A stretch of 64,000 nucleotides of DNA, taken from NCBI RefSeq assembly GCF_006345805.1, contig NC_042999.1, positions 97,092,001-97,156,000 of the forward strand, written 5' to 3'. The notes beneath the pieces are model-generated. The model saw only the letters and a program-made list of their open reading frames with translations. It had not been told where the DNA came from and made no database searches. This DNA is from Octopus sinensis. Taxonomy: Eukaryota. Shown piece after piece: positions 1 to 64,000 of this stretch (within the stretch, counting starts at the first letter, position 1; each line of letters starts with the position of its first letter). The position numbers and the translations under genes were made by a program.

Positions 1-689
1 GGTGGAATTCGAGCAGCGAAAGGCATCTCGATTCTACAAGACGTTTGATGTCGAAATCAATTTGTGCACCAGAGTCAAAATATTTTTTGTTTATTTTACT
101 TGTTTTTTCCTCTCTTTTTTTTAGGAATTCGTTTTGTTTTTTTTCATTCTCTTTTACTCCTTCTTCTTTGTTAGATTCATCGGTTATCTAGTAAACAGAG
201 AACAATTTTTATGTTCTATATTCCTAAACTACTTACAACAGTCTTTTATTACGTTGCTACTGTCTTCTATATTTCCGCTATGTATTTATTTATACAATTA
301 TAGAATTTCCCTTCTATCTCCCAGTAGTTTGAATAACTGACGGTTTTTACTCGAAGTGTTTTCCACCCTATTGAATTGATCATCGTTCAATTCATTACAT
401 TGTTACATTCAATCATTATTGCCAGAGTTTATCTGTTAATGCCCAGTGATACATTGTTAATAATTACCTCTATCATTAGTACCCTTATTATAGTGGAGAT
501 TATCTAACGGAAAGCAGCTATCTCTTCCTCTCCCTACCAATCACTTTCTCCCTCATGTCAGCTCTTACACCAACCACACATTTGATAAAATCAAATATAA
601 AGTCCAAAAATATATCTTTGTTTTTGTTTTTTGCATAGATGATTTTGTTTAATTTGCCTTACAATATTTTTCTCTATTTAAGTTGATGT

Positions 690-1900
690 CAATGCTTGTC
701 AGCTGATCTTGACATTTATCAAAGGAGCTTCCACACTATTGCGTCTGATGACTTCGTACAACTCTCAATCTATCCCACCTTCCAAAGTGCAACCCATGCT
801 TTTGCTTCCTTGCCAAAAGTATTTGCCCAAATTCGCAGAATTCTCTTTCCTTACACTTCCAACAACGATAGTTCTGTAAGCCGTACACTCGCAACTACAC
901 AGCATACAATTTGCAAAACCCTCTAATTCTATCTCCCTTCACTCTTCCAGATTCACCACATCGCATACACTCACGCCAAATGCGAAAGTGCCTTCGGGCA
1001 CTTCAAAATATCAAGGCCAACGGTCCTGATAGTGTTCCTTCTATTATCCTAAAACATTGCGCCCTAGAGTTAGCTCCTATACGCAAACCCTTCGAACCTC
1101 CCCCGCTCTATAGAAATCTTTGGTCTTTGAAAACTCGCCCCCGTGTTCAAGAGAGATAACCTCTCTGGTCCTCTCTTTTGCACTCACTGTTAGTATTTAT
1201 AAAACAGTCATTAACAACGACATCTTTCAGCATCTAGAATCTTTTTCCCCTGTACGGTCTTCGTAGAATCGGATCCTCTGGGGATTTACTCACTTCTGGC
1301 ATCACTTTCCTTGGAGAAATTCAGCGAAAGCAATGCTCACGCCTTCGATTTCAGCAGAGATTTCCATCTGCATCAAAACTGGGTTTTGATGGCGGATTCG
1401 GGTTTCTTCTTCCCCCCTTTCCTTCTACACGTTAATGATTTACCATCATACACAATAAGATTCACTCGTCATTCATCCCTAACGTTCCGTAACCATGCAG
1501 CATCATCTTGCTACCTAAAAGCCACGCCAACTCACACTGACCCTATGAACAGAGACCGTAAAAGTATCATCGATTAGTCTTTTTCAGCTGTATGGAACCA
1601 CAAATGCTACTCATATCAAGAAAACTTCATTGCGTCATATACTCTATAATCATGAGCAGCACTCAGAGCTTACGAAATTAATTGAGTTTCGCTACCAGTG
1701 AGGAACTTTTCTGACCAAAGCACATCCTTAAAATAGCTAGGACCGTATTCCAACGACTGGCCCCTCCACTCAAGACCAGAAGTTATTTCAACTCCGAACA
1801 ATTATTAATACCCGGCGATGCTTAAATGAGGATTACAACGGAATATCGCTCTCACTTCGAAGACGGTGTCTGCACACAGACACGTTAGATCATCCCCCAG
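690..1900 (+). mobile_element. Decayed CR1/Jockey-group non-LTR retrotransposon fragment (pre-RT and RT start)
   Basis: ORF 911-1159 contains NIKANGPDSVPSIILKHCALELAPI, the typical KAxGPDxIPxxxLKxCAxEL start of LINE RT. Downstream frames are broken and heavily deleted. Confidence 0.65.
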
Positions 1901-2759
1901 AAAAGAATCAGCTGATTCAATGGCATAAAGTTATTCACAGACATGCTCGAGTCTCTGGCTCACATCTTTCCCGTAGGTGTTGATGTGACAAAAAAAGCAA
2001 GGGAAACATGAATGCCATTTGTCACACCCTTCTAGGAGGGTCTGCGAAAACTACTGGACACTGTCCCTTTCTCGAAATCCAGTGAGTAAAACAGATAACG
2101 GCCAAATCTCTTACTTGTCAAACCCGACAAGTTTTTTTAAAAGGATACGAATACAATTTTGCTCCTGAATAGTCACGACTGGAACGACTTTTAAGATAGG
2201 TCCGCTGGATCTCAGTTAATCTGAAACTAACCAACAATCATGTTCCCTTTGCATCAGAGAGGAAAGGTGATCGCTAGTCTGCGAGAAATGAAGGACAAAT
2301 TGCCTTCAAATTGCACCATACCGTCTTAAATTTGGAAACGAAACTTTGGACGATGAATTATATATACACTGGTTTTAAGGCTAAATTTGACGATATGTCT
2401 TCTTTTTTCAGGAACGGTCTCATGTATTGGTGAACAGATGACAGCGTTTGAGAACATAAAGATTGAAGTTGTAGATGAGAAAAAGTTAGCTGACACGGAG
2501 GACTGGAAGTCATTTTAAAATTAGAAAGGACGAAATACCGACATCAGGACTGCTGCTTATTGCTCTGTGAACATTGTTATGGCTGTAAGACATGACAACG
2601 ATATCATGAAACGAAGTTTCCCCGAAACCTGTGGGTTTTGGGTGCGTCTCTAGTGAGAGTGACGTCATGCCGTCCCACATCTTTGGACAGGACTTTGACT
2701 CAACTTAGACGACTATGTAAAGCTGGTGGAGACTGTCGTCAAACCCTGGCTAGAAAGGG

Positions 2760-3110
2760 TTGCTGCTAGAAGGCTACATGTATGACAGCAGGATTCAGCC
2801 CCTCGCTTTACCTCCGGAAAGCGCCAGTAGTCCTTGTCGAATAATTTCTGCGACTTCACCTGCTTCAATTTCTGGCCTCCTAACTTCCCCGATTGTAATG
2901 TTATGGATTATTATGTGTGAGACGCAGCTGAGGAAGACACCAACCGCTCTGCCTGCAACACCAAGGCCGAACTGATGGTCAAAATCGAAGAGGTATTCGC
3001 GAAGATCTTCCTTAGGACACTGCGGAGAACGCATGCGCCAAGTCTCGGAGCCGTTTTGAGGCCCCAGTGGAAGCAGAGGGCGACTACTTTGAGTAAATTC
3101 ATATCTCATC
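2760..3110 (-). mobile_element. Possible Tx1/L1-type LINE relic (pre-RT region)
   Basis: ORF 2795-3109 contains EDLREYLFDF and ends in ALSGGKARG, resembling the segment before the KSPGxDG motif of L1/Tx1 ORF2. Weak similarity only. Confidence 0.3.
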
Positions 3111-3212
3111 CATAATCTAGTTGGTATTTGGTGTTTAAAATACTTTTATTTTTGGATGGAATATAGTGCTTTCTTTTACTTTTATGCAACTGTCAAATTT
3201 AGCCTGAACACC

Positions 3213-3459
<247 letters not shown>

Positions 3460-3632
3460 TTTATCCTTCACTTGTTTCAGTCATTGGATTGCAACCATGC
3501 TGGCAAACTGTGTTTGAAGAGTTTAGTCGAACAAATCGACCCAGTAATTATTCTATCCGTGTTTTTTATTACGTTGAAGCGACATAAACAAACCAACACC
3601 AGTTCTCAAGCGGTAGTAGGGACAAACACAAA

Positions 3633-3689
<57 letters not shown>

Positions 3690-4485
3690 AACACACAAAC
3701 ACGCATATACACACATGTGCGTGCAAGGTACTCAGTTGGAGATGCAGCTGTTGTTACTGGTATATAAATATTAATGTATATGAATCAGTGGTAGAGAATG
3801 CCGTTCTAAAGAGAGCCACTTTAACGGAAACAAATAAAAATGTAGTTGATCGGGTTAACTGATAAGGGACGTAATTCAGTTCAGTGAGCTTGCTATTTAC
3901 TTCCCTTATCAGCTTCATTCCAATATTAATGTAATTAATATTACATGTATGACTAGAGTAACTTTTGTCCTTCCCGTTAACGTTACTATAGTTGCTGACG
4001 CTACTTCTTGTGTTGCTGCTACCGGTGTTGCTGTTGTTGTTTAACCCCAGGTCGACTCTCACTGAGAAAACTTATAAACAAAGGTATCCTGGCTGTATTT
4101 TGATTATGATTTGGCTATTATTTCAGTCAAGTCGAATAAATAGTACAGGTTACCTAATCGGCTTCTCTCCTATTGCTGTTATGAATGTTTCTTTTTTGTT
4201 GTTTTTTGTTTTGATTTCTTTTTTCATTTTACTACTACCTCAGCGAATGATGACTTTTTTGTATTTTGTTTGCCTTTTTTTAGCCCCAGGTCAAATCTGA
4301 TTGAAGTAGACGTGATCAAAAGCATTCCAGCATCAACAACTCTTGCTTTTTAGAAGTATGAAGGACTACATTATCTAATATATATTTTCATTTCCCAAAC
4401 AGTTTTAATTTGAGGAATTATTTGGTGTTACTTCTAACAGATCGAGCGACCACATAGAGGCTCCCTCTTTTGCTCATAATGCTGC

Positions 4486-4521
<36 letters not shown>

Positions 4522-4649
4522 CGTTGTTGTTTTTGTTGTTGTTGCAATGGCACTTTCTTCTAACAGTGTAAACCTCGCATTACAAGCGAAAGAGAGAGCC
4601 TCTACGTGGTCGTTCGCTCTGTTAGAAGTAGCATCAAATTATGTCACGT

Positions 4650-5950
4650 GACACCGGCGTAGAAGTGAAAGAAACAGACAGTGAGTTTGGACTTGGGTTC
4701 ACAGAGGAGATCCTCCTCCATATCAAACCTGATGAAATGAAAAAGACCTCAGACCTTACCCATCTGATCAATGGGGTGTAACTGCGTGTGGCAGTTAAAG
4801 GAAGCAAGCCAATATGCCACTTGTGTGTTACGAAAAGCCACTTCAGAGCTTTCTGAAACTAAAAACAAAAAAAAAAACACAGGTGTGTGGAAGCCCCTAC
4901 TATCGCCGAGGCAAACCACGACTACAGCATACAGCGGCAGTAGCAGAGAAGGGAACATGAACAACAACAGCGCCAAGTCGAAATCCGGGAGGTTAGACGA
5001 AACAAATGAGTTCTCTTTAACCAGTCAAATTCTCACGCCATCCCTACCAAAACTACCACCCCCTCAGTCACATCAAAATCAGCTAATCACGTAACCACAC
5101 TTCTAACAACACGAAATAGTAGATGCGACAACCATAGAGCAACAACAGGAACAACAACAGCAACAATAACAACAATAAGAAAGGCTGAGGTTGCACTGAA
5201 AGGAATGCTATTGGTTTAGTAAACCCAGATCACTGGACGTGAATGCGGTTGCCATAAGCGAATCAAGAATTTCCAGGATGCACGCACTCGTGCCCTTTTT
5301 GATTACTACAAGGTGTACGCGTCTCTCAGTTGACCTGGAACGGGTAGAATAACAGTACTTTTTTGAAAAGGCTTTAATCGCGAGGTACAGACGATCTTAT
5401 TAGATTCGAACAGAAGATCGGTGCTGCTGGACGTGAGCAGCAGCAAGAGCTATGCCTTCAAATTAGTGGCCGTCTATAACTTGACAGAATCAAGGTAGCC
5501 GGATTTCTTCAGACTTCTAGAATCATTTTGGAGTGCGTTCTTCTCTTTAGTGCGAACGGGAAACTGAAATGGTTTTTTAGATGCACACTAGGATTACATG
5601 AGCTGATAGGGGAGATTTTGAGCAAAACCCTCGCAAATCTACTCTGATTGTTCCAATCACAAATATTGTTTTGACTGGATTTCTTGATTGCGTTATTGTG
5701 GAATTAGAACAACCGCATTGTGTATTTAAATCGTATCTGGTCACATATTTACTAGATCAGGTACCAGTGATGTTGTTGAAAGTCCATAATTTCAACCAAT
5801 CGGTTATATAAATGAAACAATGAAATGCAATATTTTCTTTAAAAATTTTTTTTTTTTTTTTTTGGAACACTCACTAGGACTTTATCTAAATGATGTGAGG
5901 AGCGAACACGGTAAACGTTTTTACCGGGATGTTTCTACCACAGAAAAGCA
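4650..5950 (+). mobile_element. Decayed Tx1/L1-clade LINE (end of ORF1 plus apurinic endonuclease domain)
   Basis: Frames at about 5225-5530 read RSLDVNAVAISESRI and EVQTILLDSNRRSVLLDVSSSKSYAFKLVAVY..DFFRLLESF, typical of the Tx1 endonuclease. Stops and frameshifts are present. Confidence 0.6.
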
Positions 5951-6469
5951 TTAGCTAGGCAACTGGAAACTCTATATATTTACTCATCACTTTTGAATTC
6001 TTAAGAGAATTTTCTGGAGCAAAGTACAGCAGAAAATCAAACCAAACTACTTTTTAAACAACAAGTATGCCTTTCCGGAAGTATTTTATTAATTATAAAT
6101 GTATTTCAGAATTTAATTATATTCCACACAAAAACCTGAGCTAATGGAGAAATGTTACAAACTTATTTTGATTAAGCACAAAAGAATATCAGTTATTTTC
6201 ATCTTTGAGACACGAAAAAATATTTGTTCCCCAGTGTTAAATGTTTATTGCCATAACACTTCATTCCCTTTGGAAAAGCAATAACGTCACATTTTCCCAA
6301 TTTTCTCCTTCAGACTGAAATATTGTCCCTCTAGAGGAAACAATTATTTATTTGAATGACGTAACAGATGACACAGTTTGTAGAGAGCCGAAGTTTGGAA
6401 CATGTATCAAATGTCGAGCTTAACCCCTTCACTTGTGCCAAATGTGCTGTATTATAGAGATATCTTTAT

Positions 6470-7270
6470 TTATTAACTGTACTGGTTGATATTTTTAGCT
6501 GTTTGCTACAGTAAAGGTTATATGTAGTTGTCAATTACTGTATTGATATCTGTAGTCGTTCACTACTGCACTGATATCTTTAGTCGCTCAAAATTGCACT
6601 GATACTTTTTGTTGCATAATAATGTATTGGTATCTTTAGTGGTTCACCACTGCACTGATATCTTTAATTATTCACTACTGCACTGATCTCCTAAGTTACT
6701 CAATATTGTACTTATTATGAAGCAATATTCTTTTCTACTCTAGGCACAAGGCCCGAGATTTTTGAGGAGGGGTCAGTCGACTAGATCGACACCAGTACGC
6801 AACTGATAGTTAATTTATCGATCCCGAAAGGCTAAAAGGCAAAGTCGACCTAGGCGAAATTTGAACTCATAACGTAAAGACAGACGAAATACCTATTTCT
6901 TTACTACTCACAAGGGGCTAAACACAGAGGGGACAAACAAGGACAAACAAACGGATTAAGTCGATTATATCGACCCCAATGCGTAACTGGTACTTATTTA
7001 ATCGACTCCGAAAGGATGAAAGGCAAAGTCGACCTCGGCGGAATTTGAACTCAAAGCGTAACGGCAGACGAAATACTGCTAAGCATTTCGGCCGGCTTGC
7101 TAACGTTTCTGCCAGCTCGCCGCCTTATTATAAAGCAATATTGTACAATCTTTAGCTTTTCATTACAGTACTAATATCTTTCGTTGTATTGATGTCGTTA
7201 GTTAACTACTGCACTGATATCGTTAGTTGCTCATTCCTGTACTAATATCTTAAGTTATTCAATTCTTTTA
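6470..7270. repeat. Degenerate ~29-bp minisatellite (ACTACTGCACTGATATCTTTAGTCGTTCA-like), interrupted by the SINE at 6730-7124
   Basis: Repeated CACTGATATC(T/G)TTAG units at 6520-6710 and 7140-7270. Confidence 0.7.
6730..7124 (-). mobile_element. tRNA-related SINE, family A (GGCGGCGAGCTGGCAGAA head), two-unit form with 18-bp TSD
   Basis: Head and B-box-like GAGTTCAAAT on the - strand, with an internal ~170-bp unit present twice. TSD TTATTAT(G/A)AAGCAATATT at 6712-6729 and 7125-7142. Confidence 0.9.
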
Positions 7271-8018
7271 GTTGTTCACCCCTAAGATTTTGTGTGGTTA
7301 ATGATTTGATATGGGGGATAACGTGTGAAGCAGCAGCACAACTATTGATTTTATTATAAATTCTACCCGGCTTTCTAAAGAGTTAGCAACTGTTGGGGGA
7401 TTACTTGTTTTCTGGAAGGTCAAGTTTAGTGGAGCAGTTTTTGCTTTGTTTGAGACATCCAGGATATTACCAGTGATCATGAAACCTAGCATTTGTAGAA
7501 ACTTTGGAAGTTTTATCTAAGAACTTTCTATGACTAGGGTTCATGAGTGTTTTTATATGTGCAGTGAAGATATCTTTGTGCAGTTGAAGGAGACGTGATT
7601 TATACGGCTCCATCTTTTTGAGGACCTGTTTATTGAGACAGTGTAGGTTTGGCATAAGGTGTCTAGATTTCACGTGAATGATGATTGTATGCAGAAGTGA
7701 GAGAGAAGTGCAAGTTGATATCGTTTACATAGGAAGTGACATTGTTTGAGTTTTTTGATGTACATGTGGAGAATATAACTAAATCTTGAAACACACTTGA
7801 GTTCACAGAGTATGATTCAGATAGAGTTCCGTTTTCACATGCTGCGATTATGTAATCTTCAAATGTGAGATTGATGCAACCCCTAGGCAAGCAATTATTT
7901 AGGAGATTCGTATGTTAGACACAATCGAAGACTTTGCAGATGTCAAGTGCAACAGCTTATGTTGTTCGCTGCTTCTATCTTCAGTTGATCCCTGATGTAC
8001 GCAGTATCCTTAGTTTTT

Positions 8019-8375
8019 AACAATTATTCGCTATATATTGACCGTTTGCTACAATACATTGTAGCTTTAGTTGTTCTCAACTGCGCTAAGATATTAAGCT
8101 GACCACTAATATACATTTTATGGTTGAATTTTCAAGATATAAAATTATGTACTGCTTGCTCCTATTTACATATGTTTAACAATTATACGCTATACATTTT
8201 GACAATGATCCGGTATATATTGGCTGTTTACTACAATACATTGTAGCTTTAGTTATTCCCTGCTGTGCTGAGATATTAAGTTGTTTACTGATATACATTT
8301 TATACTAGGTTTTCAATATTGAAAACGATGCACTAGCTTTTTGCTCCCTTACTTAACTTATTTACATATGTTTAA
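8019..8375. repeat. Degenerate tandem duplication of a ~160-200-bp unit
   Basis: CTACAATACATTGTAGCTTTAGTT...GATATTAAG...TATACATTTTAT...TATTTACATATGTTTAAC occurs twice in succession. Confidence 0.7.
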
Positions 8376-9156
8376 CTCTATTCATTGTTGTACATGGTAT
8401 ATTAATTTATTCGCTATAATACGTGATATTTTGATTTGCTCACAGTTGTACATAGCTTTCAGTTTTCATTATTTTTAGCCTGTTCTAGACCAGTACTCCG
8501 CAACCTCTTTTTACTTGCGGTACGCTTATATTCTTTTCAAAATTCGGTGGCACACCTGAATTAAAAATATAACTAAATGTATAGGGGAAAATATTATATT
8601 CAGGCTACATTGCATTGCACCTAGCATCGTCTCATGGCACACCTAGATCAACTTTGAGGAAACACACTTATTTTCGAAGATGTTCCAGTCATTACCATGC
8701 ATTACCCCAGTAACTTTGGACCACATTATGTAATGTGTCCAACGTGACGATAAAGCGTAATTTGTGAGAGACTTGGTTACTATTTATGGCAGGTCGATTG
8801 ATAGTGTAAAGGTTCCTTCGTTGGTTCGTGACATATTTAGTTGATCATAAATAAATTTATTATGATTAGTTATTCACTTCTATACATATCTATTTGTCCA
8901 CTACGGTACGCAGTTTACACGGTAAGTAACTACTTGATCCGGATAGTGTTGCTGTTAAATCGTATGTACATCTTGTAGTATGAATGAACTACTGAGTTCA
9001 TGCATGTTGCCTTGGTGAACTCCAATGTTTCACTTCACTTAATAGTTCTTTTACAATTGGATATCAATTTTGCACTTTTTTTTTGCATTCGCTGTCCATT
9101 CGTCAGAAGTATAACTGACCATTATGGTACTGTGATCTGCTGCCTTCCTTTTGCTG

Positions 9157-9266
9157 TCTTCTTCTTCTTCTTCTTCTTCTTCTTCTTCTTCTTCTTCTTC
9201 TTCTTCTTCTTCTTCTTCTTCTTCTTCTTCTTCTTCTTCTTCTTCTTCTTCTTCTTCTTCTTCTTC
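9157..9266. repeat. (CTT)n microsatellite
   Basis: Directly visible; source of the poly-F and poly-E ORFs. Confidence 0.97.
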
Positions 9267-9349
9267 TTTCAATCAGGACTCACGCCACTAGCCACAAAGA
9301 ATAATCTCTAATTCGAGCCTACTCTAAGCTACTAAGAATGTGTGTGGCA

Positions 9350-9735
9350 ACTTGAAGATCCACCCATCACACGCGATAGACTGGCGGTTGCATGGGCGCG
9401 AAAGCTATGTTGTTATACGCATTCCGTAAACGGTGGCTTTTAACGGGTGGAGAGCTGAAACCATCCTGGGCTACAGAGGATTCTGAAAGTTTACCACACC
9501 ATAGAGGGTTACACCATGGTTCCTCTGCTTTGTGGCAGAAGTAGGAAGAAAGAGTGAGGGAAAGTTGTGGTGAAAGAATACAGCGGGGTTCACCACCACC
9601 ACCACCCCGCCGGAGCCTCGTTGAGCTTAGGTGTTTTTGCTCAATAAACACTCACAATGCCCGGTCTCGGAATCGAAACCGCGTTTTTACGACCGCGAGT
9701 CCGCTGCCCTAACCACTGGGCTATTGCGCCTCCAC
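9350..9735 (-). mobile_element. tRNA-derived SINE, family B
   Basis: Reverse complement begins GTGGAGGCGCAATAGCCCAGTGGTTAGGGCAGCGGACTCGCGGTCGTAAAAACGCGGTTTCGATTCCGAGACCGGGC, with A- and B-box-like motifs. Shares ~190 bp with 15844-16231. Confidence 0.85.
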
Positions 9736-10168
9736 TTTTGCTGTTGTTGTTGCCGCGGCTGCTACTACTGCCGCTGTTGTTTAACCACCCTTCCCAAGTC
9801 CACCCTGACAGAACAGATCTGCTATTAAAGACCAACATGTGTCTATTGTGCTAAGATTAGCTTACCGAATGTACTCTGCCTTTTAAAGACGAAACAGCTT
9901 GATTTGAGGGAAATTCGGTTGCTATTTCTAACAGACTTCAGGGTTACCTGTTGCCTCGTTATATTGAAGGAATAGTCAACAGTTTCAAGTAGAAGAAAAC
10001 TAGATACGATTATTCCCCTGTAGTTTAACAGTATGTACCTGTTTCTGGCATAGGGATTTTAACGAACCCAGAAGTGATTTGTTGACTTTCTGATTTTGGT
10101 AATTAACCAACGTAATAAATAGGTTTTTCATTTAGTTATTCTAATGTAAAATGTGTGATAGTAGTATC

Positions 10169-10222
<54 letters not shown>

Positions 10223-10765
10223 TTAGCCCTAGTTCAGCCCTGACTGAGCTGACTGATGATTAAGGGTGCTCCACCCTTAGCCATACTATATTTTCCTACA
10301 TCTGGAATCATATATTCGTATTGCAATATATATATATATAAAAAAAAACGACAGACAGGGGTTTAATATTACGAAAATTTCGGCTGTCGAATGACTACGT
10401 AAAGGGCCCCTCACTGAGTTGTGACCTCATAACAAGAATGCATTGTCTACTTGTGAATATTTCTTTACCTTTACTCTAAAGGACTTTGAGTATAGCTGTT
10501 TAACACTTGACTTTCAGAAAATTTGGGAACCAGACATGACACGAATTAAAGTGTCAAGGACACACACAGTGAGGCATAAAATACCATAGACTATATTATC
10601 ATATCCAGCGAAGAAATCATAAATGAATAAAAATGCCGCTAATCTTTGTTCTAGTTGAAGGAAAATTTATCTTGTCACAATTATACAAAACGAGATGCAT
10701 TGCACCAAGCTGTCTTATGTGAAAAATTATTGGACGGATTATTCAGCAACTGGTTTATTTATTTA

Positions 10766-10803
<38 letters not shown>

Positions 10804-10998
10804 TATTATTATTATTAGAATTGTCAGCGCGCTGGACAAAATGCTTAGCGGCATTTCTTCTGCCTTTTCGCCAAGGTCGTCTTTGCCTTCAATCTTTTCA
10901 GGGTCGATGAAATAAATACCAACTGAACACTGGGATCAATGTAATCGACTTAACCCCTCCCCCACAAAATAGTTACATTTTCCCTTATAATAATAATA

Positions 10999-11063
<65 letters not shown>

Positions 11064-11069
11064 CATTAT

Positions 11070-11310
11070 ACACAACAAATTAGACAGTTAGAAAAGAAAA
11101 AAATCCTAACATCGGGGTACAACAAGTAACCTTAGATGCCAAGAACCCTCCTAAGTACCATAGTTGTTTTCTGGAGCTGTACTAAACTAGGTGTTATGCC
11201 TATTTCCTCTATCCATCTGTTCAGATCTTTAGGGATAGTTTCCAATACACCTATAACTACTGAGATACATTTCACCAGCTCTTTCCATAGTTTCTGTAAT
11301 TAAATGACTA
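11070..11310 (-). mobile_element. R4/Dong-clade LINE, extreme 3' fragment with (AAT)n tail
   Basis: Minus frame reads LWKELVKCISVVIGVLETIPKDLNRWIEEIGITPSLVQLQKTT..VLRRVLGI*, like the C-terminus of restriction-like-endonuclease (RLE) retrotransposons. The tail merges with (TAT)n at 10990-11065. Confidence 0.6.
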
Positions 11311-11546
11311 ATGTCGAAATATCGTTCACTAGATGACAATGGCACTCTTCTTTTTTTTTTTTTTTTTTGCTTCTATATCTTGTAGAGGAGTTACCGCAAT
11401 CCTATATATATATATTAACCAAAATGAAGTAAATTGACACGTTTATTTTTTAAACTTGTGGAAGACACACGCGATGTCGAAATATCATTCACTTGATGAC
11501 AATGGCACTCTTCTTTTTTCTGCTGCTATTTTTTATTGTTGTTGTT

Positions 11547-11752
11547 AAGCTGGCAGAATCGTTAGCACGCCGAGCGATATGCTTAGGGGCATTTCCGCCG
11601 TCCTTAGGTTCTGAGTTCAAATTCCGCTACGGTCGACTTTGACTATCATCCTTTCGGGGCCGATAAATTAAGTACTAGTGAAACACTGGAGTCGATGTAA
11701 TCGTCTAGTCCCTTCTCCAAAAATTTCGGGCCTTGTGCCTTTAGTAGAAAGG

Positions 11753-11800
<48 letters not shown>

Positions 11801-11808
11801 TTTATTAC

Positions 11809-11862
<54 letters not shown>

Positions 11863-12064
11863 TAAGGCGGTGAGCCGGGAGAATCTTTAGCACGCCGACG
11901 CATTTCGTCCGTCCTTGGGTTCTGAATTCAAATTCCGCTCAGGTCGATGTTTTTACTATCATCGTTTCGCTGTCGATAAATTACGTACTAAGGAAACACT
12001 GGGGTTGATGTAATCGACTGGCCCTTCTCCAAAAAATTCAGGTCGTGTGCCTTTAGTAGAAAGG
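11547..12064 (+). mobile_element. Two family A SINEs in tandem (11547-11752, 11864-12064) separated by (TAT)n
   Basis: Both show CTGGCAGAATCGTTAGCACGCC-like heads, GAGTTCAAAT/GAATTCAAAT boxes and the same 3' end GTGCCTTTAGTAGAAAGGATT(ATT)n. Confidence 0.85.
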
Positions 12065-12081
12065 ATTAATATTATTATTAT

Positions 12082-13436
12082 TCCCTTTGCATAGCTTCTA
12101 ATACTGGAGATGTACTACAGTGTCTTGCAACCCCTATTTGTTCCACGTACTTCTCGAGATTTTTGCTCACTGTTCCCAGGGCTCCGTCAATTATTGGTAC
12201 TACAGCTACTTTTTTATCGACCACAAATGCTTAACTTTCCAAGCTAACCTGTCATATCTGTCGACTTACCTTTCTTCCTTATCGCATACCTTGTTGTTAG
12301 CTGGGCATGCTATATCCATGATCCAGCATTGTTTGTTTTCTTTATCAATTAAGACTATGTCCGGCTTCCTATTCTCAACCTCATGATCGGACTGAGCTAT
12401 AGGATCTTTGCATTTCCATTTTCGACGAGCCTTCAGGTTTGTGGTCGTACCAGTTTTTTGCTCTGTCAAGTCCATACTTGTTGTAAAATGTCCAATGGAC
12501 AAGCCTGGCTATATTGTCGTGGCATCTCTTATATTCCTTCTAGGATAGTGGCGTACATTGGCTGGTAATATGCCATGCGGTTTCACCATTTTGTCCACAG
12601 ATTCTGCACTTATCACTTTCTGCTGTGTTGTCTAGTCTGTATTTTATGTAGTTTATTCTTAGTACTTGCTCTTGGGCAGCACAAATTAGAGCCTCCGTTT
12701 CCGGTTTTAAATCACTTTTAGTCATCCACAGCCATCTTTTTTCTCTGTCTGTCTTATCTTCAGCATCCCTTTGAAATTACCCATGCAATCTTTTCTTTAC
12801 CCACTGATTTTCAGTTTCATTCGTTTTCAATTTCTTGTACAGTGCTTTATCTTTGCAATACTTTATCCTACACAAGCCTGACCTTCTAACTTCTAATAAT
12901 AGCGGCTCTGTGGTATTTTTTATATACCATGCTGTTGTTTTCTTCTGCTCTAATGCTGTGTTCACATCCAATAAGTCATCTTCCCCTTCTTTTTCTTGGT
13001 ACATACAGTCTGTCTGTGTCACTTTTTGGGTGGAGTGACCCATATCTAGTTAGCAACTTCCTTGTCTTTCTGTCTAAGCTGTTTATAACTCGTCTACTGT
13101 CCGTGCGATTACTCCTGCTCCATATCTAAGAAGTGAAACCGCCTAGGTGTTGATAGCTTCGATCTTATTCCATCCATTTAATTTCGACTTAAAGATCAGT
13201 CTCAGTCTGCGCAAGTACTCCACCTTAGTTTTTTCTGTCATTTCTTTCTCCATCTATTTCTCCATTTCCAAAGTTCCGAAGTACTTATTGCCCGTCTCTT
13301 CTATCTGCTTCATAACCTCCCCCGATGGTATCGTTAGCCCGTCCATACATTTGATTTTGCATCTCTTCAAGACCAACACACAACACTTTCTCTGTCCGAA
13401 CTCCATTCTTATATCAGCACTGAAGGTATACACCGT
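12082..13436 (-). mobile_element. 5'-truncated R4/Dong-clade non-LTR retrotransposon (end of RT, CCHC knuckle, RLE endonuclease)
   Basis: Minus frames read FSADIRMEFGQRKC, PETEALICAAQEQVLR, CRICGQNGETAWHITSQC (CCHC) and RKPDIVLIDK..WIMDIACP (PD..D). Frameshifted; bounded by TAT repeats on both sides. Confidence 0.9.
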
Positions 13437-13438
13437 AA

Positions 13439-13497
<59 letters not shown>

Positions 13498-13498
<1 letters not shown>

Positions 13499-13690
13499 AG
13501 CGACGAGCTGGCAGAATCGTTAGCACGCCCAGCGAAATGCTTGGCGGCATTTCGTCCGTCCTCAGGTTCTGAGTTCAAATTCCGTTGAGGTCGACTTTGA
13601 CTATCATCCTTTAGGGGTCGATGAAATAAGTACTAATTACGCACTGGGGTAATCGACTAGCCCCTTCCCGCCAAATTTCGTACCTTCTGA
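13498..13690 (+). mobile_element. Family A SINE
   Basis: AAAGCGACGAGCTGGCAGAATCGTTAGCACGCC...CTGAGTTCAAATTCC immediately after (TAT)n 13437-13497. Confidence 0.85.
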
Positions 13691-14095
13691 CTATTATTGT
13701 TATTAATCAGTGGTTTTGTTTCCAATAAGCTCCAAACACTTTCGATACATGGAGTATAGGTAATAGTGGTTTAAGTCTATTATTTATTTATCTAATTCTA
13801 TAGCGCTTCCTTTCTGAAATAGGCATGATGATTGCATCCATCAGTAGCGTTGGAGTATTTCCAACACTTAGAAATCTTTAAAAGATAAGCTGAAGGAATT
13901 TTGAAAAGATGAACTCAGTATGATTATGAAAGTTGACTAGAAGACCAGCAGATCCTGGAGCTACTTTCTGTATTTACGTAACTTGTTGACTTCAATATAT
14001 CATTGACTTTTACAGTTACGTAATTGTGTCAATAATTATGCTGGTTGCCGGGCTGAAAAAAAAATCACTTCTTGATTTGTTTATTTCCATGGGAT

Positions 14096-14100
14096 ATATA

Positions 14101-14179
<79 letters not shown>

Positions 14180-14415
14180 TTTCAACTAAGTATATATATA
14201 TATACTTCTACCAATATGAGTATCATTACTCTATGAATTAATGCACGCAATAGTTACACAACAACACAGACATAGACACATGTTACGTATATGTGTATAC
14301 ATTTATACTTACGTATATTTATGCATCTACATGCGTACATATGCATGCCTAATTGCACATAAATGTAAATAAAACGCACACTCACGCAAAGAAACATTTA
14401 CACATACATATACAT

Positions 14416-14479
<64 letters not shown>

Positions 14480-14628
14480 TATATATACAACCCGCAAATA
14501 TGTTGAGATATATATCCTTTCAATTTACTAGATGCCCTCGTACATTGCGCAGTTATTTTGTGTGTGTGTGTGTGTGAGCATGTATGTGAATGTATATAAA
14601 TCTGTATATCTCTGAATACATATCCGTG

Positions 14629-14671
<43 letters not shown>

Positions 14672-14704
14672 GTGTATGTGTGTGTGCGTATTTCTCTATG
14701 TGTG

Positions 14705-14747
<43 letters not shown>

Positions 14748-15567
14748 TATATTATATATATATATATATACACACGTGTGTTTGTATTTTGAGGAGAAGA
14801 ATATAAATATTAAAGAAAACGGGGATTCAAACGAAATAAATTTAAGAAAAGAAAGAACAAAACAATATAGTTTTAAAAAAATGAGAAAAGAGACGGAAAA
14901 GTTTGGGGTAAATAAATTGGTCTGGTTGTAGAGAGGAAAGAGAAGGAATGGTTTTCGTTTGAGCATATCTAGCTGCAGGGATCATTGACGTCACTATCGC
15001 TCACTACCAGGCCATTCCACTAACCAAATCAACATGTGAATAGTTTATGATGATAGACTAGTATTTTCACTGGATAATTGTTGTCTGAGTGTGTGTGAAG
15101 GCGAGGGTGGCCAGAAAGTCGCACACAAATACATACACGCACACGCACGCACACATGCACGCACACACGCACACACACACACATACATACACACGCACAC
15201 ATGCACGCCCACACACGCGCGCACGTGTACACACACACACACACACACAGATTATATGTACAAGTGTGTATTTTCGTTATCAATTTTTCAAGGTATTATT
15301 TTTTCCAGTCGATTTTTTTTTATTAGCATGTAACTATGAAACTATTTATCTATTTATCTGTTTTTGTTTGCATGTTTGCATGTATCCGTGTATGTATGTA
15401 TGTATGTATGTATGTATGTATGTATGTATGTATGTATGTATGTACGTATGTATGTATGTATGTATGTATGTATGTATGTATGTATGTATGTAGGTAGGTA
15501 GGTAGGTAGGTAGGTAGGTAGGTAGGTAGGTAGGTAGGCATGTAGGTAGGTAGGTATACTTGTATGC

Positions 15568-15611
<44 letters not shown>

Positions 15612-15615
15612 GTGT
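14096..15615. repeat. Compound microsatellite field: (TA)n, (TG)n, (CA)n, (TATG)n, (TAGG)n, (ATCT)n
   Basis: Directly visible, with short unique stretches between runs. Confidence 0.9.
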
Positions 15616-15843
15616 GTCAGTCTGATCGTCTATCTGTCTGTCTACTTATCTATCTATCTGTCTATATGTCCATTCATCTATCAACCTGGATGTTTCTCTG
15701 TCTATACTTGTATGTATGTTCGTTCGGATACAATTTTTAAAATTCTCCACCAATACAGAAAGAGCAGGTTTTTAATCCACAATAACAAGTCTTTTCCATA
15801 GCCTTTTCACGTATCTAGACACTACGTGTGTATGCATATATGT

Positions 15844-16231
15844 GTGGAGGCGCAATGGCCCAGTGGTTAGGGCAGCGGACTCGCGGTCATAGGATCGCGG
15901 TTTCGATTCCCAGACCGGGCGTTATGAGTGTTTATTGAGCGAAAATACCTAAAGCTCCACGAGGCTCCGGCAGGGGATGGTGGTGATCCCTGCTGTACTC
16001 TTTCACCACAACTTTCTCTCACTCTTACTTCCTGTTTCTGTTGTACCTGTATTTCAAAGGGCCGGACTTGTCACTCTCTGTGTCACGCTGAATATCCCCG
16101 AGAACTACGTTAAGGGTGCACGTGTCTGTGGAGTGCTCAGCCACTTACACGTTAATTTCACGAGCAGGCTGTTCCGTTGATTCGGATCAACCGGAACCCT
16201 CGTCGTCGTAACCGACGGAGTGCTTCCATCC
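15844..16231 (+). mobile_element. tRNA-derived SINE, family B, apparently full length
   Basis: GGAGGCGCAATGGCCCAGTGGTTAGGGCAGCGGACTC...GGTTTCGATTCCCAGACC head (A box TGGCCCAGTGG, B box GTTTCGATTCC) followed by a ~310-bp body. Confidence 0.9.
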
Positions 16232-16839
16232 ATGCATATAAGTGTTTCATTGTTCGCGGAAATCTACAGGTTCTGTTATATGTATGTGAGCACATACATA
16301 TGTTTGCATGTTTATACGTATAGATAGAACTTCCTGCTGGCAAAACTTTTAGAGTGTTTAATAATTTTCAGTTTCATTAATGAATTATGATTATATTTTC
16401 TGATTAGCTGTATCCTTTACGCAAAACCCAACAATGCTGATATAATTTAGAAAATAATCAAATATTCTAATAATCACACGTATAAATCTAGAGCTATAGT
16501 CGGGGGTAAAGGATCTGTCGATTTCTCATTTGTCCGACATTGACAATTTGTGTTTCTATCCTTAATATAAGTTTAACGTCTACGAACAACTGAGTTCCGC
16601 TACATTGTACACTTTCTTTTCCCCATCCTGACCATCATGCCTGGTTTGTTTTGCCTGTTTTTTTAACATCCCTCTAAAAATTCTTTCCAGCAACGGCTAG
16701 GGAAGAGCGCCAGATGAATTTTCTTCCTTTATGGGCCTGTTCAATGACGCGCACTCGCAGACAGTCACATGTCCTGGCGAGAATTCGTCGTCTCTGGTAT
16801 AAAACATTTTTGATCCTTTTGCTACTGGAACAAAATTTC

Positions 16840-16894
<55 letters not shown>

Positions 16895-17246
16895 TTTATC
16901 TCTCTGTTTCTCCCTCTCTCTTTATCTCTGTTATTCTTTCTCTCTACCTCTCCCTCTGATATTGTGTTTTTAACACTGCAAATCCATAAGAGAGGATATC
17001 TCGTGACAAATACTGCGGTAACTGGCCCCTCGACAGTGTGTATTAAATACTCAATTGTCTATAGTGGATTTTTAATCAACCAGGCAGCTATTCGCAACAT
17101 CAGCAAATATTTTATTCACTTTATTTTATATCAGAGACGACAATTTCTCTTTCGTGCTTGGGGCTGTCTCCGAGTACGCGGCATTGAAAGGCCCAAAAAT
17201 GGCGGAAATACATCTGAGGCTTTCATAAACCGCGCCGAGACAAATA

Positions 17247-17297
<51 letters not shown>

Positions 17298-20057
17298 TTC
17301 TCTCTCTCTTTCTCTCTCTCTCTCCCTCTCTCTCAATCTATCTATCTATTTTTCTATTTATCTATCTATCTATCACAAATGTGAACCAGTAATCAATTGG
17401 ATTTAGAAGATTGAAGTCAGTTTACTTTGTTCTTCCTAAGGAAAACTCACCATTACCAGACTTTTATTGCAAATTTGTGGTTACATACCCATTGTACTCC
17501 TGAGAATAAATACAAAGGAAAAAACCTATAACCCGGATAGAAAATCTGTGAGTTCCTCATTAGTTCACAAAAAATGTGCTCTTTCTCTACAATTTTAAAT
17601 GAAGTATATGTATGCATTATATATAAATATTTGTATGTATTATGTATGTATGTTTGTATGTATGCGTGTGTGAATGTAAATATGTATGTATGAATGTATT
17701 TGTATGTGTATGTCTATAAGTGTATGTTGATGAATGGCAGACAGATTACAATTAAACATTTCATCTTTCTTCAGCGAATTCTACTAACACAAATGCTAGA
17801 CTTCTCGTTTACCTCATGACAAACTAATTTATTCCACAGTGTATTTTTCATATAAATATGCGTATTTGTTTATGTCTATCTATATTTTCACATACCTATT
17901 TTGTTTATTTCTTCGTTTCAGAGAGAACTTCATCAGTACACTTGACAATGGTGCAACTTCACTGACAAGAAATGGTGGAGCCCATAATCAGTATGTTTAA
18001 TTAAGGAAGTAGCGTACAAGACACGGCCAAATTACCTTTCTGATATGAAGAGAAACAATATTATTTTCATCAAATTTTTCAGAAGCAATGGCCGACAGCC
18101 GAATGACATAGAAGTGTAGATGTCATTCAATTTGGCTTTACAGAAGCTGCACTGGCGATTATTAAGGAGGAATAGTTGTTGGAGGTACTCATATATCAAT
18201 TCATTACTTTCAGTCATAAACGAAATAAAAGGAGTCCCTTTAGAGATAATTCCTTTCCCCAGTTACATAGCTTCAACAGCAACAAATATGTCAAGCCCCT
18301 AAAAAGGACGCCTAACAAAGTAACTTTCTAATATTGATATTCTACATAATTCTTATAATTGAGGCAGGCGCAATGTTTTTAACTTATCGTAATCTAACAG
18401 CTCGTTATAGTTTATAACAAACCAAAATATGACACTATCCACACTTCCGGATAATAGAAAAGACATTTGCAAACGGATATAACTGAATGTTTACAACGGA
18501 AATTTGGATAGAGATGTTTATGTCTACAGTTATATTACATTAGTATTCATATCCTTACACAGATGGCTATAATCGTAAAAAAATATCATTTTAGAGTTAC
18601 AAAATATCACTCATCATCATCATCATCAGTTTCATTACTGCATATTTGTTCTCACCTTCATCATCATTATTATTATCATCATTATCATCATCATAATCAA
18701 CATCTCTTTCATCCTCTTTATCATTTTAGAGTCTGTGTTTCCATCCTTGATAAGTTGCATAGATGTGTCTCGCTGCATCTTTCTACACATCTCGAAGTGG
18801 CTCCCTTATTGTACCTTCTACTGTGACCTCATAACACTGTCCTCCATCATCTATCCCCCATTCAAATAACCTTGTTCGCGCCACTGCGGTCGTCTGCCTT
18901 TCCTACATTAATCGATGCCTAAATGCTTCACAAACTTTGAAATGCTTTGAATGTATTTTGCTGTGCATCGCATCTGGACAAAGCAATTTATTTTAATACC
19001 CATTTTTTTCTACACTGACTTCTTTACGGTACGGTATAATCGAATAATGAAGGGGTTTGCGTGGTCGCCTGACCTACTAGAAATAGCAACCAAGTGTCTC
19101 TCAAATATTCATTCTATTATCTTTACAAAAAATATATATATATTGAGTATATAAAACGATTCAAAAGTAACTGACACAGCTATTTCACATTTAAACTTAA
19201 AGTATTCATTGGTTTATCGTGATTGTACCCTCTGCTGAAATCACATAGCTCTAGGATGCTTAATTGTCTTACAGACCATTAGCTGCTAAGATAGGTTGGT
19301 CGCGGCCAGAATATGTTTGATCATAGATCTGCACCACTTGAACTAACCAGGGGATAAGCAACAACATAAATACAGCAACAACGACGGCATAGAATTTGCG
19401 CGAAAGTTTCCTACTAGAGGCTAGCGTTTTGTTTAGTGAGAGATTTATATCTCATTTGATTTCATCTGTGAACGCTGCAAAAACTGGAATTAAGTACAGT
19501 TCTGTGAACTATTAAACGTCCTGAGGTTTCGTAGAAATATTAAACCAATTTAAATGACAAAAAAAAAAGTGGGTTTGATAAGTCACTAATCGATCGGAGA
19601 TGTGTTTACTCAGTCACTTCGGTCGTTGAGCCAAGTAAAGCGCTACGTCAAATAGGCAGACTACGTCAGCCGACACTAAAACCATTTCTCTCTCTTTGTA
19701 GTCCAATCGGCTGCTCTTTCTGTCTTCTTTATTTTAATCGATGTAGTGAAGAAGAAGAAGAAGAAGAAGAAGAAGAAGAAGAAGAAGAAGAAGAAGAAGA
19801 AGAAGAAGAAGAAGAAGAAAATGCCAATGTAAATGAGATTTGAAGTACAAAGTTGTAATGTGGCTAAAAATCGATTCCTAGTGCTCCTACCGCTGCTCCA
19901 AGTCGACTATTTATTTACAACACTTGTGTGTGTATGTGTGTGTGTGCGCGCGCGTGCGCGTATGCGTGTCTTTGTTCATGTGTGCGTGTGTATATGTGTG
20001 TGTGTTGGCGAGTGCAAGAGGCAGACAGACAGTGAGTGTGAGAGTGTATGTGTGTGT

Positions 20058-20105
<48 letters not shown>

Positions 20106-20249
20106 TGTGTGTGCGTGTGTGGTTGTATTTATGCTTTATCAAGGATACATCAAGAAATGTTGAAAACGTTCGACCTTTGTCTTTCACCATTTAGTTTCGT
20201 CCTATTCTATCGATTCCGCCGTTTATTGATTTAATAATGGTCTGCAATT

Positions 20250-21562
20250 TCCAAAGGTGGGATAAGTCGATATTATCGATCAAGTACTTAAGTAATACTT
20301 CATTTTATCAGCCCCAGAAGGATAAGTTGACCTCGACGGAATTTGAACCTTGAAAATAAAGAATCGGAACAAAGTACTTTTGCCGATGCTCTAACGATTC
20401 TGTCAGTCCAGCGCCTGTCACTTGATTTGATAATGATTTCTACTTTTGCTTTCAAATTTTGGCACAAGGCCAGCAAGTCCAGAGGAGGGGTAAGTTGATT
20501 ACATCGACTCCAGTGCTCAACTGGTACTTACCTTAGCAACCACGAAAGGATAAAAGGCAAGGTCGACCTCGTCGGAATTTGAACTGAGAACGAGAAGACG
20601 GACGAAATACCCATCTTTTTATTACCCACAAGGGGCTAAACATTAAGGAGACAAACAAACAGATTAAGTCGATTACATCGACCCCAGTGCTTAACTGGTA
20701 CTTAATTTATTGACCCCGAAAGGATGAAAGGCCTTTGCCTTTCATCGACCTCGGCGGAATTTGAACTCAGAACGTAACGGCAGACAAAATACCGGTAAGC
20801 ATTTCGTCCAGCGTGCTAACGCTTCTGCCAGCTCGCCGCCTTTCATTGTGAAATCTAATTCTGATACAAGGCTGAATGTTAGAATAATAAATGTTTCCTA
20901 ACAAAAGCACAAGACCTGAAACTTGGGAAGGAAAAAGTCAATGCCATCGACCTAGTATATGACTAGAACTTTATTTTATTGATCCCAAAAGGAGGAAAAG
21001 CGAATTTCACATTGGCACGATTTTAAGCCTTATAATGACAACAATATTTTTTCTTTATGTTACGTTCTGAGTTCAAATTCCACCTCGGTCGACTTTGCTT
21101 TCATCCGTTTCGGAGTCGATAAATTAAGTACCAGTTGCGTACTGGAGTCGATCTTATCGACTGTCCCCCTTACCCCAAAATTTCAGGCCTTGTGCCTAGA
21201 GTAGAAAAGAATATTTTTCTTTATTATTGCAACCAGAAGATATTCGTTCAGTTAATAAATTCACGTCCAAAAGTGTTGCAAAATATGTGGAAAGAAACGA
21301 AACGAAAGTTTACGAAAGGAGAATTAACGAGAATATAAAATACGTTGGTTTCAAAGTTTGACACAAGGCCAACAGTTTTGGATGAGGAGGTAAGTCGATT
21401 ACATAGACCCCAGTGCTTAACTGGTACTTATTTTATCGACTTCGAAATGATGAAAGGTAAAGTCGACCTCGACAGAATTTGAACTCAGTATGTAAAGACG
21501 GACGTAATACCGCTATGCGTTTTGCACGGCATGATAACGATTCTGACAGCCTGCCGCCTTTA
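20250..21562. mobile_element. Cluster of family A SINEs: ~20250-20420 (-), 20455-20842 (-, two units), 21055-21213 (+, 5' truncated), 21355-21562 (-)
   Basis: Recurrent GTCGACCTCGGCGGAATTTGAACTCAGAACG and its complement, plus GGCACAAGGCC ends. Confidence 0.85.
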
Positions 21563-21829
21563 GACAATATGCAATATACTCAGATATTCTTAATTGCACA
21601 GAATAACTATATGCGGTTTAGACTCAACATAAAGACACGTAGCTAAATACAACTCAATGGTGGCTGCTATCAATCGGCTTCAATCATCATCAGGCAAACG
21701 TTATCATGAAAGAAATCCAGCCAACAACTGAGAGAGCCAACCATTGAATATGATTGAAAAGGAATGATGAAACTTGTTTGGAGTCATGACGTGTGGGTAT
21801 AAGTCAGAAACCAATTTGTCTATACGGAA

Positions 21830-22030
21830 AGTCAGCCCTGCATGACTATACAATTGGAATGGACGGATGATCTCGAAATGGACTTACGATTAAATACTAG
21901 TCAATCTATCCAATTAGTGGAGCCTCACATCAGTGAGTGGAGCCGGTGCACCGTAAAGTCGTCGGGTGGAAGGCTCCGAAACAGTACGCATTCTCTTCTG
22001 CTGAACCCTGAAACCGACTTACACATGCAA
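21830..22030 (+). mobile_element. Diverged 3' end of a Hero-like LINE
   Basis: GGAGCCTCACATCAGTGAG...GGCTCCGAAACAGTACGCATTCTCTTCTGCTGAACCC aligns by eye with 44532-44620, the 3' UTR of the element at 41040-44680. Confidence 0.6.
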
Positions 22031-23829
22031 GCTGTTTCCAATTCTTTGTTCAACCGTTTGTGCCATCCGCTAACTTAATAATAGTTGTCTCTACTATAAG
22101 TACATCACCCACATATATATAGTAACAAAAGGATTGAGAGGTGAGTGTTGTGACGCAGCTTATCGGCTCGTAGGCCTTAAAAACTATCAAATGTAGTTAT
22201 TGATAAACAGACAAAACAAATACAGACTCACACAGGTAGATTGAAAAACACTGAGATAGACTGATCCACCAAGCAGATTGACTAACAGATACGCAAACAA
22301 ACTCACTGATGCACAGAAATAACTGACTGTTGCAACGACGGTGTCAACTAAGGCACAGGCAGGCTGAATGATGCACTGGTCGACTGACTGATGCACAAAC
22401 ATTATTGACTAAGGTAGAGACAGACTGATACTCAGACAAATAAGGACTGGTAATAAACACAGATGAGGGACACAGACATACAGACAAACATAGACACTAA
22501 CACAGTAAGATGAAATATTGCACCGAGTAAATAAACCTCAGCCCTAATCATTTCCACTACCAGCCTCAACCGAGGGTGTATAACGATATAACAATCAGCA
22601 GCCTATCCTAATTCCTGACCGCTCTTGTTGTTAACTTCGCATTTATGAATAATTTGTTTTTAATAACTTAAGTCATTCTGGACATGTGAGTGCGTATATG
22701 AATACGAGTGTTGATGCTAATGTGTATATATGTATATGTATGTGATTATTTATGGTTTTGTGTTTTTTATTTGTTGGCAAGTTTTTGTAAGTTTATTTAT
22801 GCGTTCATATGCTCAGGCAGCAGGTGGCGCTGTAAGTTAGATATGGCGTAGGCCACACACTACTGGCCCTAATCTACGTTTGTCTAAGTTGATGTTATAA
22901 ATTTCATAAACCTAAGTGTATATCTGTACTAGTTTATATGTATTATATATTCATGTATATATGTGTGTATATGTATCTGTGCATGATATGCACATGTGTA
23001 TGTGCGTATGCCTTCAATAATAAGTTTCTGTATTTGGTTATATACCACCTACTGCTGAAGTAGGTGGTATATCATTATTTATGATTCTCGGAAATCTTAT
23101 GAGAAGGGGCTGGTTGCTAAGAAAAACTATTGCATCATTGAAATTTATATCACTGTAAAGAGTTATACGTTGAATTTTTAAAAGATTTATTAATTGAATT
23201 TACAGAATATATGTTAAAAAGTTTCTTTCTTAACCTTTTTTTTTCTTTATTAAACACTTAGTAATGTAATCAAGAGCGCCAAAGATTGCGGGTGCCATGT
23301 AAATCTGATAGATAAATCATTGATTTTGGAGCAGTTCTACTTAAATGTTCTTCTTACTAATTTCGAATGAAACATCCAACTTCGACTCCTCGATAGTATA
23401 TACTTTATATCATAAGCTTCATAGGAAGATCGTGCCTTCATGCCATATTTGGGACAACTTCTGATCATATATATAATGTTTAACACAAAACCGTGATATA
23501 ATTGACATTTTTGGTCGCTCCTCTTGGTCTTAGCATAATCTTCGAAATCTAACATGGCTAGGCGCAGGACCACTGGGAGTCTCAGTGGCAGGTGTTCACG
23601 AACTAGCTCAGAAACAGAGCTGTGGTTAGGAGTCCAGGAGCTATGACTTCTGAAGTTCCAGACGTTTAGCAATATTTCAAGTTTTAATACGACTAAGTTA
23701 TAACAGAAAGAGTCGATTTCCTTTGTGAAATTTTCAGTGGAAAAAGCCTCAATAATTAATGGTATTTTGAGAAAAGGCAAAAAAAAATCCAATCATTCAG
23801 TTAAGAGAATATTCATAATTTAATAAAAC

Positions 23830-24420
23830 ATATTTATGTACTCTTTTCAAAAGCAAATGGTTTCATTATTTCACTAATGTCAATTGTCCCCACAAGTTTG
23901 CTCTCAAAACTAAGGATGACCAGAACATTCATTTTTCTTACCTCTGTGTCGTCATACTCTTCAAAAAGTTCTTGATGGGCTTTAGTTTGTTGAAAGATCT
24001 CTCAGGAGATGCTACTGTAACTGGAAATGTGCTGAATATTTACAATGCAATGCAAATATTTCAAAAACATGTAATTTAACTTGTACATTTTTATTGTACT
24101 TAAAAGTCGATGTGACCCCCATATCTTCATCGAAGTTTGACGCATGAATTATCTAAAGGTGCCTCAATTTCTCTTGCATGGATCGTCTAGGATTATCTTA
24201 TAATTTTGCACATGCATTATTGAGATCCTCTTCTGTCGTATTTAGATATTGCTACAATGAAGAATTAGCTATTAATTGTATTCGTAACATCAAACCACAT
24301 GGCACTTTGACAATTTCCAAATCTATAACATCTAACGATAAATTCCGTTTGAATCCAGATTTAGGCTTATGAGAACCTTTTTGGACAATCTCCTCTGCAT
24401 CATCATCATCACCCTCAATG
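23830..24420 (-). mobile_element. hAT transposase C-terminal relic (dimerisation domain)
   Basis: Minus strand near 23900-24040 reads FSTFPVTVASPERSFNKLKPIKNFLKSMTTQ, then by frameshift RKMNVLVILSFES. This matches the hAT motif PVTVASAERSFSKLKLIKNYLRSTM..RLNGLAILSIE. Confidence 0.8.
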
Positions 24421-24430
24421 AAGATAATAA

Positions 24431-24475
<45 letters not shown>

Positions 24476-24476
<1 letters not shown>

Positions 24477-24764
24477 GACGAACCCTGCGATTCACATACG
24501 CAAAATCGGAGTAGCAAATAAACGAAAACAATCTCTTACCGTTAATGGTGAACATGTTTCTAGATCACAACCCACTATCTGATGTCACTTGGTCAGAGGT
24601 GAGGGCTTGTGGCATTTGGTAAATCTATCGAATATGGTGTTGACGAAGGAAATCAAGCTATTTTCGAGCTTGTGATCTAGAAACATGTTCACCATTAACG
24701 GTAAGAGATTGTTTTCGTTTATTTGCTACTCCGATTTTGTGTATGTGAATCGCAGGGTTCGTCG
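24476..24764. mobile_element. 289-bp palindromic element (95-bp arms, 99-bp spacer) at a (TA)n run
   Basis: 24476-24570 is the reverse complement of 24670-24764 with one mismatch seen (CATACGC vs CATACAC). TA lies on both outer sides. Confidence 0.9.
24634..24695 (+). ncRNA. Type I hammerhead-ribozyme-like motif (variant core)
   Basis: Helix I ATGGTG(24634-39)/CACCAT(24690-95); core TTGACGA (C3 replaced by U); helix II region with CAAGCT/AGCTTG hairpin; GAAA at 24680-83; palindromic helix III ACATGT; GUU putative cleavage triplet. Folded by eye only. Confidence 0.5.
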
Positions 24765-25609
24765 TATATGGAATCTCCACTTGTAGAAAATGGAAAAAAC
24801 AGTCTTTGACTGCCATTTCTAATTCCTTCGGTATGCGGCGAAGCAGCCTGTTGCCCGCCCTTTTAATTATTTTTACTATATATATATATATAACTGTCCC
24901 TTTTGATGAGACAGGGGACTCAGTTTGATTCCCTCGGTGACCAGTTTTGCTTCATTTAAATTTGTGACCATTTTCTAGATAGATAGAGTAACTCTAAATT
25001 TGAGACCTTAACATTTATCTCTTGCCGAGATGATCTCATTTCTAATTTTGATCGGAATCTCTAGCCATATAGAAAGCATGAGAACCCGTATTCATTGCAT
25101 CATTTATTCCATTAATGGTTTTTAGTGCAATATTGAGAGACAGGCTTTTTTACTATTCCAGTAAGACGAACTGAAAATGTCCTCACACTTGTCATTCAAT
25201 CTACTGAACGAATATTTGACAAAACGTAGAGTCTAAGAAGTGTGAATGGACTCACCTACTGCTCCTTGATTATATCGCGGCACTTATTACTAGAAGGAAA
25301 ACGGTAAACTATCTACACTACTCAAAATAAATGTTACTTCCTCCGCGCAACATGCAGTAAAATCTAGTCTACAAACGCCTGAAGAACTGCATTCACAGCG
25401 ACTATGGCTAGTTATTACACTGGCCAAACATGTCGACAACGCCATCATAACTCTGTCCAATACAATATTTAATCGGTATCCCAAAAGGCTTGAGTGCAAT
25501 CATATTCGCTATTGCAGGACCGTCTTCTTAACACAACCAACAGCAGTTTTTAAAAAATCATGCTTGAACTGCAAACTCAGTTCTGTTTATGATGACAGAA
25601 ATATGAATT

Positions 25610-25863
25610 AAGGCGAGCTGGTAGAAAATTAGGGCGGCGAGCTGGTAGAAGCATTAGCACGTCAGGTGAAATGCTTAGCGGTATTTCGTCTGCCGTTACG
25701 TTCTGAGTTCAAATTCCGCCGAAATCGACTTTGCCTTTCATCCTTTCGGGGTCGATAAATTAAGTACCAGTTATCCACTGAGGTCGATGTAATCGACTTA
25801 ATCCTTTTGTCTGTCCTTGTTTGTCCCCTCTATGTTTAGCCCCTTGTGAGAAATAAAGAAATA
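25610..25863 (+). mobile_element. Family A SINE monomer with duplicated 5' head and 13-bp TSD
   Basis: TSD AGAAATATGAATT at 25597-25609 and 25864-25876. The head GGCGAGCTGGTAGAA is present twice. Confidence 0.9.
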
Positions 25864-26465
25864 AGAAATATGAATTTCTTACTATTACTCACACACACAC
25901 ATACACAATCTGATATACTGAAAAGTTTGTCGGGCTGTAATAAACTTGGTGTACACAATTAAAATATGCATCTGTGTACCATACATAACTTATATACACT
26001 CGTGAGTCACTGATGAGACGATGTTTGCCTCACTCCCATATATACTGCGTTTTCTACACAGCATGTCTAGGAAGAGCTTTTCTCTTAGCCAAAAACACGT
26101 CATCATGTCTTTCAATGGTATGGTACACAGACGGCTATTTTAAGTTAATACTGTTTCAGATGCGTACATCGGATTTATCACAGCCCGACAAACTTTCCGC
26201 AATATCAGTGACTGAGTTGTTTATTGCTTTCAATATATCGGAGAGCATAAATTCCACATAGACATGTAAGAAGCGAGTTCATATTCTTGGCAAGGTCCAA
26301 GAAAGCCGAAACGTATCTAGTGTCCTCGTGAATCACTGCAAATGTTTGCCTCGCGCTGATATATATAGCGTTTTTAACACACGTCTATAAAGTGATTTCC
26401 TTCAGACAAAAAACACAGAAGCATATTTTCGGTGATCTATATACGTTAAGCAGAGTGCACAGATG

Positions 26466-26684
26466 GCTACTTTATGGCGTACTCCTGTAATCTAGCTACT
26501 CAGAGATTTCTTTGGTTGGTTGTCAGCTTTGAGGATGGAGTCCTGATGGTCGATTTTCTATGGTGACCGGGTGTCTGCGCTAAGTTCGGTAGACAAAATA
26601 CCCCGAGTCGAGCTGTAGTGCGATCGCACCTGTGAACAGTCGTCAGCTAGCAGCCTGTTCAATACAACTGAACTCCAACCTCTT
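26466..26684 (+). pseudogene. 7SL (SRP) RNA-derived sequence with internal deletion of the central S domain
   Basis: Four colinear blocks match metazoan 7SL as recalled: TGGCGTACTCCTGTAATCTAGCTACTC; GACCGGGTGTCTGCGCTAAGTTCGGT; CAAAATACCCCG...GTAGTGCGATCGCACCTGTGAACAG; CAGCCTGTTCAATACAA...CCAACCTCT. Length is ~219 nt versus ~300 nt for full 7SL. Confidence 0.8.
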
Positions 26685-26687
26685 CAT

Positions 26688-27092
26688 AGGCGCAGGTGTG
26701 GCTGTGTGGGAAGAAGTTGGCTTCCTAGCCACATGATTCCGGGTTCAGTCCCATTGCGTAGCACCTTGAGCAAGTGTCTTCTGCTATAGCCCCGTGCCCA
26801 TCAAAGTCTTTTGATAAGCGGAAACTGAAAGAAGCCCCATCCCCATATATATGTGTATATGTGTGTATGTATCTGTCTATCTATCAATCAATCTATCTAT
26901 TTATAAGTGTGTGCATGTGCTTGTGTTTGTGCTTGTGCTTCTCTACGTTGCCTACGTCGACCGATTTGGCAAAAGAGACCGATAAAACAACTGTCAGGTT
27001 TTAAAATCGAAGTACTGGGGGGTCGATTCGCTCGACTACAGTCCTTCAAACTAGTGCCCCAGCGTGGCCATGATCAACTGACTGAAACAATA
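26688..27092 (+). mobile_element. tRNA-derived SINE, family C (AGGCGCAGG.GTGGCTGTGTGG head)
   Basis: Head with CCGGGTTCAGTCCC B-box-like motif, GCACCTTGAGCAAGTGTCTTCT core, internal TG/TA microsatellite and CCAGCGTGGCC...TGACTGAAACA 3' end. Related copies at 32788-33210, 29690-29850 (-), 31630-31740, 3465-3635 (-). Confidence 0.85.
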
Positions 27093-27116
27093 TATGTGTG
27101 TATGTATACACACACA

Positions 27117-27153
<37 letters not shown>

Positions 27154-27438
27154 ACAGCCACACACACACTAATTTTTCATGCAGTCACTCCTGGCCAGCT
27201 CATCATTAAAATGAGGCTGTCCAATTGGAAATATTACTAGCCGACGGTAGATCAGAGATTCTTCTTCTCATCCTAGTCACAGATTATTAACTATGGCCAG
27301 CGGGTGGTTAAAATTTTTATGGATATAAATCCTATGCTCATTCAGCTTTGTGAACTGATATTGTTTACTTGATTTTTAGTGAAATGCTATCTCTAAGAAA
27401 TTGGCTGTCGTTAATTTTACGTTAGTAGTTGATTAAGA

Positions 27439-27510
27439 CAGGGGCTCCCAGCCACTGGTGTGCAGACCAGTGCTGGGCCGTGCATCATTTGGTACCGGGC
27501 CGCACAAAAA
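27439..27510 (+). mobile_element. Left end of a hAT (Charlie/MER1-like) non-autonomous element
   Basis: CAGGGGCTCCCAGCC...GACCAGTGCTGGGCCGTG...GGTACCGGGCCGCACA resembles recalled CAGGGG-terminated hAT MITE ends. The right end was not found. Confidence 0.45.
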
Positions 27511-27699
27511 GAATAATGTAAGAATGATGTAAAAATAATGTAGGAATAACGCAAAGACCGATTCAGAGTGACGCGATAAATAACAAAGCTGGACATTTGA
27601 ATTACAGGATCCATGTATTTCATGGGCTTCACACAGTTTCCGGTTGCTCGGTGGCAGATCTTTTTGGCTACGAAATAAATACATACATAGATGGAGAGA

Positions 27700-27802
27700 T
27701 ATTTAAATAGACAGACTACAGAGAGGGGGGAAAGAGAGGGACAGGGGTAGAGGGGGAACGAGGGGGGAAGAGGGGAGGGAGAGGGGAGAAAGAGAGAGAG
27801 AG

Positions 27803-27872
<70 letters not shown>

Positions 27873-27997
27873 GCAGGCAGGCAGGCAGGCAAACAGATAG
27901 GCAGGCAGGCAGGCAGGCAGGTAGGCAAGCAGACAGACAGATAGATAGACAGACAGACAGAAAGACGAACAGACAGATAAACACACAGACAGACAAT

Positions 27998-28084
<87 letters not shown>

Positions 28085-28085
28085 G
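27700..28085. repeat. Compound (GA)/(TAGA)/(CAGG)/(CAGA) microsatellite
   Basis: Directly visible. Similar blocks occur at 30140-30330 and 36430-36710. Confidence 0.95.
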
Positions 28086-28369
28086 CAGACTGACCGGCCA
28101 ACATATTGTCTCTAAGAAATGGATTTCACAAATCACATAAAACGTGGTTTCTCACACATTGGGAGAAACCTTTCCATCAAAGCAAACTTAAATAATGGAC
28201 TTAAATATATTTGACATCAAACGAGTGCATCTCAGTAGACAATACTGTTAAGCGGGTGCATGTTGTGCCGGGTACAAAGTGTGCACTGTGACACAAGTCC
28301 TTAGTGTACTGGCTGACCACTTGCTGGAATATACCTTCATTTTGTTCTAGGTTGCATTCAGGAAGTAGT

Positions 28370-29415
28370 AGTGGTGGTGATAGTGGTAGTGGTTTTGGTG
28401 GTGGTTGTGGTGGCGGCGGTTGTGGCGGCGGTTGAGGCGGTGGTTGTGGTGGTGGTGGTGGTGGTGGGAGGATATGTAATTGTGATGGTTTATTGTGGTT
28501 GTTGTGATGTTTATTGTTGTTGTTGTAGTGGTGGTGGCGCTGCTGCTGCTGTTGCTGCCGTTGTAGTTGTTGTAGTTGTAGTTGTGGCTGTGGTGGTGGT
28601 AGTGGTGGTGGTGGTGGTGGTAGTGGTGGTGGTGGTGTTGGCTGTGGTTGTGGTGGTAGTGGTGGTGACGGTGGCAGTGGCGTTAATTGTCAGAGTTGTG
28701 GTGGGGGTGGGGGTAGAAGATGGTGGTGGTCATGTATGTAGTGCTATATAGTGCTGATGAGGAGGTGGGAAAGATGTTAAGTAACGAGGGGGTGTTCGTG
28801 GCTACAATCTCCAGTATTTGAGTAATGTCCGCTAGAATAACATGAACAATAGTAACAATAACAACACCAACAATAACTACCACGACTACTACTACTACTA
28901 CTACAAAGACGACAACGATGACACCAACAAACTGAAGAAAAAAGAAAAACGGAATTGTCATATAGAAGAAAAGAATGTATCGACCAATAAATATTGACAT
29001 TTGAAGAGGTTTACGGGTTTTTTCGGCATTTTTCGGTGCTCTCTGAACAATCATGTGACTGGTTAACTATCAGGGGGTAATAGTAGGGAGAAACGGTAAT
29101 GTTAGTGGTGGTGGTGGTGGTGGTGGTGGTGGTGGTTTTGGTGGTGGTGGTGGTGGTGGTGGTGGTAGCGGCGATGGCGGCGGTGGTATTTGCAGGAGTT
29201 ATTGGGGTGGCTGTGAAAATAGTTTGGAGATACGTATGATGGTGGCTGTCGTGAAAGTGATAGTGGTGATAGTAGTGATAGTGGTGGTGGTGGTGGTCGT
29301 CGTGGTGGTTGTGGTGGTGGTGGTGGTGGTGTGGCGGCGGCGGCAATACTTTTGTTATTGTTGCTACTGATGTTTCTGTTGTGTTGTGGTTGTTGTTGTT
29401 GTTGTTGTTGTTGTT
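28370..29415. repeat. Compound trinucleotide low-complexity block (GTG/GTT/GTA, ACT/ACA)
   Basis: Directly visible; source of the poly-V, poly-T and poly-H ORFs. Confidence 0.95.
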
Positions 29416-30141
29416 GCTTAGAATCAAGTTAACCCTGATTAAACAGACCTATGATCAAAGGTGTTCCAGCCATAGCCATCCCGTCTTTTTATGAGGGTCA
29501 ATTTTTATGGCCACATTCCCAGTAATCTAAGCCTACATTAGCTAATGTTTTCTTTTGCATGAGTGCTAGTGTGAATTAAGGGAGACACCCACATGATAGT
29601 GTTGTTGTTGTTTTTGTTGTTGTTGTTGTTGTTGTTGTTCTTCTTCTTCTTCTTCTTCTTCTTTTTTTTTTCTTCTTTTCTTTTTCTTCTTGGATCCTTT
29701 CAGTTCCTGTCTACCAAATCCACCTACAAGACTTTGGTTGGCCAGGGGCTATAGTAGAAAATATTTGCCCAAGGCGCCTCGCAGTGGATCTGAACCCAGG
29801 ACCACTTGGTTGTGAAGCAAGCCTCTTAATCATACAGTTATGCTTGCACCTATAATTCTTCTTCTACAACCTCTCCTTGTTCCTCACCTTATTCTTCCTT
29901 TCCATCGCTTCCACATTGCCCTACCTTCTCATTCTGTCGGCACTGCGTCCACCCACTGATCTCATCTCCCTTCCACCCCAACCGAAGAAACCTCTATGCG
30001 ATTGTTCGTCTGTTAGAGATAGTAGTCACCATCTTAAAGAAGTGAAGGACTTGTTTGATATATATGGTTGAAACACCTTTAGCATAGGGCTGCTTCTCCA
30101 GAAATTAGCTAAGGTTAAAATTATAATTCAAATAACAGTCG

Positions 30142-30232
<91 letters not shown>

Positions 30233-31380
30233 CAGACAGATAGACAGATAGACAGATAGACAGATAGACAGACAGACAGACAAACAAACGACAGAGAGAC
30301 AGACGGACAGACAGGCAGATAGATAGATAGCAAAGGAAGGTGAATCATTCGTAAGCGTACAAATTAGTGTGTGTATGTGTGTGAGTAGGGGGTCTCTGAA
30401 CAAACTCCCTATCTCCTGTGCCTGTCTGTCTGACTTCCATGCATATTTCCAATGACCCCCCCCCCCCCCAACCCACCTTAAAACTAACCAGCCAATAGCC
30501 TCCCAGTTTGATTTGCATTGCAATGTATATGTGCTGGTCAACAGTGACAGTTCAATGAAACATTCGGAAAGAGTGGACGTACAATGACGGACGTAACCGA
30601 ACTTATGAGAAGAGAAATACACAAACAAGCATAAGTACATTATCAGAATTAGGTTGCTCGCGTGCAAATACAGTGATTATCTTCATATCCAACAGATAAT
30701 ATCGGATTATCATCACTGAAAATCCAACGATATTTGATATTTTATTTCACAAATTTATATGTGTTGTGTATGCTGCTTTGTTTTAAATCTAATTCTGAAG
30801 AAAATCTTCCCAAGTACCAAAGATGTCATCTGCTTTCTTGATGACTTTTTATTCGTTGCTATTTTGCATTCTAATCCAGGTAAAGTAATCTTTCTACTTC
30901 TATGTGGGTGTATGTGTTTAAATTCTTTAGAGGTACTGCTGACATAATTGAGCAATAACTAAGATGTGTATTAGACATAGTGCAGTTTCGACTCTATATT
31001 GAAACCCATCAACCTCAAACTGAAATGCTCTTGTAATATATGTTTTCTAACTTCCGTTATACTGAGCAACAATTTCATTAGAGATTAACATTTCCCCAGA
31101 TAAGACTTCAGCTATCACAGATAATAATCTAGTACTGATTCTTATCGGCAGCTAGGCGGAATAAAGCAGTGTTCTGCCAAGAAATACAACCAAAAGCTAT
31201 AACGAATATGAACAAACTATAAACATGTTGTCGAGTACCATAAATATTCGGCCAATACATAAGTGATGTTGGGAAAGACATGAATGTCACAACTTATCAA
31301 TTATATATATATGTATGTATGTGTGTGTAGTAGTAACTGATTATAGTGTAGTTTGGTCAAATTACCGTTATAAGGCTCTG

Positions 31381-31411
<31 letters not shown>

Positions 31412-32751
31412 TGTACTTACATCATTGATGCCTCTAATACTAACACATCAAATCATTTCTCGATAGCGATACTGTTTACAATGACGTGTGTGTGTTTGTA
31501 TGTGTGTGGGTGTTTGTGTGTGTGTGTAGGTATGTATATGGTTGTGTGTATGTATACACACAAACACACACACACACAAATATATATACGTCATAATGGT
31601 GGGATACATATTTGTAATATTTGTGAAACACCCAACCATATGGTCTTGGGTTCAGTTCCACTGCGAGGCACCTTGGACAATTGTCTTCTATGATAGCCCC
31701 TGCCGATCAAAGCCTTGTGAGTGGATTTAGTATAGACAGTATACACGCACACACACACACACACATGTATATACTTATGTATATACATGCATACATATAC
31801 ATACATACATACATACATACATGCATACATACATACATACATACATACATACATGCATGCATACATACATACATACATACATGCATACATACCATACTAT
31901 ACCATGTCATACCATACGATACAGCTACAGGTGACGAATCTATGACTTTCTTTTAATTCCCAGCTGTAGGCATTTCATCGATAATCCCGCCAAAACTGAT
32001 ACCCGTGTCAACGAGAAAGAATTCACGCAATTTTCGATCTGCTTGAAAAAGCAATCAAATTTTCATGTGTATGAAGAAAGGAGGCAATTGGTTAATGTAG
32101 TTCTAGATACACAATGCCTGAATAACCTAACCCTAACCCTAATCTTAACTTATTCTCTTACTACTTTTCATTATTCCTCATTTTCTTCTCATTTTAACCT
32201 CTTTCTTATTGTCCTCTCTTATTCTGACTGCATTGTGCTTCATGTACTGTTATCTCCTTCCCACGAAGAAGCCTTATGGGGTCGCTGAATCACATGGAGA
32301 AAGCAGTAACCATCTTAAAAGAGTGAAGGACTTAATGAATGGATCAGAGCTCAAAGTTCTTTGAACATAGTTTGCTTGACCAGATGTGGTAGACTGAGAG
32401 AGGTGAGGAGAGAGAGAGATATATATGGAGAGAGAGAGAGAGAGAAAGAAGGTGAATGAGAGAAATAGAAAGCCATCAACTTGATGACTTTTTGTGTTTC
32501 TGTATCTCTTTCATCATAAGTCTGCTCAATGAGGGCTGACTTGGGTCAAAACAAGAACAATGGTGTTTCGCTTAATGTCGATAGAGTAAAGAGATAAAAA
32601 GACTGTGATCAGTTGAATTGGGTTGACAAGACACTTCTAACAAATGTCGTGATTTGTTGGAAAGATATTTTCTCTAATGAAAATCTCTATATTATTTGTT
32701 TTCCTATCATAGGGCACAACTTACTTTTGTCCTTTTTTACTGGAGAAAATA

Positions 32752-32950
32752 CTAGGTAGGATCAATAAGTATCCGGACCGTTGCTGTAGGCGTAGGAGTG
32801 ACTGTGTGGTAAGTAACTTGCTAACGAACCACATGGTTCCGGGTTCAGTCCCACAGCGTGGCACCTTGGGCAAGTGTCTTCTACTATAACCTCGGGCCGA
32901 CCAAAGTGAGTGGATTTGGTAGACGGAAACTGAAAGAAGCCCGTCGTATG

Positions 32951-32990
<40 letters not shown>

Positions 32991-33730
32991 AATGTATGTA
33001 TATATGTATATATGCATGTATGTATGTGTGTGTATATGTTTGTGTGTCTGTGTTTGTCCCCCCCCCCCCAAACATCGCTTGACAACCAATGCTGGTGTGT
33101 TTATGTCCCTGTAACTTAGCGGTTCCGCAAAAGAGACCGATAGAATAAGTACTAGGCTTACAAAGAATAAGTCCTGGGGTCGATTTGTTCGACTAAAGGC
33201 AGTGCTCCAGAGAAAATTGTCAAGGCGATACCTGCTCAGAGACCCGCGCAAAGTTGCAGAAATCGTATGGAGAAATCGTATGAGCCGTACACAAGTGTAC
33301 AAGTGGTTCAGACCTTTCCAAAATGGCATAAAAATGTCGATATTGATGAACGTTCTGGGAGACCTGCAACCAGCAGAATTGAGAAAAATATCGCAGATGC
33401 GCGTGCAGCTGTGAAGGGAAATCGTCGAATCACCATCCATGAGTTATCAGACGAAGTGCAGATTAGTTACAGTTCAGTTCAGTCCATTACCACTGAAGAT
33501 TCGGGTAAGAGACGTGCGTCTGCCAAGTTTGCGCCAAAACTGCTTTCAGCTGAGGAAAAAGACATTCGGGTTTCAGTTGCAGAAGATCTCCTTGATTGTG
33601 TCGAGAACGATGAAAACTTTTTGAAAACTTTGCGTAGAGCTCTGAGCAACTATCGCTAGGCTTTAGATAAAATTTGATGCAGACTCTCTGTTCAACTTTC
33701 CCTGTCAGGGTCAATGCGACGATCACTTAT
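32752..33730 (+). mobile_element. Mariner (Tc1/mariner) element relic: left TIR, transposase N-terminal HTH region and an inverted copy of the N-terminus; interrupted by a family C SINE
   Basis: GATCAATAAGTATCCGGAC TIR-like motif at ~32760. Frames read MSRTQVYKWF and DERSGRPATSRIEKNIADARAAVKGNRRITIHELSDEVQISYSSVQSI..RRASAKFAPKLL. The minus strand at 33630-33705 reads KVEQRVCIKFYLK. Confidence 0.85.
32788..33210 (+). mobile_element. Family C SINE, 3'-truncated, nested in the mariner relic
   Basis: AGGCGTAGGAGTGACTGTGTGGTAAG...CCGGGTTCAGTCCC head; ends abruptly at GTGCTCCAG. Confidence 0.9.
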
Positions 33731-33763
33731 AATCGAACCCAAATGACCTTCATCATACACACA

Positions 33764-33829
<66 letters not shown>

Positions 33830-34229
33830 ACTCACTCACTCACATGCATGTATCTCTATGCATATGTACCTTTCAGTGAAAACCAGTGCATTTGGTTAAA
33901 AGACTCCTTAGTATTTGTTCTTTCCAAGTTGCCCAAAGATTCCCTTGTTATACCCACAATTGTAAATGCAGTGAACAATTGGTTGAACAGATGCAAAGTT
34001 GTAACAGTAAGGATTACAAAATAGTTCGCAAAATAATGGCATAAAATTTTAAAACTAAAAGCAATTTTGAAATAAGAGGTCACTTTCTACTTTAAAACTT
34101 AAAAAACTTTTACAACAAAGCAGTAATGAAAATTTCCTCTAAGATATAATTATTTTGGACCTTGGGAATTACTTAGAACTGATGGTATATAACATTCCGC
34201 AAATGCCTTCCATTTCCAGCTTTATAGAA

Positions 34230-34400
34230 TCAAAATATTTCTAGGTAGTGCTCCATAAAAGCTTGTAATGTATACGGCACCACTGTTCTTGTCAAATACT
34301 TTTCTTCGGTTCCGGTAGTGTTTACATAAACTCTTTCTTTAAGATAACCCGAAAGGAAAATAATCGTGACCAGTCAAATTTGAAATGGAAAGTGACGTTT
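34230..34400 (-). mobile_element. Tc1/mariner transposase C-terminal relic
   Basis: Minus strand reads SNLTGHDYF / LSGYLKERVYVN, resembling SPDLTPCDFFLWGYLKERVY.N. Confidence 0.55.
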
Positions 34401-35448
34401 GCTCCATCCTATACTTTGTTAATAAGGTCTCCTTTGAAATCTTTATCGTGTTTTTCCTTCATGTTTTTAAATATTCTATATTGTGCCTTTAAGAGACTTT
34501 TATGGTATGTTTGTTTTATAAATGTTTAAAGAGATAGATTTGGGAAGCGGGATAATTGAGAAATCCTATAAGCACACTCACCAGCTATTTGTCTACAGAT
34601 CATGGCTCTTTCTCAAAATAGTCTACAAAAATATTTTTATCCAAACCAATCTGTGTTTTGAGAAAGGAAAACAAGTGAACTACTGACAAACAACCTCTGA
34701 GCGTGTTTATAGGTTTTATAAATTGTGTAACTTCCCGAATATAACAATAACGATTTTGACAAACGGTTCCATATAAAAATATGGAAAAGCCAATTCAAAA
34801 ATTTTAAGTGTTTCTCATTTTTGTTTTTACTAAACTTTTTTCACACCTCTCATTATATACTCATGATAATGAAGCTCCAAATAATTTTGGAATTGCAATC
34901 AGATCGGAATTCGTCTGGCACCAAGGATTTCATTAAAAGAAAACTTCTGTTGTTTAAATGTACATGATTCAATAAAATGTCATCCTAAATGTAATAGACC
35001 ATACACTAAATGTAATAGACCATACACTAAAAGGTAAGCCTCCATATGCTCGCTTGATCCACTAGAAATACCAGCCAAATCTCTCACAAGTCACACCCTA
35101 GACAAAGGTATACAAAATTACGAGATAGTTAGGGTTATATCATTATATGTTATATCATTATATAGATGTCTTTTTTCTGCCAAGGTCGACTTTGCCTTCT
35201 ATCCTTTCGGAGTCGATAAAATAAGTACTAGTTGAGCATTAGGGGTAATTGTAATCGACTAAAGTAGTAAGAACTATTTCAGTATATAGAAATGCATAGA
35301 ATGTGTGTATGCAATGTATTAAGCGGTTAGGTGAGACTAAATTTTCTCGAAGAATCCCAAAGAATTATTCCTAACCATGCACGCTCTTCTCTCTCTCACT
35401 CTCGCTTTCTCTCTTTCTCTCTCTCTCTCTCACTCTCGCTTTCTCTCT

Positions 35449-35487
<39 letters not shown>

Positions 35488-35562
35488 GCTTTCTCTCTTT
35501 CTCTCTCTCACTCACTTTAAGCCCCGCACTCACTCGCTCTTCCTCTCTCCCTTTCTCACTCT

Positions 35563-35595
<33 letters not shown>

Positions 35596-36434
35596 GCACA
35601 CACACACACATACACATTTTCCTCGAGACATGCACATTCACCCATATACATATACTCATAAGATTCCATGAAAACACGGCAAACACGAACATTCTTTACC
35701 GCACTAATAGCACAAAACTGACCCCATTACTAAAATTACTTTCTCTTTCGAGTCACACCAGTCATTAACCGTCACTTCTCCGATTCCATTATTTATTTCA
35801 GCTTCCTTTCTTTTAAACTGAGATCCGTATTTCTTCTTTGGATACTCTTGAAATGATGAACTTCATTCTATAAAGTTGTGATTCATTTTAGAATCAGAAC
35901 TTTGTAGAGGGATTTAGGATCTTTTGGAGTTCTATATAGACTTGGAGTGATAATTATTGTATGATGTATTCAATTAAGATTCTAGAGAATCATTTATAAC
36001 CTGAGGACGACACTGATTACCTACTGAAGTTTCTCAAGACGTGTGTCTAACTATCAGTCAATATGTTTTTGTGACGTATAACCAATTTGATTTTGAAATT
36101 CATTTAAACCAACCCTAATAAAAAAACATTAACCATGTCTAAGTTAACTAAAACTGCCTAACCAAGATTAAATTTTCCAATAGAAAACTGACTATTCTAT
36201 TTAAGCCCGAATTAGCTGTGATAAAAATGAGAGAACTAATCAAATCTAGTCAGATCAAGATTAACATAACAATCACCGAATTAATCAAGATTACTGAGTG
36301 ATCAGACTAGCGGGGATTCTAAACAACTGATCACGCCAAAATTTACCTGAATCAAGGTGAGTAATAAGCTCGGGCATCTGAGAGGTCAGAGGTTCGCGCC
36401 AGGTCGCTTTTAGTACACTGTACATATAGACAAG

Positions 36435-36580
<146 letters not shown>

Positions 36581-36620
36581 TGCAGAGATGCAGACAGACA
36601 GACAAATAGATAGATAGAGC

Positions 36621-36712
<92 letters not shown>

Positions 36713-36974
36713 TGCAGAGATAAAAAGATAAATCGACATATTGAAGAGCTTAGAGATGGAGAGAGAGAAAGAGAAAGAGGGAGAGGAATGCATCCCTCTC
36801 ATATAGGTAGCTTATGTGCTGCATGGAGGCTATTTTCTTCGTGTAGCTTCGTTGTATTGCCTCAAGTTCTGCGATTAATTTGGCACTGGTTGGTGATCAT
36901 AGCTGGGAGCAATAGTCAAAGTGGCTTTGGACAAGAATCCTCCAGAGAACCATCATGGTTTCCCGATCTCTAGT

Positions 36975-38450
36975 TCTAAAAGTTCTAAGAATCCATCAGG
37001 TCAGCCGCCTGCATTTCATTGCCAACTTAGCAACATGCACATGGAAGGATGCATCATTACTCATGTAAATATCCAGGTCTCGCACTGACTGTGTCTCTGG
37101 AATTGCAATCCCTCCAGGTCCAGTGTATTTACTTGGTATTGCATTTAGTTCTGCATGCTGATGGCACAAGGCTTGAAACTTTTCAATATTAAACTGCATG
37201 CTATTCTTTTCAGCCCACTTGTATATTTCATCCAACTCACGTTGCAGGTGCATAGTATCTTCAGGGTTCTGTATCACCTGTGAGACTTTTGTATCATCTA
37301 CATAACTTGTGATTGTGCCTCTCCGTGTGGTTGAGGGCATATGTGAGAGGGCCATTATGAATAGTAGTGGTCCCAAAACAGTGCCTTGCGGAACACCGCT
37401 CACTATTTGCATGTCATTAGAGGTTACTACTACTACCTTCAGAAAGTCACGTGATCATTCTCCCAATTTTCCGACAATGCCGTTCGTGACCCATCATTCC
37501 GTGATCAACTTTATCGAAGGCCTTTGCAAAGTCGAGATATACCACTTCCACATTTGAGTGGTTGAGCAGCTGCTCCAAAACCCAGTCATAGTATTGTAAG
37601 AGCTGAGTCAGGAAGCTTCTTCTGGTCGGGAACCATATTGGGTATCAGTCAGCAAGTCATTTTCCTCAAAGAAGGTGATTAGTTTTCTTCTGACTATTCG
37701 TTCCATGACTTTGCTGATGTGCAAGGTCAGAGAGATAGGTCTGTAGTTTTGGGCCTCTGCTCTGCTACGTCCTTTATGAATAGGGCATATTTTACCCGCC
37801 TTCAGCTTACTTGGAAGTTTGCCAGTTGCAAGGAAGCTCTGAAAGAGGGACGGCAGTGGTCTTGCTAACATGCTTTTAGAAAGATTGCTGGAAATCTATC
37901 AGGGCCAGTAACTGAGTTCGAGTTAATTTCATCTATAGCCCTTATTACATCGTCTTCTTTTATATTGATGTTATCAATCATCACTGCCTATTTTTATATC
38001 TGCAGCGGTAAAACAAAAAGTCAGCTGCATTGCTGACTTGCAAGTATCCTAGGGGTGGAGTGAAAAGGCTTTTGAATTGTCCATTTAGTATTTCACTTAT
38101 CCTCATTGGGCTTCCTGTGGGTGAACCATCTTTTTCGAGTAGTGGCCCCACCCTGCAGTGCACTAAGGCTGTTTCTTTGACAAACTTGTGGAAGGCTCTG
38201 GGGTTAGATTTTACATTGTCTATAGCCCAAATTTCTTTGTCTGCTCTTTCTTTTTCCTGGGAGGGTTGCAGATGTTTTTCAATCTCCAGTAGTTATATTT
38301 TCAGGCGGGATTTTTCACTACTTTCAATTTGTTTGTTTAGGCGATTTGAAATTTTTGTACGCCGTCTCATAAGAATTTTCCTCTCTCTAAGGATTTTGTT
38401 CTTGTGTACAGTGGCCTTTCACTCCGGGACACATTTGTAGCATATGGCTT
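36975..38450 (-). mobile_element. CR1-group LINE fragment (pre-RT and RT core), truncated at both ends
   Basis: NYRPISLTLHISKVMERIV..TQYGSR; SGVPQGTVLGPLLF..SYVDDTK..LQRELDEIYKWAEKNSMQFNIEKF. Frameshifted, with an internal deletion. Confidence 0.9.
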
Positions 38451-38511
38451 GCATTACAGACATGAAGTTTTGAAGTTATATGTATGTATTTATAATATAC
38501 TATTATAAATG

Positions 38512-38548
<37 letters not shown>

Positions 38549-38874
38549 AAACATACATACGTACATACATACATACATACATACATACATACATACATAC
38601 ATACATACATACATGCATACATGCATGCATGCAAACATCCATATACTAAGCAGCATATTTTGGATCATGGAAATGTCCTATAAGATTACCTTATACAAGT
38701 ACCCAAGATTTTTGCCCAAAGCTGCGTTATATAATCGAAAACACTGAACAAATATAAAATACAACTTGTTTGCTTCTTAGCTTTCCGTGAATCAAAACAA
38801 ATGGTAGAGTGTGAGTGATTTCGATCTTAGCTTTGTTTCTTTTCTGAGGCCACGTTCTATAGATACGTATCTAC

Positions 38875-39434
38875 TTTTCTTCTCTAGGCACAAGGCCCTA
38901 AATTTTGGATGAGGGGGCCAGTCGACTAGATCAACTCCAGTACGCAACTGGTACTTAATCTATCGGCTCCGAAAGGATGAAAGGCAAAGTCGATCTCGGT
39001 AGAATTTGAACTCAAAACGTAAAGAAAGACGAAATACCTATTTCTTTACTACCCACAAGGGGCTAAACACAGAGGGGACAAACAAGGACAGACAAACGTA
39101 TTAAGTCGATTACATCGACCCCAGTGCGTAACTGGTACTTATTTAATCGACCCCGAAAGGATGAAAGGCAAAGTCGACATCGGCGGAATTTGAACTCAAA
39201 ACGTAGCGGCAGACGAAATACCTATTTCTTTATCACCCACAAGGGGCTGAACACAGAGAGGACAAACAAGGACAGACAAACGGATTAAGTCGATTATATC
39301 GACCCCAGTGCGTAACTGGTACTTATGTAATCGACCCCAAAAGGATGAAAGGCACAGTCGACCTCGGCGGAATTTGAACTCAGAACGTAGCGACAGACGA
39401 GATACTGCTAAGCATTTCGCCCGGTGTGCTAACG
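38875..39434 (-). mobile_element. Family A SINE with three tandem internal units
   Basis: AAAGGATGAAAGGCA(A/C)AGTCGA...GAATTTGAACTCA(A/G)AACGTA occurs three times at a ~190-bp period, with one head at 39434 and one tail at 38875. Confidence 0.9.
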
Positions 39435-39999
39435 TTTCTGCCAGCTCGCCACCTTGTTCTATACTGTAGATGCTTACATAGTCACTAGAAATATAGGCTT
39501 TATTAAATCGATAAATCGGATTTGCTAGGCAACTAAGTTAGTTAATGGATTCTTGATAGGCAAAATAACGTATTTTCCTTAACTGCTCGACATTTCACCG
39601 TCACTGAGATATCTAATACACTAGATGTATACAAGCAAACGTGCTTTTCTCAATTTCTCTGTGGACAGAAAAATACAGATTAGCATCACCATTTTCGATA
39701 TTAGTTGGTAGTCATTTCAGTAGTATAAGCAAGCATACATGCATATTATTGCATTCATTTTTTTATTAATTGATATTGATAGTATATGCTGTTTTCAGTC
39801 TTTGGACTGCGGCTATGCTCTTGAGTCAGGTACTTGTCTTATTTATTTTTATTTATCCAAACATTAAAGGATGAAACAGTAATGCAATATAAAAGCAACA
39901 ACTTTTGTGTAAACATGAATAAACACACATATTCATACGCATATTCACACGCACACACACACACACATACACACACTGACACAAGTAAAAACATACATA

Positions 40000-40034
<35 letters not shown>

Positions 40035-40384
40035 TGTGTGTGCGCACGTTTTTGTGTGTGTGTGCACGATGAAAAGTGATAGAGGGAAATTTAAAGGAAA
40101 ACAGGAAAAGCACACATGCAATGGACGTAGACAAGAGCAGACCCTCATCAGTAGTCAACCAAATATCCTAATAATTTTGACCCGCCTATAATATACAGTT
40201 TCCGCCCACCAAATTCCCCTCAAAAAAATATTGTTCAACAGAAGCCATAGAAGATACTTCACAGTGGTGTTAAACAGGTTCGAACCAGATTCACGTGGCT
40301 CCATCGTAGCCACAGCGCAGTGAATGAAAACTGTAATAGTGTATTAATGAAGTAACAGAATTTCATACAGTATTTAGATACGGC

Positions 40385-41030
40385 TTTTTAGACATTCTGA
40401 GTTCAAATACCATCGAAATTAATTTTGCGTTTCGTCCTTTTGGTGTTGATAAAATAAAGTACCTGTCAAGTCCTGGAGTTGATGTAACTGGCAAGCCGTT
40501 CCCCTCAAATTTCTGGTTTTCTTCCAATGTTATAAACAATTAATCAATTGTGGTGATTTGGTAAAATTATTAGAGGTCCAAACGAAATGCCTTGCAACTT
40601 CATCTTTCATCCTTTTGGGTCACTAAAATAAAACAGCAGTCAAGTACTTTAGGCGATGGTATCGAGCAGTACCGAACACGCTAATCTGCTAATGTTGTGC
40701 TTAAATTAGAAATAATTATTAAGTGCAGTGGATTGTTAGAATCATTACAGTTGGAAAAAAATGTTTTGCGGTATTTGTTCTAATTCTTTACGTTGTGAGT
40801 TCAAATCACGCCGAGGTCAACTTTATCACTTGGGATCGATAAACTAAAGTATCCGTCAAGTTTTGGGGTGGAAATAAAGACTAACCCCACCCCTAAAACC
40901 TGCTGGCATTGTGCCTAAATTAGAAACGAGGCGAGCTGGCAGAATATTTAGCGCGTCGAACAAGATGCCCTCGCATCATCTGAGTTCAAATTCCGCTACG
41001 GTCGACTTTGCCTTTTATCCTTTCGGAGTT
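40385..41030 (+). mobile_element. Cluster of degenerate family A SINE pieces
   Basis: Several GAGTTCAAAT..GTCGACTTTG / GGCGAGCTGGCAGAA segments. Confidence 0.7.
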
Positions 41031-41039
41031 GAAGTGTTT

Positions 41040-44000
41040 GTTAAGCTTTTGGGTCTATGTCATCGTATAACTGCCTCCCATAAAAATTGCCAATCTTGAA
41101 CCAAAATATGAAACAAAATTATTACTACTCGGAAAGACGAGTGGACAATGAAAAAGACTATTGACACTAAGAAAGACTTGTGGAGGCTGTGGACTTACAA
41201 TCCTCGCCTTTGTAACATGTAACAGATACCATGATTGGCTGAGAGGAGGGAGTCGAGAATCAATCAAACCCAGTTAACACTGAAATGACCTTGGACACGA
41301 ATACGGCTATTCATTCGAACAGCGAAAGTAGTGCAAACAACTTTGGATGCAATCTGTGCTGTAGGACCTTTGCAACCGAGAAAGGCACCAAGGAAAGACT
41401 TGTATGAAGAGGACAGAGCAGTAAATCATCCCCGGACTCAAACCACTGCGGATTGATAAATGCTACAGCAAATACCTCTTCCCGACAAGAAACTGCAAGT
41501 TATGAAACTGGTGCATCAGATAGTACTCGGAAGAAACCGAGGGTTCTGTGGCCTGCTGCTAATGAGAAAGGAAAATATAAAGAGTTTGAAAACAAGTTAT
41601 GTCGATCTCTTTATAACATGACAGACTCTACAGCGGAGAAACTGGGAAAGTTAACAAGCTCAATATACGATACAGGAAAGGAGTTATTTGGCGTGAAAGA
41701 TAGTATCCGATTAGCGAAAGGAAAGTATGGATCAAGCGGGAGGATCAGGAAAATGAAACAGTTGAGGAAGGAAAAGCCCAGCCTAAGAAAGTGATGGAAA
41801 AGTGCTGCAGAAGACAAAAAACCTGGCCTCGCGCTGCTGTACAACAATTTGAAAAGGAAATGCCGTTATGTGCAACGACATATCCGCCGATATGAATGAC
41901 GAAAGGAAAGTAAAAGGACTCGAGGTCATTTTCTGAAGGATCTGTATGGAGTTACTAAGAAGCTGCTCACTGAACCGAAGAGTGGCACTTTATCGTGCAC
42001 GAAAGAAGAATTGGACGCTCATATGAAAGAAACCTGCAGCGACCTGCATCGTAACCAGCCACTGCCACCTCTAAATGGGCTAAAGCATCTCTTGGAACCT
42101 GATATCGAATTTCAAATTGGGGACATCAGGGAGAAAGATGTGAATGAATTCGTGAGAAAAGCTAGAGCAAAGAGTGCCCCGGGAGGTGATGGCGTCTCGT
42201 ATAAAGTATACACATATTACAATCGTCTGCGAAAGAAGCTCTTTGTTCTATTCCGACAGCTGTGGCGCGAAGAGACTCTTGTAGAGGATTGGTGTAAGGC
42301 AGAAGACATATACCTGCCGAAGGAGGCCAATGCAGAGACTATGAAACAGTTTAGGCCGATATCCTTATTGAATGTGGAAGGCAAGATCTTTATAGGAATT
42401 CTCTCGAGAACAGTGACATATTTACAGAGTAATGAATATGTTGAATCTGTTCCAAAGGCCGGAATCCTTGGAATCCCTGGATGCGTTGAACACTGTTTTT
42501 CGATTTGGAAAGAGATCCAGTATGCCAAACAGAACGAGAGAAGTCTGGACGTGGTATGGCTTGACCTAGCTAATGTTAATGGCTCAGTGCCACACGAATT
42601 ACTGATGAGAGCCATGGACCACTTCCACATTCCAGAATAAGTAACTAAAATAATGAGGATATATTATGACAGTTTCGAGATAGGTTTGCAGCTGGAGATT
42701 TTACAACAGATTGGCACCGATTGGAGATTGGCAATGCTGCTGGCTGTACAATATCTGTCACGTGGTTTATCATAGTTGTGGAGATGATTTTGAAAGCCGT
42801 GGATTTTTCGGAACAAATCGCCCATGGACAATCGCCTAAGAAAGCCTTCATGGATGACGTGACACTTCTATCAACAGACAAGTAAATCATGCGGAGTGCC
42901 CTCTTGGGACTAGACGAACTTGTGAGGTGATCAAGGATGTGGTTTAGAGCAAAAAAGTCGCGTAGTCTGACACTTGTTAAGGGAGTGCAGAAAGAAGTTA
43001 AGTTTCGAATAGCTGAAGAAAGCATTCAAACGTCAAAGAATAACCCGTCAAGTTTGGGGCAAGCATATACTGCAACATTATCTGATAGGAATGAAAATTA
43101 TAAAACAAGCTGAGGTTCGATTATCAGCGATTGACAACTCAAAGTTATCAGGTAAATATAATATTTGGTGCTTACAGTACGGCTTGTATCCGAGACTTTC
43201 GTGGCCACTTTTAATATACAAGGTAGCATTGTCACGAGTTGAAATCATTGAACAAAAATGTAAAGTTTCCATTAGAAAGTGGCTAGGCCTACCTCGGATA
43301 TTGAGTGGTTCAGCTCTTTAGGTTAAAGAGGCTCGTTGCAGTTACCACTGGCGTCAATAGTCGAAATATATAAACTGGGGAAGGTACGAACAGTGATGAT
43401 GCAGAGAGTCAAAATGGAAATCAGGCGCAATCCACGAGATGTGAAAACAGCTAAGAATTGGAAAGCAGAAGCAGAGACTGATGACATCCTGTCTTCTCGT
43501 ACACACCAAGATATGGTGGGTGCAACGCAAATTCATCGGAAGGGACTTTGTTTTGGCGCAGATCAATTCCGACCGTTTGAAAGTATGATGCGGAGCAAAC
43601 GCAGATCTTTTGTTAGCAACAGTGTCAAAATGAGGGAAGCAGAGAGAGGAGAGTTTCATTTAATCCAATGCATTCAACAAGGACAGATGACAAGATGGGA
43701 GAAATATGTTGTTGAGAGGAAAATAAGTTGGGATGAGATATAGAGGTGGACCACATCTCGGCTAAGTTTTCTGATTCGTTCATGCTATAATAATTTGCCA
43801 TCACCTGCAAATCTAGTAAGATGGAATGTCTCAGAGAATGATATATGCAAATGCTGAAAGATCGGAACACTGAAACATATTCTTTCCAACTGTTCACTAG
43901 CATTGAACAGGTATACAGGGAGACACAACCTGGTCCTTAAGGTTATCTTCAATTCTATGAAGAACCAAATTTATCTCAACAACTGAAAAAAGAACCGTTG

Positions 44001-44680
44001 AAAGTAGCAACTAGAGATTTCATTACCTTCATGCGCTCAGGATAGCGGATCCGTTTCAAGAACAACAAACATCCTGTGAGAGATGAAAAATGGAACGGCC
44101 ATTGGGAGGTGACTACAGATTTACCACGGTGCCAGGAACTCTTTCCCATCCCAATTACGAAAAACACCGGACATTTTAATGTAGTGTGAAAGAAAGTTGT
44201 GAATCTAGTCGAGTTAACGGTTCCTCATGAAGATAACATGGACACCGCTCGAGATCGAAAGACTGACTGTTATGTAAACCTCCTCGAGGAATATGAAGAC
44301 GCAGGCTGGAGAAGCGAAGCGTTTTCCAATTGAAGTCGGATGTAGAGGGTTTGTTGGAGACGGTGTGAGACGACTGTTATCGTTAGGCCTAACTCATCGT
44401 AAAGTAAATACCACCATGACCGATATCCAAACTACAGTGGAAAAGGCTAGCCACTGGATTTGGTTAAAAAGAGACGATGAGCGATGGCTAGAATATTGAA
44501 CTTTATCTGATAACAGTTGATAACCAACAAGCGGAGCCTGATATCAGTGAGGTGGGGCAGTGCACATTGATGCCGCCGAGAGGTAAGCTCCGAAACTGCG
44601 CATTCTCTCCTGATGACCCCATACACTTGCTGGCTTCCGGCACGTGCAATTTGTTTGAAAAACAACTAAAATAAAGTAAA
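41040..44680 (+). mobile_element. Near full-length but inactivated Hero-like (R2 superfamily, RLE) non-LTR retrotransposon
   Basis: N-terminal zinc-finger relic (FGCNLCCRTFATEKG, ~41342); RT motifs KSAPGGDGVSY, FRPISLLNVEGKIF, WLDLAN..GSVPH, KAFMDDVTLL (42841); LQYGLYPRLSWPL; CCHC relic LKHILSNC..RHNLVL; RLE region VELTVPHEDN and PIEVGCRGFVG. Many stops and frameshifts. Confidence 0.85.
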
Positions 44681-44959
44681 ATTTATATTACAATGTATGT
44701 GTTTTTTCTAATACCTGTGAACAGAATACTAACCATGCCTGCGCTGGTGTAATACGTGTGTTTTTTTGTATGTGTGTTTATATGTGTATATGTATGCATA
44801 CATGTAGATAATCTATCTTGCTTTGAGTGTAATCTGTGAGTTTACTCTCTGGCTCCAAAACCTAAGTGTTTTCCTGAATTACTCGCGATTTCACATGATA
44901 TTAATGTGAAGATTTGAAGGTTTGATAATCCAGCGGAATGAACATGTTCCGATTGCTTG

Positions 44960-44968
44960 TGTGTGAGT

Positions 44969-45062
<94 letters not shown>
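44960..45062. repeat. (GT)n microsatellite
   Basis: Directly visible. Confidence 0.97.
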
Positions 45063-45065
<3 letters not shown>

Positions 45066-47944
45066 TACGTGTTTATACGTATGTATGAGAGAAACAGAAA
45101 ATGGAATTCATAAGAATATTCATCACAACGATCGTTTCGACCCTTCTTGCAGGTGGGATACTATACAACTGGTTGTGGTGCAATGGTGGCTACAACTTAC
45201 GAGTATCACCAGGAAAATAAAATAGAACGCTAATTTAATTTTTGAATAGCTTCATGAATAATTGTCCAACAAAGGAATTCAATTTAATCGCAATATTTTG
45301 TAAACTCTCCTTGAGCTAATATCGCAGCTTTCACTTGATTAGGCATAGTTTTGATAAAATTATGGGTGACAGATTGATCCTACTTTTCATTCAATGCTTC
45401 TTTTAGTTCTATAATTAATGTAATTGATATAGATTTTTGACGAACTTACTTGTAATCACCTATCAAGATATTCCTATGTATGTTGCATTGAATTAAGATC
45501 GAAGATTTCAGAAATTTGATTCCGTGGATTCTTGCTTGTTTAGCATGAGTTGCGTCTTATATTGATCTTTTCATCAATTCTTATATTAGGACAGATCGAT
45601 AAGATACCTTTTTTCAATATTTAAGAGCATTTTAATCCATGTAAATGATTTTCAATAAAAATTAGCTCCAATCTGTGTGTCGCTCAGACTGACTCCCCTT
45701 TCCATACAAAACTTCAACGTCTCCATTTTGAGCAGTTCCTTGCAAACAATCTGATTCATGCTTCATATATATTTTCATATATTTTTACCTTGATTTGGAA
45801 AATTGTCAGAATATACTTTCAGGAGACCATATTAATGATGACCAAATTTCGTCTAATATAACCCTTTAACCTAATCGACTCAACTGGTTTTATATGCTAT
45901 TGAAATTTTTGGCTTCTTTCTTGCATTTTTTCGTTCATACCAACGTGTGATGTTCTTACGCAATATGGTAACATGCCCATAGAATTTACAACCTCTCTAA
46001 CAATTCCAGGTCAATGTGTAATACCGTTCCCTTTAACTGCCCTCTTTGTCCTCTTAACAACTTTCTGTGCCTCACTCCCAAATTCACTCAGCAATTTCCA
46101 TCTTCAATCAAGCTCTTCACTATATTATCCAGTGTTTCATATGAATACTGAAACTCAGATATTCCTTGACTTGGTTTGTCACATTGATACCAGCCGATGA
46201 CTTACCCGTGTGTAAATTGATCGATATCTTTTTCCCAATTGTTTTCATAGTTGTAAATCCAAAAACAATTAAGCTCATGTATGTACCTACAAAAAAGGGA
46301 AATATATCTAATTAGAGAAAGAAAACGAAAAATCAATGGTTGAATTGTGTTCGTCCATGCGCGCGTATGAGTGTATGGTTTAAAATTTTCCATAGGTCAC
46401 TTTATGTGTGTGTTTGTGTGTGCACGCGTGCGTGTACAGATTTGTTTGTATGCAGATACACATTAACATGTATATATGTGTATCTTTCTTTGAGGGCAGT
46501 TTTCTGTGTGTTTTGTTATTCTGCTTACCAATTATCAATATAGGGTGAAGTGAGGTAATTGACACAAACACAAGATGTTGATATTTATATAACATCATCA
46601 GTTTCCAGTGTCAAAATTATTTTTCTTAGTAGAATGTCGTTATACGTTTATCACTGTCATGCATGCACTATGTATGCCTGCGCAAGTGCATGTGTTTATG
46701 TATGAATGTATGTATGCATGTATATGTGTATGTATTAGGAAAGCATCTGGGTAGATGTATGTGTGTGTGTGTGTATTATGTATGTGCTTAATTGTACATA
46801 TGTATGCATTTATATATTTATGTGTCATTTAACGGTAACTGATATCATGTATAAAAAATGAGGATAAGAGTCGCCGGAACTGGAATTACCCATAAGACAA
46901 AATGACATTTCGTTAATATAGAGAACATATTCCAGTATATTATTACATATATTCTTTATTAAGCTATTATTATGCTATACATACACAAATATGCATTTAT
47001 ATATATTATAGTATGGCAGTCGCTATGTGGTAGCAGCGTGTGGTGGAGTGTGAAGCAGGAAACGTTTTTAAAATCAACAAATTCGTTAACTCCGTTCACT
47101 CGACTTTACTCAAACAAACGTTAATAGGACGAGAGACGTCATCTTTCTGTTGCTTTAATTCACTGAAACATCCTGTACATCATCACCTCTTCTGCCATCG
47201 TGACTTTCACTATCTTTACTGTCGCTATTGCTACCATCTCTATCATGCGCATCAACCCCATCGTGAGGAAAAGGCTAAAAAAAGGGAAAATTCTTAGGTG
47301 TTCGACTAAGTTCACTTTCGAATATCATCGGTTTCCAACGGACTTTGGATTTTACCCTGAAGAAGGGAAAAGTTGAGGGAGAGATTATTATGATGAGAAG
47401 AGAGAGATTGGGGGTGCGGGGTGTGATTTCAAGTTCATGGTATATGAAGAGGCTAATAGTTTATGTAAGTATAGCAAATGAGAAGGGGTGTTGTAATCTG
47501 AGAGACTGATGTTGATTTTAGCGGAACAGATAGGAGAGATTATGGTGCAAGACAAGGAATGACGGCATGGCGGCGGACGTACTGTATTTACATTTTGTGT
47601 TTAGTGAACGAGCTGACTAGGTGCAGATTCGTGGGTGTTCAGTGTAGTTGATCAATAGCCAAATGGCAAGGTGTAATATAACGGTTGTGTGTCTCTATGT
47701 TTGTGTACATGCGTACTTTTATTTGCTGTATACGTGTATTTGAGTATCTGTGTGTTGTGTGTATGTTCATGTGTGTTTGTACGTGTGCTCATGTGTCTTT
47801 ATGTGTGCATGGATTTTGTAAATGCGTGTGCTTGTGTATGTGTGTATGTATCTGCGTTTTGAGCTTCTGTGTGCGTGTGTGAAGGAATTTATGTATTTGT
47901 GCGCGCGTGTGTGTATGTGTGTGTATGTGCGTGCGTGTATGTGT

Positions 47945-47984
<40 letters not shown>

Positions 47985-50285
47985 CTGTCTCTGAATATTT
48001 GTATATATGCCTATGTATCTTTGAATGTGTGTCTGTCTGCCATTTTGTACCAGGTCTCTCCGTCATTATGGATGCGTGTCTGTCTGTCTATCTGTTGTTA
48101 TGTATATGAGTTTGTCTCTTATTATGTATATGTGTCTAATTGTAAATGCTTCTCTGTGTGTATGTCTGTATGCGTGTGTACCTGTGCACTCGGAGTTCTT
48201 GCAATGGGAAGGTAAAGACCCAGAAGGAAGGATCAAGAATCTGTCAACATCGTGAGATACAGACAAATGATGTTTCTGTAGCGGGGGGGGGGGAGTGGTG
48301 TAAGTATAAGTTGTATATTTGCATGTATATCTTGGTGTATGTGTAATAGAGAGTGTATATTACATATATATACGTACGTGTGTGTGAGTGTGAACACAAC
48401 GTACTTGAAAGGATGGAAAGACAATTAAGGATTAAGTTTATTTAAACATCTACCTTCACCAATATCAACATCAACCGCTGTTGCACCCTCAGGCACCCAT
48501 CAACCCTTCGACAAATCAATAACCATAAGAAAATGGTGTATTTGATGACCCTGTGGCCCTTCTTTCTATCACATTCCCTAGCCTACCGTTTCACTGAACT
48601 CAAGTTCAAATACTTCGTCCTTTGTGACCCGCTGGAGGTCAGACACACCTAGTATTGATTTTCCTTGTTTTCTTTGCCTCATTCTTTTTATTTGAGAATC
48701 TTTGTGTGTAGAGGAGATAGAGTAACGTGTGCTTCTCTCTGTCTCTCCTGTCTCTGTTGTCCGTTTTCCGAAGAGTTCTTTGATTAGTTTCTCCACGCAC
48801 ATACACACACACACACACACCTGCTTTCATTTGATATTCTTTCTCTCTATCTTTCTTCCTCTCCCTCTGTCTTTCTTTCTCTCTCTCACTCCCTCTCATA
48901 CATACACACACACACACAAACACACACACATGCATACAACTTTCAGTACATAGTACGTTGAAGTTGCTTTCCATTCTCTCTGTCCATGCCAGCAGATGTA
49001 CGGGCGTTGAACGTGATCAACTGAAATACTCGGGCACTTGGCCAAGTTATTTTACAAACCTAATGCTATCTTTACCACTTCCTAGTCAACAGATTTTACC
49101 GATGACAGAAACCGGAATTTGAAATTTGAATGCAGGCAGCCAAAACCGGTACAGCGTGACATCACATCCAATTCTGCTATATTTTGTCAATCCACCGCCC
49201 AAGCACTCCATTTATTATATTGTCACTTTATCGACTACGAAAGGACGAAAGACAATATTAACTTAGGCAGAATATCAACCCAGAGTGCATGAACAAATAC
49301 CGAAAGGTATTCAGTCCGACGCTCTTACAATTCTGATATTTCTACATCCATAATAAATTAGGCATATATATTCTTTTGGGCTATCTGGAAGCTCTGCCAT
49401 TGTGCTTGCTTTGGAACGGGCTGGTGCTCATGTTTTATTAGCATCAAAGATTTCAAGATATTTTGGCTTTAGATGATGACACACGTACTAATGTTGAAGT
49501 ATCTGTAGGTGACATCATCATTTTTGAAATTCGCTTTATCGGTGGCAAATTGGCAGAGTTCTTTGGGCTGTGCAATCAAAAGTTAATTTTTTTATTAAAT
49601 GCTTACTCATTTAATGTTCAACATCTGTTTCCACCATTCTAAAGGACTTATAATAATTAACCCACTGTGCACATTGAAAGAAAAGGTTTGTCAATCCTGC
49701 TTGACAAAATTACTCGATGCGCATGCTTAGTTGCAGTCGTTGAATTATCGCAACAAATCGTTATAAGTGGTGGAAACAGAAATTAAACATCAAATCAATA
49801 ATTATCATTTGTTGGAGTAGAGATGCCAATTTGAGGCTTTTGAATATTTTAGATGGTTGCAAATTGATTCTGATGTATGTTGAAAATTACACGGATGACT
49901 GACGATGGCGAATGTTTTTATTTTTCTGCTTGGTATACCCAGAACGCAACAAGCGTTAATAAGTAACGGCGGTTAATCGGACATGTAATAGATGATACTC
50001 TTCAACACCGGCTTTCCCAAACCGCTTTGAATGAGAGAGAATGTGAGTGAACAAATGAGAACGAAACTAAATAAAGTTTTCCTCGTAAAATTAGGCGCTA
50101 TTCAGAAAGCTAAACGGGCCATCATCACACACACGCACGCACACACAGATTTATATCTATATATAAAAATAGCAATTTCTGTTTGACTGTCTGTCCGTCT
50201 GCCTGTTAAAATGTTCGTATTTCATGTCTACATAAGAATCATCATCATTTATTTATTTATCTATTTATTTATTTATTTATTTCAG

Positions 50286-50470
50286 GTCATACAATGCTGT
50301 GAAACCCGTGGACAGTTAAATATCCAACTACGTCGATTCCAAAACAAACGGGGTCTGACATTTAAAGGTCACTGCTGTGATGACCAGGTTTCGTGGCCAC
50401 CTCTAAATAGGCATAATTGCACTGAGTCGTGTGACTACGTGCTACGGCTACTGATTTCAGGCCTTGGTCG
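50286..50470 (+). CDS. Internal coding exon of a Notch-ligand-like (DSL family, Delta/Serrate-like) gene; end of signal peptide plus first half of the N-terminal C2/MNNL domain
   Basis: Acceptor tttatttcAG at 50284-85, donor GTAAGT at 50471. 185 nt, phase 0 to phase 2. Encodes VIQCCETRGQLNIQLRRFQNKRGLTFKGHCCDDQVSWPPLNRHNCTESCDYVLRLLISGLG, matching the remembered DSL N-terminal pattern G-x-F/L-x-L-x-L-x-x-F-x-N-x-x-G...G-x-CC...C...C. Confidence 0.85.
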
Positions 50471-52374
50471 GTAAGTGTACATTTCCATTTCGAAATAGTT
50501 AAAGGAAAAGTCCACCGAAGGGAAGAAAGATAACAACCCGATAGCAGTGCCATTTGCCATATTATTTTAACATGGGCTGGACTGTTACACACACTGGAAG
50601 GGGTGAGGGCGATTGGGCGCAGCTATTTGAATGCTGACCATTTGGCACGGTGATCTCACATTCAGCCTGCTTTTTTTGTTGTTGTTTTTTTGGGGGGGGA
50701 GGGCTTTGCGACAATACCCTTTAAGGTTGAAGGAGCACGCGCAGACATATATACAATAATAGATCGAAAGAGTGTGAGAGAAAGGAGAGAATGACATTAC
50801 AATTTATTAATTGAACATGGTTGACATAGATAGTTTTCCTCTCCTCGTACTCATAAAGAGCAATATGCTTACATACATAAACAGGCAGAGGTGGGGAGAA
50901 AACAACTGAAGCATTAAAATGTCTGGTGTCAAATAAGTCAGCGTCGAATCAGCGACGCCAAAACGGCTGTTGTACAACGTGTCATACCCATACCCTGCAC
51001 AAACACCAGACGTTGGACACATCATGCAATCAAACCAAGAAACAAGACAGTTGGGCTGAACATTCCGAAACTTAGCCGGTACCAATTCCCCTTGATAGTT
51101 TAATAAACTGAGGCCATGTAGCATAAGGAATCGTTTCCAGAAACTCAACGAAACACCTAGCAGCAGACTTAAACATATAAACTATGTACAATTTGTCCAA
51201 AATCTAATGTACTCGAATATCTCACCTACGTACCAGAAACTCCTTCAGTCAGGCAAGCAAATTTGTATGTAGGAAACTATAGAGAACTGCCGTACTAAAT
51301 GAGTGCTATGCTGTTTTTGTTTGTTTATTTGGAACAATATAATATAGACAGAAGGCCTGAAATTTGGTAGGATACTTTCAGTCTCAGTACGTAACTGGTA
51401 TTTTATTTTTCGATCCCGAAATGATGAAAACAAAGTTAATCTCAGTGCGATTTGAACTTAGAACGTAAAGAGCTGAAACAAGTACTGCAAGACCCCTTCT
51501 GACGCTCCAATGAATTTGCCAGCTCTCCGCCTTTTTTGAAGCGGGGACAGCACAATGCTATCGGGCACTTTCTTTCGGATGTGATGCTCGTATCCACTCC
51601 CACTCCCCGTAGGTGTACGTCATTCGGCAGCTGCCATTCCTAAACATCAGGCCTGGTAACCACATTCAGTCTTCAGTCAACTATATCGACCCCAATACTC
51701 GTCTGATAATTATACGGATCGACATTACTTCCTTACGTAAACAGTTATGAAAAAAGAGAAAAATCAACATAAATATCTACGCTATTCTTAAAGAAAAAAC
51801 TATGCGGGATTTGTTTAGTTCTTGTTTCCTTATAAATACTGTGACTAGGTAGAATAATGAGAACGCAGAGGGTCGAAAAGTCAAAGTACCAAGCAACTAA
51901 CTGAAATATCTACCGTGTGTACTTTGCCACCGACGCTGTGTTATCTCTGTGACTAAGACACAGTCCAACTTACTTTCAATAACTATATCAAATAGTGTAT
52001 AATATTCCCTGCTGTGTGCAACCTGCAGTATTAAAAACAATTCTGGATGCTTCATTAACTTGTAGTGCTAATTTCAATCCCTACTGTAGGTCTGAAGTTG
52101 ACAATGGAGTGATATAATTCAAGTGTATTTCTCTATTGAATCTATACATAATGAAAGTATAGTTACTGATCTAACCAACGTCTACCTGGAAAAGTACCAA
52201 ATAATGCACTGAAGTGTAATCAACTGATTCTTGATTTTATCTGCTTTTGGTATTTATTTGTCGACTTTTTTTAGAATTGAAGCATAAAATCTCCCCCTTA
52301 CAATGCAAGATTTAACCTAAAGACAATGACTAACAAAAACACTCAGAGAGCACAAAACCTCCGCCAGTGTTTCT

Positions 52375-52700
52375 TTATTTTGGCACTTCGGCTATCTTCA
52401 TTGTCTTATATATCACCGTTCTTTTCATTACATTGGTTGTTAGTTCCACAGGCGACGTTAATTTCAGTGTATTTCCGTCTCTTTCCAGCAACTTCTCGCA
52501 TTCCTTCATTTTTCGAGGTTCAACCTTTATTTCTCGTACCTCCACCGTTTCCACGTCTATCCCTTTTCCAGTTGCAGCCGCATAACTGTGGCCACCTGCT
52601 AGCGTTTTCACCATTTTTTCCACAATGGGAAAAAACAACAATTCAAAATAACAATAGCAATAATTTGAACAGTAACAATCAATCAAATATTTAACACTAT
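52375..52700 (-). mobile_element. Possible LINE ORF1 5' fragment
   Basis: ORF reads MVKTLAGGHSYAAATGKGIDVETVEV..., with the SYAxA motif common at the start of non-LTR ORF1 proteins. No ORF2 is adjacent. Confidence 0.35.
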
Positions 52701-54454
52701 GACTTACGTCTAACATGACAAAAAACAACTCAAACCGCTTGTGACACAACCCTCCGCCGAGGCAACAGCAACGGCCTCGCAACGATTAGCTGGAGATGGT
52801 TTTTAAAATAAGAATATCTGAAATAAACTCGACTGCTCTCAGAAACGAGAATATTAAAAATAAACTCGACCGCTCTCAAAAATTAAGTTTTAAAAAGTGG
52901 GGAAATAATCCAGAATCCTTGTAAGGCGGCGAGCTTGCAATGCACTTAGTTTGGTTCCATTTTACTGTATCGATGTTACATATATAAAAGGTGATGAAGA
53001 AAAAACAAAAACATTTACTAGCACTATCATAATACCACGTGAAAACACCTGTGGTAATTCTTCACAAGCTTCTACAAACTCAGTTAATGTGCGTGTTTGC
53101 GTTTGTGTGCGTGTCTGTGTGTTTGGGGATCATGTATGCAAGGTGTAGTTAAAGAAATAAAGATGGAAAAAAAATTATTGAGAAAAAGGGAAATACACAG
53201 AAGTATAAATAAAGATTTCCGGAAAATACTCGCTAGCATATTTTGAAAGGACACACTTGTTAATCTATAAGGGAAAAAAGAAAAAGCTACAAAAATGCAA
53301 AAACAAATTAAAGCCATCCCGACAGCTGATTAGCAAGTACTTTCATTTGTAATTTTAAGATTAAAAATGATGACGCTTTTCACAGGAAAGTGTAAAGTCG
53401 ACCAAACAGAACGTGTCTCAGGGTTATGATTATAGTTAAGATTAGAATAGGCCTTTATTCTAACAACACTGATTTTAGAAAATTTGGGACAAGGTTAATA
53501 TCACAACATTCTTAACAAAATACAAAAGGAATTTTGTGATATTTATCTCTGTGTTTGTTTTTTCTGAGACATTAGTAACGCAAGTGAATTGAATATATTT
53601 AAATTTTGGCTACAGAATGGGTACAGTTGAAAGTCAGCATGTACAAAGTGTAGGATCAAGTCCTGAAACCGGTATTATGTTATATCAAGCTAATACGAAT
53701 AACTGGCAACGCAGTACTTCATTAAGCTGAAAGTTACGATTTACTAAGAGGAATAGTTGTTCAGTGTTTTATTAGCTTGTAGGGATGAATGTGTTTCTTC
53801 CAGTAGGCCTAAGACCATGGTGGAAACACTTACAACACGACCATACATTCAATTATATCGACACCAATTCAAAGTGGGTTCGAAAACAAATTATTGCTTT
53901 TACCCCAGTGAGAATAGGGACTAGTGTTATGAAACTTTTGACTGATCAAATGATTCGACATTATGGAGTGGTGTGTGGGGGGGTGAGAGAGAGAGAGAAG
54001 TGATTGGCTATTTCAACTGAGTGCGTAGATAATGTCAGTCTTCCTGAACACTGTTGTGCGAGGTTTTGAATAAAATGATAAAAATTAACCACAGTAGCTC
54101 CCCCGCTAATGTGCATTAGTGATTTTAATTAGAAACAATATTTATTTTTGGAGAAAAGCGGCATTATCGTTCTGGATAAGAACAGTCATCACTGACAAAA
54201 TTTGGACTCAGAAGATAGTGCTACGGCTGTAACATTTGACAGCGATTCTGTGACCCCAGTTGCATATAATCAGATGAACAATGACCAGCATCGTGAAAGT
54301 AGCCATGTCCTGAATATAGATGTAATTTCCCGTGGGAAACATTTAATTCTACTTAAATTGCTTAGGTACGAACATTACATACTTACTATCTCCTCCTATA
54401 TGCGTGAAATCCCCGAAAAAAAAAACAGAAACAAAACGTGTGTAATTGAGTATT

Positions 54455-54817
54455 CTTTTCTACTCTAGGCCTGAAAGTTTTGGGGGAGGGGAGCCAATCG
54501 ATTAGATCGATCCAGTACACAACTGGTACTTAATTTACCGACCTTGGAGGGATAAAAGGCAAAGTTGATCTCGGTGGAATTTGAACGTAAAAACAGACGA
54601 AATACCTATTTCTTTACTCCTCACAGGGGGCTAAACACAGAGAGGAAAAACAAGGACAGATAAACGTATTAAGTCGATTATATCGACCCCAGTGCGTAAC
54701 TGATACTTAATTTATCGACCCCGGAAGGATGAAAGGCAAAGTCGACCTCGGCAGAATTTGAACTCAGAAAATAGACAGACGAAATACGTGCTAACGTTTC
54801 TGCCAGCTTGCCGCCTT
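54455..54817 (-). mobile_element. Family A SINE, two-unit form with 17-bp TSD
   Basis: TSD GTGTGTAATTGAGTATT at 54438-54454 and 54818-54834. Confidence 0.9.
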
Positions 54818-55293
54818 GTGTGTAATTGAGTATTGAATTACTGGTTAGGTTTGTTATATTCTATTATCCTGAAGATCTTTTATTATATTGCAAAAGTGGG
54901 GAATGTATATTCTTGGTGTTCCAATCTTCAATAAAAGAATCAAGTTCTCTTATACTTATTTGCAACTTTTTTTTATTACCTCTGCCTTCTCGAAGGTGGA
55001 GGTATTGTTTTCAGTCGCGTTTGTTTGTTTTCAAGTACCGCTGGAAGTATTCGGATGAAACTTTCAGGGATGTTTGGCCTTGTGACTGGCACAAACTGAT
55101 TAGATTTTGGGATTCGGTACCAGACAAGGATTCTGGATTCTTTTCTACTCTAGGCACAAGGCCCGAAATTTGGGGGGAGGAGGCCAGTCGATTAGATTGA
55201 TCCCAATACGCAACTGGTAATTAATTTATCGACACCGAAAGGAGGAAAGGCAAAGTCAACCTCAGCGGAATTTGAACTCAGAACGTAAAGACA

Positions 55294-56224
55294 TAGTTTG
55301 TTTTCTTTCTCAATTAAGACTACGTCCGGCTTTCTATTCTCAATCTCATGGTCGCACTGAATCATAAAATCCCATAGGATCTTTGCATTTCTATTTTCGA
55401 CAATGCCTTCAGGTTTGTGGTCGTACCAATTTTTTACTCTGTCAAGTCCATACTTGTTGCAAAGTGTCCAATGGACAAGCCTGGCTATATTGTCGTGGCG
55501 TCTCTTATATTCCTTCTGGGCTAGTGGCGTACATTGGCTGGTAATATACCATACGGTTTCACCGTTTTTTCCACAGATTCTGCACTTATCACTTTCTGCT
55601 GTGTTGTCTATTCTGTATTTTATGTAGTTTGTTCTTAGTGCTTGTTCTTGGGCAGCACAGATTAGGGCCTCCGTTTCCGGTTTTAAATCACTTTTAGTCA
55701 TCCACAGCCATCTTTTTTCTCTGTCTGTGTTATCTTCAGCATCCCTATGAAATTGCCCATGTATTCTTTTCTTTATCCACCTATTTTCAGTTTCATTCGT
55801 TTTCAATTTCTTGTATAGTGCTTTATCTTTGCATTCTTTTATCCTACACAAGCCTGACCTTCTTACTTCTAATTATAGTGGTTCTATGGCATTTCTTACA
55901 TACCATGCAATGTTGTTTTCTTCTGCTCTAATGCTGTGTTCACATCCAATAAGTCCTCTTTCCCGCCTTTTTCTTGGTACATAGTCTGTCTGTGTCACTT
56001 TTGGGGTGGAGTGACCCATATCTAATTAACATCTTCCCTGTCTTACTGTCTAAGCTGTTTAGTGTGTCTACTGTCCATATGATTACTGCAGCTCCATATA
56101 TAAAGAGTGGAACCACCCAGGTGTTGATAGCTTCGATCTTATTCCTTCCGTTTAATTTCCACTTACGGATCAGTCTCAGTCAGCGTAAGTACTCCACCTT
56201 AAGTTTTTCTGTCATTTCTTTCTC
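55294..56224 (-). mobile_element. Second copy of the R4/Dong family seen at 12082-13436, 3' end replaced by a family A SINE piece (55140-55290)
   Basis: ORF 55192-55851 reads PETEALICAAQEQALRTNYIK..CRICGKNGETVWYITSQC..RHDNIARLVHW..ILWDFMIQCDHEIENRKPDVVLIEK, then runs into SINE sequence. Confidence 0.9.
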
Positions 56225-56337
56225 TATTAATTTATCCATTATTTTTTTCATTTCTTTCTCCATTAATTTATCTGTCATTTGGTTAATGTGGTATCTGGTT
56301 CAGTCCCACTTCGTCTTGATAAATTAATGGAGATTGA

Positions 56338-56401
<64 letters not shown>

Positions 56402-56425
56402 TTATTTATTTATTTTTTTTTATTA

Positions 56426-56632
56426 AAGGCGGCGAGCTGGCAGAATCGTTAGCACGCCGGATGAAATGTTTAGCGGTATTTCGCTTGTCGCTATGTTCTG
56501 AGTTCAAATACCGCCGAGGTCGACTTTGCCTTTCATCTTTTCGGGGGTCGATAAATTAAGTACCATTGAAACACTGGGGTCGATGTAATCAACACATCAC
56601 ATCCCCCAAATTTCAGGCCTATAGTAGAAACG
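56426..56632 (+). mobile_element. Family A SINE monomer
   Basis: AAAGGCGGCGAGCTGGCAGAATCGTTAGCACGCCGG head after (TAT)n 56338-56405; short ATT tail. Confidence 0.9.
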
Positions 56633-56649
56633 ATTATTATTGTTATTTT

Positions 56650-57155
56650 TATTATTCAGTAGTGTTATTTTTATCTGTGTGCCTTGGGTATGTACTGTGG
56701 TTTGTTGTGATGCTCTTATTTTTACTATATTGAAAGTGTTTTAAGTAAGATGTGTGCACTGTCTAGTAGTGCTATTTTCTGTATGTTGTATATACTTGTT
56801 AGTTCTGATGTTTTTGTTATGTATTTGTCTGAACATTTTTTTTATCATACCTAATGCGCCTACTATGATAGGAATTGTTTCTGCTTTTAGACTCCACATT
56901 CGAGTTACCTCTATTTCCAGGTCATTGTATTTTGAAAGTTTCTCCATTTCTTTTAGAGAAACGTTGTCATCTGTTGGTATTGATACATCAATTAGAAAGC
57001 ATTTTTTCTTCGTGATCTCTGACAATTATATTTGGCCTATTGGCCTTAATTTCTCTATCTGTGTGTATTGGCATATCCCATAGTATCGTTGCTTTCTCAT
57101 TTTCCGTGATCTTTTCTGGCGTGTGCCTATGCCAACTTTTTCTGTTGCTATTCCA
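56650..57155 (-). mobile_element. 3' fragment of a different R4/Dong-clade family (RLE domain)
   Basis: HTPEKITENEKATILWDMPIHTDREIKANRPNIIV / CFLIDVSIPTDDNVSLKEMEKLSKYNDLEIEVTRMW..IPIIVGALGMIKK. Confidence 0.85.
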
Positions 57156-57599
57156 TGCAAAAGCAATTACGGCTGTAACAGCAACAAAAGTAGTGAAATC
57201 AACAGCTACAAAAACACCGTCCTCGAGAACCCTCACAGTGCTAACAGCAGCAGCAACTGGAAGCCCCCAAATAACAACAGCAAAACAAAAAGGGAATGAC
57301 CGCACCCCGCTACCACAAGACCCTCCCTGCTTACACCAATAAATAGCACACAAACACACATAAAAATAGCATCGAAATCGCACAAAACTTATACAACGCC
57401 ATAAAAAGCAAATACCCAGACGAAGTAGGAAACTTCAGGGGGATATCAATAAAAGACTAAGGAAACAGTTGCATGTGGAAACACCCATAGGCAACCGGAG
57501 GGTTGAAACTCCTGTCCTTCCATAGAAATAAGATAAATTGGTCGTAAGTTGATTCTTTCTAACTTTCCTCTTTCCTATCGTACATTGTCGTACTCAGAA

Positions 57600-58210
57600 T
57601 CGGCAGTGCAAATGTACGTAACCAACCGAAGCCCGTGGATAATTTCCAGAAATCTCTGTTGTCAGTTCAAGATAACTCGACAGACATCGAATTCATCCGG
57701 TCCTGCCCGAGACGCGCGAAGAGCGATGAAACGTTCTGCATGCACTCCCCTAGTGCCCGAGTATTTCTGACTTGTGGGTTTATGTCAAACCTCTACTGTC
57801 GCGTGTATGATGGATCCAGCTGAGAAAATCGTCCTACTGCCCTGCTGTAACGAGGAAGGACAGGCAGCGTTTATCTACCAAGTAGTCTTGGCGAAAAAAG
57901 TTAAGTGGTGGACCAGACTGAAAGAACTGAAGTCGATCACCTTCCTCTTTATTCAAGCTTTCATCAACTTTTTCATGTTCCACTTGCAAAGGACGAGAGT
58001 GGAGAGAGAAATTCTGCCTTCCAACAAATTTGTTGAAAGCTGGATAAGAATAGTAAGAATGGTCTCAGTACACGGCTCTCCTCTGAGCATGCGTCTGTAC
58101 ATTGAAGGAGGAGATTAGGGAGAGGGTGCTTGCCCTAATAGTCAGGGTGACCGTGGTTTTGTGGCGTTTCCACGAGCATCACTCGGAAGTTTTCCCCCTT
58201 TGAGGGAATT
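57600..58210 (+). mobile_element. 3' end of a Tx1-clade LINE
   Basis: CPRRAKSDETFCMH (CPRCxxxxETxxHxxxxCP knuckle relic), then AKKVKWWTRLK..FINFFMFHL..RVERE, followed by a 3' UTR-like segment. Confidence 0.55.
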
Positions 58211-58353
58211 ATTTCTTGTTTGACATTTTTGCTTCTTTTTTAGTTATTTTATTTTTTACGGTTTCATGTAACCCCACATTGTATTGAATACTATAGTATC
58301 GTCCTCTCCTCCTTGATCTTTTTACAATTTCTAGGTGATTAATAAAGAAACCA

Positions 58354-58408
<55 letters not shown>

Positions 58409-58459
58409 CATTATTATTATTATTATTAATGTATTTTTGTTGTTTGTTTTTCACCCCAG

Positions 58460-58568
58460 AGCCAACGATCACGTGTTCAGATTTCATCAACCGGTCAAAT
58501 ATAACTCTAACAGTATTGATTTCGAAGGCTCTTATCCTCAAATGTCAGTTCCGTTTGACCACTGGCCG
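58460..58568 (+). CDS. Next coding exon of the DSL-like gene (C2/MNNL domain, ends in WP)
   Basis: Acceptor ttttcaccccAG at 58458-59, donor GTAAGT at 58569. 109 nt; first base completes the CG|A Arg codon from the previous exon. Encodes (R)ANDHVFRFHQPVKYNSNSIDFEGSYPQMSVPFDHWP. The phase-0 intron after WP matches the recalled FTWP|GTF / FAWP|RSY intron of vertebrate DLL1/JAG1. Confidence 0.85.
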
Positions 58569-59088
58569 GTAAGTGACATAACATAAAAATTATCACTTAT
58601 ATGACATCCGCTTTGTGAAATAAAAGTCTTAACATTGTCAAAATCCTTTATCATAGATTTAATAAGTTCTCACGACTTCAAAGATTTATTCATCATACAA
58701 AACAACTAGGCAATCCGTCCTTCATCCACTCATTTCACATTTTTTCAGTTTGCTGTTACCTACACCACGCATTTCAGGTGACAAGATACCCACCATCAAT
58801 CCTTGCAACTAGTTGTTTAAAAACTCTATAGACTCAGCTCTGTCACTACATCACTGATAACGATATGTGTGTGTGTGTGTGTGTGTGGTGTGTGTGTGTG
58901 TGTGTGTGTGGTGTGTGTGTGTGTGTGTTTATGTAAATTTTTTTCAGCAGTAATATTTTATGTAGTCGTAAGTTATGGACGGTCAGAAAGCTACTACTGG
59001 TTTTATGTCTGTTATTGTTCTTTATAGACGTGAAATCAATGTTAATTTTCTGACCGGCCACAACTTTTGACTACATTACACACACACA

Positions 59089-59148
<60 letters not shown>

Positions 59149-59796
59149 ACACACATAAAGTCATAAATAACAGTGAAATAGTTTGATAAAATTATATTCA
59201 AATTTCACAAATTGTTTCGTAACTTAAAAACATGTAAATAAGTTATGCTATTATATTTAATAATTCAAGGCCTTATGCCTAGAGTGAAAATAATTATTAT
59301 ATTTAATAATAAATAAATTACTTACATGAACGCACTGATGCCAAATGCAAAAACCCTTTCAAAATAACGCAGAATTTAAGCTACGTCCTCAGGTGAAAGT
59401 CATCCTTAATCTTTTCAATTTTGACTTTGCTTTACGTCGAGAATTTAGTATTTAACAAAGACGTTTTTTCACCAGTGGGCGTAACTTAAATTCTGTATTA
59501 TTTTGAAAGACTTCTTACTTTTGGCATTAATGCAGACATGTAATTTATTTATTATCAAATATAATTATATAAATCATTTACACATTTGTCGTGATATTTT
59601 AATTTTCTTATTGCTAAATAAAATTTCATCAAACTATTTCTCTGCCATTTATGATTTTATATTCTCATTATAGTTCCGTCTTGTATTATACTATATATTC
59701 TATGTTTTGTAGAATGATACGTTAAGGAGCTTTTTTATGAGTACTTCCGGACTATTTAAATTTATATATTGTGACTTTACATATATATATATATAT

Positions 59797-59854
<58 letters not shown>

Positions 59855-59857
<3 letters not shown>

Positions 59858-60354
59858 AGGGAATACTCAGCACAGAAGTATCAAACAGTTCAATTTTCAT
59901 GAATTGAGAATTATATGTGAAAAATCATTTATTGAATGCAATGTTTTAAATATATATCTATGTCAATGACATGTTACATTTTCTAGGTGAATAAAATCAT
60001 TATACTCATCAAAGATGCCGGTAAATAGATACTTGTAAGGAGAAATTTTGTAGTAATCTGTTACTCGTGTGCTTTAAAGAAATATATGTATATGTGTATG
60101 TACGTATGTATGTATGTATGCATGTATGTATGTATGTATGTATGTATGTATGTATGTATGTATGTATGTATGTATGTATGTATGTGCGTGTGTGTATGTG
60201 TGTGTATGTGTATGTGTGTGTGCGCGTATGTATAAGTAGCTCCAATTCATCTTGCTTGGTAAAGTAGTCGAAGCTCTGGTCCATTACAAACTTCACTGAA
60301 TTTAACGTGATTTAACATGAATTAAACAACATACATACATACATATATACTTAT

Positions 60355-60412
<58 letters not shown>

Positions 60413-60930
60413 AAAAAAGAAGTTTGAAAACGCCACTATATTGGATAAATTTTAATTTTCTTATGAATTTTACATGTTTCGGTTCTTGTTTGCTTTTATA
60501 CTCAGTTATAATAAAAAACAATTTTACATTAATCTGATAGGTTACTCTATAATTTTGTAGATTACAAATTTATCATTTGTAAAGAAGACTGTTGTTGATA
60601 ACGACTTCGAAGTTTCGGCAAGCTAAGCCATCGTTATATTCTTATACAAGAATGTTGTTGAGAGTGCCTTGGATGTTTCAGCCATCTAAACCATCGCCGG
60701 GTTGCCCAACGATGGCTTAGCTTGCCGAAACTTCGAAGTCGTTATCAACAACAGTCTTCTTTACAAATGATAAATTTGTAATCTACAAAATTATAGAGTA
60801 ACCTATCAGATTAATGTAAAATTGTTTTTTATTATAACTGAGTATAAAAGCAAACAAGAACCGAAACATGTAAAATTCATAAGAAAATTAAAATTTATCC
60901 AATATAGTGGCGTTTTCAAACTTCTTTTTT

Positions 60931-61003
<73 letters not shown>

Positions 61004-61506
61004 AGTATATATGTATGTATGTATGTTGTTTAATTCATGTTAAATCACGTTAAATTCAGTGAAGTTTGTAATGGACCAGAGCTTCGACTACTTTACCAAG
61101 CAAGATGAATTGGAGCTACTTATACATACGCGCACACACACATGCACACACATACACATACACACACATACACACACGCACATACATACATACATACATA
61201 CATACATACATACATACATACATACATACATACATACATGCATACATACATACATACGTACATACACATATACATATATTTCTTTAAAGCACACGAGTAA
61301 CAGATTACTACAAAATTTCTCCTTACAAGTATCTATTTACCGGCATCTTTGATGAGTATAATGATTTTATTCACCTAGAAAATGTAACATGTCATTGACA
61401 TAGATATATATTTAAAACATTGCATTCAATAAATGATTTTTCACATATAATTCTCAATTCATGAAAATTGAACTGTTTGATACTTCTGTGCTGAGTATTC
61501 CCTTAC
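59855..61506. mobile_element. 1.65-kb fold-back (palindromic) element: arms 59855-60635 and 60708-61506, 72-bp spacer
   Basis: Arms are reverse complements (GTAAGGGAATACTCAGCACAGAAG.../...CTTCTGTGCTGAGTATTCCCTTAC). The differences I saw are in internal microsatellite lengths. The left end abuts (TA)n 59781-59854; the right end is followed by ATATA. Confidence 0.95.
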
Positions 61507-62575
61507 ATATAAAGATTTAAACAAAATGTTTTCCCTCTATTTTTCCCTTTTAAGAGAGTCCAAAAGGATTTTATCGGTGCATAGCATACACTGTATGCAA
61601 ACCATCGAATGTGCATCTACTTGGTCATTTCAGCTGCTAGAAATAGCAGCCAAATCACATACATATATATACATATATGTATACTATATTCATATCTATG
61701 TATACATGCATGTATGGATGGATATGTGTGTATGTATGTATGTATGTATGTATGTATGTATGTATGTATGCGTAAAGCCAAGTTCCTTTATTTATTGTCT
61801 TTTTTGTCACATTTTAGAAATATTGAATGAGAAAGCAGTAGCTGTGCAGAGAAAGGTGAAAGGGACATAAAACATATTATGTATAGAGATGAATTAGCTA
61901 CATACACACACACACACACAAAACACACATACATGCATACATACATACACACATACATACACATAATAAAAAAGAGACTAAGAGAGAGTGAGGAATGGAA
62001 AAAATTGTTGACAATTAGCAGATTGATAGGCTTTCCGGTAACAGTTAACAGGCTGACAGGCTTTCCGGTAAACAGAGAGTGAAATATAGGGGAATGGAAA
62101 ACAGTGTAAAGAAAGATTTGGCGCAAGTAAATAATAAAAAGAGGAGAGAAAAAAGGAGACAGACTCTGCTATAGAACATGTGAAAATTAGTGACGTGTCG
62201 TGATAAAATAACAGAAGAATAGAGACTGAATAAATGTCAGAGAGAGAGAGAGATATGGAAACTCGTGAACGTGTAAGACGTTGGGAAATGGAGAGAATAG
62301 ACGTAGATTTTGAATAAGAAAAGCAGTGGAAATCGCATATGGTGAAAGCAGCGATGGTAGATCTTCATTTAACTTATGCTAACGTTTAAATCTATGAAAA
62401 AGGGTGCAACCATTTTAACTACAAGCTTGAAACATGATTCATCGTTCACACATATGGATGAACGCGTATGTATGTACAGACATTCTAATTCGCGCTCTAT
62501 CACTCTTTATATGTGTATGTATATATTACATGCTTGAGTTGTATAGTTATGTACGTGTGTGTGGGGGGGAGGTGC

Positions 62576-62607
<32 letters not shown>

Positions 62608-62685
62608 TCTAACCAACTCATTCTTTCTCTAAGTTTTTTTTAAATATGAACAAATAATAATAGTAATTTCCATCGAATCTGACAG

Positions 62686-62846
62686 GGAGAAGTTGAGCTA
62701 CACGTGTTTTTCTACGACTACCACGATATTGATAAATCAGCTCAGCTTGTTGACTGGTTCGAAACACGACTGGTCCAGAAAAAGATGCCATCACATGACA
62801 ACCTTTATAAAAAGCTTCGTGGAAGAAGGAAACTGTTCAAAACGAG
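62686..62846 (+). CDS. Next coding exon of the DSL-like gene (C-terminal part of C2/MNNL domain)
   Basis: Acceptor ctgacAG at 62684-85, donor GTAAGT at 62847. 161 nt, phase 0 to phase 2, no stops. Encodes GEVELHVFFYDYHDIDKSAQLVDWFETRLVQKKMPSHDNLYKKLRGRRKLFKT, continuing WP|G as expected. Absent from the ORF track because it has no upstream ATG. Confidence 0.8.
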
Positions 62847-63636
62847 GTAAGTGACACAATGAAGAGTACAAAACTACAAGCTACATATCTCTCAAAATCT
62901 ATAAATTACTTATCATAGAGCCTCTGCAGAGTCACTTTACATAATACGTATAAGCACTCAAACGTCCTTCAAATCATTGTCTACTATCTTAAAAGTGAAT
63001 GGATACATTGAATAATGTAAACTAGCGGGATCCGTGAATATTTCACGAAATTAATGATAAAAATTACTGGGTTATTTCTGAAAACTGTATCCAAAAGGCA
63101 TTAAAGCGTAGCCTGTATTGAGTCTGTATCGAAAGATAGTCGCTCGTCTGCTAATCATTGAAAAGTGAAGGAAATTGGAATGCGATGATTACTTAATACA
63201 CTTTATATATACACTTTATATACTTTATACACAATTTTATAGACTTAATACACAACACTTTCCCTCATTCTCTCTCACTCAGCGCCTCACCCTCTTTTTC
63301 TCTCTCCTTCTTCCGCTCTTCGCCTTTCCCTTCAACTAATCACGTGAAAGCGTTACAGACGGGCTAAGCAACGGAGAAAAACAACTTAGTTTTTAAAAAT
63401 TACACATTTCACTCACCATCAATTCTCCCTCCCCTTCACCTCCCCGTCTCCACCCCATACCTTTCCCATCCATCCACTCCTCATCACTTCCCCATTCCCT
63501 CATATCCCCATCTCCTGATCTAAATAAAATGTCAAATATGTTGGTGCGTGACTTTTGGCCCACCTTGAATGATGATGATGATGATGGTGTGTGTGTGTGT
63601 GTGTGTGTTGTCTGTGTGTGTGTGTATATATGTATA

Positions 63637-63760
63637 CCGTATGTTTTCGTGTAAAAGTCGAATTTTTTAGACCATTTTAAGGTCAAATTTATGGGGTGAA
63701 CTATTCCATAAATACTACTTTTGAGAGGCTGAAATTCAAACTAGAATCAGCAGCAGAAAC
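63637..63760 (+). mobile_element. Possible pogo/Tc2-type MITE end
   Basis: TA followed by CCGTATGTTTTCGTGTAAAAGTCG resembles recalled TA-CCGTA..TATAAG.CG termini. No partner end was seen. Confidence 0.35.
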
Positions 63761-64000
63761 CCAACTGATCTCTAAGTGAATAAAAACAAAAAACACAATG
63801 AATCACAGTAATATTACCAATTCTATGCATCAAAACACACGTCCTAGTAAATAACAAAACCCATAAGCAATTTTCCCCAAAAATTCCTGTCCTCGGTATC
63901 TACATAGTCCGAGGTATATTTGTAGAAAATTTCATTAAAAAATATCTATTTTCATGAAAGTTAAGACGAATTGAAGTGAACTTCGGTGAATTTTCCGAAA

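Follow-up and report, generated by a model that had tools for sequence, protein, structure and literature searches.

A decayed, centrally deleted 7SL pseudogene joined end to end to a tRNA-derived SINE in the genome of Octopus sinensis

Introduction

Chimeric retrogenes in which small RNAs, 7SL among them, form the 5' part and retroelements the 3' part have been described from mammals and fungi (PMC2104539; bioRxiv 10.1101/2025.02.02.635956). Examples include the U6-L1 and 7SL-L1 chimeras of mammals and the WEIRD-MGL/Mg-SINE 'MINE' elements of Magnaporthe, template switching by a LINE reverse transcriptase being the mechanism involved (PMC2104539; bioRxiv 10.1101/2025.02.02.635956). Such a switch is recognised by a 5' part that is a full-length copy of a cellular RNA and a 3' part that is a retroelement, usually 5'-truncated, the two being joined directly in one transcriptional orientation and the whole bracketed by short direct repeats (PMC2104539). 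A second relevant precedent is the hagfish element SINE1-1_EBu, a proven family with 2,363 full-length copies, target-site duplications of ~17 bp and an RTE-derived tail (PMC7245038). Neither a mollusc 7SL/SINE template-switch chimera nor a cephalopod or octopus 7SL SINE was found in the literature searched.

The locus considered here lies within a 64,000-nt stretch of the Octopus sinensis genome (RefSeq assembly GCF_006345805.1, contig NC_042999.1, positions 97,092,001 to 97,156,000 of the forward strand), hereafter termed the window, to which all coordinates refer unless stated otherwise. An earlier note, compiled from the letters of this DNA, had drawn attention to a 7SL derivative lacking its central domain. 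The most informative feature of the locus, overlooked by that note, is the end-to-end fusion of the 7SL-derived segment with a tRNA-derived SINE.

The 7SL-derived element and its central deletion

A covariance-model search with Metazoa_SRP (RF00017), named in the earlier note as a means of checking the 7SL assignment, was run with cmscan against Rfam at permissive thresholds, and returned an RF00017 match with full model span (E = 3e-17). The match occupied 26469-26683 on the + strand and model positions 1-299, and scored 69.9 bits, equivalent to E = 2.9e-17 in a 1.2-kb scan and 1.6e-15 in a scan of the whole window. Because the curated gathering cut-off for RF00017 is 70 bits, the 7SL-like copy, being 0.1 bit under it, was absent from the gathering-threshold scan, a shortfall that results from the deletion and decay described below. 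Judged from the sequence, the 7SL homology of 26469-26683 is nevertheless certain despite the sub-cut-off score. The principal features of the element were as follows.

26462-26588, + strand: 7SL 5' block, comprising a degenerate 5' strand of helix 2/3, then the Alu-domain motifs UGGC, CCUGUAAUC and AGCUACUC, and proximal helix 5 (5' strand), which ends GCGCUAAGUUCG
26554-26557, + strand: internal TTTT run, a potential premature RNA polymerase III stop; the homologous stretch of the 7SL comparator has no T4
26580-26605, + strand: deletion junction, CTAAGTTCG followed directly by GTAGACAAAATACCCCG, placed from the model and comparator alignments
26589-26684, + strand: 7SL 3' block, comprising GUAGA, left over from the 3' strand of helix 8, then the helix 5 3' strand and the tail CCAACCUCUU
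26685-26686, + strand: CA linker, the 2 nt that separate 7SL from the SINE

In all, ~219 nt of 7SL remain in the copy, and the final model position, 299, corresponds to 26683. The model alignment placed the Alu-domain motifs that contact SRP9/14, namely the UGGC loop, the UGUAAU turn and the AGCUACUC loop, intact at 26475-26501. The proposal of a 7SL derivative in a mollusc, with Alu-domain motifs and proximal helix 5 retained, was thus confirmed by the RF00017 alignment, the repeats of the host DNA being octopod, and the blocks quoted in support of it were found in place (CTAAGTTCGGT at 26580-26590 and CAAAATACCCCG at 26594-26605).

A full-length 7SL comparator (L004; 211 bits) was recovered by using two conserved 7SL blocks as metagenome queries. 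It lies on the 2.2-kb metagenome contig Ga0182043_1325144 at 1913-2197 on the - strand, at the contig end, and is metazoan and nearly complete; the contig stops short of its 5' end, and no T-run follows its 3' end. Divergence and ends were judged against this comparator and the Rfam model, not against the octopus's own 7SL gene, and on that basis identity was 68% over 113 columns for the 5' block and 65% over 94 columns for the 3' block. Measured in this way against the comparator, both blocks exceed the SINEBase identity level for 7SL-derived SINEs (SINE1) of at least 60% to 7SL RNA over at least 60 nt (PMC3531059).

In the Metazoa_SRP alignment, ~99 central model positions (3+40+7+46+3) were replaced by the 18 nt TAGACAAAATACCCCGAG, while pairwise alignment with the comparator resolved the same loss as a single clean gap, exactly 81 nt long, that falls between 26588 and 26589. 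The missing segment comprises distal helix 5 on its 5' strand, the whole of helix 6 and almost the whole of helix 8. The earlier estimate that ~80 nt had been removed, and with them the S domain that binds SRP19 and SRP54, was accordingly borne out by the 81 nt missing relative to the comparator. The accompanying suggestion of a (T)CAA microhomology required revision: since the GTAGA preceding CAAAA aligns with GCAGG of the helix 8 3' strand, the right breakpoint lies ~5 nt upstream of the supposed (T)CAA, and what remains relative to the comparator is a microhomology of 1-2 nt (G). A 40-mer across the junction and a 22-mer from the Alu domain were each single-copy within the window. A 16-mer, AGACAAAAAACACAGA at 26404-26419, resembles the junction-spanning AGACAAAATACCCCGA at 26591-26606 with 13/16 matches, a resemblance probably due to chance.

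Structural decay and loss of function

Mapping of the Rfam consensus pairs onto the copy retained 85 model pairs, 56 of them canonical, 19 mismatched and 10 gapped. The damage fell mainly on helices 2 and 3, in their 5' strands, and was otherwise dispersed along helix 5; the comparator, in its own model alignment, carried far fewer non-canonical marks (~10% by a rough hand count). The folding energy of the copy was unexceptional (z = -1.1) and its box-A region was disrupted.

Nor does the copy end as a polymerase III transcript would require: no T-run directly follows the 7SL 3' end, where CTCTT is succeeded by the CA linker and then the SINE. The 3' tail CCAACCTCTT is likewise devoid of a T-run, and the nearest runs of at least four T residues begin at 26554 (internal), at 26809 and 26999 (both within the SINE) and at 27173 (past the SINE).

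The copy is therefore a non-functional 7SL pseudogene, since helices 6 and 8 are absent, only 56 of the 85 retained pairs are canonical, a T4 run interrupts it and no T-run terminates it; on its structure a working SRP RNA gene is excluded. It is very improbable indeed that the locus instead encodes a working short RNA of 7SL-like (Alu-domain) type. The conserved Alu-domain loop motifs and a TATA-like box at a plausible upstream distance would suit such a gene, but a quarter of the retained pairs are broken, helices 2 and 3 are damaged, folding is unremarkable, T4 lies within the body, and the first terminator downstream of it is one inside the SINE.

The adjoining SINE and the end-to-end junction

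Immediately downstream of the 7SL 3' block lies a full-length tRNA-derived octopus SINE, whose 5' terminus was defined from six other copies as (A)TAGGCG[CT]AGG, that is, (A)TAGGCG[CT]AGGAGTGGCTGTGTGG, and falls here at 26686/26687. Its parts, and the T-run beyond it, were delimited as follows.

26687 to ~27169, + strand: full-length tRNA-derived octopus SINE, with the 5' terminus taken from the six other copies
26687-26844, + strand: SINE head and body, with an A-box-like TGGCTGTGTGG and a B-box-like GGTTCAGTCCC
~26845-26937, + strand: SINE internal microsatellite
~26938-27091, + strand: SINE 3' region, conserved and ending GACTGAAACAA
27092-27169, + strand: SINE terminal TG/CA microsatellite
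27173-27177, + strand: T5 run, 3 nt past the SINE tail, which may be a displaced 7SL terminator

As far as the citing papers (PMC4758252, PMC4824008) describe them, the octopus SINEs OK, OR1 and OR2 of Ohshima & Okada 1994 have tRNA-like A and B boxes and microsatellite tails, as does the element here. A tRNA scan called no tRNA, the SINE head being too diverged to be recognised as such, and this copy as a whole was 14% diverged from a small consensus. A second copy occupies 32787-33200 of the window. A 130-aa open reading frame (33267-33659, + strand) adjoins that second copy and by eye is like the N-terminal helix-turn-helix of a mariner-type transposase; no Pfam family scored above threshold for it.

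Octopod DNA for comparison comprised two loci of O. bimaculoides (L002 and L003, GCA_001194135.2; 49.6 kb together) that were reached through annotated proteins matched by SINE-derived peptides; repeats shared with the window number over 100 for each locus and are up to 92% identical. Four further loci (L001 and L005-L007), from a sampling via LINE-protein homologues, had almost no repeats in common with the window and were rejected from the octopod sample as not octopod. SINE copies occur approximately every 10 kb in the window and the O. bimaculoides loci. Two of them, at 10041-10230 of L002 and 14460-14659 of L003, lie inside annotated gene ranges, the host genes being LOC106868758, which codes for a Myb-domain protein, and LOC106871914. 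SINE-derived peptides also matched two O. bimaculoides proteins (P0121 and P0122), reflecting either an exonised SINE or a gene-model artefact.

The SINE starts 2-3 nt past the last 7SL model position (26683) and on the same strand. None of the six other copies has 7SL upstream of it, and their 5' flanks are unrelated. With 5'-intact, same-orientation copies present at ~1 per ~32 kb of the 113 kb sampled, the frequency with which a SINE would land by chance in a 5-nt window is ~1.5e-4, a rough estimate that assumes random insertion; at such a rate, the juxtaposition of 7SL and SINE needs a mechanism.

Origin of the junction

The locus is tentatively interpreted as a solitary, old and dead 7SL pseudogene that arose, as the likeliest single route, as a chimeric 7SL-SINE retrocopy through template switching by a reverse transcriptase. 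On this interpretation, a LINE reverse transcriptase copying tRNA-derived SINE RNA at a genomic nick would have reached the 5' end of that RNA, jumped to the 3' end of the abundant 7SL RNA, and proceeded to copy toward the 7SL 5' end. The product would read 5'-7SL-SINE-tail-3' along a single strand, its two parts not separated by a polymerase III terminator. The 81-nt deletion might then reflect either a second jump over the structured S domain during the same event, or an ordinary DNA deletion at a later time. Both the switch and the timing of the deletion are what we infer from the observed identity, decay, deletion and junction.

Several features are consistent with this proposal. The parts are directly joined and share an orientation, as expected of a template switch (PMC2104539), being 2-3 nt apart and both on the + strand, and the 3' part is a retroelement copy, here a SINE of full length rather than a 5'-truncated one, so that the switch would have come at the end of the template. 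A comparison of the 14% divergence of the SINE with that of the 7SL part, the latter a rough estimate from pair decay, suggests that the two are of similar age.

Against the proposal stands the lack of a convincing target-site duplication, flank alignments being no better than shuffles for the composite and for the SINE alone. The best candidate for the composite, AGT(G)CACAGAT, matches at 10/11 nt between 26454-64 and 27275-84 (empirical p 0.014-0.03, uncorrected and for one anchor) and is not significant, and its downstream member lies 105 nt beyond the SINE tail. No clear target-site duplications were found around younger SINE copies either.

The principal alternative, which is considered unlikely, is that a real 7SL gene was duplicated at the DNA level together with its promoter region, that a SINE inserted into its T-run terminator, and that the 81-nt deletion and decay followed. 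Such a history would account for the T5 run 3 nt past the SINE tail, where a run of at least five T residues within 8 nt has a chance frequency of 2.6% of positions: joining 26684 to 27175 would read CCTCTTTTTCATG, the canonical 7SL end plus terminator, and so restore the canonical ending CCUCUUUUU. It would nonetheless need a full-length, same-orientation SINE to have inserted within a few bases of the 3' end, at the same estimated ~1.5e-4 under random insertion. No T-run preference is seen in the 5' flanks of the six other SINE copies, and around the SINE alone there is no target-site duplication beyond the 5-mer TTCAT.

The remaining evidence for a gene duplicate comes from the 5' side, which contains two features of note.

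26326-26488, + strand: local repeat unit, comprising upstream flank and the first 7SL-like bases and containing the TATA-like box
26438-26443, + strand: TATATA, a TATA-like box that precedes the putative 7SL start by ~22-27 nt

The position of the TATATA, at about -22 to -27, is one that a 7SL promoter element might occupy, and 7SL homology plausibly extends to position 1; the chance frequency of TATAWA at -33..-22 is 2.8% of window positions. The flank and 5' end have moreover been copied locally in both direct and inverted form, so that DNA duplication was active here. The unit at 26326-26488 aligns with 26000-26154 at ~75% identity, as a diverged duplicate, and its last ~50 nt, from the TATA-like box via GGCTACTTTA to GTACTCC, are also present in inverted form at 25910-25996. 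The motif GT[AG]CACAGA[TC]GGCTA[TC]TTTA accordingly has three local occurrences, and was found neither in the remainder of the window nor in the fetched loci. Just upstream of the 7SL-like element lies an inverted pair, 25910-25996 and 26108-26208, that is 76-88% complementary, and a direct duplicate ~321-334 bp downstream reaches the 7SL start. The repeat structure formed by 25910-26224 and 26326-26488 has no counterpart in the O. bimaculoides loci or at any other place in the window.

By way of contrast, the same repeat weakens the case for a promoter, since the other two copies have no 7SL and run on instead into ACAGCCCGACAAACTTT; the box therefore need not be a promoter, and its promoter role, inside a local repeat, is unproven. 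The notion that degenerate 7SL follows those two copies was examined and rejected, as alignment scores were no better than those of shuffles (p = 0.31-0.98).

These observations also bear on the statement in the earlier note that both 7SL ends had been kept, which holds for the 3' end only. At the 5' end, the first ~11 nt are poorly matched and fall within the local threefold repeat: the alignment reads 'ACU-----UUA' over model positions 1-11, the point at which genuine 7SL homology begins can be placed only within 26450-26476, and, as the TATA-like box and the first 10-25 '7SL' bases belong to the local repeat, retention of the 5' end is insecure. A short homology may have allowed a 5'-truncated 7SL cDNA to join the local repeat, or else the promoter-proximal sequence of the locus may have been duplicated afterwards. 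Duplication of flank and first element bases at the DNA level means that DNA rearrangement, and not only retroposition, shaped the locus, which counts against the retrocopy proposal.

Taken as a pair, the TATA-like box and the T5 run resemble the outer parts of a genuine polymerase III gene into which a SINE has inserted, and to that extent count against a retrocopy. This coincidence and that of SINE placement are judged to be of similar size. The chimeric retrocopy was preferred to the gene duplicate because an exact junction of RNA end to RNA end then needs no special assumption.

Copy number and the question of a SINE family

It was also considered whether octopods have a SINE family with a 7SL head (SINE1), of which the element would be one old copy or the fossil founder, the head lacking the S domain and the body and tail coming from the tRNA-SINE. 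The only tail on the 7SL-SINE unit is that of the attached tRNA-SINE. The architecture has some appeal in this respect: a centrally deleted 7SL head on an older tRNA-SINE parallels hagfish SINE1-1_EBu (PMC7245038), the missing terminator between the parts is a requirement for composite read-through, and the SRP9/14-contacting UGGC, UGUAAU and AGCUACUC are retained. As hagfish SINE1 arose as a chimera of 7SL head and tRNA-SINE, the arrangement here is a possible starting intermediate for a SINE1.

Against this stand the results of the copy-number searches. Even at permissive thresholds there was no other 7SL-like match in the remaining 63.8 kb of the window, and neither BLAST nor the covariance model detected one in the 49.6 kb from O. 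bimaculoides, although a DNA sample of this size (~113 kb) excludes only families of more than ~70,000 copies. A 20-mer across the deletion junction had 0 matches in the metagenome collection. A 28-mer from the octopus SINE gave 0 matches in viral contigs and prokaryote genomes, collections presumed to hold little or no octopod DNA. At the protein level, no exact match was obtained for the 34-aa open reading frame that spans the junction or for a nearby one of 151 aa, and concatenated six-frame translations of the element had no match at E<=1 among 5.8 billion proteins.

The six other SINE copies with their unrelated 5' flanks argue in the same direction, as does the restriction of reported SINE1 elements to primates, rodents and hagfish (PMC10886601; PMC7245038). 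This particular copy is, in addition, unlikely to be a source gene, since a T4 run interrupts it, its box-A region is damaged and its pairs have decayed. Membership of a SINE family is thus regarded as improbable, and a single one-off pseudogene as most likely.

As a one-off, the locus represents an ordinary dead small-RNA pseudogene, of modest value as a cephalopod case of 7SL and SINE joined end to end. The joining of 7SL to a SINE is nevertheless the kind of accident thought to create new SINE heads, as with hagfish SINE1 and the 'jigsaw' SINEs of molluscs. Should a family prove true, it would constitute a third independent origin of SINE1, the previous two being those of Euarchontoglires and of hagfish, and the first one among protostomes; were the junctions multicopy, they would indicate that 7SL-derived SINEs can arise in protostomes, and would support the repeated recruitment of the Alu domain for retroposition.

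Other features of the window

Fragments of non-LTR retrotransposon open reading frames were located at 36996-37412 (- strand), 42011-42640 (+ strand), 55192-55851 (- strand) and 56988-57383 (- strand), one of them with an RVT_1 match. The 219-aa frame at 55192-55851 had 414 homologues at E<=1e-20, mostly unnamed ENA entries, the few named ones being from coral and sponge; the best identity was only 69-78%, from which it follows that the LINE copy is an old one.

Microsatellites of the TG/CA, TATC and TA types are very abundant in the window, for example at 3214-3700, 27092-27169, 44958-45086, 58862-59151 and 60080-61280. Dozens of Rfam miRNA matches, including mir-297, mir-3149, mir-1277 and MIR2646 (81.9 bits), were all below their family cut-offs and were discarded as microsatellite artefacts. 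A further ~1 kb of trinucleotide-type low-complexity sequence at 28371-29427 would translate to poly-Val/Ala from one strand and to poly-Thr/His/Asn from its complement.

Comparison with known systems

Considered as a chimeric retrocopy, the octopus locus resembles U6-L1, 7SL-L1 and MINE in having a small-RNA 5' part, a retroelement 3' part, a direct join and no terminator between the two. It differs from them in that the 3' partner is a full-length SINE and not a 5'-truncated LINE, that the 5' partner has both an 81-nt internal deletion and poorly matching first ~11 nt, and that the locus has no demonstrable flanking direct repeats.

With hagfish SINE1-1_EBu (PMC7245038) it shares a centrally deleted 7SL head attached to older tRNA-SINE sequence, and a host outside Euarchontoglires. 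The hagfish element, however, keeps 96+44 nt (140 nt) of 7SL and has had its tRNA head replaced (PMC7245038), whereas the octopus copy keeps ~219 nt and precedes a complete SINE whose tRNA head is present. The corresponding 7SL losses are ~150-160 nt in hagfish, as we estimate from the 140 nt retained (PMC7245038), and 81 nt here; and the former is a family, the latter a single decayed copy.

Comparison with the progenitors of Alu and B1 (FLAM, FRAM and PB1) and with human 7SL pseudogenes relied on Ullu & Tschudi 1984 and Ullu & Weiner 1984 as reported by the papers that cite them. To the extent that those accounts describe them, these elements too are 7SL-derived, with S-domain sequence lost and Alu-domain motifs kept. 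The Alu-like loss of the S domain proposed in the earlier note stands as regards the missing domain; judged by the 140 nt that hagfish SINE1 retains, the octopus deletion is about half the size of those in Alu, B1 and hagfish SINE1. On the same accounts, the octopus copy differs from these elements in that its deletion, approximately half as large, has left the proximal half of helix 5 in place, and in that it combines a decayed structure with neither an A-rich tail nor evidence of amplification.

Follow-up and report, generated by a model that had tools for sequence, protein, structure and literature searches.

A young, near-perfect intronic palindrome beside a (TA)n tract in Octopus sinensis: template-switch duplication or foldback transposon?

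Introduction

How a long, almost perfect palindrome came to lie within an intron of an Octopus sinensis gene, and whether its transcript matters to the gene, are the questions raised by the locus described here. Hyper-editing of long intronic inverted repeats is a general metazoan pattern, intramolecular duplexes within one pre-mRNA form the class that holds most metazoan hyper-editing, and the octopus has been reported to be unusually rich in hyper-edited long-dsRNA loci (PMC5625713). Several processes are known to create such repeats. Template switching yields perfect hairpins in one step (PMC5453318; PMC8794818; PMC10710096), leading-to-lagging strand switches take place at short inverted repeats (PMC11790251) and human fold-back inverted duplications carry single-copy spacers (PMC3907307). 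Among transposons, Ginger2 elements are characterized by TGTNR termini, a 4-bp target-site duplication (TSD) and an RTATAY target, and are reported from animals including a sea snail, with short non-autonomous derivatives (PMC2836005).

In this study, the palindrome, its flanks and its host gene were analyzed within a 64-kb stretch of DNA, referred to below as the window, and the possible origins of the repeat were compared.

Results

Structure of the palindrome

Self-comparison of the sequence delimits an inverted repeat of 1,662 bp, consisting of a left arm (59850–60635, 786 nt), a single-copy spacer (60636–60707, 72 nt), which is the predicted hairpin loop, and a right arm (60708–61511, 804 nt), whose sequence, three length differences in microsatellites aside, is the left arm's exact reverse complement. 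The earlier note had described a near-perfect 1.65-kb palindrome with arms of ~780–800 bp and a 72-bp spacer; these dimensions are borne out, and the ends that it gave (59855 and 61506) were off by no more than 5 nt each. No substitution separates the arms across 782 aligned positions, and the differences between them are three indels of 4, 10 and 12 nt, every one in microsatellite. The left arm has one extra ATGT unit (60122–60125), and the right arm has 10 extra nucleotides at 61144–61153 (GCACACACAT on the + strand, ATGTGTGTGC in left-arm orientation) as well as 12 extra nucleotides of (AC)n(AT)n at 60963–60974. Among minus-strand self-matches across the window, the arm pair ranks first (2619 bits, against 301 bits for the next), and the match is beyond the reach of chance. 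Microsatellites account for about one quarter of each arm; in the left arm they comprise (ATGT)n with related repeats (~60085–60235) and (AC)n(AT)n(GT)n (~60355–60412).

The final 59 nt of the left arm (U1, 60575–60633, + strand), which are mirrored at 60710–60768 in the right arm, have a direct copy within the spacer (U2, 60638–60696, + strand), 75% identical and with a period of 63 nt. The duplication that produced U1 and U2 is far older than that of the arms. Since U1 and U2 have diverged by 25% while the arms are identical, the arm duplication is recent under any model. The recent age proposed in the earlier note is thus in keeping with the absence of substitutions over 782 bp, which indicates arms that are young or recently homogenized.

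Searches for related sequences

No further copy of the arms was found in the 64-kb window using blastn with word sizes of 7 and 11, and terminal-motif searches allowing mismatches detected no solo terminus there. The non-microsatellite segments of the arms are unique to the two arms within the window. Apart from low-complexity (microsatellite) matches, no alignment within the window spans an arm boundary, so that no known repeat crosses it. A 19/21-nt match between 58322–58342 and 59974–59994 does not extend, has a score within the null range and was attributed to chance. Scans of metagenomes and prokaryote genomes, collections that are not expected to contain this genome, gave no matches to arm motifs. 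Ten open reading frames (ORFs) of the window were absent from the collection used for exact look-up, where those of the ten that were submitted as DNA and have GTG or TTG starts may have been read with V or L in place of M, and a search with a 90-aa exon peptide gave no candidates.

The palindrome itself has no coding capacity, and the only transposon-type coding sequences seen in the window are reverse-transcriptase fragments. The best relative of a retroelement ORF in the window is 69% identical and lies on an ENA contig. The ORF at 33267–33659 was considered as a mariner-type transposase and was set aside, as it had no PDB match and only weak HTH matches in Pfam. A scan of the window for tRNA and tmRNA genes found none, and hence no tRNA-derived SINE signature. 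A 26-nt motif that may come from an octopus SINE, and that is a lead on the taxon only, occurs exactly at 32860–32885; a full-text search found no paper containing this motif.

Host gene and intron

The palindrome lies in an intron of 4,117 nt (58569–62685, + strand, phase 0, GT...AG) between an upstream exon (58460–58568, + strand), which ends with …ANDHVFRFHQPVKYNSNSIDFEGSYPQMSVPFDHWP, and a downstream exon (62686–62846, + strand), which begins with GEVELHVFFYDYHDIDKSAQLVDWFETRL…. The 5' splice site lies 1,281 nt and the 3' splice site 1,174 nt from the base of the hairpin. The flanking exons have canonical cag/.../gtaagt borders, join in frame and give an alignment to mollusc proteins that spans the junction, all of which confirm the intronic position between these two exons that had been claimed previously. 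The position of the intron is common to a limpet, a chiton and the window gene. In Patella the orthologous intron measures 157 nt and in the chiton ~1.05 kb, with nothing comparable to the palindrome inside either, in species that are too distant for dating it. The intron is old and the palindrome within it is young.

A preceding exon of the same gene (50286–50471, + strand) encodes the peptide segment with a match to Pfam MNNL (N terminus of Notch ligand, C2-like), which scores 33.2 bits against a cut-off of 22.5. The homologues are mucin-like, single-pass membrane proteins of 1,850–2,980 aa, of which the named ones come from gastropods or a chiton, and the window protein is about equally distant from all of the named homologues (44–48%). 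Two homologues that were inspected are mucin-like with one C-terminal transmembrane segment, and in the three that were scanned using Pfam (1,852–2,976 aa) no DSL or EGF domain was found. Because the homologues have no such domains, the host gene probably encodes a mollusc MNNL-domain, mucin-like membrane protein and not a canonical Notch ligand; the remainder of the gene lies beyond the window, and the domain assignment is that of the homologues. The earlier designation 'Notch-ligand-like' therefore holds for the N-terminal MNNL/C2-like domain and does not extend beyond it.

Flanks and a second inverted repeat

An interrupted (TA)n tract, (TA)7 T (TA)10 T (TA)18, occupies 59782–59853 and stops exactly where the unique sequence of the left arm starts; its last 4 nt (TATA, 59850–59853) are part of the inverted repeat. 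Their counterpart at the outer end of the right arm (TATA, 61508–61511) is followed by AAGATT... and by no TA tract. This TATA is either a 4-bp TSD or template-switch microhomology. Inspection for a TSD found TATA at both ends, which as a palindromic motif also belongs to the inverted repeat, and no non-palindromic TSD of at least 3 nt at the flanks of the palindrome. Next to the left TATA is a terminal TGTAA (59854–59858), mirrored by TTACA (61503–61507), which fits the TGTNR...YNACA pattern of Ginger and Gypsy-type elements.

A second near-perfect inverted repeat, IR2 (24471–24769), is unrelated to the palindrome and has arms at 24471–24570 and 24670–24769 (100 nt, 99% identity) separated by a spacer of 99 nt. 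Its start coincides with the 3' edge of a (TA)n tract (24438–24475), and its end is TATA(T). The palindrome and IR2 are the only two near-perfect, non-low-complexity inverted repeats with a spacer of at most 3 kb in the window. In both, the start falls exactly on the 3' edge of a (TA)n tract, the polarity is the same, and the right outer end is TATA without a tract. As (TA)n tracts make up 0.56% of the window, the chance of both repeats abutting a tract edge is ~2e-5 by a post hoc estimate. The two repeats have no sequence or termini in common, so that one transposase does not explain both, whereas one replication mechanism does. In the orthologous loci, (TA)n tracts with n of at least 8 number one in the chiton (114 kb) and zero in Patella (62 kb); the Patella locus contains seven near-perfect inverted repeats, none of them at TA tracts, and the comparison is uninformative on the TA association.

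Predicted RNA hairpin

Folding of the + strand pre-mRNA predicts four perfect helices of 329, 30, 176 and 247 bp, amounting to a duplex of ~782 bp, with a minimum free energy of -1349.5 kcal/mol compared with -336 ± 10 kcal/mol for ten mononucleotide shuffles. The ~0.8-kb pre-mRNA hairpin that the earlier note had suggested is thus feasible on paper. The predicted fold has the structure expected of an ADAR substrate: the intramolecular dsRNA would be long and near-perfect, and would form on the sense strand of an intron that homology supports. An Rfam scan of 59000–62600 (E ≤ 1) gave 61 matches, all on microsatellites and all below the gathering threshold (mir-3149, for example, with 57 bits against a threshold of 100), and a known structured RNA or miRNA was accordingly rejected as an identity for the palindrome.

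Discussion

Reality and age of the palindrome

An assembly or sequencing artefact, in which the single arm of the true genome was doubled in opposite orientation by a chimeric fold-back read, by a missed hairpin adapter, or by an error in polishing or gap filling, is improbable, and is less likely than either a template switch or a transposon. The absence of substitutions, with differences in microsatellite length only, does look like two error-prone readings of one template, searches turned up neither an independent read set nor a second assembly, nor an identical ORF on a public contig, and within the spacer there is a stretch of 12 nt that matches the SMRTbell adapter. However, 8% of the 141-nt segments in the sequence match that adapter equally well, which places the match at background level, and the spacer is in fact a copy, 75% identical, of the arm end next to it. 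Missed-adapter and fold-back reads produce palindromes of read length, mostly at contig ends, that seldom survive consensus. In the present case, the internal structure, a genomic-looking single-copy spacer of 72 nt, three indels between the arms, and collinear flanks with ordered, in-frame exons on both sides argue against such reads. Furthermore, the occurrence of the same (TA)n-edge architecture in IR2 points to a mutational process, although in vitro polymerase switching at (TA)n may give the same result. It is also distinctly unlikely that the palindrome is old and that the identity of its arms has been maintained, either through intrachromosomal gene conversion of the kind seen in sex-chromosome palindromes or through hairpin-templated repair. 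The divergence of U1 from U2 does attest to an old history of duplication in the region, three microsatellite length changes have had time to build up between the arms, and arms of ~0.8 kb exceed the usual minimum for efficient recombination. However, conversion would have to erase every substitution and yet spare three indels of 4–12 nt, and the usual fate of long, closely spaced, perfect inverted repeats is loss or asymmetry, not retention. The orthologous introns of Patella and the chiton, too distant to give an age, also offer nothing comparable.

Template switch or transposon

The origin is divided between two ordinary mechanisms, template switching and transposon insertion, which are comparably likely. 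The account tentatively preferred here, at somewhat less than even confidence, is that the palindrome is a real and evolutionarily young local inverted duplication, produced in an old intron by a template switch and most likely neutral. A nascent strand with a ...TATATA end would, in the course of replication or break-induced repair, leave the (TA)n tract at 59782–59853, which is prone to slippage and hairpin formation, and would re-anneal by its self-complementary TATA(TA) to a TATA ~0.88 kb downstream on the opposite template (now 61508–61511). Backward copying of this template for ~0.8 kb would produce the present left arm, after which the strand would go back to the original template at the point of departure, right after the (TA)n tract; the 72 nt left uncopied between the arms would become the spacer. 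The left arm would then be new, whereas everything from the spacer through the right arm to the right flank would be ancestral. An event of this kind may be classed as FoSTeS/MMBIR/ODIRA or as a 'four-point' template switch at the large end of the size range. The locus shares with four-point switches, FoSTeS/MMBIR, ODIRA and fold-back duplications a copy beside its source, a short spacer, perfect arms, short microhomology and a hard-to-replicate tract at the breakpoint. An adjacent inverted copy with identical arms (786/804 nt, 0 substitutions) and a single-copy spacer (72 nt) is what was observed, and microhomology at the switch point is present in the palindrome and likewise in IR2: for the first switch it is 4–6 nt of TATA(TA) in both if the left arm is new, and 0 if the right arm is new. 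However, the return switch has at most 1 nt of microhomology, and a 0.8-kb copy after a 0.88-kb jump is large for a fork-local event; documented short template-switch events span tens of base pairs, whereas the palindrome is a clean 0.8-kb duplication within an intron. The association with TA tracts consists of two cases in 64 kb that were noticed post hoc, and the ancestral state is inferred, not seen. In addition, the termini with their flanks, A/TATA/TGTAAGGG...CCCTTACA/TATA/A, match the hallmarks of Ginger2 (PMC2836005), and a template switch makes this resemblance a coincidence of roughly 1.5–7%.

These termini also speak for the alternative, a possible origin held with similar reserve, in which a non-autonomous DNA transposon of foldback type, bearing Ginger2-like hallmarks, recently inserted into a TATA target where the (TA)n tract ends. 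The element, 1,654 bp in length (59854–61507), would be foreign to the intron and the two TATAs would be its TSD. TGTAA and TTACA fit the TGTNR...YNACA pattern, an exact 4-bp TATA direct repeat stands at the flanks, the 5' side of the target (A/TATA) fits RTATAY, and YNACA ahead of a non-tract TATA is rare, occurring at 1.5% of such sites in the window. The tract itself is a dense array of RTATAY targets, and identical arms with no coding capacity are found in MITE-like elements. The AT-rich target and the report of the superfamily in a mollusc are further points of likeness to Ginger2 (TDD-type) elements (PMC2836005). However, published Ginger2 terminal inverted repeats (TIRs) measure 50–180 bp, compared with arms of ~790 bp that make up the whole element here, and the 3' target base is A and not Y. 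As TATA is its own reverse complement, the evidence for a TSD is ambiguous by construction. Foldback elements that consist almost wholly of near-identical arms, 0.2–1.6 kb in length, that form hairpins and lie at TA-microsatellite targets are known in plants as MuTAnT, Micron and TAFT (PMC4486113). MuTAnT-type insertions nevertheless have a 9-bp TSD and TA repeats on both sides, neither of which the palindrome has; its right flank (TATA/AAGATT) allows only a 4-nt duplication and its tract is on the left only, so that a MuTAnT-type MULE foldback was rejected. Long-TIR foldback families also exist in animals (Drosophila Foldback, Galileo and Tetris) and resemble the palindrome in their long arms, but foldback-type arms usually consist of tandem subrepeats and occur as families; of the palindrome, the 64-kb window contains no second copy, fragment or solo terminus. 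Both inverted repeats lie at the very last TATA of their tract, which has a likelihood of ~6–12% and 12–25%, respectively, if any TATA is eligible. Moreover, IR2 has the same flank pattern but termini that begin CGACG..., not TGTNR, and two unrelated families would be needed. The description of the palindrome in the earlier note as a recent insertion is thus sound as to recency, whereas insertion is one of two comparably likely origins and template-switch duplication fits at least as well.

Fate of the transcript

For any animal hairpin of this kind, ADAR editing and siRNA production may reasonably be expected. The RNA would be subject to promiscuous deamination by ADAR and possibly to dicing, and would then be discarded with the intron, as across animals. 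The coleoid framing of the earlier note adds little, since the hyper-editing pattern is general to metazoans (PMC5625713). The consequences for the RNA hairpin are the same if the palindrome is a transposon. Known intronic ADAR-edited inverted repeats, such as inverted Alu pairs and the palindromic Harbinger repeat of Xenopus, likewise place a long near-perfect duplex in one pre-mRNA; they are derived from dispersed repeat pairs or palindromic families, whereas the palindrome is single-copy in the window and its duplex is a predicted one.

That the palindrome is instead a selected regulatory element, be it a nascent hpRNA (endo-siRNA) locus, an ADAR 'sponge' or a platform for editing, with the host gene or a sequence elsewhere as its target, is very improbable. 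Drosophila hpRNA loci do look alike, being long inverted repeats with near-perfect arms that are born de novo and turn over rapidly (PMC10317233). The predicted hairpin is also extremely stable, and the arms contain long alternating purine–pyrimidine tracts that would pair with each other. However, Drosophila hpRNAs are separate transcription units with arms derived from their target genes and with Dcr-2-dependent siRNAs, whereas this palindrome is intronic and its arms have no homology to exons or other sequence within the 64-kb window. The microsatellite content of the arms also speaks against such a role, conservation offers no support and the palindrome is of too recent an origin for selection to be deduced. 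There is no sign of a selected function, and the palindrome is most likely selectively neutral.

Implications

As a mutation the palindrome is recent and of an ordinary kind, and it belongs to a class, long intronic inverted repeats, that is already known as the main ADAR substrate across animals. As a single locus it carries little weight, being one young structural mutation of an intron with signs of function absent. If it is polymorphic, it would provide a natural test case in which the same pre-mRNA occurs with and without 782 bp of perfect dsRNA, and would allow editing, dicing, intron retention and expression of the host gene to be compared in a mollusc.

Of greater interest as a lead is the architecture common to the palindrome and IR2, with a (TA)n tract on one side and a TATA end. 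If this pattern is genome-wide, it would reflect either a specific replication-error route to new hairpins or foldback transposons in molluscs that target TA tracts, of a kind that the literature consulted documents so far from plants only (PMC4486113). The broader proposal, which is speculative and on present evidence unlikely, is that template switches primed by (TA)n tracts recur in this genome and each create a long, perfect hairpin in a single step, the palindrome and IR2 being two fresh products. If such recurrent priming is true, new small-RNA or editing-dependent regulation would find its raw material in newly formed intronic hairpins, and the process would help to build the unusually large load of long dsRNA, the substrate of ADAR hyper-editing, that has been reported for the octopus.

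Structure and age of the intronic palindrome

The intronic palindrome (IR1) consists of a left arm of 786 nt (59850-60635), a spacer of 72 nt (60636-60707) and a right arm of 804 nt (60708-61511), and the earlier note, which had given arms of 780-800 bp and a 72-bp spacer, was accurate in both position and size. IR1 is by far the top reverse-strand self-match of the window (2619 bits versus 301 for the runner-up). No substitutions were found over 782 aligned arm positions, and the arms differ only by three length changes, each within a microsatellite: an extra ATGT unit in the left arm (60122-60125) and surpluses of 10 nt (61144-61153) and 12 nt [(AC)n(AT)n, 60963-60974] in the right arm. U1, the closing 59 nt of the left arm (60575-60633), recurs as a direct copy, 75% identical and with a period of 63 nt, that makes up most of the spacer (U2, 60638-60696); the spacer is genomic in character.

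The U1/U2 duplication is far older than the duplication of the arms. With no differences over these positions, divergence between the arms is at most ∼0.4% (95% upper bound), and the event that made the arms identical is recent, whatever its origin, with time enough elapsed for three microsatellite slippage events. Of the recent insertion proposed earlier, the youth is thus upheld, whereas insertion as the origin is not, since a template switch fits comparably.

An Rfam scan of IR1 gave no family above threshold, a tRNA scan was negative and no ORFs were found in it beyond translated microsatellite. An miRNA identity was considered and rejected, the sub-threshold Rfam matches all lying on microsatellites. 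A SMRTbell adapter in the spacer was likewise discarded: the match to what we take to be the adapter sequence is 12 nt long and at background level. Neither further copies of the non-microsatellite segments of IR1 nor a solo terminus occur elsewhere in the window.

Host gene and intron

Three exons of the host gene (50286-50471, 58460-58568 and 62686-62846, + strand), all placed by tblastn of homologous proteins, have canonical splice borders and are joined in frame. IR1 lies within the 4,117 nt, phase 0 intron between the last two (58569-62685, + strand), confirming its intronic position. When these two exons were searched against 1.84 billion representative proteins, ten proteins were matched, each at its N-terminus and with a best E-value of 9e-16; the top seven are 1,850-2,980 aa long. 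The named homologues are all from molluscs (Plakobranchus, Elysia, Biomphalaria, Haliotis, Patella, Lottia and the chiton Liolophura) and are annotated as 'Notch ligand N-terminal domain-containing' or 'mucin-like'. The spliced window peptide exceeds the Pfam MNNL threshold (33.2 versus 22.5 bits). No DSL or EGF domains were found by Pfam in the three homologues scanned, and the two homologues inspected are long, low-complexity and mucin-like, with a single C-terminal transmembrane segment. Because the homologues are of this kind, the description of the gene as Notch-ligand-like holds only for the N-terminal C2-like domain. The host gene belongs to a family of mollusc mucin-like single-pass membrane proteins of 1,850-2,980 aa that carry the MNNL (Notch-ligand C2-like) domain at the N-terminus; its named members come from gastropods and a chiton only, and it seems to be uncharacterized.

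Over the shared domain, the window protein is 44-48% identical to the full-length gastropod homologues and the chiton protein; the full-length gastropod homologues are 56-99% identical among themselves. These identities put the source of the window in a non-gastropod mollusc lineage, for which a cephalopod would be a compatible candidate. The same exon junction is interrupted by an intron in Patella (157 nt) and in the chiton (∼1.05 kb). The intron position is thus conserved and the intron old, with the palindrome as a lineage-specific addition. The intron also contains an older imperfect palindrome (59293-59568, ∼276 nt, 72% self-complementary) 280 nt upstream of IR1, which is AT-rich and has no adjoining (TA)n tract. 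Beside the polypyrimidine tract of exon 58460, 30 nt before its 3' splice site, is a long (ATT)n microsatellite of ∼25 units (58353-58430).

A second inverted repeat and other repeats

When the entire window was scanned for inverted repeats with spacers of up to 3 kb, exactly two proved near-perfect and not of low complexity: IR1 and a second, unrelated in sequence (IR2), with 100-nt arms (24471-24570 and 24670-24769) at 99% identity around a 99-nt spacer. The start of each coincides exactly with the 3' edge of a tract of (TA)n, which is (TA)7 T (TA)10 T (TA)18 at IR1 (59782-59853) and (TA)9 TG (TA)9 at IR2 (24438-24475). In both cases the final TATA of the tract is included in the repeat, the far end is TATA followed by non-TA sequence, and the polarity relative to the tract is identical. 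(TA)≥8 tracts occupy 0.56% of the window, and the chance of both repeats abutting a tract edge was estimated, post hoc, at ∼2e-5. IR2 reads A-TATA-CGACGAACCC...GGGTTCGTCG-TATA-T, its far end being TATAT, and could have arisen either as a MITE of 299 bp whose TSD is TATA or by a template switch.

A SINE-like interspersed repeat of ∼170-230 bp is abundant; its copies number at least ten, lie in both orientations and share 76-92% identity (6724-7134, 11548-11758, 13493-13650, 20491-20846, 21045-21562, 25630-25863, 38874-39455, 54451-54817, 55137-55292 and 56419-56593). At 21060-21495, two copies in opposite orientation make up a 67% palindrome, and such copies would also yield intramolecular dsRNA in long transcripts. 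The 26-nt motif GGCACCTTGGGCAAGTGTCTTCTACT, which we take to derive from a SINE of octopus, is matched without mismatch at 32860-32885 and with three mismatches at 26760-26785; it hints that the window may be of octopod origin, and a literature search found no paper containing it. Retrotransposon fragments lie at 36996-37412 (-), 41453-43743 (+), 55192-55851 (-) and 56741-57383 (-); the first of these matches Pfam RVT_1 (36996-37412, E 9e-11), and there is a weak RVT_1 match at 42011-42640. The ORF at 55192-55851 (219 aa) has hundreds of relatives in animal assemblies (best 69% identity), some with zf-RVT. Microsatellite density is very high across the window [for example 3199-3784, 14095-15500, 27417-28136, 36291-36802 and 47677-48212], with (TATG)n, (AC)n, (TA)n and (AGATAGAT)n-type units, the last reading as SIYLSIYL in ORFs; most ORFs of at least 90 aa stem from microsatellites.

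Origin of the palindrome

The reading that we tentatively prefer is a template switch. With TATATA at its end, a nascent strand would depart from the slippery, hairpin-prone (TA)n tract, pair via its self-complementary TATA with a second TATA on the opposite template (876 nt ahead for IR1, 199 nt ahead for IR2), copy backwards and then return, so that the left arm would be the new copy. With the left arm as the new one, the first switch has 4-6 nt of microhomology in both repeats, and with the opposite polarity none. A switch of this kind would explain the tract on one side only, the shared polarity and the occurrence of one architecture in two unrelated sequences. Short template-switch mutations are known to create perfect hairpins (PMC5453318; PMC8794818; PMC10710096), in ODIRA, short inverted repeats are the sites of leading-to-lagging strand switches (PMC11790251) and fold-back inverted duplications have single-copy spacers (PMC3907307). 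However, for a fork-local switch the event would be large, microhomology is all but lacking at the return junction, and the resemblance of the termini to those of Ginger2 transposons would be a coincidence.

A transposon insertion is a possibility close in weight to the template switch. IR1 reads A-TATA-TGTAAGGG...CCCTTACA-TATA-A, and its termini fit the TGTNR of Ginger2 DNA transposons, which produce TSDs of 4 bp and favour RTATAY targets (PMC2836005). The fit is non-trivial because YNACA precedes just 1.5% of the non-tract TATA sites in the window. Animals with Ginger2 include a sea snail, and short non-autonomous derivatives exist (PMC2836005); in plants, TA microsatellites are known targets of foldback elements 0.2-1.6 kb in length (PMC4486113). 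Against this, IR1 and IR2 each used the very last TATA of the tract, which is roughly 6-12% and 12-25% likely, respectively, if any tract TATA could be a target, and MuTAnT-type insertions have TA repeats on both sides, whereas here the tract is on one side only. The IR2 termini (CGACG...) do not fit TGTNR, so that two transposon families would be needed; furthermore, the IR1 arms exceed the published TIRs of Ginger2 several-fold in length and no second copy of IR1 was seen in the window. As TATA is its own reverse complement, the flanks offer no independent evidence of a TSD. An assembly or sequencing artefact is less likely: arms differing in microsatellite length alone would be expected from two noisy readings of one template, but IR1 is internal with collinear, exon-bearing flanks, its spacer is genomic, its arms are not strict copies and its architecture recurs at IR2.

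RNA consequences

The proposed capacity to form a hairpin is supported by folding the sense strand of the 1,760-nt IR1 region, for which the predicted MFE is -1349.5 kcal/mol versus -336 ± 10 for ten mononucleotide shuffles. The predicted fold has four uninterrupted helices (329, 30, 176 and 247 bp) with three indel bulges between them and a 72-nt loop; the distances from its base to the splice sites are 1,281 nt (5') and 1,174 nt (3'). Because both arms are in one intron, the hairpin would be expected to loop out sequence rather than to promote back-splicing.

In all Metazoa examined, most hyper-editing sits in long, near-perfect intramolecular dsRNA of inverted repeats; octopus is reported to be exceptionally dense in such loci, and the species covered also included Aplysia (PMC5625713). 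By analogy, editing of IR1 RNA could reasonably be expected in a mollusc of any class, and would for the same reason be undistinctive. Dicing of the hairpin into endo-siRNAs may be possible; however, known hpRNA loci derive from their own targets (PMC10317233), whereas the IR1 arms have no match elsewhere in the window. No sign of a selected function was found for IR1. It is a young intronic element with the capacity to fold into a hairpin, and a fresh instance of an already known kind; the one feature deserving genome-wide attention is the one-sided (TA)n-TATA architecture common to two unrelated inverted repeats.
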